A DNA stretch of 64,000 nucleotides from Dudresnaya verticillata (taxonomy: Eukaryota): the NCBI GenBank assembly GCA_977862235.1, contig OZ374564.1, positions 1,674,001-1,738,000 on the forward strand. The letters are read 5' to 3'. Within the stretch, counting starts at the first letter, position 1, and every line of letters starts with the position of its first letter. The notes under the pieces are model-generated. The model had not been told where the DNA came from. It saw only the letters and a list, made by a program, of their open reading frames with translations, and searched no databases. Positions 1 through 64,000 of this stretch are shown here, piece by piece. The position numbers and the translations under genes are program-made.

Positions 1-2
1 GG

Positions 3-873
3 TGTGGTGCAAGGGGAGGGCTGCCCCTTTTTCACTTTGAGCGTATTATATGGCAACGTCTACCGACGATACTTCAACTGCCGTTGGCGCGCGAACACGT
101 CATGGACGATTGGCCCACGGGCATACGGCCGCCGTTACCCCGCGCGGCGCGGCGCGCACGCGCACTGTACGTGCAGATCCGGATGTATCATCCCGCTCGA
201 CAAGGCAAAAGGCACACACCTGTAAGCATGGCCCGGATCCGGATCGGATCCGGATGGGACATCGGGATCCGGCATCGGGATCCACAGTGATGTAAGGTAC
301 GCGCCTGTAATGGCCGCGCGCCAGCAATGCTGGCAGGGATCTGGATCCGAATCCGGATCACTCGCACTTCTACACGCGTGCGCCTGTAAGTCACCCATTG
401 CTCGCATGCACGCCTGTAAGCTACTCCTGAGCTCCCGCTCACGCGGCTGCATGGCGACGACGACGTGTCAGACACTCAACGGCGCGACACGCGTCCTGAG
501 TCCCCGCGCACCGCGCCCGCCACCGCCGCCCGCGTAGTATATTAGGTAATCCGTCTGAGACGTTGAGTAAACCCCGGACAAGCCGGCGGTGGTCCAGACT
601 TCCCCGCTACGCACGTGCGTACCCTCCGCTACCGCTGCCTACGGCCTAAGTGTCTACCTCCCGTGCTCCCACGTTCATCACCGTCCTTGACGTGTTTCCT
701 TTTTGTTCTCTTTTGTTCTTCCTTTCCGCCCCGGGCGTTTTTCAGTCCGCCCAAGGCGTGTCAACTGCTCTACCACCAGCCGCCCAAGGTGAGGCTACTC
801 ATCGCCACGGGCGTCGCTACCCACCGAGCCCCGAACTGCTCGGCGGTGTTCCGTCTAGGACTTTTGCACCACA
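3..873 (+). repeat. 5' LTR of Gypsy element 1 (871 bp)
   Basis: Starts TGTGGTGCAA (3-12) and ends with its exact reverse complement TTGCACCACA (864-873). Followed by a TGG-initiated PBS and gag-pol. Confidence 0.9.
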
Positions 874-875
874 TC

Positions 876-893
876 TGGTCGCCCGACCTAGAA
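876..893 (+). promoter_or_regulatory. Primer-binding site of Gypsy element 1 (probably tRNA-Tyr)
   Basis: TGGTCGCCCGACCTAGAA 2 nt after the LTR; 17/18 identical to the PBS at 35134. The complement ends GA-CCA (G72/A73, typical of eukaryotic tRNA-Tyr). Confidence 0.8.
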
Positions 894-1598
894 TTGTGCT
901 TCGTTTCAACGAGTGACTCCGTCGTGTGACGTCCGACTTTCCGTCTTCAGACGTTCGACGCCAATCGTCCACGACGTTCAAGCAACTCTACGACTGCATA
1001 ATGGCCTCACAACCGCCGCTGTCGCGAGGCCCAAGTTCAAGAAGACCGTCATCGACGCCTGGGAGTGTCCCCGCGTCAGAACGGTCGCTATAGCGGATGA
1101 CAACAAGATCAGGACGCCTCGTGAGTCCGGAGATCGCGTCGACCTTCCCGACGCCACCCCGGGCCACGGTCACGCAGGCTCCCATGCGTCGCTTAACGGA
1201 GGAGAGTTACCTCCCCCGCCGACGCGCATTCCTGTTGCCGTCCGCACATCAGTCCCCGAGGGATCGGCCCTCCGCACCTACCGCTCCTACGTTGACTCGG
1301 GTGATACAGTACAAACCGAGCAACAGGGCGTCGTAGACGGAAGACAAGTCGACACCGTGAGGAACAACCGGAACTTCCGGATCAAGAAACCATCCCCGTC
1401 AGCAACTATCAGAGGCACTCCGCGGATCGCAACGTCGCTGAAGACCCATTAACACCTGGGGCATGCTGCCCCGCTCCCCACGGCAGCGCCGGTTGCTCGC
1501 CGGCTAAGCCGAAGTCGCCAAGCCAAAGGGCTGCAGGAACGCCCAACCGGTCAACCCCCGAAAGCCATCCGCCAACGGCGTCACCCTCGGCCGTCCCC

Positions 1599-3576
1599 GT
1601 GAGCAACTTAACGATACCACGCGAACGGATCCGAGAGGTATGTGTCTTGGAAGACGATGATCTGCTCGCAAGGTTCGCCGGTTTGCCAGACGACAGTGTC
1701 GGAGGAATCGCAAGTCGTCTACAGACGTTGGAAGAGGATCGGTACGGCGCCCTACAAGGGCTTCGCTCCGATCTTGACCGTCTATTGACGAACCAAAACG
1801 CCCATGGCGAAGGTACCCAACCACCGCCGGCAGTCACGGTCCATTCGCACTCTGCGCTTAGCTCACGCGAATGCTTTCAGCGACTGGCGACTCGCTTAGA
1901 GCGTCTTGAAACCGCCAAGTGGCGCAACGGTACACCGTTGGGTGGCGAGAGATTGTGCGAAGACCGTCACAGACGCAAGGATCGGAAGAGACGCCGTCGT
2001 AAGCTGCGTCATAGACGGAAGAAGAACCGTCATCGACGTGGGGATTCATCCCCGTCCTCTTCGGACTCATCAAGTGACGGAGATTCATCCGACTCTTCGT
2101 CTGAAGACGACGACTTTCCAGCTCTCGGCAGTGCCGCAAGACCTCGCGGAAAGCGGTTCAAGGGATTGAAGGAGCTACGCCCCTCCAACCCCCTCTTCGA
2201 TCAGCTACTATCGTATAGGACTTATCGTCTCCAAGACGTAGGTCCGAAACGCTCAGGGCGCGACACGGGTAAGGTCGAGGACCATATTAAGCGCCTGGAG
2301 CTGACTATGAAGGACGCCGCCTTCAACGGTAGCGACCCCGTCATGGTCCTGGAGTTCCTAACGCGTTTCGCTGATAAAGCCGATACGCTGGAGATGAGCG
2401 AAGCCCAAGCGTTTGTCGCATTGCCGTACTTCTTTTGAGGTACGGCAGCCACGCAATTCCGCTCCGTCAAGTCGACGACTTCTCGCCATCGCGGCGGGGT
2501 GTCCACAAGAACACCCCGCCGCCGTATCCGGAGGCGGTACAGTACCTCCTCTGTACGTATGCTACGCCAGCGGCGATCAGGGACGCTGTCCTCGCCCTAC
2601 GGTCGACCGTCCAGAAGCAAGGCGAGGACGAGACTACCTATGGGATGCGGCTAGCCGGTGCGTGTATTCGTTGCGGTAACGTATATCCAGATTGGGAAAA
2701 GATGACGCTGTACATCGACGGGTTAGACCCATCCATCAGGTCCCTGGTCGCTCGCTTCCGAGAAAAAGTGCCAAGGGAGGAGTTGTCATTTGAGCGGCTG
2801 GTCCACTTCGCACAGGACGAAGGGGATGCCAACCGCGCACGACACGGCAGGGCCGGTTCCGCGTCAGCACGAAGAGACATACTGACACGCTCAAGCCGTA
2901 CGCACGTCCCGACCCGCCATCGGCGATGCCCGAGGTGTGCTGCGTCCACAGACGCGAGGCGCGAAGCCTGGAGCGCGCGCTATAATAGCGGAGTCCTCCG
3001 TCGAGTTCCGAGAGGCTAGCCGCCCTGTAGATGACATGGAGACACACGCCGATGGCGATCTATACTTGGCAGACGAGCAAGCGTCGGTGCCAACTTCGGC
3101 TCTACCAACGGACAGCTACGTCGATGACGAATACGCAAGGGATATGGACCCCGCTCTCGCCTTTGGGCGCTCGGTCGTACCCGCGCCACGCGTTCCCTAT
3201 TCCGATTATGTCCCTCACGTTCACCGAGCAGGACCCGGATAGCAGGACAGAGGTCCGCCCCGTCAAGACGCGCGTCGGCAGCTGGTATGCCACAAATGTT
3301 ACGCTCGTGGACACATCGCGCCGGACTGCTTCCTCCGCATGAGCGACTTCATGAAGGTTATTACCAACTATGAAGGACTAACCGAAGCCGAGAAGGCTGG
3401 TGTCCCCAGCTGATGCGTATGTCCGTTGCAAGGAACGCGCGACTCGAGACGCTGCTCGTCGTGCTGCACGACCACAATCGCCAAGAGGCGGACCCATACC
3501 GCACGCGGCAGAACGTCATCCGACAATGATCAATCGCTACGTAGCGCCACAACCACCGCCGCAGGCGAAAAACTAA
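1599..3576 (+). pseudogene. gag: Gypsy gag, disrupted by stops and frameshifts
   Basis: Basic/Ser-rich region, then SYRTYRL...FNGSDPVMVLEFLTRF...YPEAVQYLLCTYA...YIDGLDP, collinear with the gag at 35292-37879. CCHC knuckle fragment near 3285-3330 (CHKCYARGHIAPDC). Confidence 0.85.
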
Positions 3577-6470
3577 CTCGGGCTCCGAATCCTGACACTG
3601 GGGTGTCACACCGCGAGGAGAGGCCTAAGCCTCGGATGCTGACACGGAAGGAGGGCCACAAGTTAGTTACTGATGACGCCAGCGGGCAGATAGAGTCGTT
3701 ACAGACGTCATTAAAACGCCCATGGCGAAGGTACCAGCCCCCCCAGGCGCGGGGACAGTTGTTCGTAATGGCCAAAAGGAACTACAAGGTGTACGCCGAC
3801 TTGGGCGCAACCATTAGTACCTTGGTACGTAAACGTACTGTCTTCAACACGGGGGCCGGTCCGAATTTCATTCGCATTGACGACATTCCGCTGGAAGCGC
3901 GATCACGCATCGTGGCAAAAAGCCTCCCCGTCATAGCCGACGCCGACAATAAGGCGATCCAGACAAGAGGCACCATCGAACTGGTCGTTCGTTTGGGACG
4001 GCGAGTCGTCAAGTTGTAACTGATCGTTTGCGAAAGACTCGCTACGCCGGTTATACTCGGCTGCGACTTTTGCGACCGTTTTGTCGAAGCAATATATCCG
4101 CGAAGTCGCGAGGTCGAATTGGACGACGGGACTCGTGTCCCTATAACGCGCCACCCCCTGCGCCAACCCCCGTCGTATCCCCCGTTACCAACGGAACATG
4201 AATACGGCAAGGCACAAGGAAGGACGTCGCCCAAGATGCGAGTAACAGAGCGCACGATCATCCCGCCTAAGGCGCAGCAATGGGTATCGGTTACCACCGA
4301 GCGCGCCGGCGTCATCGCAATTCAACCGTTCGGAACGCTGTACGACAAACAAGGTCTGGCTGTTACGAACGGGATCGCTCAAGTGGAGCCGCTAAAAGTG
4401 TTTCGCATTTTGGTTGCCAACTTCTCTCCCCGCACGCAAGCGTTGGCCAAGGGCCAAGTCGTCGCGACGGCGTTACCACATCCGACAGCAGTGTTCCCCA
4501 GTCACGTAAGTCTAGACGATGTTCTGGGCCTCACCGAGGAGCAGGAGAGGGCAAACCATGATTTAAGTTTTCAAACGAACGATAATACTACGGCACAGCC
4601 GGATACTTTCACGAAGTCGATCGAGGCAACCACTTCCAAGCCTCCATCAGTAGACGATTTGGACCTGGGACATCTCCCCGCCGAGCATCAAGGCCGGCTC
4701 AAGGAGATATTACGCAAGTATTCGTCTATGTGGGACGGTTCGTTGGGAGAAATTTCAACCACGGAGCACTACATCGACTTGCTTCCCGGCTCTAGGCCGA
4801 TATCGTCCCCGCCTTACCGAGCGGGGCCGAAGCAAAGACGACTCGCTCAAGCGGAAGTGGACCGCATGCTGTGTCAAGGGGTCATTGAACCCGCACAATC
4901 GCCGAGGGCGTCACCAGTGGTCTTCGCCCCCAAGAAGGATGGAACCCTCCGCTTTCGCGTAGACTACCGCCGTTCAAATGCAGTAACCATACGGGATACT
5001 ACCCGCTTCCGCGTATTGACGAGTGCATTGACAGTCTAGGGGAGCGAAACGTCTTCACCACCCTAGAATGTAACAGTGGGTACTGGCAGGTGCCGATCAA
5101 TGCGCGAGACCGCGATAAGACCGCGTTCTCGTGCCACGCCTGACTGTTCCGCTATAAGCGTATGCCTTTCGGTCTCTCGAACGCACACGCTACGTTTCAA
5201 CGAACGTTTGACATACTGCTCGCTGGTTACAAGTGGCGTTCGTGCCTCGTCTACCTTGACGACGTCATAATCTTCTCCAACGACATCGACAGTCACTTCG
5301 GTCATGTTGACGAGATCCTTTGGACACTGCACCGCGCCGGGGTGACCCTGAAGTTGGCCAAGTGTGACTTCTTCACCCCGACCGTCAACTACTTGGGTCA
5401 CGTCATACGTCCAGGACGTTTAGAAGTTGACCGAACTGTCACTGCCGCGCTACGCGAAGCCAAGCATCCACGGGATCATAAGGAGCTACGGAGCTTCCTC
5501 GGCCTTTGTAACGTCTACAGACGGTTCGTGTCGCGATACGCGCATGTCGCTGCCCCCCTCAACAAGTTGTTGAGGAAGGAACAGGACTTTCGGTTACAAC
5601 CGTTCAATGAGACACAAGCCAAAGCGTTCAGTACGCTCGTCGAGGCCGTGACTCATCCGTCTATACTGGTGCTACCACAGCAGGGTCTCCCCTATTCCGT
5701 CGATTGTGACGCAAGCGAGTATCAAGTCGGCTGTGCTCTCTTTCAAACGCAGCCCGACGGCGAACGGAAGCCACTTGGCTTCTGTTCCCGCTCGCTCACC
5801 GCTGCAGAGCGTAACTACTCGGTCTCCGAAAAGGAGTGCCTAGCAGTAGTATGGTCCGTCATGACGTTGCGACCTTATCACGAGATGGAGTCATTCACCG
5901 TGCATACGGACCATTCGTCGTTGAGGTGGCTGATGGAAATCAGCGACCCCTCTGGACGCTTAATGCGGTGGCGCCTTCGCCTCTCTGAGTTAGACTTCGT
6001 CGTGAAGTACAAAAAGGGGTACCTGAATACTCAGGCAGATACCCTTTCGCGTCTACAGACGAAGGGGAAACCGTCGAGCCCATTGACCATGATATACCAT
6101 GCTATCACGGAAGTTACGTCGAAGAAGGCCATCAAACGTCACAAGACGATGTGTCAGACGCCGAAGGCGAGGTCAACTTCTCCGAACGAGAGTTCGAAGA
6201 GTTCGACCAAGTGTTGATCAACAACACGCCACCGGCGGATGAGGTAATCCTTCGTCAAGTGACGCATGAAGAGTTGGTACACGCCCAAGGCAATGACCAA
6301 TACTGTAAAGAAATCAGGAAGCGTCTGGACGACGGGATCATCTTAACGTTCGCAACGGATTAACAGGGCCTGTTGGTCCTAACAGTAGAAGCCCTCCCGT
6401 AAGTGGTCGTACCCTCCGCGTTACGCGCTCGCTTACTCCACCTTCGGCACCACGCCAAGTTGGCAGCGTT
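3567..6470 (+). pseudogene. pol: Gypsy pol (protease, RT, RNase H), disrupted
   Basis: VFNTGAGPNFI (protease D changed to N), SPVVFAPKKDGTLRF, MPFGL, YLDD, YLGH, LRSFLGLCNVYRRF, CDASEYQVG, ERNYSVSEKECLA, TDHSSL. Several frameshifts and stops. Confidence 0.92.
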
Positions 6471-7736
6471 GTCCAAAGCAACCATCAACGTTGGAGCGAG
6501 GAAGAAGATCCGTGAATCACTTATGCAATCTTGAGTAACGAAGCCATTATAATGTTGTAAAGTCGCATCCGTTAGGGGAGAGGAGCAGGACATCGGTAGA
6601 GCGAAAATGTGCCCGTAAAGGACCGGCGTTGAGGTGGTACGCTACGTAGGTGATATGGATTCGGAATAGGTTCTGCGTTTGTGGGGTGTGAAGACCTGGT
6701 GAGCAATACTGGTATTGCTTTTTGGGGTATTCGCCGGATAGAAACTTTACAACTGTTCCTTACGCAACAGAATTGGGCCCAGGCAGAAACCTATGCGTTT
6801 TTCGGCGTACGGTTACGGGAGATATCTGTTTGCAAGGTGGGTTAATATCCATTGACGAAAACTTATACACGTTTTCAGATCTCGCATTATTATTTTCCAT
6901 TAAACTGATATTGGTCTCGAGAGATCCGAAAACCTGTTAGTCAATACTGGTATTGCCTTTTGCGTTCTCTTGTGCGTCTCAAACTGAAACCTATTCCGCC
7001 GCCTCGTACCCGTCGACTTCGAGGGCTCGCTCCCACAGCCATACAGCACACCTGCATCCCCAAGCACGCCGCTTCATGTACCCAGTTCCCGTCATGTCGC
7101 CATCGCAAACCGCCCCTTGGAGGGGCATTTAAAGGCCAACGCGGTGCGAAATGAAGAATTCTGTTCTTGGCAGTCTTGCGTATTGCACTTCAGGTCGGGA
7201 GCGAAGCCTTTCCGAGTGTTCCTGGGTCCACACGGACTCCAAAGTTCTCGCAAAACCCAGCGCAGAGATACAGACTCTTCGAAATTCGAAGAGTCTGCGG
7301 CCCTTCAAGGGAAGCATCCCTTCATATTCTTGCGAAAAGGAACCTTCCTTCCGCGAACTAACACCAATATCGCCACGCATTCTCGCATGCTTGAGCTCAT
7401 CGGAATCGGGATTCTGTCTGTGGTCCGACCGCGGACCTTTATGCGTCCCGAGCACAGACAACATGCGCCGTACGACTTAGAAGGAGCACATCGTGTTCGC
7501 ATACGAACTTCAATCGTCGATCGCGAAAGAAGGAATTTGTACGGACTCAGATCAATGTGGGTTTGGTTCTGATTAGGGTGTACAGACGCGTGTACAGCAG
7601 CCTGTTTTTCTCGTCATAATTGTTCACCACTTTTCTTCACTGCGCAGCATCGTGATCAGCTTTACTTCTACGCAAGTACGTCTCGTGGCGTATTGAGCTA
7701 ACTGCGACAAGAACCGGAACTTTTTCGCACCCAAAC

Positions 7737-8752
7737 ATGGCAGGGGGAGACGAAGGAAGAGCGCTGCAGTGCCTGGCGACGAAAGAACCGGTATGAGAGT
7801 CCCAGAGGCAGCAACGGCGCTGTTCGCGGAGGTGATTGATGGGTCTGTCAACATCCGCGTCGATCCGAAGGCATGCGTCCCGCTGACAGATATACGGCCT
7901 ATTGTCCGTTCTCGTGCTGGAAGACTGAAGGTCATATTCCGCGGAGACCCAAACCCACATTCGGGATCCTCGAACACCGGCTTCGTAGCTGGATCGGACG
8001 CACCGATACTTGTGAAGCTTTCCGGTACTCTACGTCGTTACACCATGACTTATCTCGGAGCCAAGCAGAATCCTGACGGCTCAACCCTCTCGGAGCAGCA
8101 GGTGAAGGAGGCTTATGAAGCGCGTTCTGAGTGGTATGGGATTGTGGACGGGCTGCACAGAGTTACGGCTCTACTCGAACTTTGAGAGGAAGATTACCAC
8201 AAATTGAAACAGTTCGCACTTCCAGTCACCGTGTTGAAAGGAGGGCACAACATTCAATTGCTTCGGCAACTGGCCAGACCTCAGAACAAGAAACATGATC
8301 CCGTGTTCTATATGGAGACGACATGTTTCGATGTGATGAGGGGGCTGAGAGAAGAGGCAGACGGACTGACGGCTCTACGTAATGGGAAGGCCCCAACTTC
8401 TGTCGCTGTCGCACCTGCGTAAGATGGGTGCAAACACCTCACGGATAACACTATTATGCAAACAGCAGGCATGGTACTTCGTCTGCACACGAGAACGATC
8501 GCAGAGCTCGGGAAGATAATGAACGAGGAGTTACCAGAGATGGCCTCGCGTCACCAACTGCACGCTTCCGGGAGTGCTGTGGATAAGATGAAAGCAGTGC
8601 AAGCTGTAGATTGACGAGTGCCCAGGCGTTTCGCACACATATCAACTTTGCGGTCATCACGACCGTTCAAGAACGCAGGGGTTTCCGACGAGGGCGTAGA
8701 AATACAGATTAGGACTCTGTACCATCTGCGGGAACTGTCCAGAGCCCATCAT
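7737..8752 (+). pseudogene. ParB/Srx-like domain gene, paralog A (decayed, 3'-truncated)
   Basis: VDPKACVPLTDIRP...WYGIVDGLHRVTAL (ParB-type DGxHR box). Collinear over ~330 codons with the gene at 9334. In-frame stops at 8183-8185 and 8420-8422. Confidence 0.75.
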
Positions 8753-9333
8753 TGTAAGGGGCGGGCGGAATCGGGCTCAGTCCAAGGATCCCTTGTCACG
8801 TGCGACACTGTGACGGCATGTGGCGCCAACTGAATCAGCATCAGATGCGTGTCGAACAATGGACGGTTGCCCGACAATTGATGGGTGATGCAAGACTGCA
8901 TACTGGGGGATGCAGTTTCAGGGACAGAACCACGAGGTGGAAGTGAATACATGCTAGTAGTCGGTGTGACGTCGGGTCACCTGTTGCGTTTAACATAATT
9001 CCGGCGAAAGCTACTGTCCAAGGACTGCAGACCCCCTCATAGTAGTCACATCCTGGTCGGGTTTCGCAGTCCTGAGACTGGAGCGTTTAGTACCGAGACT
9101 GTAGCATGTATCTGTCCACGATTGGTATGAGCGGAATGCATGCACAATGACAGCGGCTGAGTCACATGGTTTTAATTTAATGCACATTCTTTCTCTCATG
9201 CAGTGGGAAACGTTGTACATGCATGTATGGAGCAAGGGCGGAAAGCTGTGTCCGACAGAGGCAGTAGTCAGAATTCATTCAGACATCCCATCCAGAACTT
9301 CGGCTTACCGGTGCACACGATAGCCTGATAAAT

Positions 9334-12300
9334 ATGCCACCGAAAAAGAAGAAGGGAGTGGCGGTGAGGTCTGTATCCAACACAGGACAGACCTCATCAG
9401 ACATAAGAGCGCCTTTATCATCTGGGAATGATAGATTTCTGTTCGGATATGTCGTTAATGGAGCTACGCACAAGCGAGTTGACCCTCATTCATGTGTCCC
9501 GTTGACCTACGTCCGCCCGATCTGCAGATCGGGCGTCGAGCGATTGAAGCGCATTTTCCGGGGGGCCGACCGGTACAGTTCAGGGACATTGAAGTCTCCC
9601 GTGGAAGTAGCTCCGGACTCTATCGGTTACGTGGCTGGTAGTGATATGCCTGTCGTTGTGCCATTGACAGGGGCATTGAGAAGCCGTCTGTCCGATTATT
9701 TCAGATCACAAACAAGGAAGGACTGTATGCGTCGTTCCGAGAAAGAATTTCAGGACATTGTGAAATCGAGGGGGAAATGGTACGGAGTAGTTGATGGCAT
9801 GCATAGATTGGCAGCTATTTGTGGCATAGACGTCAGGTCGAACTGACGTCTAGCTGCGCTGATCGATCAGTCGCACCCAGACCCGTCGAAGGGTGGTAGC
9901 TGTGGTGGTAGAGCGGTGGTGTCGGCCGCGCGCGCCGTCGACGGTCGCAGATCAACGGCGTCGAAGCCTGAGCGGGCACGGGGCGTACCGTACGCGGGCG
10001 GCAGCGGCCGGATCCCTGCGTCCCCGTCGTGGGGTGGCACGAAGCCGACGGTAGGGAAAGGAAAAGGAAAGCCTAGACGGCTAGGGAAAGAGGGAAGCCG
10101 TAGGGCGAAGGACTGGGAAAGAAACCCAAAGCAGAAAGGGCAAGCCTGACGTAGGCTGGCTTGCCTGATTTACTGAAGCTCAGAGGGGCGACTACTAGAT
10201 ATACTACAGGGCCTGCGGCGGCACCAACCCGGGAGGTGCGCCGGCGCGCCCCAACACGCGTCGACGCGTACGGGTAGCGGTAACCCGGGGGCGCGCGTAG
10301 GCGGAACGGTCCACACGTACTCAACGGCTCGACGCCGGAGTGCGCGCGCGCGTGTCACGCACTCAACGGCTCTGCGCCGGAGTGCGTGCGCACAGCGCGC
10401 GGGACAGCAGGGCGTTCGACCGCCGCTTACACTAGAGGGTGCTGTACACTTACAAAACAATAGACGTAGAAATTACATGGGACTTTCAGTGTCACACGCG
10501 AACGCGTGTACACGTGGGCGCCACTGCGCACTCCCTTACAGTTCAGCGGGGCTTCGGCTCCACCGGCTGACAGCGTGCGCACAGCAGTGCACACGTGGCG
10601 CAGCTGGTCTTACAGCTGCGCGTGCGTGGCACAGCTGGTCTTACAGCTATGCCACACAATTCATGAGCTGCTTGAAGAAAACTACAACCAGTGGAAAACC
10701 TTTTACTGGCCTGTGCTGGAGCTGAACTCGCGGACCGACCTGGTGGTCCTGAAGCAATTCGCTAGACATCAGAATCGTAAGCACGAGGCAAACTGCTTCG
10801 TGGAAACTACCCTGTAATAACACATTGAAGGGTCTGAAAGATGAGGCTGATCGCCTTCAAGCGGAGGGAAATGGTATCAAGCCCACAGCAAAAGCGGTTG
10901 CGTCCGCTTATAATGGGTGTTCATATGTAAGAGAACACAGTGAAGCAGACAGCGCAAGTAGCTCTCCGACTAAGTCATCGTGTCATCGATGCGATAGGGG
11001 AGATATTGGGGAAGAAATACCGCAGCTTGCATTGGCTTCACGAAATGGATGAACTGCTAAATCAGTAGCAGACGATGCCCTGATGTCGTCGATGGACTGC
11101 CGGGTTTTCCGGACGTTTATTACTCTGAACTCACTGAAGGCTGCCACAGAGTTCATGCGCGCGGGCCAAATGAGTGGCGTGGTACATAATGAGGGTGTGG
11201 AAGTCCAGGTCTCGATACTCTACCGCATTCGAGAAGTATGCAGGAGGAACGGGTTCAGGCTCGTTCTTTACGGGGTCACCAAATCAGAGTTCGGGAAGGC
11301 TAAAGATGCGCTAGCAGAGGTTCGAAAATTCGAAGGCCTTCGTGAATCTGAGGACTGGCCGGGTCCCATGGACACGATGCGGAAAATCTTCTGCGATCCC
11401 AAAAGTTTGATGGCGATATCATGCTTAACAGGGGCAACGACACATTGATTTTGCAATGCATTCTGGATATGTACAAGGACTGTTGTCCGGAAGAAGCACC
11501 CCTGAAGATTCACAAGTACAATTCTGTTAGAGATAGGAACAGAAAGGAGTGCGATGAAGAGAAGAATTTAGACCGGGAGTGTGTGAATGAGATTACGACC
11601 GGAGTGCAAGATTCAGGGGGGGTCAATTCCGATCAGGTAACAACTGCTGGAAACAAGGACCATCCCTCTGACGGACAGATCGAACACGATGACGTTCCCT
11701 CTCCTTCTCTGAACGTAGATTCGTTACCTTGCAGTCGAGACCTCGGTTCTACCGGAGACCATCACAATCATGATGCAGAAGATGTACAGGGATCGGCTGT
11801 AAAATCTGCTGTGACGGTGAGCACGGAAAAATCGGAGAGGCTGGCTGTGCGTGGGGACAAGAACGGACCTGACGACCATTTGCAAGCTGATATCTTGAAG
11901 GCGTACAGAATAACCTGCCATCAGATGCGGTGGCAGGTATACAATAAGAATATTAGTGAGGGTGTTGGTGACCTATACGACATAGTTCTTACCGACACAC
12001 CGTATGGAACGCCTGCATCACAGTCTGGTGCAGGGAAACAGTACGACAACTATATGAGTGATTCTGAAATATCCGAGCTTGCAGAAATGTGCAGGAAATC
12101 CGTTGTACCGGGAGGGTGGGTGTTCATGTTCGTGTCCTACCAGACATTCGAACCTATAAGGCAGGCTCTTCTGAATGCCGGATTCACTTGCCCAACGTAC
12201 GCATTTTCGATTGCAGAGGATACACACACGGTGCAGGAGAGGCGAGGAAATGACTGTCCCCAAAATGGCCACGAAATTGCCGTCATGGGAAGAGCCCCAG

Positions 12301-13107
12301 GACAACACCCCAACGGATTTAAAGTGGATCTTCGAAGCCCATATCAATTATTGAAGGCTTCGGAAAAGAGAAAGTTTGCGTGCATGTCTCAAATTACCGT
12401 TTCTAAGAGAAGCTCCTTAAACCGGGTACAAAATCCTCGGTGCTTACTGAAGAGAAGAATGTTCAGCTGTTGGTGGAATTGTTGACGACCTTCTGCCCTG
12501 AGGGGGGGCCATTTTGGACATGTATGCTGGAACGATGACAGCTGCAATTGCAGCCGTGCAGACTGGTAGGAAATGCACCTGTATAGAGCAGAGCCTACAG
12601 ATATATAGGCTTGCAGTTGCACGCCTGAAAAGGATAGCAAGCGATCGTCGCAAGTTGTCGGAAGGAATGGAAGGAACACCACTGTGCCATGGTACAGCGG
12701 AAGAGGCCCTGGGAGAAGACCAGGGAGCGGATGTGGAAAACCCGCAACAGAAACTGCTCAGGAATGAGGCGAAGAAAAATTCGGATTGCATTACTGGCGG
12801 CGATGCAGTTGTTCTGCACGTTGGGAAGAACGCTGTTGGGAAGGCAAAAGTCGAATTCGGGGCAAGTTCTGATGAAAACGTTCGCAAGCAGATTCATCTG
12901 AAACCCCTGTCGGAATACGAAAAGCCAGGACAGGAACTCATTTCGGTGTACGCCTTCGAATGTGATTCATCCTTTGCCACCTCAGCATATCCGTATAACT
13001 TTCATGTCCCGAACGGCCGCCCTTCCACGATTCTAAGTGAGCTAGACGGGTTTTTTGCATGGGATATCCATGCGATGAAAGCCCAGGAGCGGTGCGACCA
13101 GAAATGA
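9334..13107 (+). pseudogene. ParB/Srx domain + beta-class DNA N6-adenine/N4-cytosine methyltransferase + Tnp1/En/Spm-C-like domain fusion gene, interrupted by a solo LTR and frameshifts
   Basis: MPPKKKKG start; WYGVVDGMHRLAAI; reading frame restored after removing 9820-10661. DIVLTDTPYG (motif IV, 11994-12005); EEKNVQLLVELLTTFCPEGG-ILDMYAGTMTAAIAAVQTGRKCTCIE (motifs X, I, II) across frameshifts at ~12410 and in the G-run at ~12502-12508. Confidence 0.85.
9820..10656 (-). mobile_element. Solo LTR (837 bp) inserted in the ParB-MTase gene
   Basis: TGTGGCATAG...CTATGCCACA 10-bp terminal inverted repeat; 5-bp TSD CTATT/CAATT (1 mismatch). Homologous, in inverted orientation, to the LTR at 23791-24558. 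Confidence 0.9.
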
Positions 13108-13558
13108 GGGTAAAGCAGAGCTGAGCATAATAATCGTTCGCTTCACTAGTTTCCTACATCATAGCGCAATATCGTAAGCCATAATCACATGCTACTCCTC
13201 GCTGGAGACCATGTACTGTCACCGACAGCGCTATCCCGGTAGAAGTCCACAGCGCAAAAGTTGCATCATCGCTCGGTCCCATTTCCACCGCACCTTCGCT
13301 TTCACAATGTCGAATCTGCAGAGTTTCATCGAATTGTAGCTCTTGCAGAGCATGGGATGAATGTCGAGCGGCATGGAAGATCTGCCAACAAGCATCTACA
13401 GGAATGATACATCCACGGCCCCGGTAGAGTAGCAGTAGCGAGGCGGGTCGGGTCACAGCACCGTGAGAATATCGAGAGCTTCGATTTGCAGGTAGGTGCA
13501 CTCGAGCAATACACTTGCGTCTCATCGCGGGACGAGTGCCCGCAGTTCCGAAATTCCT

Positions 13559-13763
13559 GCAATCGCGTGAAAACCTATCCAATATTATGGAGAATGACCA
13601 ACAGCTTTTCGGAAAGCCGCACGTAAATTTCTATTAAACAGCACATACACTGCACGAGATCTGAAAACCTATGATAGGTTTTCCGAAACGTGAGTGCTCA
13701 TGTGCTGTTTAATAGCTTTTTGAATCTCACTGGTCGAAAAGCTGTTATAGGTTTTGCGATTGC
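13559..13763. repeat. ~205-bp nested imperfect palindrome centred on 13673
   Basis: Perfect arms 13663-13672/13674-13683 (10 bp), 13631-13646/13700-13715 (16 bp) and 13600-13611/13735-13746 (12 bp), all in the same register, plus outer arms AAAACCTAT and GCAATCGC. Confidence 0.92.
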
Positions 13764-14183
13764 CTCGGGCAAACACCTTTTACATAGAAAATACGATTGC
13801 TCGACCCCAGGACCTATTTCATATTATGGAGAATGCAAGATAGCTTTTCAGGTCGTGCGGCATAACTCTCCAGGATTTTTTCCATGAGATTTATCGCTGA
13901 TTCCCTTCTCGGACTTTTCTTTCGGAACACCTGGGTCCCTCCACCCGTCCGGTTGCTGGCCAGCGCCCTCCGAAACGCAATCGCAACGGAACCGCCGCGT
14001 TTCGCTACAACCCCCTCCCGCCCGCCCCCCGCGTCTGGCGCCAGGTCGCGCTCCACCGCACCCCACCGACCCGCACAACTACTGTGTTTCCCGTCGCACT
14101 GCCGCATCACGCCCCGGAAGCTACATTGGGGCCTTTTTATGCGTTGCGTGCAGTCCAGATGGAAAGCATATCGCCACGAGCGG

Positions 14184-15606
14184 TGAAGATGATCTGGTTT
14201 CGATCTGGTGCCCTTCAGAGGAGCGGCTGGTTGCGTGGTTAGAGAAGCATACGTCTCGGTTCAGTGCAGTGGCGTGGGACTCATCTCTAAGTGCACCCGA
14301 CCGGTATCGCATCGGCAGCACAGGGCAAGATGCGAAGCGGTTGCTGTGAGATTTTGCGTTGGATGTGTTGTATCACATATCTCCGCAATCAAGACTTGGC
14401 ACTGGTGTGGTAGGGTTGCGTAGCTACGTACGTGATGTGAACAACACGCCCAGCGCTGCGACCTCCTCTGCCAGCAGTACGAATGGTCCTGTTGGGAATG
14501 GCTCGGCGTCTGGGAAGCAAACAGTGGAGCGCAAGGCGAGCATGCTTTCTCGGCTGCGTGGAAATAGCCAGTTCTATCAGTGCGACTTTGACATCGCTGA
14601 CAAATACCCCTCCATGGTCCCGGATGCAGACGTGCTCGTGGTGATGATACAGATGTTCGACACACTTGCTAGTCAGGGCAAGTTCCACGCGAAGCTTCTC
14701 TAGAGCATCAGGAGCTACAACATCAAGGTCAGCAACATGGTCATCATGGATGCCATCTTCCGCGTGTGTGGCCTACCGGACGAAAAGCTTCGGACCATCT
14801 GCTCTGCGGTCGACAAGCTTGACAAAGAGAGCTGGGAGAATGTCAAGGAGATGGTTGTGGATAAGGGACTGGATGAAGCCGCCACCGACAAGATTGAAAC
14901 GTTTGTTATGCTGAACGGCGACCCGTTGCAAATCTTAACGAAGTTGCGCGAACAAGAGGAATTGGCAGAGGTCTGTGGCGAAGCTCTTGATGTAATGGAG
15001 AAGCTTTTCAACTTGGTGGCATTCATGCGCGAGGGGCAACCGCAGTGGTTTTCGTTTCATCTCCCGCTCGCTCGTGGGCTCGACTAATACAATCGCGTCA
15101 TTTTCGAGGCGGTCTTGATCGACAAGAAAACGAGCTTGGGCTCCATTGGCGCTGGGAGTCGCTATGACAATTTGGTGGGAATATTTCGTAAGTCGAGTAT
15201 ACCGTGTGTTGGGTGCTCTCTAGGTATTGAAAGCATAATGAATATGATGGTCCAGGCTGCGCAGAAACAGGCGGCAGCGGAGTCGGTTGACGGGAAGGGA
15301 AAGGTGCGCGACGACGATGGATGTGCTTGTTGTGACGGTCGGAAAAGGAACTATGAAGCCCAGACTGCGGCTTTCCGCAGAAAGCTGGCGCGCCGGGGTT
15401 TCTATTGAGTTTTGCTTCTATGATAATGGACAATGGGAAAGCAGGTGACGCAGGCCATTACTCAAGGCATTAACCTCATGGTGGTTATCGGAGAGGACGA
15501 GATTGCACAAGGTGTAGCAAAATTTAAAGTGCTGGCGACAAAGGCCGAGCAGACCATCCCAAGGGGAATACGGCCCTGTATTAGCGCCCTTTTTAGAGAG
15601 GAGTGA
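14184..15606 (+). pseudogene. HARS: Histidyl-tRNA synthetase pseudogene, eukaryotic cytosolic type, internally deleted
   Basis: [84 protein letters not shown], and anticodon-binding VVIGEDEIAQG. Several stops; motif 1 and the start of motif 2 are absent. 5' boundary approximate. Confidence 0.92.
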
Positions 15607-16799
15607 TCATCGTTCATTGTCGTCGTCGATGCTCTTTGAATGGACGGCATCCCGAATTGCTGTTCAACGCGAGATTTGTCTTCTTCGTGGGCCCAGTTCG
15701 TTTTTGACTCACCATGTCCGATGTTTGTGGTCAAGCACGATCAGCGATTTTGAACCCACAAGACAAGCAAGCCCGGAGGAAGTGAGTTGGTGTGAGATAT
15801 ATGTAAGTTGCAGTATTGGCTTGAAGTTGTCGAATTTCTGGTGGACTCACCTTCGTCATCTTAACCTAGGAGAACCAGTTCAATCACTCTCCAACCCATG
15901 CGCTGAGCTATTTTATTTGCTCAGGTCGCGATTGGGTCGGCTTTGCAGGTGTCCAAAGTGTCCACGCTAGGACAGCCGTATGAAAATATCAAAACAGTAA
16001 TGGCAGCTCACCGAACAGGTAACCTTATATGTTCCTTGCGCCGTTTAGACTCGTCTTGAGGAAGATCTGCATTTTGGCAAGGGCTCATGCCGTGGGCCTG
16101 CACAGAGGCGGTAACGAAGGGAAGACTGCCTATCTTTGCGCAGCATGAGATAAAGAATCTCAAACGATAGGTGGGGATGGGACGTTTGCTTCTAGTGCCA
16201 CCGGCGGAATGGGTAGTGGCGTGTGCCAAGGCTACTACAAAATGGGTTTCTGTACGTTCATGCAGACAGTTCAAGTAACAAGAACAAAAGGCGTTGGCGG
16301 TGGGCAGAAGAGCTGCATAGCTGTGGCTAGTGACATCTTGCGAAGGGAAGGAATCCTAGGGATTTACAAAGGCGTACGCCATTGACGTCAATGCTGTAGC
16401 GTTGCGGCAAGCGACGAATTGGGAATCTCACTTTCGGTTCTGCAGAGTTGTTGAGTCCATCATCCGCAGGAAGGATGGCGCCTTTTGATAGTGTCGTAAG
16501 GTATCATACTTTTCAATCACTGGCAGACTCACCTCTGGGATCGTGCAACACAATTCGAGAGAGACTTTTCTCAGCCTCATTGCACTCTTGCAACTCCTGT
16601 GGCGTGTCGGGAAAGCTCCGAGTACGGGGATCTACAGTTAGATGAACGGAGTACCGGCTTTGGCGAGCAGAGCGAGGCGGACGCGGTGTGGTAGAGGGGC
16701 ACGGCGGAAAGGCGCGCACAAAGGCCCGGGCGGTGCTGTGCGCGCAGAGAGATTTACTAATGGCGGTTATCGTGCCATAACGGTTTCGGAGCAGGTCTT

Positions 16800-17341
16800 T
16801 TAGGATTCGTAGCGGGAGGATCGTGGGCTGGCTTGGGCCTCAACGGATGTGATCACAGTTTCCTGGGCGAACATTGCCTGCGATAAGGCCAATTTGACAC
16901 TGCGATGAACTCGGTGAAAGACACTGCCAACCATGCGCAGAGCCGCTCGCTGCAGACGGGCAACCAGCTGACTTAGCTCATCCTGAGCGCTCCTAAGTTG
17001 CTGGAATTCTTCTTCAAGCTCAACGAGTCGCGCTTCGACATCTTCGACACTTATGTCATCCGTTTGCATCAGGCTTGTTTCGTGACTTCAGACTCCTCTT
17101 TTCTGCGGGCAAGGTGGCGCTGCAAAGCCGCGATATGTACCCTTGCTTCTGTAAGTTTCTCCTGGATGAAGACAAGCAGATGGTTGATTTGACACACAAC
17201 TGGCCACCCTAGTCGTTGAAGCTCACTCGACAAGTACGATACCGTCTCCCGAATGGTCCTGATCTCCCCCTGTAGTGTAGCTATTCTCTCCTGAGCGGAA
17301 TGCAGCCTCCCTTCTATTGTCTCTTGATACATTTTGTGCAT
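16800..17341 (-). pseudogene. Coiled-coil protein of unknown function, split by a frameshift at ~17069
   Basis: Two abutting ORFs with heptad-like composition (IATLQGEIRTIRETVSYLSSELQRL; VEARLVELEEEFQQLRSAQDELSQLVARLQ). Confidence 0.45.
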
Positions 17342-18113
17342 AAGGTAGAGTCTGGAACGTTTGTCTCACGGCGAACTTCAAATTTGCAGACTGGTACTTG
17401 ATGCACAGTTTGGATCATGTTCGCAAACTGGTGAAAATCCAGCTGTAGCCCACGGCGGCTCATTGGATTGACTTGTCCTTCTTCTGCAAGAAAAATCAAG
17501 GGGTATCGAGACGTAAAAATCAACGCAGCCGGCAGCCGGGGTCGTACTTCTCAGCCTCTCTCGATGCTATTTCTTATCCTTGACGCCCATCAATACTACC
17601 CGCTTGTGGTCGTGTGGACGCATGGCGGAATAGAGCAGTCTGCAGGGCGTACCCTTGCAATACCGAGTACTGCTTCTTGATTGACGGGGACTCGAGATTC
17701 GCAACTTGTCCGTTCTGATTGGTAATATGGCACGCTCGTCTCTCGAATCAGACTGTTTTGTTCGCACTGGTGCTATAGTGTATGGCGGAATGGAGTGGTG
17801 CATACAGAGCTAGAGGGAAGCCCTTCCAATACCAGTCGTTTTAACTGCGATCCGTAGCAACTCTGGGCATGCGCAAGCCTGTCATGCAGAACGCCCCGCC
17901 GCCACTGGAACAGTATTATATCGGTGTCGTTTCAGAAGCGCCCTCGGCCCTCCCGAATATTTCAGCTCTTCAGAACAAGTAGCGCACAACTATCGCGCCC
18001 TAGCGGGAACATCGATTTTGTTGCTTCACTTCGCCCGCCCTGAGTGCAAGGAGCATCTTGCACTAGTGAATTGCAAAAGGCTCAGACTCCCCTGCCGAGA
18101 GGGGTAGTAGGAC

Positions 18114-21100
18114 ATGGCCCAAGCCTCATCTGGGCAGGTTTGGAAAGCAGCAAACGTTCCAGTTCAGAACGACGACGACTTCGGCGATGAGCTGCTTCCT
18201 GGAACAAAGCCCGGCGCACGAGTCATGCTCACTCTCAACGAGGAACACGTTGCTACAGCAACCCTGCTACGACCTCATGATTTTAGGGAGGGTGCCGTTG
18301 ATCCCAGTGGTCGATTCAGCACATACCTGCACGGGCGCAACCTTGGGCCTCAACAACGTGATGGAGAAGTATGGGTTGTAGTTCACCTCGTGCGATGCCT
18401 CCACAACTGCAATTCCTACGAAAACCCGTTCCAGTACAAACCAGACAGTACGCCTTGTCTGGAGACGCTGAGTCGAATGCAGACTGGAAAACACGCCTGG
18501 GACCTATTCCAGATTGAGGATCTCATAACCATCTACAATACAGAGCGCAGAAAAAGCTCAGGTGCAACTGTATCCGGAGTGGAAAAACATGCGGTGGCTG
18601 ACGCTAGCCCACCAACACCCCCTCTGCTCAGGGTTCGCAAACCCGCTCCTCACCCAAAACAGCAGCATGGTGCGGAAGAAATGGAAGCGGTGAACAGCCC
18701 TTCAAAACCACCGCCAGAGAAAGGCAATGAAGAGGAAGAAGTCACAAAACTTCTACAATACACACCTGTACGCCGGCCACCTATGCGTGAACGACCCCAA
18801 AAACCATCCAAGAATAACGTCCCGGACGCCTTACCAGTCTCTTCGGCCCCAGTGTCTCTTGAACCCACGACTACACCCGTGGAAGAGAGAGATCCTCTTG
18901 TAGGCGTGACAGACAGAGGCGATGCAGATCTGAAACAAAACTCTGCTAGGGCTGTCGGATCTATTCCTTCTCGAGGAAAAGGAGCAAGCGACGAAGAGAA
19001 CTGTATCACGCCCCAGCCATGCCCTGCACACAATGTCAGACGTACGCCTGAAAGCAGTTCGGGGTTTAGTAGTGGCGCACCAGAACCCGACCCTGATGCT
19101 ACCCCGGCGTTGGCCGCGAGTACTAACACAAAGGGTGACGTGGAACGAACGCCAGGTGCTGATGGCTCGGAAATAGAGCACGGTGAGGAGCAATCAGATG
19201 CTGCGACGTTGGATCTGGTGAGCGATGTAGAGGTGGAAGGTGGAAGTGATGGAATATTAGAAGACGAAGATACTGGAAGCGACCAGGAAATAGAGGACCT
19301 CACCAAGGACGCGGATTACGTGCCAAATGCGACAATTTCACGAAGACGCACGGCAGCATATGAGGCTGAACGGGTCCCGCAAACGCCCAGAGTTGCTGAG
19401 GATGAGACCAATGGCTCCCGAAAAAGAAGGTACCGCTTCTACGCAAGACAAAGAAATAAGTTGAGGGTTGGTGATACTGCGTTGCAAAAGCGTCGCAATG
19501 CTGCTCTGGAAAGGCTTGATGAATAAGACTGGGGCTCAAAGGAGTGCTGCATGCGGAAGCAATGCTTCAAGAGGGTATCGATTGTGTACATGAAAGCCGA
19601 GATTCGCAAACTGTTGTGTATGGACGCCCATGATCGACGAAACTATTTGCACGGGTTGTTGCAGCGACCGGGATGGAATTATTACTTCGACGGTAAGCCA
19701 GTATGCTACACGTTCCTGGAGACGGCGTTTGGGTTTTCCAGGGACCTACAATATTCAGTCAAACAGTTTGGTGGAAGCCGGCCTATGGAGGGTGACAATG
19801 CCGTGCCGTATCAGCCTCCGAGTGAGGGCAGGGATAAGATACTAAGTTACCTCAACCGGCTTGCTGAGATAACAGCAAGCTGCATGCCCGACGCAGATGA
19901 AAAGCATCTGCCGTACTTTGATAAGGCTGCGGTCTACGAGAACTTCCTTCTGGACCAGGAGAGACTGTATCCTGGAAAAGATCCGCCTCGACTAAACTGC
20001 TCCTACCACGTCTGGAAGCACCACCGCAGTGATATAAAAGTCCGCAAAATCCAACGCTTCACAAAGTGTTCGGAGTGTGAAGAATTTCGCGCTGGACTTG
20101 CCAGGGCCGGTACAAACCGCAGACTTGCGGAGCCGTTCCTGCTCCGTAGAAAGGAGCACTACAAGCTGGTTACAATGGAGAGGGTGTACTACAGGGAGAA
20201 TACGGAAAAAGATACTTTGTATCCCTCCGAGTACTGTTCACTGATAATTGATGGCGCGGACCAGAAAGCAATCAGAGTACCAACATTCGTGGTCAGCACG
20301 AAGGCTACGCGTGGACATGCCATGGCAACCAAAGTTGTGGGCGCATTGGAACACGGTTCATTGAAGCACCTATCCCTGTTCGTCATGACAGGAGCGTTTC
20401 AGACCGGCGCGAATGACATGATCGAAACAGTCCATCGCCTTCTCACAGTCAAGCATAACCATGGCACTCTGCAGCCTACGTTGTTACTGCAGCTAGACAA
20501 CTGCACCCGGGAGAACAAAAATAAGTACATGCTTTCTTACCTGGAGTGCTTAGTCGCGTGGGGTGTTCTGCATGAAGTGCAGGTTTCCTTTCTCCCAATC
20601 GGCCACACCCATTCCGACATCGACCAGGTCTTCAGTTGCACAAGCAAGAGGGTCCGATCAAAAGACATGACGACCATGTCTTGCCTTCTCCGCGAACTAA
20701 GCATGTCATACACGCCTCGTCCATCGGTGGCAAGGTTGCTGCAGGTAGCCAACTTTTCCGGGCTGTGTGACAAGTATGCTTGTATTGGCAAGACTAAAGC
20801 ATTCTCACACTACAGATTCTTTCGAATTACTCGCCAACGTGGGAAGGGAATGGCCAGAAAAGCGAGATTCCGCACGCGATGCCTCGTCAAGATTCAGTGT
20901 GGAGATGAGTGGAAACCACTTGTAACAGAAGCACGTGGCAACTCTCTCAAACAGGAAGGCTTCATACTATTCACCCCTGACCTCGTTAAGACGCCAGAGA
21001 CCATAGCGCGATGCCCACCTGATATGAAGGAGGTCAATGATGGCATACGTTGCACCGAAGTCCGAGCGCTCAAGGCGTCGCAGATCGTCGAACTGGAAAA

Positions 21101-21596
21101 TCTTAGGGATCACGTCTATAGAGATCGAAACGAACCATTTCACTGGGACTTGGGTCACGCCCCGGAGACGAATGGGAAGCTGCGAAGGGACAGTAGACAG
21201 CATAGAGACCCCGAAATGCTTCCGGAGATACAAGAAGAGGAGCAACTACCCGCACAGGACCTAACCTACAACCACAACAGAATGGTGGCCGTCAATTATG
21301 TTCAGGCAACCGAGCAATGTCCCTTTTACGTGGCAAAAGTGATAGAAGTTGTGAAAGGGGACGATGGAAAGGTTTCGAAATTGTTGTTGCGGTAGTATGA
21401 AGCCAAGCACACCGGTAATGTTTTCAGTGCAGCTTAGAAACCTTCGTTCTACAAAACCAGGCGCGGGGTCGCAAAGGAATGGGAAGAAGACGTCACCGTT
21501 GATTGCGTACTTGTGGAGTTCGAGGCCCTTACCAGGAATGGCAGGCTACCAGTTTCTGTGCAGAAGAAGTTGCGCGAGTGCCTTCACAAACAGTAG
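18114..21596 (+). pseudogene. Sola1-like (DUF7869-type) DDD transposase, ~1160 codons with three in-frame stops
   Basis: ORFs 18114-19526 and 19551-21395 share one frame, which continues to TAG at 21594-21596 (stops at 19524, 21393, 21435). FTKCSEC zinc motif, IIDGADQ, LQLDNCTRENKN, FLPIGHTHSDIDQVFS. Confidence 0.85.
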
Positions 21597-21766
21597 CGCC
21601 CGCAGCCATCTGTAGAGCAAGGAATAGATGTAAGTTTACTGAGTCAGAATGGGAAGTATAGAGTGAAGGTGATTAGGTTAATGTGTTTGAGAGCTGCTAT
21701 GAAACTGGTTTGTTTTCCGGTTCGTCCAGGACTACCACTTTCTATACTTGAGCAGTAGTGCTAGGA

Positions 21767-22283
21767 CGCGAAATTGGTACTGTGCGAGTGGTGTGCGGTT
21801 CCTTGCCTTGCAATGTAAACCTTGCAATGTAAATAGCGGGGTTTGTTTGGTCAGCGTTGCAAAAGCGTTTGAGGCAAGGCACACCGGAAGCCATTTGAAG
21901 TTAGAGCGGTTGATGTCGCGGTCCAGCACGTGATGAAGTTTCAGCACTTCAGCAGTTGGCGTCGACGGAAATGAAAACACGCGAAATTGTTGTTGTGCAA
22001 GTGATTGTTATTTGCCTTGCAATGGCAATACGAGGGCAATGATAACACGCGAAATTCTTGTTGTGGGAGTGATTCCTATTTGCCTTGCAATAGCAACACG
22101 GGGGTAATGATAACTCGCGAAATTGTTTTCGTGCGAATGGATTGCGTTGTTTGGCTTGCAATGGCAATAGCGGGGGCTGTTTGCGAAGCGATGTAAAAGC
22201 GACTGACGCAAGGCGCACCGAAAGCCATGCGCAGGTAGAGCGGTTGGTGTCACTCTGCAGTACCTGATGCAGTTTCAGCACTT
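21767..22283. repeat. 68-bp tandem repeats (CGCGAAATT at 21980, 22048, 22116) inside a diverged ~180-bp direct duplication
   Basis: Exact 68-bp periodicity; 21767-21949 aligns with 22116-22283, both ending AGTTTCAGCACTT. Confidence 0.85.
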
Positions 22284-22829
22284 GAGCGGGACCTGCTCAA
22301 TTTTCCCCCAGTCGCACAACACTTACCGCAGCGGCGGGGCATGTCGTAGATGTGAAGTCTACGACTTCACGCGCACTTTGACATGCCCTGCACGGTGCGG
22401 TAGAGTAGGTGCGCGAGCTGCGCGGCTTGATGGGGAGGGCGGCAGGGGCGGGTGTAGACAGCGGGGTGTGGTGAGCTTGCAGTCTGATATGGCAAGCGAG
22501 ATGGCGGTAGAGGTGGTGCGGCACAGGCGCCGCACTGGACCCGGAGTGGGATGATGGCCACGAGACGGAGGGGTGATACTGGTGAGCCAGGGTAAATTTG
22601 GGCCAAGCAGTACCAGTCGTGCGGGACGACACTGTGCCCTTGGTCCCAGCCCAGGGCAGGCCGGGGGGTGAGGCGAGCGGGGCCAGACATGCCGGAGCAC
22701 GGGCACAGGCGCCCGTGCGCGCCCAGGCGCCCCCCCGAAGGGCAGCAGGGGGCAGCGAAATTTCTGGCTAAATTTTAATCCGGAAATTCCGAGACTTTCC
22801 AAACTTTCGTGAAACTTTCGGGACATTTC

Positions 22830-23462
22830 ACCCCTATATGCAGCACGCCATAACTCCGCAACCGCACATGCTATCCCAAAACCGATCCCACCATTCTTCT
22901 CAGCTCTCTCTTCCCAGTCTAACGCGATATAGAAAACGTCATTCCATGAGCATCTTTTCAGACTGATTCGCGACACAGATTCTGAAAGCCCGGAAATCTG
23001 TGTTGGTTCCGGACGTTGGGCAGTGGCCTCATTCTCGCCGCCCGGCGGCTGCCACGCCGCATCGTGTTTAGCCACAGCGACGGCGGCCGGCTCAAAGGCC
23101 CTTGAAATGCGGGGCGAGCCAATCGCAGCGGCGCTCAGACCGGCTGGCGCTGCCGGACGGGATTCCTTTGCGGACGCAGAGGCGCCCGCACCGCCAGGTG
23201 CAGCAGAATGGGCCGGCGCAGCGGCGCCGACCTTCATGGCGCCAGCAGCAGGGCCAACGGGCCCACACCTGCCACAAAAGCAGATGGTCCGGCTGCCGAC
23301 CTCGGATCCCCTACCCCGCACGCTGCTCCTGGGGGAGGTAGGGGTGCCGCCACGGGCACTGCGGGCGCGACCATCGATGGCGCGCACGGCCGGCGGCGTA
23401 GCAGGAGCGGGTACCCCTTTAGCAGGGGCACCGCGGATAGTAGACGAGCGCGTCTTCGCCAT
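22830..23462 (-). pseudogene. Truncated antisense ORF in the 3' internal region of an LTR retrotransposon remnant
   Basis: Ala/Pro-rich N-terminus followed by a Trp-containing globular stretch (CSWNDVFYIALDWEE...AELWRAAY). Lies just upstream of a PPT+LTR, the same layout as 42552-45149. Confidence 0.5.
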
Positions 23463-23790
23463 CCTCGGATTACCACGCGTCGAGCGCGTTTGCACGTCGA
23501 CGCGGAGAGGGGGTGGAGGTAGAACAGCACAACATCATGACAGCGGTCAGTGGTGTGCCGAGCGTGGAAGTGAGGGGAGGGTTGTGCGGAGCGATACCAG
23601 AAACCTACCCAGCGTTTACCGCGCGGTGATCCTTATATGCGCAGCCGCGCAGCGGTGGGCCGCACATGCGCGCGCCCCGTCGACGGGCACGCGCGTGTGG
23701 CGTTTCGGTAACGGCCACTCAGGCGCGCCATCGTGGCCCCGAGTGTACCCCAACGGACGTGAGCGGGACGCTCACGCTTGAGGGGGGCCG

Positions 23791-24558
23791 CGTAGTATAG
23801 CTGTCAGCACCCCATCAGCAGCGGCTGTAAGGGGTGCGCAGCTACTCACTGTAATGGTGCGCACGATGACGCTCGCTGGCAGGTCGTGGTTGGGCAGCGT
23901 GCCCTTAGCTTTTTCGTTGATTTTGGTGGCGATCGCTCGCCTTACTGTCGGCAGCGGCGGCGCGCCGTGCCGCACACGGCGCGCCGCAGTGGCGTTTGCT
24001 GGCATCGAACCGTTGAGAGGGCCCCTGCCCGTTACGCCCCGCGCGCGCCCATGGGTATCCGTTACCCGGACGTGTCGACACGTGTATGGGCGCGCGCACG
24101 CACACCTCCCGCGTTGGTGCTGCAGGGCATACCCACTGTAGAGTAACCGTAACGTACATAGTGTAGGGTATTTAAGGCCGTCTTCCATCGACGGCTCAGT
24201 AAACCGGGCAAGAAACAGCTCGCGCTGAAGCTTGCTCCCATCGTCTTCGGGTTCGATCCCTTTTCCTTTACGCCAGCGGGCGGTTGTCCTTTTCCCCTTG
24301 CCTCGATAGGCTTTTCTTTTTCTTTCCTTTCCGTCCGCTTCGTGCCGCCCTTCAACAGGGACGCTGGGATCCGGCCGCTGCCTACCCGCGTACGGTACGC
24401 CCCGTGCGCGCTCCGGTATCGACGCCGTCGATCCGCACCTGTGGGGTACATACGGCCGACACCGCTCTACCACACAACAGCTACCCATCTACGGGTACGT
24501 GTGACGGCTTTGGACCAGCGAGTATCAGACGTCGGATCGACCCGACGTCTATACTACA
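23791..24558 (+). repeat. Orphan 3' LTR (768 bp) preceded by a polypurine tract
   Basis: CGTAGTATAG (TG mutated to CG)...CTATACTACA termini; GAGGGGGG at 23780-23787; no TSD match; homologous to solo LTR 9820-10656. Confidence 0.8.
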
Positions 24559-25656
24559 GATCCCAGTTTGGGTCTACAGCCCTGCAACGACGAGAGAACC
24601 ATTCGGGGCATCTTTTTGCGTGTGTAGGCCGGTGTAGGGTTGGAGCCCGTTGGAGGTAAACGCCGCCATATGCTGAGAAGCTCCGCGCCCGACAGCCGAG
24701 ACGATTGCGCCAAGAGGGGCGGTGTTGGGCACTTGGAAGGGGACAAATTCGGAGTTAACGACGAAGTTAGGCTGCATGGCGCGCACGTTGGATAGCAATG
24801 GAAGGGCATGTATGGTAATGGCTGCAAGGGTGAGGGTGGTGTGGCACAGGTGGGCGCCCACAGGTGCGGGTGGGTGCGGGTGGATGCGGTTGAGTGCGGG
24901 TGGGTGCCGGTGGGTGGGGCTGAAATGGCCCGCGTCTTGATTTGATCCGATCCCGTGCTGGGCCGCTCTCCGGCGGCGCGCGCGCGAACATATTGCAGTG
25001 TTTCGTATTGCTGTCAGTCTCGCGCGCGCGTGGTTTCACCGTAACCGCTGGGCGGCGGCGTCACCCACACTTCACCCTTACCCCTGGGTTGCACACACAA
25101 GTGGGTGCGAACTTCCACGCCTCAGGGTGGGTGACCAATGCGCATGCACCAAGTACTGGTTCTTTGAGTATAGAGTAAATCTATTGGTCGGAAACTCAAA
25201 CCTATCAGCGATTGAGTATGCTACATACTGAATATACAGCGCTTAGCCCGATTTTTGGTTCAGTATACAGTGCAACTATGGGCCCGCTAGGAGTTGACTG
25301 ACGCCCACCGCACCCCGGGTGCCACGTTACAGATCCCTTGGATTTCGACAGAATAGGCATGCGCATTTCGAGTCCAATTGCAAATGCGGCCTTTTGGAAC
25401 CATAGTAGAGTTTCTCTAATAGCCGTTTTTAATTAACAGAAAATGACACTAAACGCAGGCATATTTAGTCCATTGCACCAGACATCGTTTTAATTAGGAA
25501 CGCTCACATCAGTTAAAATGTATGCTATTTTGCGTTTGTCTCGAAAACGACTGTTTTAGTCAGTGCGACCCAGCCGGAGCACACTATCTTTCTCGACTGT
25601 TCAGATCCGCCGAGAGGCTTCCCTCCCTTCTGCCTCCTCCGGTATCTCCCGCCATC

Positions 25657-26558
25657 ATGAGTTCCGAGTCGCCTTCCTCGGGCATCAAGTCTCCATCCGC
25701 ATCACCTCCCCCTGCTTCCCCTCCTGCACACGCAGCCCCTCCGCCCACCCTAACTCCCTTGAATCGCCTTCTTCTCGCCCTTCGTCTGCAGCGTCAGCAG
25801 CGCAATCAAGCGTCACCACTCCGTCGACGATACCCTCTTCATCGCGCGAGTCTCGCTTCGTTCCCAACAAAGTCGAGCGCGCTTGGCTTCTCACGCAGCT
25901 GGCCGTCTTAGGCGCTCCTGTACAAAAAGGGAGAACGCTTGAGGCCACGTGCGGACAGGTTGCAACAATGGCTCGCTCGCGTCACGTCAACGATGCATTA
26001 ATTGTTCAAGAGCAGCAATCCTGTGGTATGTCATGGAGGCGGGACTACATGGCTGCGACCAAACCAAACAACGTCCTCTACATCGCTTCTATAGCCTTGA
26101 AGCAAGCTAGACAGGTCATCGTTGCAGAGAAGGTGGACGAGGATGGAAGTGCTGGTGAGGACAACATAGAATTTGCGGCGGTTAGGCCTGGTCGTAAGGA
26201 AGGTGACGCCCAGAACGTTTTAGACCAGGCTCTCCTCCTGTATAAGGCCAAGGCCGCGAAGCGCATCTCTACATCTGCAGACGGATCTGCAAAGATGCTG
26301 GCACGTCGCCAGGAATCCCGCAAGGAGAAGGCAGAAAGGTTGCAGAAGAGGAAAAGAGCGTACGAGGCGGAGAAACAGAAGAAGGAAGATGCAAAGAAGA
26401 AGCGAGACGACGAGCGCCGTGCTGCCGAGCGCCGAGTCCTCCGCTTCGGTCGCCTACGGCTCCCTACGCTGCGGACTTTGCGCTCGCCGCTCCGCGCGCC
26501 GCTCGGGCGAACAAGAAACGAGGCATTTACTTTAATTCGACAGCGCAGTTCTTTCTAG
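25657..26558 (+). pseudogene. Harbinger companion ORF (expected Myb/SANT-like DNA-binding partner), probable frameshift near the 5' end
   Basis: Position opposite the transposase; Ser/Pro-rich start, AWLLTQLAVLGAP...CGQVA segment and a highly charged helical tail. The Myb fold is inferred from context only. Confidence 0.55.
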
Positions 26559-27734
26559 TTTCTCTTCGTAGCGCGATCGAGGCTGCAGTGCATACCCGCG
26601 AGCGTCAAATACCCAGTTGGATACCATGCAGGCGGTCTGGTACGCTAGAGGGAATAGCTCGTCCTCAAATGCCCAGCGCCCCAGGAACAATCTATGTCTG
26701 TTGTTTATAAAGCCAATCCCCCATTCGTTCACCATGCGTTGCTTCCTTATATCGCGATTATGTGCCACTCGGTACATCCAGGATGTGCTTTCGTTGCGCT
26801 TATACGGCACAACGATACCCCCGTCGCCTGAAAACCCCATGTCTGCCATGCCGTGCTGTGCACCAGTCAAGTAGCTCTCTCGGTTCTGGTACACATCCGA
26901 CTCCGTGTAGAGTGTGCGGTCAGACTCCGCACCCTTGTCGGTGACCTCAACGCGTATGAAGCGACCAAAGAGATCGCAAAAGACGAGAATAGAGAAACAG
27001 TGTGCCTTCTTATATCCACCGTACGCTCTTTCCTGTGCCGCTGCGTCCTTCGGTCTCCACCTCTTGTTTTTGTTTCCGCCCACGAAAAACACACAGGACG
27101 GAAACCCTATCACAAGCCCTTCCATATCCTTTCTCTCTTCGTGTCCCGGGCATCTAATCAGCGCCGGGGACAGGTCGTCCAAAGCTTTGTGCAGTCCGAC
27201 GAGTACATGTCGGAAGTAGTTCGATATGGAGCCGACAGAAAGCCCATACTTCAGAGCGACGTGTTCCAGCCCTTGCCTTCCCTCGTTCGCACCGCCTAGA
27301 ATGTCGAAGAACATGAATAACATTTCTACAGTACCAAGTTTGCGCTTTCGTGGCGTCCGCAGGACAGCGTCATTCTCGGCGCGCACATTAAATGCCTTCG
27401 CCAGTTCTTGTTGGCAGACGCCATGAAGAGCGTCAAACGTTTCGCGGGAAAGATGCGTGATCTTCTCAAAGAGGAGTATGTCGGCATCTATCTCGCGCAC
27501 AAAGTTATAAATTCCGGAAGCTGCTCTTCGAACATATGTTGCCTTTTTTCCATCCACACAGTTGCCCCGTCCAGGCCCGACTTGTTCTTCTTCGTCCGAC
27601 GGCTCGTCTGCTGGTAGGCGGTTTGAAAGGGAGGAAAAATGGAGGAGAAGGTTACTGGTGTGCTGCAGCTGGGCCTGGCACTGTTGGAACATGGCCAGAG
27701 CTGTTAGGATGTCGCCCTCGTCGTCAACGCTCAT
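26532..27734 (-). CDS. PIF/Harbinger (HARBI1-like, DDE_Tnp_4-type) transposase, 400 aa; first catalytic Asp appears mutated
   Basis: GFPSCVFFVGG (expected IDG), YGGYKKAH, GAESD, MADMGF, VVPYK, HNRDIRKQRMVNEWGIG. Confidence 0.9.
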   Translation of the reverse strand: MSVDDEGDILTALAMFQQCQAQLQHTSNLLLHFSSLSNRLPADEPSDEEEQVGPGRGNCVDGKKATYVRRAASGIYNFVREIDADILLFEKITHLSRETFDALHGVCQQELAKAFNVRAENDAVLRTPRKRKLGTVEMLFMFFDILGGANEGRQGLEHVALKYGLSVGSISNYFRHVLVGLHKALDDLSPALIRCPGHEERKDMEGLVIGFPSCVFFVGGNKNKRWRPKDAAAQERAYGGYKKAHCFSILVFCDLFGRFIRVEVTDKGAESDRTLYTESDVYQNRESYLTGAQHGMADMGFSGDGGIVVPYKRNESTSWMYRVAHNRDIRKQRMVNEWGIGFINNRHRLFLGRWAFEDELFPLAYQTACMVSNWVFDARGYALQPRSRYEEKLERTALSN

Positions 27735-28487
27735 GACTGATGCTCCCCAGCACGGTGGACAGGAATGCGGAGCTCACAGGGCCGGGCGTGTTTACTTCGT
27801 ACAGTACTGAATCTCGACTATTTCCCTACTAATAAAAAATAATAAATGGACGTGTTTTGGGGGCATTAGAAATAGCATCTCTTTGCGGTAATTAAAAACA
27901 GCTAATAGCGTTTAAAATCTTAAGTGCGGACTACAATAATAACATTGAAGAGTATAATGGAGAGCATAAATTACTTAGGCCATTATTCCTTCACAGTGGT
28001 AACAGTACTGGGATGCAGTGCTCTGAAGTTGAGAACAAATCTGCTTCTCTTCCCAATGCCTGCTCACGGCTAAGGACAAACCGCAAATAATCATAGCCTT
28101 CCTGGAAACATCAGGCCATTCCATATCCCTCTGGCTATTAAGGTGAACAACTGCATCTGCAACGGGGGAAAGAAAAGGAATCTTTGTAGGGTTTTCAACC
28201 GCCCCCTGGAGCCATCCACGGTAGCCATCCAGTCGCCCTGCTGGATCTTCTAAGGCATTAACGCCTCGCAACGGAGCTTGTACGCATCCTTAATCTTTGA
28301 TATTATGAATTGATACGCAGGCTGAACCTTATCTGTAGAGTTGGCTAGAAAATTCCGAAACTCGGTGTTGATGTTTCCGAGAGCGTCATGAAACGCATCG
28401 CTTTCATTATTCTCAGGGCAATTATCCACATAAAAATGCGCATCTGTTGATTAGGCAATGCCTTGAGCTTTCAAGTTTCAAATAGAT

Positions 28488-29339
28488 TGTTGTATAAAGA
28501 ATGTCTACGGAGACGCGGGGAAATCTCGCACTGTAAGGGATGGCCTCGGAGCCCAACGTGTGGCCTCGTAGGCTGAGGGAACACGAAGAAAGGAAAAGGG
28601 GTGGTGGCGTGGTAGAGAGGAGTGACCAACACGAAGGACCGCGGTGTCGACGTATTCGTGCGCGGAAGGGAGAACTCGAGCAATCGATCACCGGGGATGA
28701 CGCCGGGTGCGCGGGGCTATCGAAAGCGAGGCTCGACCGTATCCGCGGTCACGAGCACGAAGACAGCGAATTCGAAGACACAGACGGCTACCGAAGACTC
28801 CGAGGTCCCGGCGCTAGTCGTTTACCGAAGACCGTCGGAGGTCGTGCCAGACGATTGGATAAGTGCTACTACGTGAGCAAGAATACACGGCAACACGGGA
28901 GACGGTTCGTAGTCCAATGATTCGTAACGGCCTCGGTGCCAACGAACGGTCGTCTCACGTATGGTGGCGGTTACGAAGTGGGCCAGCGATGCATACGGAG
29001 GTGCACGCGCGTCGTGGTTCTCGGAGCCGTTACGCGCAGGAAACAACGGGAAAACCACGAAGATGTCAGCGATCTCGTATCGGGTGCGCACTCTAATGCG
29101 AATTGCCATCGTGGCGCGCACGATCACGAAGTCAGCTCGGAACTCGTCCGGAGGTGCCAGCGATTTCGTATCGCATGCGCACTGCAATGCGAATGACATC
29201 GAATCGCGCGCACAGTATGCGCACTGTAATACGTTTGCCATCGTGGCGTGCACGTTCACGGAGTCAGCTCGGAATTCTTATTTCTCGATTATTTTCACGT
29301 AGACCACGGAGTCGTTTTGCGCACAGCGTCTATAACACA
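28488..29339 (-). mobile_element. Probable old solo LTR with internal ~38-bp direct repeat
   Basis: GC-rich island in AT-richer flanks; imperfect TGT...ACA termini (8/11); flanks TAGAT/TGAAT match only 3/5; repeat GCCATCGTGGCG...GTCAGCTCGGAA at ~29106 and ~29237. Confidence 0.5.
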
Positions 29340-29699
29340 TGAATAACAATATTGAAAGAAACTAAAACTGTTTTACTTCACGTTGAAAAGCTTAGACAGT
29401 AGCATCGTTATGTGAGTACCTAAGTAGGCAAATACTAAGAAAACCTTATCAAAGGTCGGAGGAATCCGGAGAGAGAAGTCATTCTACAGCTTCTTGATAT
29501 CGGTTCCTTTGATGCAGCCATATTGTTTGCGTTCACGTCGCGGCTGTATATGTGTCACCCAGTGATCATCTGAAAACAACATATTTGACTTGAAACTTGA
29601 GGAAAACCTCTTCTGTGTGTAACGGGAGAAAAAGAAAAAGAGAGAGAGAAACAATGATGACTTGTTTGATGCGTCCCGTAGGCAAGGGCGGGGAGGAGG

Positions 29700-30014
29700 G
29701 AAAACAAGCGACGACGTGGGGAAAGACTTTGTGAGAAGCTGGACTGGTTGGCGCTCATATCCCCTTGAGAACTGTTCGCGGCTTGAGTGAAACCTGTTGG
29801 TGAGCGCAGATCCCATCCCATCTTGGGTTACGGTCATCCTGGTAACGGTTGGAATTGTCCCTGTCGTAGCCGTTAACGGAGACCATTTCAACATACGATA
29901 TATCGGTCGTTCTCTATACTTTCGATATAGTCTCTCGTTTTATCAAGAGGTTTCCGTTGCGCGAAGCCCCTTATTCAAATTCACGTATCATTATTAATGA
30001 TCTGGGATCAATAC
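29700..30014 (-). repeat. 3' terminal direct repeat of the DIRS-order element
   Basis: Roughly 90% identical by eye to 34025-34230 + 46603-46701. Confidence 0.9.
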
Positions 30015-30053
30015 CAATTTTGAAATGCCAAAAGGCCTACGAGGCTTCGGAGG

Positions 30054-31364
30054 TTACAACAAGTGACCGAAGAAGAAAAAGGAATCTGCGGATTGTTGCA
30101 CACGGGCATCAACATACTTGGTCTCGAGAGTCTTCGAGTTTGGAGTCCAATCGCCCCACACTTTCATATGGTAGATTGGGACGGCGATTGCGGCGCATTC
30201 GGACGCTGCGGCAATGCGGAGGGAGTGAGATGTCCAAGAGACGCGAGGTGGTGCAGTGACTGATATGCGCTTGAGGCAGAAGTTAAGCCAAGAGGTAACC
30301 AGTCGTGCGGAAGGGGTGTACCGGGAACCCGGGAGAGCCCATTAGTAACTGCTTTGTGAGCGGATCGAGCGCCTGATGCCGTCATATCGAACGAGTACGG
30401 CGATAGGGCTTTCACCGAATCTCGGGTTGCGGCGATACGACAGGATGTGTGGTATCGTGGTCTTATCCTTGCAGAGGCAGACGGCGAGGTCGACTGCGTT
30501 GAGCGTGACGCGTATGTCGCAGAGCTTGAGGGCGGTGCTCGACTCGCCACGCGCGAAGAGCAGTAGGCTGGTGATGACAGCCGTGGCGTTACGGATGAAG
30601 ATGAGGTCGTAGTCTGGAGCGGCGGTAGCCACTTGTAAAATTCTTCGCATAATTGTTGCAGGGATCGGGCGGCGTTCATTGACGGCGTCTGGATTGTCTG
30701 CTATCTTACGGTCGTGATCGGCGGTTTCGTAGGCAGCGAGTGGAAGTTGAAGAAGCGGGGTGTATTCGAGCGAAACCCCCTCTCTGGCGTGGTTGGTGGC
30801 GACTGCTGAGATGTAGTTGCGAACTGAGGCACCTCCGACTTTATTGGCGTCGAATAGGTAGCCGAGGTATCGGAGAGGCGAGCGTTCGTCTCCTTGATAC
30901 GGGTCGAGATGTTCCAGTCGACAGAAAAGAAGCCAGGTATTGAAGACAGACTGGTTGGAGCGCCAGGTTTTGGGGGCACGAGCCTTGTAGATGATACTGG
31001 GTACTGAGGCGCCGCCACCCGATTCTCCCAAGCTAGATTTGATGATTATTGATTGTCGGAGGACGTTGAGAGCCAGAGTGTCGTTCTGATTTCCCAAATT
31101 GCAATCTTCCAAGGTGGAGCCGGCATGTGCGGCCCGGCCCAGATTGGAGGGAGGTAAACCGCTTGTGCGTCGAACAGCACTGGTTTTGTTAGTCCTGACA
31201 GAGGGGCGCACTAGGACTGGGCGGGCCAGAATGGCGTGGCCAGAAGACCGGTCGCTTGCTCTTGTAATATCTTTGTCGTGACCAGAGGGAGCAGCTTGAG
31301 AAGACGGTTCCAGAAGTTGTTTGCGCCTGACCAGTGCTGCGTCAGAGCGTCTACGGTGAGGCAA
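30054..31364 (-). pseudogene. Tyrosine recombinase of the DIRS-order element (one in-frame stop at 30342-30344)
   Basis: SAM-like N domain (WLLFC...YLGYL...VRNYISAV), LLLFARGES (catalytic Arg), then past the stop SHSLRIAAAS (HxxR), WGDW and KYVD (catalytic Tyr). True start codon uncertain. Confidence 0.92.
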
Positions 31365-33022
31365 CCCGGAGACGAGAACCCGCTTCTGAAACGAGAGCAG
31401 AGCGTGTTGAGATTGTCTGCGAAGCGATCGATTGTCTGAGGGAGTGACTGGAGGAGTGGTCGTATGGCCTTGGTGTTGATCCGCGAGTCATCGAGCGTCT
31501 GTAGTCGTGAAAGTCGGTCGGCGAAGCGGTTGACAGCTGACGGGAGATACTCTGATTCGATGGTGATTCCCAGCTTGAGTAGCAATCAGTGCAGGGCTCG
31601 GGGTTCCACCATCATGGGTCGGGATTGGGAGACTATCGCCTTGAGTATGGCCACAACCGGTTGATTGTCTCCCAGAATTTGAGGTGGGAGCCTTGGTGGT
31701 CTTGGAGCTGGACCATGAAGGCACGTAAGTTGTCGGTAACGGCGCGCAGCTCCAGTAATGTGATGGGATTGACACGGAACGTAGGGTCCCATAGTCTCCG
31801 AGCTTCCCATATTCCTGGGGTGCCCGGTCTGAGGTCGAATCCCAATATTCCACCCATTCCAATCGTTGTCGATGCGTCCGATTGTAGTGAGAGATTGGGT
31901 GTTGCTGCTCGAATACAGCGGGAGGACGGAGACTTGATTAGATCTCGCCAGTGGCGCAGGTCCCGGAGAGCCGCGTGGATCAGGTGTACTCTGGAGCCCG
32001 ATTTGTTCTTCATCGACTCGTAGAGAGACCGAGTGTAGAACCGGGCGAGGGGCATGGCCAGCAAGCATGAGACGGCGACACCGCAAAAGTGGCGTAGCAG
32101 CTCTAGTTGAACCAGGCGGCGGTTTCTGAGGGCTTGGTTGAGTAACCGTCGAGATAAGTCTCGAAACTTGACGAGTCTTGCTTCGGTAATTCCGAAGGTC
32201 ATCAGTTTGGTGTCCACTATGAAGCCGAGATATTCGATTCGAGTGTACCCCTCCCAGCAGCCCTTTACTTCTTTGTGCTTGAGTCCAAGCTCGGTGAGTA
32301 GATTTTCTGATCTGAAGGCGCGCGAGTGTTAACTCGACCCGGGTTTTGACTGCCAGGATAAAGTCGTCCATATAGGGATGAATCCGAATTCCGAGGGTGT
32401 AGAAGATGTATCGCACTAGAGGTCCAACGATTTTGATGAAGTAGGCTGGTGAAAGTTTCGAGCCGAAAGGTAACGCGATACAGCGAAAGTATCGGCCATC
32501 GATTCGGAATATGAACCAGTTGCGTATCGAAGGGTGTAGTCGGAAATGGAGATAACCCTTCTCGATGTCGAATGAGAAGAGGTAGTCTCCTTGGCCAATT
32601 TCCAGAGCGAAAGACTCCAAGGTTTCCATCTTGACCGGTTGTGACTTGAAGAGGTGTGATTGTCGGCTGAGGTTGACACCCAGCCGAGGCTTTTCTTTTT
32701 GGTGCACAACGAAGGAGTTCGAGATTGGGAAACCCTTCTGGTTGAGTGAGCGAGCCAGGGAGGGTAATATCTTTTCGTAGATACGACGTTTCTTGAAGGA
32801 TTCCAATTCGGTTCGGACCCATGACACGTCCTCTCCATGGATCGGGATGGGTGGAAGCACGAAGTAGGTCTTGAGCGATTTGTGGGGCTTCTCGTACACC
32901 CCGAACTTGATTGCTCTGACGACAAAGTCCGAAGCAAAGAGCGTTTCGGACCAGACGGATACCGCAGTCTGAGTGTGCCGCCAGAGACATGGTTCGGCGG
33001 CTGCGGTTGGACTTGAGGACAT
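31211..33022 (-). pseudogene. DIRS RT - RNase H - methyltransferase-like ORF, disrupted
   Basis: FDIEKGYLHF, ALPFG, YMDD; QSDAS, ITLLELRAV, DNQ, NRFADRLSR; then IDRFA...DALTQHW...FWN..LLPLV..KI.......TPFWPAQ (DIRS MT domain, NPP motif altered). Confidence 0.92.
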
Positions 33023-33928
33023 TGCTTGTCGGCCTTGTCGTCGAATTTTCCGCCTCGGGTCTTGTCTTTGTCCCTACTCTTGTCTTTGTTCCGGGTCTTG
33101 GAGCCGCTTGAGGAGTTCTTGGTGGTTTGCTTGTTGAACGCCTTGGCATACGCTATAGAGCGAAGAGCGGCAAACTTCTGCTTGGTAGAGCGGTAAACGG
33201 TCGAACCGTAAGCTTGATCTTCCTCACGGAGGTATTTCTGCAGGAGAATGGCCTCAGATTTACCGTAATCGGCGGCGTCTGCGAAGAAGTCGACCCTTTC
33301 TTGTACACGCTCGTAAGCAGAACGGGAGTAATGGTGAAGCACTGAGAGGTAGGATGTGATATCATCGGCGTTCCCAGCTTGAATCGCTTGGAGATGGGCG
33401 CTGGCCAGAACTTGCTCAAGGTTGGCTCCGACGTTCCAGAGGAATTCTGTTTCCCAGCTGTCTCGTGTGTCGGCACTCTTGTTCTTAGAGAATAGGCCTG
33501 AGTCTTCGGCGATGAAACGCTGGGCCGGAAATCGGGCGAGATGTGTCGGTTTCCTGAACAGCCAAGCTTGCCCATATCACCATAAACGCCCCGAGTAGCG
33601 ATTACGAAGACGCAGCTTGGAGAGATGGAGCCGGTAGGACAACCCGGAGATAGTCTGGAGCGTAAACGTCTTCAGGGGTGTCTTGCAGTTGAGACGGAGG
33701 TGCTGTGGGAGGTGCAACAGCAGCGTTGGTAGTGGGTGCCGTGGCAAGAGCAACAGCGGTGGATGCGGTAGGTGGCAGGGTCGAAGAACCGGGCTGGTGT
33801 CCAGGGTTGAGAACTGTAAGCAGTTCGGCAAGCTGAGTTTTGATTCCTGAGATGTCCACTTCAAAAGTGGCCACCTTGTTAACGAGCGTTGAATTCGAAC
33901 TTTCGGAACTTGAATCTTCATTTGGCAT
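33000..33928 (-). pseudogene. DIRS gag-like ORF1, disrupted
   Basis: Begins MPNEDSS... after the 5' repeat; coiled-coil start, Pro/Ala linker and basic tail overlapping the RT ORF start. Confidence 0.65.
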
Positions 33929-34452
33929 TGTACCGGTGGAGAGGGAAGGATGGTGGTGAAGAAAGGCGTAGTCTGAACGTCGTCCATGCCAACGGATTCT
34001 CTGGCAGGAGCTTGGTTTCGTGTTGAAAACAAGCGACGACTTGGGGAAAGACTTTGTGAGAAGCTGGACTTGTTGGCGATAGTATCCCCTTGAAAACTGT
34101 TCGCGGCTTGAGTGAAACCTTTTGGTGAGCGCACGTCCCATCCCATCTTGTGTTACGGCAATCCTGGTAACGGGTGGAATTGTCCCTGCCGTATCCGTTC
34201 TCGGAGACCATTTCAAAACACAATAATCGGTGTATTAGTATGGCAAGACGAGCCAGTACCCCTGTGCCCCGTCAAACGACAAGGACAGCTTTCCTGTGCG
34301 TGCACACACCCTAAATAGGGTAGCGCAAAATGGGGAGTTGGTTGAAACTTGAGGGAAAAGGGGAAAAGGCTAGCGTGCTTGAAAAAAGGGAAAAAAGGGC
34401 GGAGGCACCCTAAACGTCGTAGATTACAAAGCCGGACGAGGCTAAAGATTGT

Positions 34453-35127
34453 TGTGGTGAAGCGGCCGTTTCGGAGTGCGGACGACGGTTGAGCCGACCC
34501 GCGCCCGGCGCAGTGGTGAGCTGGCGCCAAAAGCCGAAACGGAGTGCAGCGACACAGTAGGACTGTACGCCTTGCTGGAGTCTGCGCGCACCACCAATAG
34601 GAGTCAAGTAGTTGATTTATTTGTAATTAGGTAATTATAATCATGCTGTACAGTACGTAGTGTCAGCAGGCCAATAAGAATGCCGAGCATGTCCGCAACG
34701 GTGACCGGGACCAGTAGGGCCGGACCCACCTGGTGGCCCAGACCCATTGGGGTCTGGCCCACACGGACCGGACCGTGGGGCGTATCTCCCAGTATATTAA
34801 TGGGTGGCCACCGCGAGTCCTACAGTAAACGGGTACGCAACCCTGGGCAAAGTGACTTACCCTAAGCCTTACCCTCATACTCCTTTACGGTTTCCCCTCG
34901 CCAGCCCCATGCACGGATTCCTCCTACCTCCGTCCCGGTGTAGCTGCCCTGGCACTGTACCGTCCCCCTTGTCTGTTGCGTCCCTTTACTCCTTACAGGT
35001 GTTGCCGCTCGAGGTACTCCCTTCGGTCTACGAACTAAGCTCTACCACCCCGGTGCCGTGTGAGATCACTCCTTATTGGGATTGCCTGATCAGCTCTCCT
35101 TACAGGTGTGCCTTTCACTTCACCACA
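34453..35127 (+). repeat. 5' LTR of Gypsy element 2
   Basis: TGTGGTGAAG...CTTCACCACA; about 14 substitutions versus the 3' LTR by eye. Confidence 0.97.
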
Positions 35128-35133
35128 TCTTTT

Positions 35134-35151
35134 TGGTCTCCCGACCTAGAA
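35134..35151 (+). promoter_or_regulatory. Primer-binding site of Gypsy element 2 (probably tRNA-Tyr)
   Basis: TGGTCTCCCGACCTAGAA, 6 nt after the LTR. Confidence 0.82.
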
Positions 35152-35291
35152 GGCCGTCAAGGTAGAAGAATCTCCGTTGGACTCCGCTTCGGTAGGAGGT
35201 CAGCTTCGTGACAACTCCGTATTGGTGTAAAGGCAGGACAAGGCAAAAAACTCGTTGACTCCGTTTTGGTAACCTACGAATAGAAGAACAA

Positions 35292-37879
35292 ATGGACCCT
35301 ACCGTATCGGATCAAGGAGAGGTGCCGTCAACCGCGAGAACACGCCGCGGTGACGATAGCACCATCCCGGAGGTGCCCTCTACTGCGAGAGCACGCCGCA
35401 GTGAGCCCACCGAACCGGAGGTAGCCTCAGCCACGAGAACACGCCGTGGCGATGCTGCCGACCTGAACCCCGGTATGGAGAACCCCGAAGAACTCCTTAA
35501 AGGTGTAGCCAGTAAGCTCGTTAGATCCCGACCTGGTTCAGACACTTCCCGCAAGGGTGTATCCAAGCCAGGTGACTCCAATCGTGTCCATGGGATACTT
35601 TCGGAAGTCATCCCACGGGTGTTGGAGCATCTCCGAATAGAGGTGCAGCCCAACATGGTCAAGGAGGTTGAGACCACGCTCGCCGACACCGTTCCGGTCA
35701 TTGTCAGCTCCTACTTGGAGAAACACCTTCCGGAGTTGGTACAGACGCTCATCCGTCAGGAGCGTCAGGCGTCGGAGATCGAGCAGATGCTCATCCCCGG
35801 ACAACCCCTACCGAGACCCAAGGAACAGCCCTTTTCTGGACCTACACCGATACGGAACAACTTCCCGGTCAAGGGAGAAACGACGTATATGCCAGAAATC
35901 CCCACTCAGGTGTTTCCGCCCGATCCGGTAAGGACAGCGGCAGCCCCTGGGTTACCTACCCAAACTCAATACACCGAATTGGATCCAACACACCAACCCC
36001 AACCGAATCGGAGTACGGTCCCTGGACCCGCAGAAATGCCTGCGGGGGAACGTATCACCGTGCCGGTGGCTTCGCGTAGAGGCAGTGAGCACTCCGATGG
36101 TGACTCCAAGAAAAAACAAGACCGGAGTGGTAGAGACAGTGCTGACAGAAAGGCCAAGGACTCCCACTCCGATAAGGAACGTGACCATTCGCAACGGAGC
36201 AAACGCGCTTCGCGACGGGACAAAGAACACTCCGGTACGGAATCTGATGATAGCCAACACCGCAATAGGAAGAAGAATAAGCGCAAGTCGCGCCATAGGC
36301 GACGAAAAGGGCATGACTCCTCCCATTCCTCGGGCTCTGATACGAGCTACTCCGATACGGATAGGGACGAGCGGCGTCGGGCCAGAAAACACGACGCCAA
36401 ACACCGAGAGGTCGACAGGCCACTCCCAAAGGTGATCCGGCCCCTGAACGACAGGTTCGTGAAGGCGCTGGATTTCCGAACATACCGACTGGAGAAAAAG
36501 AGTTCATAAAACAGCTCTAGCTTGTCCCAGAATATGGGACGTATCCGCAAAAAGCTGGAGGTGCAAATGAAGTCCCACTCCTTCAACGGTACAGACCCAT
36601 CACGGTCCTTGGATTTCTCGCGAAGTTCAAGGATGCGTGTAACATCAACTCCATTTCGGAAAGAACCACACTGTGGTGTTTCCAGTTTTTATTAAGTGGA
36701 CAGGCTGAAGCTTTGCTTCAGGCCCGTCTCGCTGGTGGCACCATGGCGGTCGACGAGGAACAAGCAGAGATGCTTCGCACCTATACCGAAGTGGTGAACT
36801 TTTTGCTAAGGACTTATGCTAACGATGAGGTGATTGCCGAAGGGTATTCGGACGTAACGTCGTTTCGACAGACGTCGGCCTTAACGGAAGAGCAATTCTC
36901 CAACCAACTTTGGACTAAGGCACTCCGATACGGTACAGTATTCTCCGACAGGTCCCTCAAGTCGCTGTTTGTGGAAGGACTCCTACCGGGAACGTGTCAG
37001 CAGATGCGCAATTATCTAGCAACACACCCCCACATGGATTACCAAGCCATTACCCGCTACGCTAAAGGGCTTGGAGAATCCCATCGGGCAACCAGGCGCC
37101 AAACGTCAGCGGTGCACGTCTTCGACGGGAAACCTAAGAGTCAGTCACGACGCTCTGGCGTTCTGTCGATTGGTTCCCCATCGGATTATACCTACTCGGA
37201 GTATCCCGCTGAATCGGAGGAGCATGTGCTCGCCCTGGAAGGTGGCGCAGGTCGAAGCGCCGGCACCTCGTCGGGGGTTACGTTTACTACAGCGTACTCG
37301 TCCCCACCGAGTAGTGTCTACCCTACTCCGCCTCGGACTCCCAACCTTCGCCCACCAGCGCCACGGATGCAACCACCCCGGCAACTCCATTACGGACCGG
37401 CTGATAGCCGCTACGGCCCCGCCACACACCGTCAGGGAACCACCGGGCAGCATCCCAGCCATATTGGTCACCCCCACGGCAACACGCCTCCCCGTCAAGG
37501 GCAGGGCGAACACTGTATTGGAAAACAATCACCTGCCGCAGAGCACACGGATCACACCTCACCGGATGTCAGACGCCTCTATGGAAGCGGCTACTGTCGC
37601 TTGTGCCTCTCCCCGGACCATGTAATTTGTCCGTATCTGAGCGACACCGAAACGGGTCCCCTGATGGAAGCGCGCGAGCGCAACTATCAGGCGCTACTCC
37701 TCAAGCGGCAGGCCTTCGCTAACTCCAATACGGGAAATCGTCCGCCGGGCAACTACCAGCAACGCCCCGCACGGGTGCTGACTGTCAATGGTGGTGCGGT
37801 TGGCGAGCCCCCAGCTGATATGGTGGAGGAGGTACTTATGGCGCACCCCGACTCGGAAAACGTCGCAGGAGACGTGTAA
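35292..37879 (+). pseudogene. gag: Gypsy 2 gag (stop at 36507-36509, frameshift at ~36600)
   Basis: LDFRTYRL, FNGTDP, YTEVVNFLLRTYA, FVEGLLP, and Cys/His knuckle CRLCLSPDHVIC. Confidence 0.88.
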
Positions 37880-37907
37880 GGGCGTCCCCGTCTCCTCAAT
37901 GCGACGT
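37855..37907 (+). promoter_or_regulatory. Putative -1 programmed ribosomal frameshift signal
   Basis: G_GAA_AAC (37855-37861) followed by stem AGGAGACG/CGTCTCCT (37867-37874 / 37889-37896). The -1 frame is open into pol. Confidence 0.7.
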
Positions 37908-40900
37908 GGTACGCCCACCAATACGGGCTTTGCCGGACTGTCAGTCCGCCACCATTACGGAGTACCCCCTTGATTTTGTTCCAGAAATCCCCCTTGAATT
38001 TCCACCACCCGGTGATTCTGTCTGTGTCCTACAACGGCAGAATTATAAAATCCAGATTACCGTGGGAAGGAGTAATGACCTCATGTTACCTCTCATCACC
38101 GTATTGGATTCTGGTGCTGGGCCAAATCTCATTAACGCCAGACGGCTTCCACGCCACTGGTTGTCATTGATTCGCCCCGCTGCCAGTCCACCTTTACGGG
38201 ATGCGTCCAATAGGTCAATACGCCCTCTTGGTGTCATTCAACTTTTTGTCCGTATCGGAGAATTGCGTACTCGAGTCCACTTCCTGGTGGTCGCGAACCT
38301 CGCTGCTCCGTGTATTCTGGGAACCAGTTTCATTGATCGTCATGTCAAGGCGATCCTCCCACCGGTACGGAAAGTTGTTTTTCATCACCACTCTCCGGTT
38401 TCGCTAATGGGACAAACCAGAAATTCCAAAACGGTGGCTGCTTCTACCCTTCAGGGCCCCCCTGTGTCATCCGCTTCGGTATCGCAAAAGCTCCGACTAG
38501 CAAAATCCCTTATTATCCCCCCTATGACCCAATCCCTTGCATTGGTCACCACTCCTACCGGTGGTTTGTGTTTTCTTCAAAACCATCCCAAACCCATCCA
38601 TAAGCACCTCACCCTTATGGCTAATGGCGTTATGGATGTCATCCCTAACAAACCCTTTAAGGTGTGGCTGACTAATTTTCCCCCCAAACCGGTGCGGTTA
38701 CCAAAGTCTACCGTCCTGGGCCTCGCTACTGCTGCTCCCTCTGCCATACTCACCGTTAACGGTGTACCTCAATTTAAGGAGGGGGGAGGACATATTAATT
38801 CCTTTCCTACTCCTCCTAATGAAAGCAGCAAGGCTACACCCCAAGATGGATTCAAAGGAAACACCGCATCGGAATCAACTACAACCACTGACACCGATTG
38901 GAAAGATAACGTCCATATTGGTGCCAAGGATAAAAAACTCCGCGCTAAGGTGGTTACACTCCTCGAGGAGTTCAGTACTATGTGGAACGGCGAGTTAGGA
39001 AATATAACTGCCGCGAAACACCTTATTGAATTAATGCCTGGTGCCAAACCGGTGTATCAAGCACCATATCGGGCAGGACATAAACAGCGTGAGCTGGAGA
39101 AGGCAGAAGTGGATCGTATGTTGTCCGCTAAGGTGATCGAGCCATCCGCTTCGGAGTGGGCCAGCCCTGTGGTCTTTGTTCCTAAAAAGGACGGCTCCAT
39201 GCGGTTTTGTTTCGATTACAGGCGTCTTAACGCTGTCACCGTTCGGGATTCATATCCGTTACCCCGGATGGATGAATGTATCGACTCCCTTGGAGAAGCT
39301 ACAGTATTCACCACTCTGGATTGTAATAGTGGCTACTGGCAAGTAGAGATCCCCGAGGAGGAGCGTGACAAAACTACCTTCACCAGTCATTATGGATTAT
39401 ACCGCTTCCGGAGAATGCCTTTTGGGCTCAAAAACGCACCGGCTACCTTCCAACGGGCGGTTGACATCATCCTATCTACGGTGAAATGGCAATTTGCCTT
39501 AGTCTACCTGGATGATGTGATTGTATATTCTAACACCGTCACGGAGCATTTCGAACACCTTAAGGAGGTACTCACACTCCGTTCCGCAGGTATAACACTG
39601 AAATTATCAAAGTGTGCCTTCTTCGACACTTCCGTACAGTATCTGGGCCACATAGTGCGCCCGGGCCAACTGGAAGTGGAACGGAAGAATATTCTCGCCG
39701 TTAAGGAGGCTAAGCCACCTACAAACCAAACGGAGTTGCGCTCTTTTCTAGGGTTATGTAACGTCTATCGACGCTTCGTTCCCAATTTCGCACGTATTGC
39801 TTCGCCACTCAATAAGAAAACCGGCAAGGGTCTCGTATTCGAGTTTGGAACTCTCACCGAAACGGAGTTTAACGCCTTTGAGGAGCTAAAGAGACACTTA
39901 ATCTCCCCTCCAATATTGGCTTTACCCCGTCACGGTTTCAATTATACTTTGGATACCGACGCTTGTGACTACCAAGTTGGGTGTGTCCTTCTCCAGGAGC
40001 AACCTAGTGGAGATAATCTACCAGTGGGTTACTGGAGCCGAAGTCTAACCGATGCGGAAAAGAACTATACAACCACGGAAAAGGAGTGCCTTGCTGTCGT
40101 TTGGAGTATGCTAACGCTACGCCCCTACCTTTACGGTGAACAGTTTATACTCCGTACGGATCACGACGCATTACGCTGGATATTGAGTTTAGCAGATGCG
40201 TCTGGACGCTTAGCAAGATGGCGCTTACGCCTATCGGAATTTGAGTTCGAAGTACAATACCGCCCTGGTATCAAGCACCAACTCGCAGACGGTATGTCAA
40301 GACTCCGAACAGGTGGTGCTGACAAAGCTGAACTGGATGAAGAAGTGCCTTGCTTCGTTATGGAATCGACTCCTAATGGTGTAGTGCAACATGGTGTGCG
40401 ACTAACCAATTGGAAACAGACTCGGCAGCCTGATGCCGCAAGCAGCCTTGTCCTAGGCGTTGAAAGTGGAGACACCGAAACGGATACTACGCCTGAAAAG
40501 GATACAATGCCACCCACTCCACTCCGGCAAACGGTCATCCAACAAGATGATATGCGCAATAAGACCCTTACCCGTGAGGAGTTCATAGCCGCCCAAGCAT
40601 CAGATACATTCTGCAAGCTTAAAGCCGAATCGGTGGGATCCCCTGGATCGCAATTTGACTACGACCGACATGGGTTTCTAGTGCGCAAGTCTGCGCTCGA
40701 CGGCGCACTCCAAAAGGTGGTGCCGCAACATATGCGCGGCAGGGTCCTATATCTCGCCCACTGCACCTTAATGTCGGGACACCCTGGCGGAATTAAGATG
40801 TACTACACCTTACGGAGAGACTACTACTGGCCACATATGGCTAACGATGTATTCGAGACCGTTCGGAGTTGCCGCTCATGTGTCAAAACCAAGGGCACGC

Positions 40901-42252
40901 GGTTTAAGCATCAGAAGTTCATGAAGCTATTTCCCGCGAGTGGACCACTGGAGTTTGTTGCGACGGACATATTGGGCCCGCTGCCGAAAACCAAACGGGG
41001 ATATGTCTTCGTATTGGTTATCACCGATCGCTTTTCTAAGCTAACACGGTGCATTCCGTTACGGACGATTACAGCCGTCGTGGTGGCGAACGCATTTTTA
41101 GACCATTGGGTGTATGCGTATGGCGCACCTAAATTTGTACTCACCGACAATGGAAGACAGTTCACGGCGAAGTTCTTCGACGCTGTCTGTGCCCTACTCG
41201 GAGTACGACATTTGCTGACCGCCGCCTATCACCCGCAAACCAACGGGCAAGCCGAGCGGTTTAACAGAACCATCGCACAACGCCTCCGGCACTACGTCGA
41301 GGATCACCACACCGATTGGGATTTATATCTACAGCCGTTAACCTATTCCTAAAATATGCAGGTACACCGGATCACGGATACTACCCCTTTCGACTTAGTG
41401 TTAACTCGACACCCATCGGATATTATTGTGCGTGGCACCCCTGTGAAGTTGGAAGAAACCGTTACGGAGGGGCGTATGACGCCCGTACTCCAGAAGCGGG
41501 GAACCATGCGGCGTTTGCGTTATGCCCTACAGAAGGCGCAGACCAAACAGACTACAGCCCAGTTGAAGTCCAAGGCCCTATTTGACCGAAAGGTGCGTTT
41601 CCGACCGGTGGTTCGCGGTGGCGACCAAGTCTACGTAGATCGCCCGCCGCGCAATTTACGGCCCACCGAACGGAAGGAACGTGACCGATTAGGCCAAGGC
41701 CCTGACCACGTCGGTGAGTTTGCGGAGCAAATGAAGAAGCTCCTCCCAAGATCGACTGGCCCCTACGAGGTGCACACCGCAACGGATACTGTAGTCACTA
41801 TCAAGAAGGATGGCGTCCTGATTCCCATCAGCATCGATCGCATCACTAAGGTACCAATTGGAGTTCCCGTGCAACCGGCGCCGCTATTGGCTCCGCCGGT
41901 TACGCCACACACCGACATGGACGGTACAGTGCCCCAGCAGGCGGGAGGCACCACAGTAGTACCCCAAACACCAGGTGGTATTACTGTAACGCCCCAAACT
42001 CCAGGCGGTATTTCTGCCCCCGTGCCGGATACAATTGATGCCGACACGGAGTATGTCATCGAGCAGATCGTGGGACACCGCGAAGAACCCACGGGCATGA
42101 CCTACAAGGTGCGTTGGTACGGCTACCCACCAGACCAGGATACGTATGAACTCGCTGAGGAGTTGCCGCAAAACTTCATACACCGCTATTGGAATAGAAA
42201 GCGCACGGCAGCCGCTGCAGCTCGACGTCGCAGAACTCCCGCACGTCGATAG
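37906..42252 (+). pseudogene. pol: Gypsy 2 pol: PR-RT-RH-IN-chromodomain, one in-frame stop at 41350-41352
   Basis: LDSGA, YLDD, TDACD, integrase H..H..C..C, TDILGP/TDNG/AERFNR, GPY motif, and chromodomain EYVIEQIVGH...YKVRWYGYPPDQDTYE. Confidence 0.96.
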
Positions 42253-42551
42253 CCAGTCGCTACTCACCCGCGCGGTAGGAGATTTGGAAAAATCGGGCAT
42301 GACCCGTGGACTCCGTGTTGCGAAAACCCTTGCCCAAGGGGCTCTACTCCATATTGGTGAATCGACGGCAAGCAAACAACCACTTCTGGTATGAGGTGGT
42401 CGCCCACTTGACGCAAAGCCTTGTAGGGTGTACGGTACCCCCGCCACTTCGGAGCTCACTCCACAGTGGTGTTATTCCACTTCCCCTCCGCCATTGGAAG
42501 GGGGGGCTCACAAAAGTCACACGATTTTATTGACAAGTGGCATTTCTACGC

Positions 42552-45149
42552 TTACACCGCATTTCGGGGACGCTTCGCTGATGGCGCCAGGTCAGCCTCC
42601 GTATCTTCCTCTTTTGCCGCACTCTCCTCCAAGTCGGGAATATCTTCACCATATACCCTCGCGGTAATCATGGTGAGTCTCCTGCCGGTGTCTGCCATGC
42701 GTTGACGCAAAGCGCGAATGGTACGCCGTAGGCGCCCCAGACGCCCTACCCACAGCACGGCGGTGTTAATGGCCTCATTCGCCGACGCCGGAAGGGGCAT
42801 ACCCGCATCTCTACACCCTTCGCGGAGTCGCTGCAGGGCCGCCCCATCTACGCGCAACTCCGCTTCGGTCCAATTCGTCGTCTCCTTAGGGGCACCCTCT
42901 TCTTGCTTCACCGTCACGGGGTCAACATGACGGGGTGGCCCTCCACCTGGACCCGCCGCGGCCACAAACGTCACGGAGTCACTCGACGCGGGTGACACCG
43001 GTTTGGCAACCTCACCCCGCTTCGGTGTGGGGGTCTTCCCTGCCATTCCAAGCCGTGTTGTCGCGAGTGCCTCCACTTGTTCGGTTCCCACTGGTGTCGC
43101 GTCCTCTTCCATCTCGGAGTCGTCGTGCTCCCCGAAGGGACCCAACTTAGCCGCGGCCGCAGCTACCGCCATGGGCTCCTGACGAACTACCGCTACGGTA
43201 TTCGCCGCCTTGTCCAACTTGGTATTCTTGTCGACCGCCGGCGAGATAGCCGGTTTCGAAGTCCCGATTGGTGTGGATGCTGCAGCCACCCCCGACAAGC
43301 CCCCCTGCGCCTCGATCTCCGCTCCTACAGGAGGAGACTCCGTCACGGTCTTCTTGGGCGATGAAGTCGTGCGGTCGCCCCACACCTTTATGGCTTCTCC
43401 ACCAGGGGATTCTCTGGGCACGAGGACCCTTGGGTCCCCGCGCCCCTTCTCAATCTCGTCAACCCCCACCGGTGTAATCTCGTCTGCAGGCGGACTGTCG
43501 AGGCGTCCCTGTTGATATGGCACACCGGATGGAGTACCCCACTCACGTGATGGCGGAGCCCTTGATGGCCCCTCCATCATGGGGTAGAACCTCGAGCGGG
43601 AGCGCATCGCGTGCCGGCTTGACATCTTCTCGTCGTTTAACCACGCTGCCTCGGGGTCTTCTTCCGATAGGAAATAGGCCATGCCACACCCGGGGTTGAG
43701 CGGCGGCACCGACAACACGCGGTCGTCATTCCAATGATAACCGACGAACCCCGGCGTCCGCTCCCAATTGGTGTCTGCGTGAACCGCGAAGAGACGTTCC
43801 ACGCGCGCCAAGGGGTATTCGGTCCCCTCAACTAACCGGTCTACTCCAACTTGGTGTATAAGGGTGACCACCGGCCCGGGTAGCTTGAATATGCGTCCGC
43901 ACTCGCCCCCTTCCGGATCCGTTCTGCTCCGCGGGTACGCCCTCCAGTCGGTCATCTTGGTATTAGCTCTTACACCCCGGTAGGTGACCTGTAACCAGGA
44001 AAAGAGGACTAACATGGCCCATTCCGATCGGAGTATGCGACCCAACACCGTCATCAGCGGATGGTCGACAGACTTCTCTCCGCCTGGGTGTGCAGCTTGC
44101 CAGTCTCGATGCTGAATGAACCGGTTGGAGAAGTACGCCACTACCATCGGCGTTGGCACTGACAACCAACGGGTGACTTCATACTCAGTCCACCAATCCG
44201 GAGCGGTGCAATACAAGCGACGGTGTGCCCCCGGGGGCACCTGGAAGAATTCGTTGGTGTTCCAAGTGTGGAGTATCGCCCTTCCGAGTCGGCGTCCATC
44301 TCTACTCCGCAACCGGAGTCGATGCTCTTTCGCTGCGTCGTCGGACCACCGTCGCGGATTCGCAAACCAGTGAACCCCTTGGTCATACGGCTTCTCGTAG
44401 CACAGGAACTCGACACCAACAGGATGCTCTCGCAGTCGATGGGCCATAGCCAACAATTGGCACACCTTATCGGGATAGCCTTCTTCTTCCTGACACCTCA
44501 GCCACACGATGTCACACCCGGTTGGAGTTCGCGCTCTGCAGTTTGAGTGAATCCACCTGGCTCTCCACATCTCCTCACGCCGATTCGGAAATGGCTTGTT
44601 GTTGATTAACCCACCGGCGTCAGTAACAGCACTGTATCGACGCCCCTCGAGGGTGCCACCATAGTGGGAAATGAACACCGATACGGGCATGGGGAGACGC
44701 ACCATATCGCGCTCCTCCTCGGTCCGCTGACGCCGCCCGGTGCGGTGATCATACTGCCGGCCTGGCCAAGTCCCCTCATCGGTGTACCCCGTCGAGTCCA
44801 CACGCCCGTGGTAACTCCCCGGTGTCCCCGGCGTGTATGGCAGTGAACCCGACGGCCCGCCGCCGACACCAGAGTGGAGTGGGGGTGAGGTTACTCCACC
44901 TCCGATCTGACCAACCTGGAGACCCTGCGCGTACGCCTCATACCGCCCGTGCGGAGTTGCGCGACGATATCCCCCAAGCTCCATCTCGGTGTTACCCTTT
45001 GAAGGACCGGGTCGTTGTGCTCCCGGCCCCACTTGTCGATCCGGAAGCGGAGTGGGCGCCTGTCGAGCTACTCCGTCATCGCGCCGTCGCGGCACCCTCG
45101 GGCTACCCGCGCGGGCTGGCAGCATTGGCGTTGTGCTCGCCGCCGCCAC
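42552..45149 (-). CDS. Intact 865-aa antisense ORF of unknown function between pol and the 3' LTR
   Basis: 2.6-kb uninterrupted frame; low-complexity ends around a Trp/Tyr-rich ~360-aa core; C-terminal helix and basic tail SAKRPR. Listed start is GTG; first ATG is 8 codons later. Confidence 0.8.
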   Translation of the reverse strand: MAAASTTPMLPARAGSPRVPRRRDDGVARQAPTPLPDRQVGPGAQRPGPSKGNTEMELGGYRRATPHGRYEAYAQGLQVGQIGGGVTSPPLHSGVGGGPSGSLPYTPGTPGSYHGRVDSTGYTDEGTWPGRQYDHRTGRRQRTEEERDMVRLPMPVSVFISHYGGTLEGRRYSAVTDAGGLINNKPFPNRREEMWRARWIHSNCRARTPTGCDIVWLRCQEEEGYPDKVCQLLAMAHRLREHPVGVEFLCYEKPYDQGVHWFANPRRWSDDAAKEHRLRLRSRDGRRLGRAILHTWNTNEFFQVPPGAHRRLYCTAPDWWTEYEVTRWLSVPTPMVVAYFSNRFIQHRDWQAAHPGGEKSVDHPLMTVLGRILRSEWAMLVLFSWLQVTYRGVRANTKMTDWRAYPRSRTDPEGGECGRIFKLPGPVVTLIHQVGVDRLVEGTEYPLARVERLFAVHADTNWERTPGFVGYHWNDDRVLSVPPLNPGCGMAYFLSEEDPEAAWLNDEKMSSRHAMRSRSRFYPMMEGPSRAPPSREWGTPSGVPYQQGRLDSPPADEITPVGVDEIEKGRGDPRVLVPRESPGGEAIKVWGDRTTSSPKKTVTESPPVGAEIEAQGGLSGVAAASTPIGTSKPAISPAVDKNTKLDKAANTVAVVRQEPMAVAAAAAKLGPFGEHDDSEMEEDATPVGTEQVEALATTRLGMAGKTPTPKRGEVAKPVSPASSDSVTFVAAAGPGGGPPRHVDPVTVKQEEGAPKETTNWTEAELRVDGAALQRLREGCRDAGMPLPASANEAINTAVLWVGRLGRLRRTIRALRQRMADTGRRLTMITARVYGEDIPDLEESAAKEEDTEADLAPSAKRPRNAV

Positions 45150-45443
45150 AACTCCTGATATGGTGTCCGCAGGTCCGCCGCCTTCTCCCTATTCTGCCTC
45201 CGGCGCAGGAGCCGCCCCCACCAATGGTGTACGCCGTGTCGGTTGAAAGGGGCTCCGTGCGCGGTCAGTGTTGCCGCCCGCCATCGCTAGCGGCACACCG
45301 GGTTGGACTTGCACGTTGGTCGACTTGCTCGAAGTGGAGTGCACCGATGAGGTTTGCTCGGTTGTTGGATACACCTGAGTGGATTTGTTGTAGAAGACGT
45401 GCCGAGGCGCACGAGGACGTGGCGCCATTTAAGGAGCGGGGTC

Positions 45444-46118
45444 TGTGGTGAAGCGGCCGTTTCGGAGTGCGGACGACGGTTGAGCCGACCCGCGCCCGGC
45501 GCAGTGGTGAGCTGGCGCCAAAAGCCGAAACGGAGTGCAGCGACACAGTAGGACTGTACGCCTTGCTGGAGTCTGCGCGCACCACCAATAGGAGTCAAGT
45601 AGTTGATTTATTTGTAATTAGGTAATTATAATCATGCTGTACAGTACGTAGTGTCAGCCGGCCAATAAGAATGCCGAGCATGTCCGAAACGGTGACCGGG
45701 ACCAGTAGGGCCGGACCCACCTGGTGGACCAGACCCATTGGGGTCTGGCCCACACGGACCGGACCGCGGGGCGTATCTCCCAGTATATTAATGGGTGGCC
45801 ACCGCGAGGTCTACAGTAAGCGGGTACGCAACCCTGGGCAAAGTGACTTACCCTAAGCCTTACCCTCATACTCCTTTACGGTTTCCACTCGCCATCACCG
45901 TGCACTGATTCCTCCTACCTCCGTCCCGGTGTAGCTGCCCTGGCACTGTACCGTCCCCCTTGTCTGTTGCGTCCCTTTACTCCTTACAGGTGTTGCCGCT
46001 CGAGGTACTCCCTTCGGTCTACGAACTAAGCTCTACCACCCCGGTGCCGTGTGAGATCACTACTTATTGGGATTGCCTGATCAGCTCTCCTTACAGGTGT
46101 GCCTTTCACTGCACCACA
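45444..46118 (+). repeat. 3' LTR of Gypsy element 2
   Basis: Direct repeat of 34453-35127, same length. Confidence 0.97.
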
Positions 46119-48220
46119 ATTGTAAAGCACCTGGAAGGGGGACTACGGTGAGCCCGTGTAGACCAAATAAAGGGTACAGACCCGAAACCCATCGTAGGGT
46201 TCTATTCAGCAGACCCCTGCTAGGCAAGGGCGCAATAAATATGGCGAAGGCCGAAAGCGCCTTCGCCGCTATTCCTATTCTAAGCTATCGTAGTTAGCGT
46301 TAATAATTACAATGAGGTAGTGAGCGGTCGTACTCCGCCCTGCTCACGTTAGGTACTCATGACTCGGGCAAGCTCCGGTGCGGGAGGCCATGATAAATTA
46401 GCCAATCACGGCCAGCAATCTCATTGGCGTCGTTCTGTTACCAGCAATGCCATGCAGAGTGGCCAGCAATGCATTGGGCCCTACAGCACATCAGCACGTG
46501 CAGCGCGTTACAGGCGCGCGCCACGCGCAATCTTATCCGCGCATTACAGGCCATAACACGTGTAGTGCTTACAGCCTCTGGAGCTCATTGTACCACAATC
46601 GGTCGTTCTCTATACTTTCGCTCGTTTTATCAAGAGGTTTCCGTTTCGCGAAGCCCCTTATTCCAATTCATGTATCATTATCAATGATCTGGGATAAATA
46701 CTGGAAAAATGCAATCCCGTAACAAGCTGGGCAACCCGATTGGGCATGGACTAGGAATCTAATTTATTAAATAACCTGTTATTTGCTGTATGAATCGACG
46801 TTAATTTCGTCATTCATCCTAATTCCGTTATTTACCTGTAATGGTACAGCAATAGACAGCAGAGTACGAAGCAGGAGGGAGAAACATAGCGGTAACCCAC
46901 TCCCGTGCTGCCACATTGAAGACGATTTTCGCCTGCAAGGATTAACAATGAGACATGCTCAGGTTTTTTCACTGTGAGCGGCTCAGTTCGTGCAATGGTT
47001 CCGAATGAGTGCCTTATAATCTATTGCTGTATCTGTCTCGAAGCTTCACAAGTTCAAGGAAACATTAATTGTAAAACGTCTACAGGATGGATTTGTCCAA
47101 TGCCACATCAGAATGATTAAACTGAAAGGAAAACAGCGTTCTCGTCATCGGTTTCAATGGCATCAGTAACCGGAGCCTTCCGTAGAAAGAAACATAATCA
47201 ACTTACCTGTATCAAGGTAGTGCTGGTCACTCAAGTCAAATACATTATTAACGGAGTGAATGTCCAAGATTGTGCTTCCAACAGAATCTTCGAGACCCAT
47301 AGTAATACTGTCTTTCCCTTTCTAGGCATAATACATTGGTCCATCATACGCCAACGTAACGTTGTACGGTTTCGGAGATTGTACAATTGTTGTGGCCCTG
47401 AACAGTATTGCATGGAGCACCTCCAAAAGCGACACCCAAATGGAGAGCCAGACCGATCGGACTTCGTACAAACTGGCCGAACATGAGTGTGCCATTCAAC
47501 AGCTTTGTGGGGAAACGTCAGATGGTTGTGCCCGAAGCGTGAGCGAAAAATGTTTTCGCTAAGCCTCTAAGCTTCGACTTGTAACCAACCAGCAGAAAAT
47601 GAAGAAGTTGCATGTATGGGGGAAAATGGCGCTAGTCACTGATTCTGGCACAGCTTTGCAAACCTCTCATGCTTAGTGCAGTAGGAACGTGAGCGTGTGT
47701 TGTTTAGAACACTTGCAGACTAGCTATATATCTCTAGAAGGTCAACTTTGTAGGAAGGTGACCTCAGGTGATTTCGACGCCGTCTCCAATGGATAACAGA
47801 GTGGCAACTGAAAAAGAATGGGAGAATATTCGGAGATGCGTTATGCATTTACACCGAGCGGAACAGGCGCAACACAATGAGTTTTACTAGCTCGTGGGTG
47901 GTTTAAGCGGAGAAAAGTACTCTCCAAGACCGAGTACTATTTGACGATATGGAAAGAACTGCATTCTTTTTCATCAACATTACTTCAGCCTGCCTCTTGC
48001 TGGCGACTTGTTGGTAGTAGCGCCGGGGAGAAAACATTGCCGAAACGTCGCAAAACGGCATCAGACTACCACTGCTTTGTAACCATCATTGGGAAGTAAC
48101 ATGTGCTCTGCTATGGGTGAGTGCTGATATAGAATAGTCTTTAGTTTGTGGCAGATGCTCAGGTAATCGAGGTCCCCTTCCAAGAGTTCCGCAATTACTC
48201 TCGCTGAGAAGTATCGTTTC

Positions 48221-48596
48221 AAAGAGGGAGATGGGGAACTTTATGGTAGGACTCGAACACGCATTAGGTCTCCCCGTCTACTCAAGGATCTACCTGAAGG
48301 GCAAGACGACGGCAATTGATCGCCAGCGCTTGCAAGCTGAGAAGGTGAGATACAATCCGAATGGTCAGAGCTTGCGTTTCGTCCGAAGGGTTGCTCAGTC
48401 GCTGTTCGGACAAAAAGCGGCCAATGGCACGTAACACCTGACGAGCCTCAGAACCAACAGCGCCGTACGAGTCAATAAAAATGCCGTAGACATCCATCCC
48501 CTAGCTGTATCGGAGATCTTGGTAATGTGCCCTTTTGGGGCCTTCAGCGGGCGTCGCCGCGGCTCCAATCAAGCGAGAGGCGGCCGTGCAGTAGTC
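48221..48596 (-). mobile_element. 3' fragment of a CRE-like (restriction-like endonuclease) non-LTR retrotransposon
   Basis: AASRLIGAAATPAEGPKRAHYQDL..*GMDVYGIFIDSYGAVGSEARQVL...SLQA matches the RLE C-terminal pattern (AE..K...Y...G.......[DE]..G..G..A). Its 3' UTR recurs at 63527-63584. Confidence 0.65.
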
Positions 48597-49384
48597 TTGC
48601 TTCAATAAAGTTGTGATGATGATGATGTAATTTGCAGCAAACGGGGCGGCCACCGTAACGCCGCCTAAGGGCGAGGGTTAAAGGCAGGAATAGGAACCAC
48701 CAAGTCCGGTGAGACTAGGAAGCAGATGGCGTTCGGCGAGAAACGAGTACTCAACATAACAAGCCCAACTGGCGGAATTCGTTGACCAGAACATCGCGTA
48801 AGGTGTTGTAACGCCGGATAACGCCTTCGCGACTAGCGCAGGTGAAATCATGTTGCACGAGAGGATCAAGAAGAGGAGCTCGCCTCACGCCGGGCGTGAA
48901 ATAGCCACGGGGTAGATCAAGGTGGAACTAGAAATACATGGTGCGTTGTAGTCCAGAAGCTGACTACAGCGCCCACGGTCTCACGAAGCAGATAAATATG
49001 TGTCCACAGCAGCTATATTTCCTGCCGGAGTTGCGCTCGCCGCAAGGGGCAAGCATCGCAAGCACCGCTTGTGACGAAGACATCGCTTGGGTTTGAGAGT
49101 CACGGTGGCATCAGATCAGAATGTCGTACTGCACTACAGTTGAAGATGTTAATGTTTCAACAGCAGGCTTCCTTCCTTGCCGCGTTTAGGGGGATTAATT
49201 CCAATACCTAATACCACCCCGCGTTCTCCAACTTACTGCTCTCATCGGGAATCGTCGAAGTCCTGCTTGTCCTGACCTTCCATTATTCACCAGCGGGTGA
49301 GCCGTTAGGAGTTGCCCCTTGTTCGTCTTGCAGTTGTAGTGATAACGCTTACTCAACAAAGTTCACATTGCATTTGCCTCGGCG

Positions 49385-50194
49385 TCAACGGCCTGTTGGG
49401 AAACACACTACGTATCTAGAACTGGACCTATCGATTTGTGGTGGGGTCGTCGGAGGTGATGTAGTATGTTGGAGGCCAATGCGACGGATTTGTTCAATTG
49501 TTTTGCTTACGCGTGCGAGCGAGATGGGAGTTGGGCTTGGGTGAGCCAGCAGGTTCAAGATGAGTCGGTGGGCAGCTGCGAGGTTGGGAGGAGGGATAGG
49601 GAACGTCCCTAAGTGCCATCGTATGGTGAGAATTCGATGTGCGGCGTATTGCGATTGCATGGCCGGTGCAAAGCGCGTTGAGGTGTAGACAGGGGCAGGC
49701 TGTCCCCCAGCAAGAATGCGGGTCTAGGTTGCAGTTTGAGCGCGGTGAAGTTGGGGTGGTGTTTTTGGGGAGCGGATCGTACTCCGCAGGCCGGCAATTC
49801 CCGAGATCTTGGCGGCGTGGGGCACTGATGACGCAGCCCAGGAAACGGTCGTAGTGGTGGAATTGGAGAGTTGTCGGAGCCGGCGTACTAGGGAATGTTG
49901 GAGCTGCGACGAAGATAGGGGGGCATCTGGAATTCTAAAGAGTGCTCGCAGCTTTCCGAGCTGTTCGGGGGGGATGCGGTGCGTCCGCCGCCCGATTGAG
50001 ATCCGGAGGAAGAGAGCCTGGGCGCTGTCCATGTTTGACTCGAGTTCGGGGGTGAGTGAGGTCAAAACCAGTGCGTACTCGAAATGAAGCGAGCGGCACT
50101 GGCATGCATTCGGGAGTGATGTGTCCTGCGCTGGCCAGCATACCAACAGTTCCTTTTGCGGTCTGAATCCGGTTGAGCATGGACTGAAGTCCAA
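49385..50194 (-). mobile_element. 5'-truncated decayed LINE fragment, same family as 60338-62818
   Basis: FEYALVL...MDSAQALFLR...KLRALFRI and RILTIRWHLGTFPIPP align with the C-terminus of the 826-aa LINE ORF. Confidence 0.85.
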
Positions 50195-50896
50195 TTCTAT
50201 CGCGGGTTAACTCGGTACCGAGATAGTGTGCACTTGGGACAGCCTCAATGTACAGTTAAAGGAAATACGGCTGCATGCCCTGCGCAGCGTAGCAGAAGAA
50301 GAAGCATCGCGCTGCCTTGTGGGTAGAAAGAGGATTGATTGGCTGCCAGAAGATTTCAGAGGAAAGGCCACCTTATACTGTACAACATCTGAACCGTCAC
50401 ACGCGCAATAACCATTTTCCTCTTTATATGCCGCCCGGTCCAACCCGTCATTATAGCGCAAGCAAAGAACCTCCCGACTTCATTCCCTTCCTCAAGAACT
50501 GAGATAGCGCTTACATATAGGAAATGCCTCCTCGGCGACTACAATGGAAAACTGTACTATCATAGCCATGGTGGCGGATTACCCCCACTTGATGAGAATC
50601 GATAAGGTAAGCTGCGAGCAACCTTCATACAGTGCATTTATCAATATTGCGTAACCCCTTGCAACAGCTCCACCTCCTTTGCATACCCGGTTATACCAAT
50701 TTGTGTGCGTTGAACCCCCCATCGTTCTCTCTGCTTACCTACACCAGCTCCGAAGAGTTCCTGCTCGACTGCGCCCTTATTAGCAACACACACATCCAGC
50801 CCAGTCCGATCAACCCAAACAACACACAAGCACAAGCTTTTGAGCCCCATACTCTCCGTCGCCTGTCCTCATTTCCGCAACTATCGAAAAACAACT

Positions 50897-51796
50897 ATGA
50901 ACAAAGGAGTTCAATTAGAAGCATACCCGTCCTTCGCGTACAACTTCCGTGATGAATACCTCGCTGAGACCGGTGTCTTCGCTGGAATTAGCATAATTTC
51001 CCATTCTCCCCTGCTCGTGCCTGGAGGTGCCCCCCAGCTCATCAAGTTTCTCTCCACATTACCTCACAATTCTATCATTTTGGTAGTAGACGCCCTGAAC
51101 AAGCATAACATAATGGCAATGGGTCGAGGGGGGAGCCGTAACGGATGCAAAGAAGGCCGCGCCTTGGAAATCAGTATGCATTGTGGCGACCTGTATGTGG
51201 AGACCCTACAGAACGCTATCGATGAAAACCGGGACATCGCCGGAACAGGAAAGATTACTGTCGTTCGTTGGCAGGAAGTCATTGATGGGAACAAGATAAA
51301 GCAAGAGGCCATTGCTCACAAACACTATGATACTAATGAAGTCTTTCGGGAGAGAGTCGATGAGATTGCTACGGGTTTTCTCTATCATCGTCGCCCTAAG
51401 TGCAAGCATATTTCCCGCAGGCTGCCACATCTGGTCAACTACCTATTGGGGGAAATGGCATCCCTTGTTACCGGTGTGAAGTACAACGGACAGCATTTCC
51501 GTGCCCTCGTTTATCCGACCACTGCAGAAGCATTGGAGGAAGTGAAGTCATGTCCGCGAGCACACACTATGTGGAAACTCGTGGACGACATTCAGAATGA
51601 CCCCGCCTTTAATGATCTTAAACAGGAGTTAATAGAGGCAGATGACGGAATCGAGGCAAGGAACGGGGTGGCTATCCTACCAATTCTTCGTCATGTCGAG
51701 GAAAAAGAGGCTTCCGAGAGCGAAGGTTGTCCTGTGAGAAACCAGATTCGAAGAACGTCTCGTGGGTTGGCGGCCCACGAAGCGGCCGGTGTTTAG
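50897..51796 (+). CDS. tRNA-dependent cyclodipeptide synthase (CDPS)-like protein, XYP type, 299 aa
   Basis: VFAGIS (S32), ILVVDALNKHNIMA, VVRW, HYDTNEVFRERV, NYLLGE (Y182, E186), LVYP (Y206, P207). Y-E-Y spacing (+4, +24) equals AlbC Y178/E182/Y202. Intact and intronless. Confidence 0.85.
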   Translation: MNKGVQLEAYPSFAYNFRDEYLAETGVFAGISIISHSPLLVPGGAPQLIKFLSTLPHNSIILVVDALNKHNIMAMGRGGSRNGCKEGRALEISMHCGDLYVETLQNAIDENRDIAGTGKITVVRWQEVIDGNKIKQEAIAHKHYDTNEVFRERVDEIATGFLYHRRPKCKHISRRLPHLVNYLLGEMASLVTGVKYNGQHFRALVYPTTAEALEEVKSCPRAHTMWKLVDDIQNDPAFNDLKQELIEADDGIEARNGVAILPILRHVEEKEASESEGCPVRNQIRRTSRGLAAHEAAGV

Positions 51797-53883
51797 TTTC
51801 GTCGTTGCCTGGCAGAAACAACAGTCCAACATGAGTACACTCTCAGCGAAAACCGCAAGCTAGAAGGCTAAGGCTTCAGGCTATGTAAAAACGGCATTGC
51901 TTCAGGTTGGGACTGATGGCTTCTCCCCGAATGCAGTGGAGAATGTCCGAGTCCAAAAGGCTGAGTGGTTCGACTGAAAACTCTTAATTACGCTTGGATG
52001 CCAAAAAAGCTTTGTTGATCTGCGGAGATACCTGCAGGTATGTTATATAGCGACAGTGAACAATGTTTGTCAGCCGCGGGTTCGCTTCGATAATGTATGT
52101 GAGCGAGCCCTTTCGCTCAGTATCTCTTTCAGAATCGTTCCTACCGCCACCTTTCTTATCCGATTTCAGTAAGGCGATAGTAAAATTGATGGAGATGAGA
52201 CGGTTGTCGTACGTGCGATTGCATAGGCAACAAAGGACAATGAGTGAATACATGCGATCGGATTGCGAGCTGGCGGTGGGCTGGTGACAGGAGTCACAGG
52301 GCCGGGGCAAAACGCAAATTGTAATAGACAAATAGAAGAGAGCACAACACCAAACCATGCTGCAAGGTCAAACGCCGAGTTGTGATTTCGGGGACGCGGA
52401 AGAGGGCGTGTAGCCTAGACATACGGGGCGCAGGCATCGTGAGTGTCTTTTCGACAATGACGGAACGGAAGAAGAAGAATTCAGAGTACCAGCTAACGGG
52501 GAAAACGTATCGAGAGATTGCTACGATCTGCAGTAGGAAGAAGTGAATCATGTGCCAGAAACTGGTATTCCAAGAAAGGTAGGCGAGTAGTCCAACTCCT
52601 AAAGCCGGGCGGTTGGAATGAGATGTAGATTGAAAGAGGTCCTGTGAACAGGTCCCAATATATTCCTTGGGCGTACAGTACGGGGAACATATTTGCATTA
52701 TACGTCCCGCAGTTATTCAGTCGGGTTGCAACACAAGTGCGAAGTCAGCGAACGGAGTCCAACGCATAACAAAGAGGCGAAAGTATCGTTCTGTAACCCT
52801 TTTATTGTTATTGTAAGCATTGGCAGGAGACTTATTTTGCTCTAACACATGCGCTTCCGTATCGATAGTAATGTCAATGCGAGCCCTATGGTACAGGAAA
52901 GTTGTGGCATAGAAAGACTGACCACGCTGCCAATGGGCGATAATTGTGATGTTTGATTTGTTGGCGTTCTGTTTAGAGTAGACCAGCACAGGCGGCAAAG
53001 GACCATTTGCAAATGGGCCTTACCCGCCCCAATTGGATTTGAAGGCTCACATGTGCAAGCAACAACAACGTATTCAAACGGGAGGCGCAAGCGAGTAGGA
53101 TTGTCAGAAGCCCCAACTCTTTCGCCTCACTCATTTCCTTAGCCTCATAACATACTATTGAAGCTGACCAGTTGAAGTGGGGCCTCGTACTGAAGAGTAG
53201 AAGTAGAGGAAGGCATGTAGCATCTCAATGAGTAGACTAGCACTTGGATAGGAACGAGGTGAGGGAGAGGTGAGGCGATGGTAGATGGCAATATCAGCTG
53301 AGCTCGCTGCTCCTCTTTTCATTTGTCTCTGCCCTAATGCCTTTACCCACCGATGCCTCGGCGGTTAAGTACTGCCCGCGGAGCTTGTTCACTCCACCAG
53401 GTCCACCGTCCGACGACGGCTTAGTGCAGGAGGGCACTCGGATTCAAAACCGCATCACCCTGAAACGTCTTACTGTCTTGCCAGGAATTTCTTGGCCCAA
53501 TAGCGATAAAGCGATGTCCTCAAAAAGACGTCCGGTGTCCGTCGCCCATTTTAAATACTCCTAAACATAAAGGAATGGCCGAGATTAATTGTTACATTGC
53601 TGTAGTACGAAAAACTACACTTAGCTTATATCTACGTTGCGCGTTCCGTAGACACACACTAAGAAACATTTACCCACGAAACGCATCTTGCATCCAGAAC
53701 TGAGGTATGAGTTTTGCATTGCATCGAGCGATCGTGCGGGAGTATAGTAGGGCGTAACAGGCATTTTGTACAGGTATGTGTATTACTTCCATTTTTTATT
53801 GCAGAGCTCTTCACGATGAAAGTGATGCTTTACTGTTACTGTTGTGCAGGGTGGTCCTGCAGGGACGAAAAAAGGCTCATTAC

Positions 53884-54194
53884 TGTTAGTACCGGTTTCT
53901 TTCGTGTGTGTTCTTACCTTTACTCAACTCGGTTTCCTGTGGTATTTATGCTACTGTATCTCTACAATCTTTAAGGGTTTGCTTTTCTCTCGTGCACGGA
54001 GAGTATCCGAGATATTCTTGACTCCGGGAGTATTTCCGGGAGCAGCCATAGCATTGCTTGTCATCGGCTGACAACGACAGCGTACCACTTGTTGTTCTTC
54101 ATGGTCACTAGTCCATCTCCAATAAACAGTATCCATATAACAAATATGTCTGCACTACTGCATTTGCTCTGCTCTCTGAACCCGCTGTCTAACA
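53884..54194 (-). repeat. 3' LTR of Gypsy element 3
   Basis: Direct repeat of 59112-59422. Confidence 0.96.
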
Positions 54195-54218
54195 TTCGGC
54201 CTTACTTACAGAATCCCT

Positions 54219-57200
54219 CTATCTCGACGCCCTTATTGCATCCCACTCGGCAACCACCAGTTCTGGTAGCTCTGTTTCAGGAACCCACTCTTGTTTTGAG
54301 TCCAGACTATTCTTAACTTTTAGGTGGCGAACACCGCGGACGATCTTTTCTGCTCGAATGTTCCGAATTAGTCGACGCGTATCCGGAAAGATTCCATCCT
54401 GCGGGTCCCCGGTCTCTTGTACGTCCTCCGCGATTCTCCGCAATCGGTTGACGTGTACCCTTGCCACTTCACGACCAACCTCCGACCTTATTATATACGA
54501 GATTTTTGAGAGGGGTTCTTCAACTTGATATGGTCCCAGCCAAGGTGAATTGAGTTTCCGGCCCTTCTTCATAGAATGAAGCGGATTATAAACCATAACT
54601 CGATCTCCCTTCTCAAACTTAACATCTTCAACTAGTTTGTTATACTGTTTCGCTGCCTTCATTCTAGAATCGACACCTTTTCGTACTAATTCTTGATGCA
54701 GCACTTTTAAACGAGCAGCCAATTCTTCGGGTGACCGAGGCGCCTCATCTAACGCCATTCTTTTTCCTGCCTCTGCATCGAAATCGAAAGCATCGACGCC
54801 AAACACCGCCTTGTAAGGGGTTATGCCAGTTGCTGAATTAACTGTACAATTATACCTGAAGCATGCCATTGCCACGTGTTTGTTACAGTCGTGCGCATCT
54901 GGGGCTACGAATTCCCTTATATCCTTCATGAGTGTTCTATTAAATCTCTCTATAAACCCATTCGTTTGGGGATGGTAACGGCTTGTAAATATTTTCTTAG
55001 TACCCACGCGGCTGCACAATTTTCTTACCAAATCGCTCATAAATGCTTTGCCTCTATCGCTTAGAAGCTTTTCAGGCGGTCCGAAACGCAGTATCCACTC
55101 GTCCATTATTACTCCCGCCAATGTCTCTGCTGTTTCGTCGATAATTGGGCAGGCCCAAACAAACCTTGTAAAAAGATCTCCCATGACTGCTACCTTTCCA
55201 CAGTATCTGCCCAGCGTAGATGATACTTCCAATACATCAATCGCTACTACTTGAAACCTCCGCAGCGGATGCCACGTTAGCATGTGCCCCTGTCTACCAG
55301 GCCGTCCAAGTCTATGAAGGGTACAGTGTACACATTTTCGGACGCGATGTGACACATCTCTTCGAAGACCCTTCCACCAAAACCTCTTCTGGACCCAGCA
55401 TAGAGTCTTAAAAACGCCGCGATGCCCAATATGTCTTGAGCCATGCGCGTGTTGCAGCACACGGTCCACTAATAGACGTGGTACAACTATTCTCATGCTA
55501 TCTTTGAGCATTAAACACATCAGCGAATCTTCATCCAGAACGAACTCCTTGTCTCCGTGCTTATATTCTTCAAGATTTCCGAATTCCTGTTCCTGTGCTG
55601 ATCGGATCTCGGCAACAGATGGAAGGCACCTGTCTTTTTCTCTTGTGAACCTTATGCGTTCCTGGCATTTGGTGCATTTCATCGTGCCCACAGCGTCTCT
55701 GCTAAGTGTGTCTGCTACTGTCAGCAACTCTCCTGGGGCGTACTCTACGATAAAGTCAAAATCTTGCACCTCCACCATCCATCGCGCCAACCTTCCCCGC
55801 GGCTCTGTGAGTGAGAGAAGCCATTTTAGCGCCTCGTGATCCGTAATGACATTGAAGGTGGGTCCACCATGCAAGTAGTGCCGCCACGAAGTGCGTGGAT
55901 AACTGCCAGGCATTCCTTCTCGGTTACAGTATAGCGCACCTCGGCTCCTTTGAGTTTCCGTGACGTAAAGGACACTGGACGACAAAGCCCAGCTTCATTC
56001 ACCTGAATTAAAACTCCACCGATGCCATAATCGCTTGCATCTGTCATTACAATTTTCTTCTTCTTAATATCGGGTGCCGCTAATAGTTCCGGGCTAGAAA
56101 GCTCTTTCTTGAGACTCTGCCACGCCAACGTCTGACTTTCTCCCCAACGCTGATCCCAGTCTCTGACCGAACACGTCGCCGCACGGTGCCTTTTCTTTTT
56201 ATTAAAGTCCGTGCCCTGTAGCACTTCATATAAAGGTTTTGCGCGGTTTGTAAAGTTCGGTATAAAGACAGAGAAGTAATTAATTAGCCCAAGAAAACGC
56301 ATTAGCTCGGTTATGTTCCGTGGTTCCTGGAGGTCCTTAATGGCAGAAACATGTCCTTCGGACGGCTGCAAGCCATCTGGCTGTACTCTATGACCCAAGA
56401 CCTCAACCTCTCGGACTCCAAAACAGCACTTACTCAGCTTTAGGCGCATGCCTGCTTTCAACATGCACGACAAAATTTTCTCCAATTCCACAATATGAGA
56501 TTCCTCATCCTCAGTACCTACACTTCCGTCATCCATAAAAGCCCACAGGCTCCTCCCCTTGAACTGTCCCAATACCAAATTAATGATGCGCTGGAATGCC
56601 GCTGGGCTGTTCTTCAGACCCTGTGCTAGCCTTGTATATTTTAGTAGACCTATAACAGTCCTAGCAGCAGTGTACTCTCGTGACTCAGCATCAAGCTGCA
56701 CTTGAAAATAACCATCCTTTAAGTCGAATGTTGAGAAGACCTTTTTGCTAGCCAGCCAGTCCAATGTTTCTCTAACGCCTTCCATAGGGTACTGATCGGA
56801 CACCGTACGTGCATTTAGTGCACGAAAATCAGTTGTGCACCTCAGTGACCCGTCTTTCTTAGGAACAAAAACATTGTTTGAAGCCCACGGAGACTCCGAG
56901 TGCTCCACAATGCCCTGGGACAAAAGTCGTTCCATGGTCTCCTTCTCGGTGCGCTGCTCTGCAGGCGACCGTCTTCGAATGGGGGATGCCACTGGCTCAG
57001 CATCCCTATTCACCCTAATCTTGTGCTTGTAGCCTGAAATGCAGCCCACGCCCTTGAAAATCTCCCTGTACTTCCAGAGTACATTTCGTAATCTCTGTCG
57101 CATTTGTTTTGCAGGATGAAAAGAACTTAGATCCATGTTCAAGATTGCCGCATCAATATCTGCATCCTCAATGATTGCCCGTACCTCTTCATCATGAATA

Positions 57201-57667
57201 TCCTTGAGCCGAAGATTTCCTTCAAATTGTTCACCCTGTACAGTTACGGTCCCCTGCAGTGTATCCAGATCCATCTTCATTTTATACTTCAACCAGAATC
57301 GCCTCCCAATAAGGATTCCACTTGGTAAACTCTCCATGACCCGAACCGGTTGTTGATGGAATTGTTTCCCCAACATGCTAAATGTTAAATATCCTCTGCC
57401 CACAACATTTAGTTTCCGTCCGCCTGCATCTAATGCATCCTCTTCATCAACCATAAGCTTCCCCCCAAGCCTTCTGAAAAGGGTCGCGTTGATCCACAAC
57501 GGAAACGCCCCAATGTCTACAACAGCAGGGACAAATTCTTTTCTTCCACTTGGATTCTTAAACGCCAAGTCTACCACGACATCTAGGCTGGCATTCCCCT
57601 CCTCTTCGTGAGAAAGACAATTTTCTTCTGCGCATTCACAGACTGTCTCCCACGATTTCTTTTCCAT
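54219..57667 (-). pseudogene. pol: Gypsy 3 pol: PR-RT-RH-IN with degenerate chromodomain-like tail; frameshift at ~55890
   Basis: VVDIGA, FDLKDGYFQ, AQGLKNSP, FMDD, TDASDYG, TDHEAL, H..H..C..C, IDVL/SDRG/IERFNR, WLGPY, EWVPETEL. Confidence 0.95.
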
Positions 57668-57687
57668 ATTGCCACACGTTTCGGGAG

Positions 57688-58587
57688 TTAAGCCCTGTTC
57701 TGCAACGGAGGGCTGCTCCCTTTCTCTTTCCCCAGTTCTTTCTTTTCCTTGTTGTCACCTTCATTTGTCTTAGGTCCTTCACACTTCTCTTTTTGCCAAG
57801 ACATATGGCCCAGCTTCCCACACGTGTAACATTTCAACTTAGCAAAGCGATCCTCCCTACCCGATGGGGGGAATGCACGACCTTCTGTGCTTTGATTTTC
57901 CCTTACCTCTTTAATCCCTTCAGAGCGGTTTTGGGAGTCAGCAATTTGTGCCATAGCAGATATAAGCTCATCATATCCACCCTGGCTTGTGTATGCGAAC
58001 GCTTGCAGACGCACAGGCAGCCCTTTGATAAATTGTGCCTGTATAAGCGCCTTGTCGTATCCGAGAGAAGAACCTAGAACAGTAACACGTTCCCCGTATT
58101 TTCGAATCGATTCGTGACGTTCATCCCATTTAAGTCCAAGAAAGGAAGTGTTCTGTGACTTTTTCTGTGTTTCATTAAACAGACTCTGCTCCAATAGAGA
58201 CCATAGAGCCCTTGCGTCAACATCCTGGTCTTCACGACACACTGCATTAGCGAGCTTCAAAGCTGATTTTTCAAATGCCAACATTGAAAGCTCCTTCTCA
58301 ATGTCATCTTCTAACGGGAACTTCTTATGTAGCCTCTCGAAGTCCTCTTTGGCGGCCGGGAAGTTGTAGTCTCCCACCAATGAAACCTTGTTCAGTGTCA
58401 TCTTCCGTTGCCAGATCTTGAGCCTGTCCGAAGTAGACAATCCCGAAGCAGCACGAATAGTTTCTTTTTCGTTGCGTTTTGTTTCCGCTCCATCAACAGA
58501 TATAACGTAACCGTCTTGTCTACGCACGACCTTCTCAACGTTTGTTCGTGATGCCACTGGTTCTTCGTTACTACTATGACCCTGCAA
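57688..58587 (-). CDS. gag: Gypsy 3 gag
   Basis: ESIRKYGERV, FIKGLP and knuckle CYTCGKLGHMSWQKEKC. Confidence 0.85.
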   Translation of the reverse strand: MQGHSSNEEPVASRTNVEKVVRRQDGYVISVDGAETKRNEKETIRAASGLSTSDRLKIWQRKMTLNKVSLVGDYNFPAAKEDFERLHKKFPLEDDIEKELSMLAFEKSALKLANAVCREDQDVDARALWSLLEQSLFNETQKKSQNTSFLGLKWDERHESIRKYGERVTVLGSSLGYDKALIQAQFIKGLPVRLQAFAYTSQGGYDELISAMAQIADSQNRSEGIKEVRENQSTEGRAFPPSGREDRFAKLKCYTCGKLGHMSWQKEKCEGPKTNEGDNKEKKELGKEKGSSPPLQNRA

Positions 58588-58641
58588 AACTTGCAGCTTG
58601 CAGTTTGCTTAAAAAAGCTTCTACTTGACCTTGCACTTCGT

Positions 58642-58905
58642 TTATCTCAGCAATCCGCGTTGCTCCGCCTGTTCGTTGCCTTTGGATACTTCTTGGGGTC
58701 CATCCTGACTATTTATTATGGCCTTCATAACAGCGTTATGGTTTTCCGCCATACTGCTTTGGACTTGATCCACGGAGCCTCTCAGAGTCTCCACTGTAGC
58801 CTGAAGTTCGATTACGGTCTCGGCCGTCTTTTCTAACTCGGCAGTCAGCTCCTTTACACTTCCTTCTAAAGCAGAAACCCTCTCGGTATTGGTGCGTCCT
58901 GACAT
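58642..58905 (-). CDS. Small coiled-coil ORF upstream of Gypsy 3 gag (separate ORF or detached gag N-terminus)
   Basis: 87 aa, ATG start, heptad pattern ERVSALEGSVKELTAELEKTAETVIELQATVETL. Confidence 0.6.
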   Translation of the reverse strand: MSGRTNTERVSALEGSVKELTAELEKTAETVIELQATVETLRGSVDQVQSSMAENHNAVMKAIINSQDGPQEVSKGNEQAEQRGLLR

Positions 58906-59111
58906 CTTTAGACTTGAAAATATTCTCGCCCTTACTTTAACAGCCCCTCTCTCTGCTCCACTGCGACGAACCTCCTGTTCTGCCCAGTGCTTGACTCAGT
59001 CCCTCTCTTGGACCAAGGTTTCAAACGCGAACCGCAGCTCACGTATCCTTCACCTGCCGTTCGTACAGCAGATGCTTGAAAAACTCACAAACACAGTAAG
59101 TTTAAACTTAT

Positions 59112-59422
59112 TGTTAGTACCGGTTTCTTTCGTGTGTGTTCTTACCTTTACTCAACTCGGTTTCCTGTGGTATTTATGCTACTGTATCTCTACAATCTTT
59201 AAGGGTTTGCTTTTCTCTCGTGCACGGAGAGTATCCGAGATATTCTTGACTCCGGGAGTATTTCCGGGAGCAGCCATAGCATTGCTTGTCATCGGCTGAC
59301 AACGACAGCGTACCACTTGTCGTTCTTCATGGTCACTAGTCCATCTCCAATAAACAGTATCCATATAACAAATATGTCTGCACTACTGCATTTGCTCTGC
59401 TCTCTGAACCCGCTGTCTAATA
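59112..59422 (-). repeat. 5' LTR of Gypsy element 3
   Basis: Direct repeat of 53884-54194; outer terminal CA mutated to TA on the plus strand. Confidence 0.96.
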
Positions 59423-60337
59423 TTACCAAGCGCACCCGCCCGAAAGCCCAGATAACGGCTTAGGGAGAGGAAGCAGCTTGAGCACAGGTTAAAAGCTAGT
59501 GGGAACCGGTGAAATGAGGGGGGTGGATTCTCCCGGGATGGTCAGTGCAACATCAGATAGTCGTCGAAGCTATCCTTGCATATGCGGCGGCTAGGTCGCT
59601 CGGGGTATGACTCTCCGTCCTGCTACGTTTGCTGAGATTCTGGATGCAAGCTCGAAATAGGGCTCAATTTTTCGAGCACTACTGCGGGATTGAGAAGGTC
59701 TAAAGATGCCAGTGACTTATTGTTTAACAATGGCGAGGGGCGGTCTTGGTTTTGGGGAGGCCGAGGGCTGGGGAAAAGCGAGGGGATAGAAAATCAGGGA
59801 CACGGCGATGCCCTTTCAAAAGGGTGCGCCCTTCAGCATTGCGCATGACATGGAGGGGGTGTCGGGGGTGGGTGTTGAACTAAGGCTCTAGGAAGGAAAA
59901 GAGCCCAGTCAGGAGGACCAAAAGAGTTCCATGTCTGTAAGACATGGTATTCCCCATAGTCACACCAATCATATAGTTGAAGTTCCCCTATATGATTGGT
60001 GTGACTATGTAGCTACAGGCTGTATGAGAGTGGAATGCTCAGTGGTGACAAGCAAATGCTTTACCTTGATGAACAGATGTTGCCCGGGTACTGTGAAATG
60101 TATCCATAGGATCGACCAGGTATCAACGTCTATATCGATGAAGTGTTCATATTCTGCTTCTGAAAATTCTCCAAACCTTTCTTGTGCTAGCTTTGGACAT
60201 CGAAACCTACTACTGTCCCTTGGCTAGTTAGTTCTAGCACCACTATATATATATACGTATAGAAGATGATATGGATATAAGAAGTAAGCAGTTGGGCAAT
60301 GTTGGACTGTTCCGTAGGGGGATTGTTCACTTAATAA

Positions 60338-62818
60338 ATGCATAGGGGATGTCGTAGACGTGACGAGGCTATCACAGAATCCCACGTCGCCGAAGGTACC
60401 TGGGACGGGGCCAGTGACCACGCACCCATCGTCGCCACCCTCCGACCGCGCTTCCCCACTCCGTCCCTAGCCCCAACCTGCGCCAAGCGCGCCCGCCACC
60501 GGGTTACCAAGACGACATTGGCGAACTCAAAACACTACGAAGCTGTCAGACAATGCTACCGAGAATCCCTGCCCCCCTTTATTGCAGAACTGAAAACCTC
60601 CAGGACCTCGCTTGGGGCTCAGAACACCCTTGCCAAACTCCCCACCATCCTCTCAAAGCCTTGGGTTAGCGTTGCACCCCCAAGACCCCGTCGTTTTAAG
60701 CCACACTGGTCCATTGAGCTCGACTGCATGCGACGGCATAGGCGCCGTGCGTTACGGCGAAGTACAAGCTCTGCTGCAGCACCCCAAGGCGCCGCTGCTG
60801 AGCAGGAATACCGTAAGCTACAGCGTGTTATACATTCCCGAGTTCGAGCCATCAAACGTCGCCAGAAGGATAGATCCCAGCAAGAGTTGCTTCAACGACC
60901 TCACTCTGACTTGGCTACTGCGATACGTGCGCAACAGATGAAGCGCAAGCGACGACTTCGGCTCCAAAACGCTACAGGACCCTCTCTAGCCCCAGCCCGC
61001 TTCACCCGGCACATGCGATCTCCCGCCACTGTCCCACCCACGCCAGCTTCCCAAGAATTTTATGTACCTCCTTCCTTCCGGCAGTCCATCCTTCGGGCTA
61101 TCTCCTCCATGGCAAGCGGAAAAGCGGTTGGACCAGACAACACACACGTGGAAATGCTGAAGCTCTGTCCCTCCCTCTGTGCTGACTTGCTTTTTGCAGT
61201 GTGGCAGTGCTGTGGCCGATTTGGAATATTCCCAAGTGCCTGGAATGAGGGCGTCCTGATTCCTGTTCACAAGTCCGGACCGGTTGAAGATCCAGACAAC
61301 CACCGCCCCCTTTGTATGCTCTCCCATTTACGAAAAGTTATTGACAGAGCAATCGCCTACGAAATAGAGGGAGTCTACTCACCGCACTACATGCAGCTGG
61401 GCTTCCAGCGACACTTGCGCGCTGATATGGGTATTGCGTTGACTCTCGCGGCCAACGCAACTGGCGACGACTACACTGCTGTTCTGGACATGAAACGGGC
61501 CTACGATCGAGTTGACCGCCACAAACTGCTGCAAACGTGCTCCGACCGGCTCTCCCCGCACCTCGTCGCTATGATTTCGACAACGCTTGGCCCCTTGACT
61601 GTCCACACCGCCGGAGATGCTACAAACACAATCGCAGAGATTCGCAGTGGAGTGGTTCAATGCTCGCCTCTCAGCCCAATCCTGTTCAACATTTTTATCG
61701 ATGCGCTGGCATACGATCTGTGCGAAAAGCTTGGAAGGCGTGACACAACCCCCCCGGGCCGGCTCTTTGCCGACGACTGCCTCATACATGTTAGTTCTGC
61801 TCACGAACTCCGGCAGTCCCTCCTGGTTTGTGACGAATGGGCACAGAAGTACGGGATGACTTGGTCTGTACAGAAATGTACTGTGCTGCTCCCACACCGC
61901 CACAGAGGCCGCCTTAGCTCTGCGCAGTTCCGCCTAGCTGGACAGTCTGTCCCCCATCGCGATACGACTCGATACCTTGGAGTGGACATCTCCCCCGACG
62001 GAGCTCAAACATCAACTGTGCTGACTCGTGTTGACTCAGCACAGAAGAATCTTCGATCACTAGCCGCACTGGGCATCGTATCACCCAAAATGCCAGCCAG
62101 TGCCTGCCGTTTCATATACAATACCTTCATGCGCTCAACTTACGAGCATGGCTGCACCCTGGTAAGCTATACAGCTGAAACGCAAGCCGCGATGGACAGC
62201 CTGGATGCCGCATTCTTCCGCCTAGTGCTGTCGCAGCCGTCGAAACGCATGCCCCGTACCCGGCTACAGAAGCTCCGCGCGATCTTTCAGATTGAACCGC
62301 CTCTCCTGCGCCAACGAGCCCTACAGCACAAGCTTATCGCCTCCCTCCAACATCGTGCTCGACACCAACCGCGCCTATCGCGCCCCACCTGGCAGGCTCG
62401 ACACACATTAAGTGCCCTCCGCCATGTGCCCAATGAGACATTACAAGAGGCGCTACAGAACCCGCTCCCCCGTCGCGTCCTTGTCCAGCAATGCCATTCC
62501 GCCTGGAAGGAAGCCCTGGCGGGGCGCCGCCCCGCTCCTCTCCCCACGACTTCGTGTCCCGCGCCGGCCCTGCGACTCGCCGACTACCGCGACAGACTGC
62601 TGGCCATCCGGTGGCATTTGGGTACCTTCCCCATCCCCCCTTCCTGCCCTACCAAACGTGCAACCCTTCGAACCCACACCCAAGCCCTCCATCTGCTCTC
62701 CAAGCCATACGCCACCCCAGACGATCTACACACCATTGCCAGTACGATCGCCGCCATCCGCACCCTGTGCTCTGCCGAGTTTCCCCCTCTAAACACGCCG
62801 CCATCCTCCCAATCATAG
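60338..62818 (+). mobile_element. 5'-truncated APE-type LINE ORF2 (end of endonuclease, then RT); 3' UTR extends to ~63100
   Basis: SDHAPI (last APE motif), KAVGPD, PVHKSG...NHRPLCML, QLGF, LDMKRAYDRV, GVVQCSPLSPILFNIFID, FADD, YLGV. Confidence 0.93.
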
Positions 62819-63526
62819 ACACACCACCGCTGTCCTTTTTTCCTTCCCGGGGTACACTACAGTGACAGCCCTCTGCCACTGTAGCTGATCCTGGTGTGCC
62901 TGCACATGGGCCTTTAAGTCGCCCGAGCGGGACCACCTAAAACAACCATTAAAAGTTTACGATCACATACCCGTCCGTGGACTGCCCCCAGATTACGGGT
63001 GTAAGCCCGTCTTGTCTACCACATGCAGTAGATATGTGGTTGGTAGGGCGTGTGCCTGCAAATGGGCAACCGCGCACGTTAAAGATTCAATAAATTACAA
63101 CATCACTTGGAGTGAACGGGTGTGCTTTCGAGTTTCTGCCTAGACTGGCTGGCCACCAAGGTTAGTGCGACGCGCAACAGCTATGCATTGTCTCGCGACT
63201 ACATCGACAGAAAACGCAGGACACTGTGGTTTGCAGCGTGCCCTCGAATCTGGCCAACAAGTTCACACCAACGGTGCCAAACATCTGAAAACTTTGTGCT
63301 ATGCAGTGCAGCATCATCAGCTCTCTGACCCATTACGCGTCTTTCCGACGTCCTTGTTGAAATAAAGTCATTGTTGTGAACACACATCCTCGTTTTAAGC
63401 AAATGAGCAACCCTGCGAAAGGGTCTAATTACCTTGTTGGAATAAAGTCATTGTTGTCGTGGCGCCTTATGACCAATAATCGTTACCGCCTTTGTAACGT
63501 TATCGGCGAGGCCGCCCTCGCTGGAG

Positions 63527-63584
63527 AAAGAGAGATGGGGACCTTTATGGTAGGATTGGAAGGGCGCTAAGTCGCCCCGTCTAC
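63527..63584 (-). repeat. Diverged copy of the CRE-like 3' UTR at 48221-48281
   Basis: AGATGGGGA.CTTTATGGTAGGA...CCCCGTCTAC shared at both loci. Confidence 0.75.
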
Positions 63585-64000
63585 GCTGGAGAATGCGGGA
63601 AACCAGTGGTGAAACTAACGAATGGTATTCAGTAGTAGGCTTTGTCCCCCGGCGCGTGGCCAGGAAAGCACCGAGCTTTTGGAGTGCGGTACGGCAATCG
63701 GGGCCAACTCTACCTTCACCACGATCCCTTCTTCGTACTACTGCGTATATCTACTTATTCTCCCCAGTTCTTCAAATACTGTTCTAGCAGTAATTTCATG
63801 CCATTTTTCGTGGGACTCTACTCGATCGTTGAGGCAAAACAGACATGCCATTCTCTGGTCTAATGATACTGCTCCCGCTACTATGTGCTACCAGAGTAAA
63901 CGCGAGTCGTCCTTTAGAAGGCATTCAGCTCCGCTGCTGCACACTGGAAGAAGCACCGAATATCATTCGTGAACCGGCAACGCCGATAGGGTTCAGTGGG

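Follow-up and report, generated by a model that had tools for sequence, protein, structure and literature searches.

A ParB–methyltransferase pseudogene of Dudresnaya verticillata and its family, carried by DUF7869 DNA transposons

Structure of the locus

We analyzed a 64-kb stretch of Dudresnaya verticillata DNA (contig OZ374564.1, positions 1,674,001 to 1,738,000; hereafter the window), which is transposon-dense and whose features are listed in Table 1. The analysis pointed to a florideophyte red alga as the likely host. The gene under study has decayed into a pseudogene that retains about 976 codons; its reading frame is interrupted by a solo LTR of 837 bp and by six frameshifts. Excision of the LTR and one flank copy leaves 2929 nt in seven successive frames (placed by tblastn), with stop codons located at the frame junctions and the frame rejoined across the removed LTR as ...LAAI/HELLEEN... 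The LTR ends are a 10-bp inverted pair, TGTGGCATAG/CTATGCCACA, flanked by CTATT/CAATT. All sequence features that the original prediction listed for this gene are present; the breaks it reported are also real, but "a few" stops and frameshifts understated their number. The tandem N-terminal paralogue and the transposase of Table 1 went unmentioned in that prediction.

The pieces of the gene align in the same order with an intact 1003-aa relative, P0139 (35–85% per piece, sum E 9e-114, tblastn), so that their resemblance is not due to chance, and intact relatives collinear with the gene measure 890–1050 aa. In the methyltransferase (MTase) part, motif IV precedes motif I, which is the beta-class order. 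The catalytic [DNS]PP[YFW] is absent from this copy, which reads DTPY in a broken frame, and the copy cannot write 6mA. By itself, the locus is an ordinary dead copy. Elsewhere in the window, we observed an inverted relative of the solo LTR, as well as a Gypsy element cut at about 6520, for which no resumption was found within the 64 kb.

Table 1. Features of the window around the ParB–MTase pseudogene
Feature	Position	Strand	Basis or state
Mirror-image, more degenerate array upstream of paralogue	6690..6990		inverted alignment
Tandem paralogue (ParB + helical half, no MTase)	7790..8761	+	three in-frame stops
ParB-like / helical / beta-class N6-MTase / C-terminal beta-domain gene	9334..13107	+	pseudogene; tblastn, collinear with intact P0139 and P0002
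MPPKKKKG basic, NLS-like start	9334..9357	+	sequence; basic cluster common among long relatives
Predicted ParB/Srx-fold domain, LTR-interrupted	9439..10787	+	family HMM; homologue model
VVDGMHR box	9787..9807
Solo LTR-like insert, 837 bp	9820..10656		10-bp terminal inverted repeat; 5-bp flanks matching 4/5
Conserved helical region, first part weakly HTH-like	10822..11525	+	homologue model
Predicted beta-class amino-MTase domain	11889..12648	+	motifs; homologue model vs CcrM
Motif IV, DTPY (GAC ACA CCG TAT)	11994..12005
EEKN..LL.ELL.TFCPEG	about 12450..12505
Motif I, DMYAGT	12517..12534
C-terminal ~100-aa beta-rich domain	12790..13086	+	also at N-terminus of some partner transposases
Terminal stop codon of the pseudogene	13105..13107
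Inverted-repeat array directly 3' of gene, candidate binding site	13570..13850		score above shuffles
Perfect palindrome GAAAACCTAT-G-ATAGGTTTTC	13663..13683
Decayed host-gene pieces: WD40, histidyl-tRNA synthetase, mitochondrial carrier (weak)	14101..16600	+	between element genes
DUF7869 DDE-type transposase pseudogene	18111..21596	+	three in-frame stops; shared beta-domain 18207..18518
68-bp tandem repeat, 3.1 copies	21963..22177		3' of transposase, possibly subterminal
Inverted relative of the solo LTR	23928..24558		66% identical

Predicted domains

Homologue models predict that a ParB/Srx domain is followed, in a single chain, by a region weakly resembling a helix-turn-helix and by an N6/N4 MTase of the beta class, in agreement with the ParB–amino-MTase fusion originally proposed. 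The model of the ParB part matches PadC (Z 9.4), pNOB8 ParB (Z 8.7), and Srx and KorB (Z 7.6), and only chains of the ParB/Noc/KorB/Srx fold occupy the best 8 VIA rows and the best 10 Foldseek rows (Z 5.6–9.4; E at least 0.0098). The likeness to ParB is one of predicted fold (best Foldseek E 0.0098): no Pfam match to ParB_N was found among the sequences scanned, which show weak matches to DndB, DGQHR and GmrSD_N, and the sequence motif of this part, DGxHR (present in 16 of 47 long members), is nearer, weakly, to DndB/DGQHR. HTH domains match model residues 175–245 at a Z of about 4, a stretch that the alignment with pNOB8 ParB also spans. The MTase model matches CcrM (Z 23.8), M.BceJIV (22.8) and M.MboIIA (22.4), indicating that the reconstructed protein would have an MTase fold, and most of the intact relatives scanned pass the PF01555 cut-off.

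The C-terminal domain has no Pfam family at E≤10 (two fragments holding the domain) and no usable Atlas match, and that of one relative (P0030) gave one weak SSL_OB match; it may resemble the C-terminal domains of plant CACTA TnpA proteins. At the other end, the NLS-like start fits a wider tendency, as 17 of 46 long relatives carry a basic cluster within their first 30 aa, compared to 8.6% of random windows.

A word-indexed search with the MTase piece yielded no longer relatives; an exhaustive search with it returned 134 matches at E≤1e-3. ParB, helical and MTase regions occur together in 45 of the 47 matches of at least 780 aa, even though no ParB part was included in the query, and the two halves were not found to be separate, unrelated insertions. 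One match, P0051, proved spurious (a glycoside hydrolase/Ig-repeat protein). Metagenome contigs yielded no locus when searched with the MTase alignment.

Linkage with a DUF7869 transposase

The family is cargo of DUF7869 DNA transposons, in line with the carriage by a mobile element that the original prediction proposed, and these elements are likely Sola1-type. Their transposase shows conserved D residues (IIDGAD and LDNC) and a GHTHxDxD motif, which are presumably Sola-like. It has no PDB match, a literature text search found no mention of DUF7869, and a search with the transposase alignment found no locus in viral contigs. Three of the 12 closest transposase loci are informative in having at least 2.9 kb of upstream sequence (L160, L163, L169), and all of them show the MTase gene and the transposase head-to-head. 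The gene is on the strand opposite the transposase in these and in L176 and L178. L163 is a compact two-gene element of ~8 kb, with an intact-looking transposase and a long MTase open frame carrying AIPS. The MTase gene is seen at five of 76 transposase loci, most of which are short; some distant loci with 3–10 kb of flank (e.g. L184, L221) are without it.

Several further results tie both genes together. Eleven MTase records are on contigs of at least 7 kb; for seven of these, the contig has exactly the size of a transposase record's contig (0.04 expected). Identity matrices of MTases and transposases are correlated (Spearman 0.76, Mantel p 1.5e-4) across 10 pairs, six of which were matched by equal contig size, and the two trees of these pairs disagree at one weak node. 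Finally, the window transposase and seven of 120 transposase records carry the C-terminal domain at their N-terminus, which bears out the description of this domain as transposon-type.

Directly 3' of the gene lies an inverted-repeat array whose score is 87, compared to a shuffle maximum of 43, and none of 314 other 400-bp windows reaches 87. Such an array lies directly 3' of the gene in four of four loci (the window, L163, L176 and L178) and is top-scoring in each sequence, the arrays having been picked after inspection of repeat tables and differing in sequence among loci.

Proposed function

We consider that the gene is a dead accessory copy from a DUF7869 transposon of two genes. When intact, its product likely used its ParB/helical half to bind the array of its own element and likely methylated nearby adenines, in a form of self-marking (probability about 0.58). 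This reading draws on the pseudogene, its domain order, the DPPY-bearing relatives, transposase adjacency in sister loci, co-divergence and the 3' array, together with the predicted ParB/Srx and beta-class MTase folds. The basic N-terminus would direct nuclear import, the helical region would read palindromes in a parS-like manner, and the ParB core may bind a nucleotide and dimerise or spread along the element. The MTase would then write N6-methyladenine in cis, while the C-terminal domain could link the protein with chromatin or with the transposase. Silencing would be countered, or transposition licensed, by the mark or by the bound protein, the likely purpose of adenine marking being to label the element as self and keep it expressible. 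In the window, the gene, its half-duplicate and the transposase are all decayed.

More tentatively, a lineage of eukaryotic cut-and-paste transposons might run a bacterial type of ParB/parS self-recognition, with loading on the element's palindrome array, spreading as a nucleotide-gated clamp and a 6mA self mark. Several lineages would then have independently lost the catalytic motif while keeping the whole protein as a binding or reader module, and the beta-domain, moving between accessory protein and transposase, would tie both together.

Catalytic loss and alternative explanations

The original prediction asked whether intact copies carry DPPY, and close intact relatives do: six proteins share a starred clade with the window MTase, of which five are DPPY-intact by alignment and P0010 likewise. 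Across the family, canonical motif IV ([DN]PP[YFW]) is present in 13 of the 47 long members and absent from 34, of which 20 also lack canonical motif I, so that catalysis has not been kept by all lineages. (Motif counts exclude P0051; the catalytic-loss analysis also excludes the N-truncated P0009.) On the tree, motif-IV loss amounts to five changes, at least four of them forced by starred branches. That motif IV and DGxHR are lost together was considered and rejected as unproven (Fisher p 0.004 raw, but p about 1 in a sign test on independent pairs).

Such losses would be expected if the protein were mainly a non-catalytic DNA-binding helper (a scaffold, an anti-silencing factor or a reader), for which methylation is ancestral and dispensable. 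A deep 20-member clade without a single canonical motif IV, the location of the most invariant residues in the N-terminal and helical parts, and the long AIPS-bearing frame of L163 beside its intact-looking transposase are consistent with this explanation. However, the window's clade retains DPPY, motif I and DGxHR together, and non-canonical DIPY, DLPY and DPAY may retain activity in some members. We regard a mainly non-catalytic role as possible but rather unlikely for the gene.

A second alternative concerns the limits of the element. The window gene has the orientation of the transposase and is separated from it by 5 kb that include host-gene pieces, an arrangement that differs from the head-to-head sister loci. 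Moreover, 6857–6943 aligns inverted with 13683–13595 (score 26; 200 shuffles gave at most 16), and the mirrored arrays could bound a non-autonomous unit of ~7.2 kb (6.7–13.9 kb) made of the two ParB genes, a transposase of the same family having inserted separately. This is doubtful: a search for a clean terminus or a target-site duplication of such a unit found neither, the array is internal, between both genes, in L176 and L178, and one and the same pair is nearest to the MTase and to the transposase of the window. It would in any case alter the boundaries of the element, not the nature of the gene. Around both genes, neither terminal inverted repeats nor a target-site duplication, which is of 4 bp in Sola1 elements, were found in the decayed window copy.

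The original prediction also considered the gene as a source of 6mA or 4mC in this genome. A host-domesticated MTase supplying either mark genome-wide would agree with a predicted fold like that of the rotifer N4CMT (Z 19.7) and with the NLS-like start, but it is very improbable: the copy is broken in seven places inside a transposon-dense window, its relatives are many, divergent and transposase-linked, and not one of the 92 motif-IV sites aligned reads SPP[YF]. With this copy dead and most members without the canonical catalytic motif, a role of the locus as a source of either mark is not supported. Judging from motifs, 4mC writing by the family appears unsupported. N4-cytosine MTases with a D-first motif IV exist as exceptions, so 4mC may still be written.

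As for origin, Pfam scanning of 16 of 20 long phage or bacterial frames detected ParB_N + N6_N4_Mtase fusions in four. The prokaryotic or phage derivation originally proposed is not borne out, as the family does not nest with these fusions, and we identified no prokaryotic donor. Despite those fusions, bacterial or prophage DNA, whether by contamination or very recent transfer, is hardly conceivable, given a eukaryotic LTR with flanking duplication inside the gene, family ParB, helical and C-terminal profiles that hit none of 159 phage or bacterial loci among the matches listed, a sample drawn from 23 viral and 30 genome parts of 64 each, and a long branch, with support 100, that sets the 52 family rows apart.

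Significance

Whether DNA transposons mark their own DNA against silencing is an open question, for which VANDAL is the one case cited. The Ectocarpus and Bostrychia papers propose, without test in the text available, self-marking by ParB-linked accessory genes (PMC12477816; bioRxiv 10.1101/2025.02.11.637652). Intact DPPY members, natural motif-less controls, the ~8-kb L163 element and candidate target arrays are now at hand as resources, and 6mA in red-seaweed repeats could be transposon-written. New here are the breadth of the family, its co-divergence with the transposase, the candidate target arrays and catalytic-motif loss in 34 of 47 long members.

Comparison with known systems

By model comparison, CcrM, M.BceJIV, M.MboIIA, M1.HpyAVI and the rotifer N4CMT would share the fold of the window family, with motif IV before motif I (Z 19.7–23.8), but they are only 14–20% identical to it and lack ParB, helical and C-terminal domains. 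In the rotifer N4CMT, SPPY is combined with a chromodomain, and this enzyme serves its host in transposon silencing.

This kind of gene is already in print. In Ectocarpus, Sola1-1_Ec32 is a 21.5-kb Sola1 DNA transposon with a 1104-aa ParB-like + N4C/N6A DNA-MTase gene, for which the authors propose self-binding and self-modification (PMC12477816). Compared by description, both systems have a ParB-like domain and an N4/N6 MTase in one chain of ~1000 aa linked to a DNA transposon. The Ectocarpus gene is opposite its transposase strand, as in L160, L163, L169, L176 and L178, whereas the window gene is co-oriented. Sola1-1_Ec32 is from a brown alga and described as a single family; as far as that description goes, it mentions no transposase-shared C-terminal domain, co-divergence or catalytic loss (PMC12477816).

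In Bostrychia and further red algae, Plavaka elements have related accessory genes, PAG2 with an N6-adenine methylase and PAG3 with a ParB-like domain; PAG genes are described as mobile among transposon families, with inverted-repeat arrays beside the ParB gene (bioRxiv 10.1101/2025.02.11.637652). There, two genes (MTase+SET and ParB+2OG oxygenase) occur in EnSpm/Plavaka elements, whereas the window has one ParB–MTase chain and a DUF7869 transposase. No SET or 2OG domain was found in the window gene or in 30 relatives scanned, SET being present only in the distant L176 and L178.

Phage N6A MTases of ParB-terminase loci are ParB-linked, with a permuted M.MboIIA-like fold (group 1; PMC4738411). 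The ParB-HTH-fused eukaryotic family of that study is the chlorophyte-type Dam (group 2), its clade 6 is unpermuted, and no permuted, ParB-fused, red-algal transposon clade is noted in the parts available. A text search of PMC12695648 found no red-alga passage. DAM-carrying retrotransposons encode prokaryote-like adenine MTases tied to higher 6mA and expression; these are retroelements with Dam-type domains, and ParB is unmentioned in the text accessible to us (bioRxiv 10.64898/2026.05.21.726589). Finally, VANDAL/VANC is likewise a case of a transposon protein that binds its own element and acts in anti-silencing (cited in bioRxiv 10.1101/2025.02.11.637652), but VANC removes 5mC, whereas the window family is predicted to write 6mA.

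The window gene and its surroundings

The window is eukaryotic DNA dense in transposons, with matches including Gypsy pol, chromodomain, RT and DDE. The ParB-methyltransferase (MTase) gene predicted within it is a real feature: its frame, insert, frameshifts and collinearity with P0139, an intact 1003-aa ParB-MTase to which its pieces were aligned, all bear out the original prediction. Once the insert, which has an inverted relative at 23928-24558 (66% identical), is removed, the frame rejoins directly and runs through six frameshifts up to the stop, for a total of about 976 codons. The window copy is dead. The neighboring half-duplicate shows 38% identity to the N-terminus of the main gene and 49% to P0139, and is thus either the product of an ancient duplication or another member of the family.

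Features of the window and of two distant loci (L176, L178)
Feature	Position	Strand	Details
Degenerate mirror copy of array	6690-6990		
Tandem paralogue of ParB/helical half	7790-8761	+	three stops, without MTase
ParB-MTase gene	9334-13107	+	starts with MPPKKKKG, reaches VVDGMHRLAAI at 9819
Insert in main gene	9820-10656		837 bp; 10-bp inverted ends; 5-bp flanks matching at 4/5 positions
Decayed host-like pieces	14101-17110		WD40, histidyl-tRNA synthetase, mitochondrial carrier; coiled-coil frame on minus strand
DUF7869 transposase frame	18111-21596		three stops; conserved acidic motifs
DDE_Tnp_4 (Harbinger-like) transposase	25560-27773	-	tail-to-tail with 332-codon frame
RT with long overlapping frames	29700-34231	-	flanking 208-bp direct repeats, 90%
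Chromodomain Gypsy element	34453-46118		675-bp LTRs, 98% identical
Gypsy element	53880-59424		317-bp LTRs, 99% identical; pol frameshifted
LINE-like RT frame	60338-62815		826 codons
MTase (DPPW) + SET gene	L176:4404-8887; L178:4516-8790	-	ParB-like part; introns

The decayed host-like pieces, with the host genes proper at 14.1-16.6 kb, lie between the accessory gene and the DUF7869 transposase and are possibly a Pack-type capture. Among named matches, the fragment of histidyl-tRNA synthetase shares 69% identity (68% coverage) with a protein of Chondrus crispus, against 46% for Porphyridium and 41% for Galdieria, so the host is probably a florideophyte red alga. A 113-bp segment flanking the minus-strand RT element, which by likeness we take to be possibly of DIRS/Ngaro type, recurs at 46598-46701. 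Neither the 878-codon minus-strand open frame of the chromodomain Gypsy element (42555-45188) nor the 332-codon frame had a Pfam match.

A family-wide fusion

Exhaustive search with positions 11352-12482 gave 134 matches at E≤1e-3. Using profiles derived from the same family proteins, ParB, helical and MTase regions were found in 45 of the 47 matches of at least 780 aa (the other two being an N-terminally incomplete protein and a spurious hit), and 15 of these 45 also carry the C-terminal domain. Because the query itself did not include the ParB part, the fusion characterizes the family as a whole, which contradicts the view of its halves as separate insertions. The structure that AlphaFold predicts for P0139 (pLDDT 78.6) best matches CcrM (Z 23.8), along with M.BceJIV, M.MboIIA and M1.HpyAVI, followed by rotifer N4CMT (Z 19.7) and PvuII (Z 19.6). 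A separate model of residues 1-287 (pLDDT 90.6) matches PadC (Z 9.4, rmsd 2.8, 97 residues), pNOB8 ParB (Z 8.7, rmsd 4.0, 176 residues), sulfiredoxin and KorB; in Foldseek, each of its ten best hits is a ParB, Noc or KorB chain, though only at E≥0.0098. By sequence, the box of the ParB part is DGxHR, and DndB/DGQHR matches are weak.

Judged from fold class, a prokaryotic ancestry of the family is likely. Among the matches listed for 159 phage/bacterial loci, only the MTase domain matches, none involving the ParB, helical or C-terminal profiles. ParB_N + N6_N4_Mtase fusions occur in 4 of the 16 long phage/bacterial frames scanned, so the architecture has prokaryotic precedent. An unrooted tree places 52 family rows on one side of a long branch and 36 prokaryotic/viral rows on the other.

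Loss of the catalytic motif

In the MTase-domain tree, the window gene belongs to a clade (starred) whose six other members have DPPY at motif IV, so its DTPY likely arose by decay. Across the 47 long open frames, [DN]PP[YFW] is present in 13 and absent from 34, and in 20 of these 34 a canonical motif I is missing as well. The tree, built with motif columns removed, requires five motif-IV changes, at least four of them on starred branches. Judging from these motifs, many lineages retain the protein without its usual active site. The main rival to the function proposed below, namely that the protein is a non-catalytic helper, appears less likely to us. SPP[YF] occurs at none of 92 aligned motif-IV sites, so that any live enzyme would more probably modify adenine at N6.

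Association with a transposase

Family members also match 18114-18530, the N-terminus of the transposase frame, and the same domain starts 7 of 120 transposase records, supporting the predicted "transposon-type" nature of the C-terminal domain. The transposase motifs are Sola-like; together with an Ectocarpus parallel, they suggest a putative Sola1 label. P0230, a close relative of this transposase, is labeled as a Bacteroidota MAG protein (1951-bp contig); it probably comes from algal DNA that was binned as bacterial.

Scanning with an alignment of the transposase yielded 76 loci. Among the 12 closest, the three with at least 2.9 kb upstream all carry a ParB-MTase gene head-to-head, the other nine having at most 1.6 kb upstream; one 8182-bp contig (L163) contains only these two genes. 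No such accessory gene was found at 71 of the 76 loci, most of them short, with a few distant long-flanked ones also lacking it. On contigs of at least 7 kb, 7 of 11 MTase records sit on a contig exactly as long as that of a transposase record, where 0.04 would be expected; among records on shorter contigs this holds for 2 of 32, with 0.5 expected. Pairing was deduced from equal lengths rather than from read contigs. Over ten pairs (the window, three loci and six length-matched), MTase and transposase show correlated pairwise identities (Spearman 0.76, Mantel p 1.5e-4), and their trees disagree at one weak node. Common host history could contribute to this correlation, although L160, L163 and L169, which have one public assembly prefix in common, still track each other. 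Contrary to a simple two-gene picture, the window genes are co-oriented and 5 kb apart, the half-duplicate at 7790-8761 accompanies them, and no termini enclosing both were found in the window.

Inverted-repeat arrays and proposed function

About 460 bp 3' of the main-gene stop, an inverted-repeat array holding a perfect 21-bp palindrome scores above every one of 314 other 400-bp windows and each of 200 shuffles. In L163 (where it may be subterminal), L176 and L178, the array in the corresponding position also tops its contig (reached by 0/38, 0/39 and 0/43 other windows, respectively), the regions having been chosen after repeat tables were seen and the sequences differing between loci. Repeat units are spaced by 238-239 bp in the window (6690/6928, 13573/13812) and 239 bp in L178 (4095/4334), which reflects either coincidence or conserved geometry.

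These arrays are candidate targets of the ParB-MTase protein. We favor, with a probability of roughly 0.58, a nuclear, array-bound protein that methylates adenines in cis to the benefit of its element, with the shared domain as coupler. All functional steps are inferred: the intact protein would be imported into the nucleus, its ParB/helical half would bind the palindrome array of its own element, and its MTase half would methylate adenines in cis, which could promote expression or transposition, while the shared domain may tie the protein to the transposase or to chromatin.

Comparison with known systems

A literature search returned no paper testing these proteins, or reporting catalytic loss or the shared domain; in the portions consulted, PMC4738411 and a 2026 DAM-retrotransposon preprint deal with other clades. 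Excerpts of PMC12477816 describe, in Ectocarpus Sola1-1_Ec32, a gene for a 1104-aa ParB-like + N4C/N6A MTase on the strand opposite to the transposase, and propose self-binding and self-modification. Likewise, excerpts of a Bostrychia preprint describe PAG2 (MTase+SET) and PAG3 (ParB+2OG), the latter adjoined by arrays of inverted repeats. The distant L176 and L178 loci, from an AT-richer eukaryote, carry a gene tail-to-tail with a DUF7869 transposase and a strong inverted-repeat array between the two; its ParB-like exon in L178 matches the family weakly (probability 30%, E 5e-4), and the gene unites the PAG2 and ParB-MTase architectures. The window gene thus belongs to a recently noted kind of ParB-MTase accessory gene, whose function is assigned by inference.

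Follow-up and report, generated by a model that had tools for sequence, protein, structure and literature searches.

An intact gene predicted to encode an XYP-like cyclodipeptide synthase in transposon-rich eukaryotic DNA

Results

An intact reading frame among transposable elements

The window, i.e. the whole 64-kb stretch of DNA analysed here, contains one gene of the cyclodipeptide synthase (CDPS) family, P0001, which is flanked by mobile elements (Table 1). As the first-pass annotation had claimed, the ORF is intact: its 299 codons include no internal stop, and in 300 shuffles of the region between the flanking LTRs (46119-53879) no ATG-initiated ORF reached 299 aa, the longest having 240. 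The core domain spans residues ~6-269, and in the AF2 model the tail (277-299) is disordered. GC3 of P0001 is 0.53, compared with 0.48-0.60 in the surrounding elements, its GC content (0.50) is the same as that of its flanks, and no terminal repeats bracketing the gene were found.

Table 1. Features of P0001 and its surroundings (window coordinates).
Feature	Position	Strand	Remarks
CDPS-family gene P0001	50897..51796	+	intact, intronless, 299 aa, ATG to TAG
S32 codon, predicted nucleophile in GxS motif	50990..50992	+	AlbC S37 / ParcuCDPS S26; alignment
D65 codon	51089..51091	+	aligns with ParcuCDPS D58 of Ser-Asp dyad; alignment
Basic stretch R165-R175, candidate tRNA-binding surface	51389..51421	+	conserved in nearest clade
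Y182-x3-E186	51440..51454	+	AlbC Y178/E182; alignment
Y206-P207	51512..51517	+	AlbC Y202 and XYP Pro; alignment
Decayed LINE remnant	49484..50557	-	~340 bp upstream of P0001 start, divergent
Upstream Ty3/gypsy-type LTR element	34453..46118	+	LTRs 34453-35127 / 45444-46118, 97.9% identical
Downstream LTR element	53880..59424	-	LTRs 53880-54196 / 59108-59424, 99.1% identical

None of 33 flanking frames (at least 70 codons, 46100-53900) has a Pfam match, the scan covering 33 of 39 frames, as the other six overlap the P0001 ORF or the LTRs. A tblastn search with all 90 relatives described below, P450 fusions included, matched only the P0001 ORF and its stop-free upstream frame, i.e. it revealed neither a second CDPS copy nor an upstream P450 exon in the window. 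Both results support the proposed stand-alone context without tailoring genes nearby, and no tailoring gene, P450 included, was detected in the 64 kb. In the window there are no tRNA genes and no Rfam matches, and a scan for bacterial promoters stayed at chance level.

The setting is indeed the eukaryotic desert of transposable elements (TEs) that had been described, with LTR, LINE and DIRS-like elements (the latter with a reverse transcriptase, RT), a DDE transposase and a broken cytosolic-type HisRS. The gag proteins and the lack of introns may point to a red-algal host. The LINE remnant upstream of P0001 was picked up by tblastn with the LINE ORF of the window itself (28% over 380 columns, E 1e-16), and the downstream LTR element begins 2.1 kb past the P0001 stop codon. 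P0001 had also been called the only undisrupted non-TE ORF; its intactness stands, but its exclusivity is less certain, as 18114-19526 and 19551-21395 are long open frames, too. The former (+) codes for 470 aa without a Pfam match or assignable family, the latter (+) for a 614-aa DUF7869 protein with 68 homologues that are up to 46% identical over the full length, one of them labelled as a bacterial MAG, and the pair is probably a transposon.

Several other features of the window deserve mention. An 857-aa antisense ORF without Pfam match (42552-45125, - strand) lies inside the upstream LTR element, between a chromodomain-like ORF and the 3' LTR. The DIRS-like retroelement (29700-34231, - strand) comprises an RT ORF, with a direct repeat of 208 bp at either end; an ORF downstream of the RT, which has no Pfam match, presumably corresponds to a tyrosine recombinase. 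The HisRS fragment (14570-15405, +; human HisRS, E 1e-18) is intronless, carries two in-frame stops and adjoins a WD40 fragment (13888-14349). Both look like captured or retrocopied pieces of host genes, making gene capture by mobile DNA plausible in this window. Finally, two similar ORFs (7697-8185 and 9268-9846, +) without Pfam match end in a DG-x-HR motif that we take to be ParB-like, and a split ORF (11352-13107, +) weakly matches N6/N4 DNA methylases (E 0.036 and 0.005); the ORFs of 7697-13107 are possibly a decayed ParB-methylase element.

Family assignment

In Pfam P0001 has no CDPS match at E<=1 (PF16715, cut-off 27 bits), and NCBIfam TIGR04539 scores 20.4 bits (E 3e-4), far short of its cut-off of 45 bits. 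As the 11 other proteins in the P0001 clade all miss the Pfam cut-off, too, the missed cut-offs reflect the coverage of the curated models. Comparison with PDB sequences, in contrast, returned eight matches, all of them CDPSs (best 31ee, FoCDPS, E 2e-5), and with a 12-sequence profile (query and 11 near relatives) all 12 PDB matches were CDPSs, the best having an E value of 2e-19. Thus, the profile search suggested in the first-pass annotation gave the expected family in the PDB, but not at the Pfam and NCBIfam cut-offs. In the Atlas P0001 scores 0.95 to CDPS clusters, its recognition value being low.

The AF2 model of P0001, based on a 78-row alignment, has a pLDDT of 88.8 and a pTM of 0.86. 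Among the Foldseek matches listed, ranks 1-43 are all CDPSs, the first TyrRS appearing at rank 48. VIA-align likewise places CDPSs in the top 26 entries (best 9j61, Z 20.0, rmsd 2.9 Å, 221 residues), and its best TyrRS has a Z score of 13.1; the modelled class-I aaRS-like Rossmannoid fold is therefore nearer to CDPSs than to TyrRS (Z 20.0 vs 13.1). Superposition on CDPSs yields rmsd values of 2.8-2.9 Å across 215-221 residues at an identity to the closest solved CDPSs of only 14-20%. A viral structure library (BFVD) contained two matches at E<=0.001, both CDPSs. The assignment to the CDPS family, for which structure prediction had been proposed as a check, is hence supported by sequence and profile matches in the PDB and by CDPSs ranking first in both structure searches.

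Catalytic residues and putative tRNA-binding surface

Equivalents of AlbC S37, Y178, E182 and Y202, whose roles have been described (PMC3105412), are all aligned in P0001, and G30-I31-S32, Y182, E186 and V205-Y206-P207 are found at the positions given earlier. Conservation was counted in 69 proteins whose domain comprises at least 170 residues; the remaining 22 of the 91 were fragments and were dropped. Position 32 is Ser in 59 of the 69 rows (9 gaps, 1 Ala), position 182 Tyr in 61 and Phe in 6, position 186 Glu in 68, and position 206 Tyr in 55 and His in 12; Pro occupies position 207 in 47 rows, the three nearest relatives of P0001 having Ala. In addition, P0001 has an Asp, D65, aligned with D58 on β3 of ParcuCDPS, and this position is Asp in 60/69 rows (7 gaps). 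In ParcuCDPS, D58 is essential and activates the Ser of a Ser-Asp dyad, its loss removing >90% of the activity (PMC7613923).

The XYP triad X40/Y202/P203 corresponds to S35/Y206/P207 in P0001, which does not match the NYH triad N40/Y202/H203. The 69-row conservation supports the earlier claim of a complete catalytic set with an XYP-type triad. XYP enzymes bind the tRNA's acceptor stem via long basic strands β2 (K-φ-X-F) and β7 (L(R/K)FKK) (PMC7566563). This consensus is absent from the predicted strands 12-14 and 258-263 of P0001, and so is a basic helix α4 as in AlbC (PMC3105412), helix 86-110 containing one basic residue. P0001 instead might bind tRNA by the basic 165-175 stretch, within which R165, P167 and R175 are invariant across the 12 sequences of alignment A3. 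D65, the missing basic strands and the P450 fusions of the wider family had all escaped the first-pass annotation. Judged by sequence and model, P0001 is a real and intact XYP-like CDPS gene that lacks one XYP feature and falls below the curated cut-offs.

Relatives

Scanned in full with HMMER, 1.84 billion representatives yielded 90 relatives at E<=0.001, eight of them at <=1e-30, and the best three are 48%, 44% and 37% identical to P0001. A word-indexed homologue search found nothing for P0001 alone and one match for the alignment, i.e. the clade of P0001 was reached only by the full scan. In a midpoint-rooted tree (61 rows, 8 further partial rows left out, no named references) P0001 is part of a 12-row clade (support 99/89) with members ~31-48% identical. 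The clade includes a 7-row sister branch (95/96), and P0001 groups loosely with P0002-P0004. The named XYP enzymes ParcuCDPS and Fdum-CDPS are among its top structural and profile matches.

Three relatives (P0014, P0017, P0019) have matches that stop at query residue 154, and the matches of three others (P0027, P0028, P0053) start at 155, behind leaders resembling translated polypyrimidine tracts. This breakpoint looks like an intron at that codon, read by a prokaryotic gene caller. As the fragments share the 154/155 break and hit the sister branch, which is the best match for 23 of 24 fragments tested, the nearest kin of P0001 are likely to be spliced eukaryotic genes. The P0001 gene itself is continuous at this position. 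In P0014 the C-terminal half of a CDPS domain precedes the N-terminal half of a second one, which suggests a tandem two-CDPS gene with introns.

Scanning GTDB with subclade patterns, an insensitive approach that may overlook closer bacterial relatives, gave a single locus, from Halomonas, with an N-truncated CDPS of 25% identity. In this locus (L002, 4346-5504) the Halomonas salifodinae CDPS, which is devoid of the region of the N-terminal catalytic Ser, lies directly behind a transposase-like ORF. No locus was obtained for P0001, P0033, P0035, A4, A5 and A6 in IMG/VR viral contigs, for P0006 in metagenomes or for P0032 in GTDB, these being weak blanks from short exact patterns. Plasmid and phage records gave no match.

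P450 fusions in the wider family

An N-terminal Pfam P450 domain is present in 13 of the 14 relatives longer than 600 residues (35 of the 90 relatives were Pfam-scanned). All 13 fusions retain the heme-Cys motif and ExxR, and most have a hydrophobic N-terminus. One of them, P0006, belongs to the clade of P0001 (38% identity); its P450 is closest in the PDB to eukaryotic microsomal P450s, and a second full-length member of its cluster is located on another contig. Ten fusions form a separate, long and AT-rich branch (100/99) that is not the sister of P0001, and the fusion state requires four changes on the tree.

The only locus obtained for the long branch, L001 of P0035, is gene-dense with 30-32% GC. 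At 1-2921 an MFS transporter comes directly after the end of the P450-CDPS fusion, and repeat proteins lie next to it. This DNA looks giant-virus-like, and L001 is possibly a make-modify-export unit in such an element. Pattern scans of IMG/VR gave no member of the long branch. The idea that the C-terminal domain of a mimivirus P450 is a CDPS was dropped, as the BFVD matches included no such fusion and no paper was found in the literature searched. The fusion order in print is CDPS followed by P450, in the NYH enzyme CDPS 71 (PMC5816076), and the term 'fus' is absent from the accessible text of a review of CDPS-associated P450s (PMC7954767).

Substrate pocket

The residues lining the predicted pocket P1 were mapped following Gondry 2018, the mapping being verified on the ParcuCDPS entry of that paper. 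They are F28, G30, L62, V64, W125, S189, L190 and L204, seven of the eight being identical in Methylovulum miyakonense CDPS 91, an XYP enzyme that produces cFF (51%), cFY (36%) and cFL (8%) (PMC5816076, Data Sheet 4). In the parts of Data Sheet 4 examined, CDPS 91 is the only catalogue row that fits the last pocket residues of P0001. Cyclo(His-Phe), however, is the product of a Parabacteroides enzyme whose P1 is related (PMC5816076, Data Sheet 4). In general, products are predicted from P1 signatures less well for XYP than for NYH enzymes, 73% vs 91% being predictable (PMC5816076). The P1 residues differ in the three nearest relatives of P0001. The first residue of the product is likely to be Phe or some other bulky, hydrophobic amino acid, which we regard as a lead only. 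Of the fungal XYP CDPSs, two showed no activity in E. coli (PMC5816076).

Discussion

Taken together, sequence, model and analogy to characterised enzymes make it probable (roughly 0.75) that P0001 encodes a working, stand-alone, XYP-related CDPS with a ping-pong mechanism. The enzyme would take two cytosolic aminoacyl-tRNAs and release a cyclic dipeptide. By analogy to AlbC and ParcuCDPS, S32, polarised by D65, would accept the first aminoacyl group, which Y182 and E186 would anchor, the second aminoacyl-tRNA would give rise to a dipeptidyl-enzyme, and Y206 would assist cyclisation. More speculatively, the tRNA may dock on the basic region 165-175 and not on β2/β7 as in canonical XYP enzymes. 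Where other proteins of the wider family carry an N-terminal P450 fusion, this P450 would oxidise the product.

A CDPS fold may also host a changed chemistry, with S32 being loaded and the aminoacyl group then being passed to another acceptor or released in a linear dipeptide. P0001 lies below the family cut-offs, lacks the basic XYP strands and is only 14-20% identical to the closest solved CDPSs, and the papers found characterise no clade member. Nevertheless, we consider this improbable, since the full tetrad including the cyclisation residue Y206 as well as D65 is kept and the 13 relatives with a fused P450 mirror the frequent CDPS-P450 pairing, which acts on diketopiperazines. Rather unlikely, too, is a copy that is intact yet silent or dispensable, e.g. 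a recent duplicate or a TE-captured gene that has not decayed so far. Its solitary position in 64 kb of transposons, the LINE remnant 340 bp upstream and the broken HisRS and WD40 fragments of the same window would fit such a copy; however, these host-gene fragments are broken and the P0001 ORF has no lesion, all catalytic residues are kept at ~50% divergence from the nearest known relative, and terminal repeats are missing. Contaminating bacterial DNA or a symbiont fragment joined by mis-assembly comes to mind, since most CDPSs are bacterial and symbionts of algae have them, too (PMC10132079). This is highly implausible in view of flanks that contain no bacterial neighbours (no Pfam match in 33 frames), match the GC content of P0001 and include, at 340 bp upstream, a eukaryotic LINE remnant and, at 2.1 kb downstream, an LTR.

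Where a working CDPS of this kind came from is a separate question. A giant-virus or bacterial origin, P0001 being the CDPS half of a P450-CDPS unit, would be compatible with activity; the gene is intronless, a giant-virus CDPS is known (PMC6403294), and P0035 resides in gene-dense DNA with 30-32% GC on a 671-kb contig, followed by the MFS transporter and repeat protein. Yet the AT-rich fusions form their own long branch (100/99) and not the query's sister, no member was found in the pattern scans of IMG/VR or in phage or plasmid records, the composition of P0001 matches the host, the single GTDB locus found is truncated and 25% identical, and the megavirus CDPS is filed under NYH. We regard this origin as doubtful, and entry via a giant virus or bacterium, if it happened at all, as possible but not recent. 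The suggestion that P0001 was horizontally acquired is, when understood as a recent bacterial transfer, not supported in view of its local-like GC3, the spliced appearance of fragments near the sister branch and the low identity (25%) of the sole prokaryotic locus found with the subclade patterns. By its place in the tree P0001 is a member of a supported 12-protein clade and not a lone bacterial import, and it probably is a nuclear gene of the host, its clade being old and likely eukaryotic.

Among eukaryotes, CDPSs are on record for Ascomycota, Annelida, Ciliophora and Cnidaria (PMC11610984; PMC2922099), and reviews list no other group (PMC11610984). In the 2017 catalogue the XYP eukaryotes are fungi, their enzymes being untested or inactive in E. 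coli, and the animal enzymes are NYH (PMC5816076); term searches of parts of its Data Sheet 4 gave no Chondrus, Gracilar- or Rhodoph- entry. Candidate diatom CDPSs have been mentioned without activity (PMC8027222). The accessible text of a 2026 review (PMC12945691) does not contain the terms eukaryot-, fung-, alga or P450, and that of PMC9437257 adds nothing further on eukaryotic CDPSs. Among the matches listed in the literature searched, which included few subscription journals, there was no paper on a red-algal CDPS, the P0001 clade or a P450-first fusion. Unpublished or unseen work on eukaryotic CDPSs does exist, as evidenced by the FoCDPS structure.

Eukaryotic CDPSs are already known, and most interest lies in the hidden clade and in the P450 fusions. 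Since neither P0001 nor the rest of its clade reaches the cut-offs of Pfam and NCBIfam, annotation with these models misses them. We tentatively propose, at somewhat less than even odds, that P0001 represents a widespread, unannotated XYP-related branch in seaweed-like and animal-like eukaryotes and in giant-virus-like elements, with a tRNA surface of its own and with membrane-anchored P450-CDPS fusions that recur and may be ancestral. If so, marine eukaryotes would make and oxidise diketopiperazines themselves instead of obtaining them from associated bacteria or fungi, and the fusions in reverse order would be one-gene routes to oxidised diketopiperazines. A profile of the clade provides a means to seek such synthases in algal and animal genomes, e.g. 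with regard to the open question of the diatom diproline pheromone enzyme (PMC8027222). P0001 itself is cheap to test, being short and intronless and having a concrete product prediction.

Comparison with known systems

FoCDPS (31EE/31EG) is the best PDB sequence match of P0001 and, like P0001, eukaryotic, stand-alone and XYP-type. In the alignment it differs from P0001 by a Cys in place of the nucleophilic Ser and a His where AlbC has Y202 and P0001 Tyr; P1 is also different, and identity is low. In sequence it fits the Fusarium group of XYP CDPSs (Gondry 2018), Fusarium being its presumable source; no paper on it was found in the literature searched. The CDPSs from Streptomyces sapporonensis (9J61) and Fdum-CDPS (5OCD) are the top structural matches (Foldseek E 2e-7, Z 20.0 and 18.1), but are bacterial and 17-20% identical. 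Canonical XYP enzymes, unlike P0001, have the basic β2/β7 consensus (PMC7566563). Methylovulum CDPS 91, compared by pocket residues, is identical to P0001 in 7/8 P1 positions and differs in P2.

Nematostella Nvec-CDPS2, other cnidarian and annelid CDPSs and the Powai lake megavirus CDPS belong to the same family and have non-bacterial hosts, but all are filed under NYH, whereas P0001 has Ser35/Tyr206/Pro207. The bacterial NYH enzyme CDPS 71 (cWY) combines CDPS and P450 in one chain, as do 13 relatives of P0001; its order is CDPS-P450 (PMC5816076), which is reversed in the relatives, and P0001 itself is unfused.

ParcuCDPS from Parcubacteria RAAC4_OD1_1 (PDB 7QB8 and mutants), an XYP enzyme producing cHP/cHE, resembles P0001 in fold (Z 19.2, rmsd 2.8 Å over 215 residues), although it is bacterial and only 15% identical to P0001. 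Both share the Ser/Tyr/Glu/Tyr tetrad and the Ser-Asp dyad (D58 = D65), but the polar, His-selecting P1 residues Y55, E174 and Y189 of ParcuCDPS are replaced by L62, S189 and L204 in P0001.
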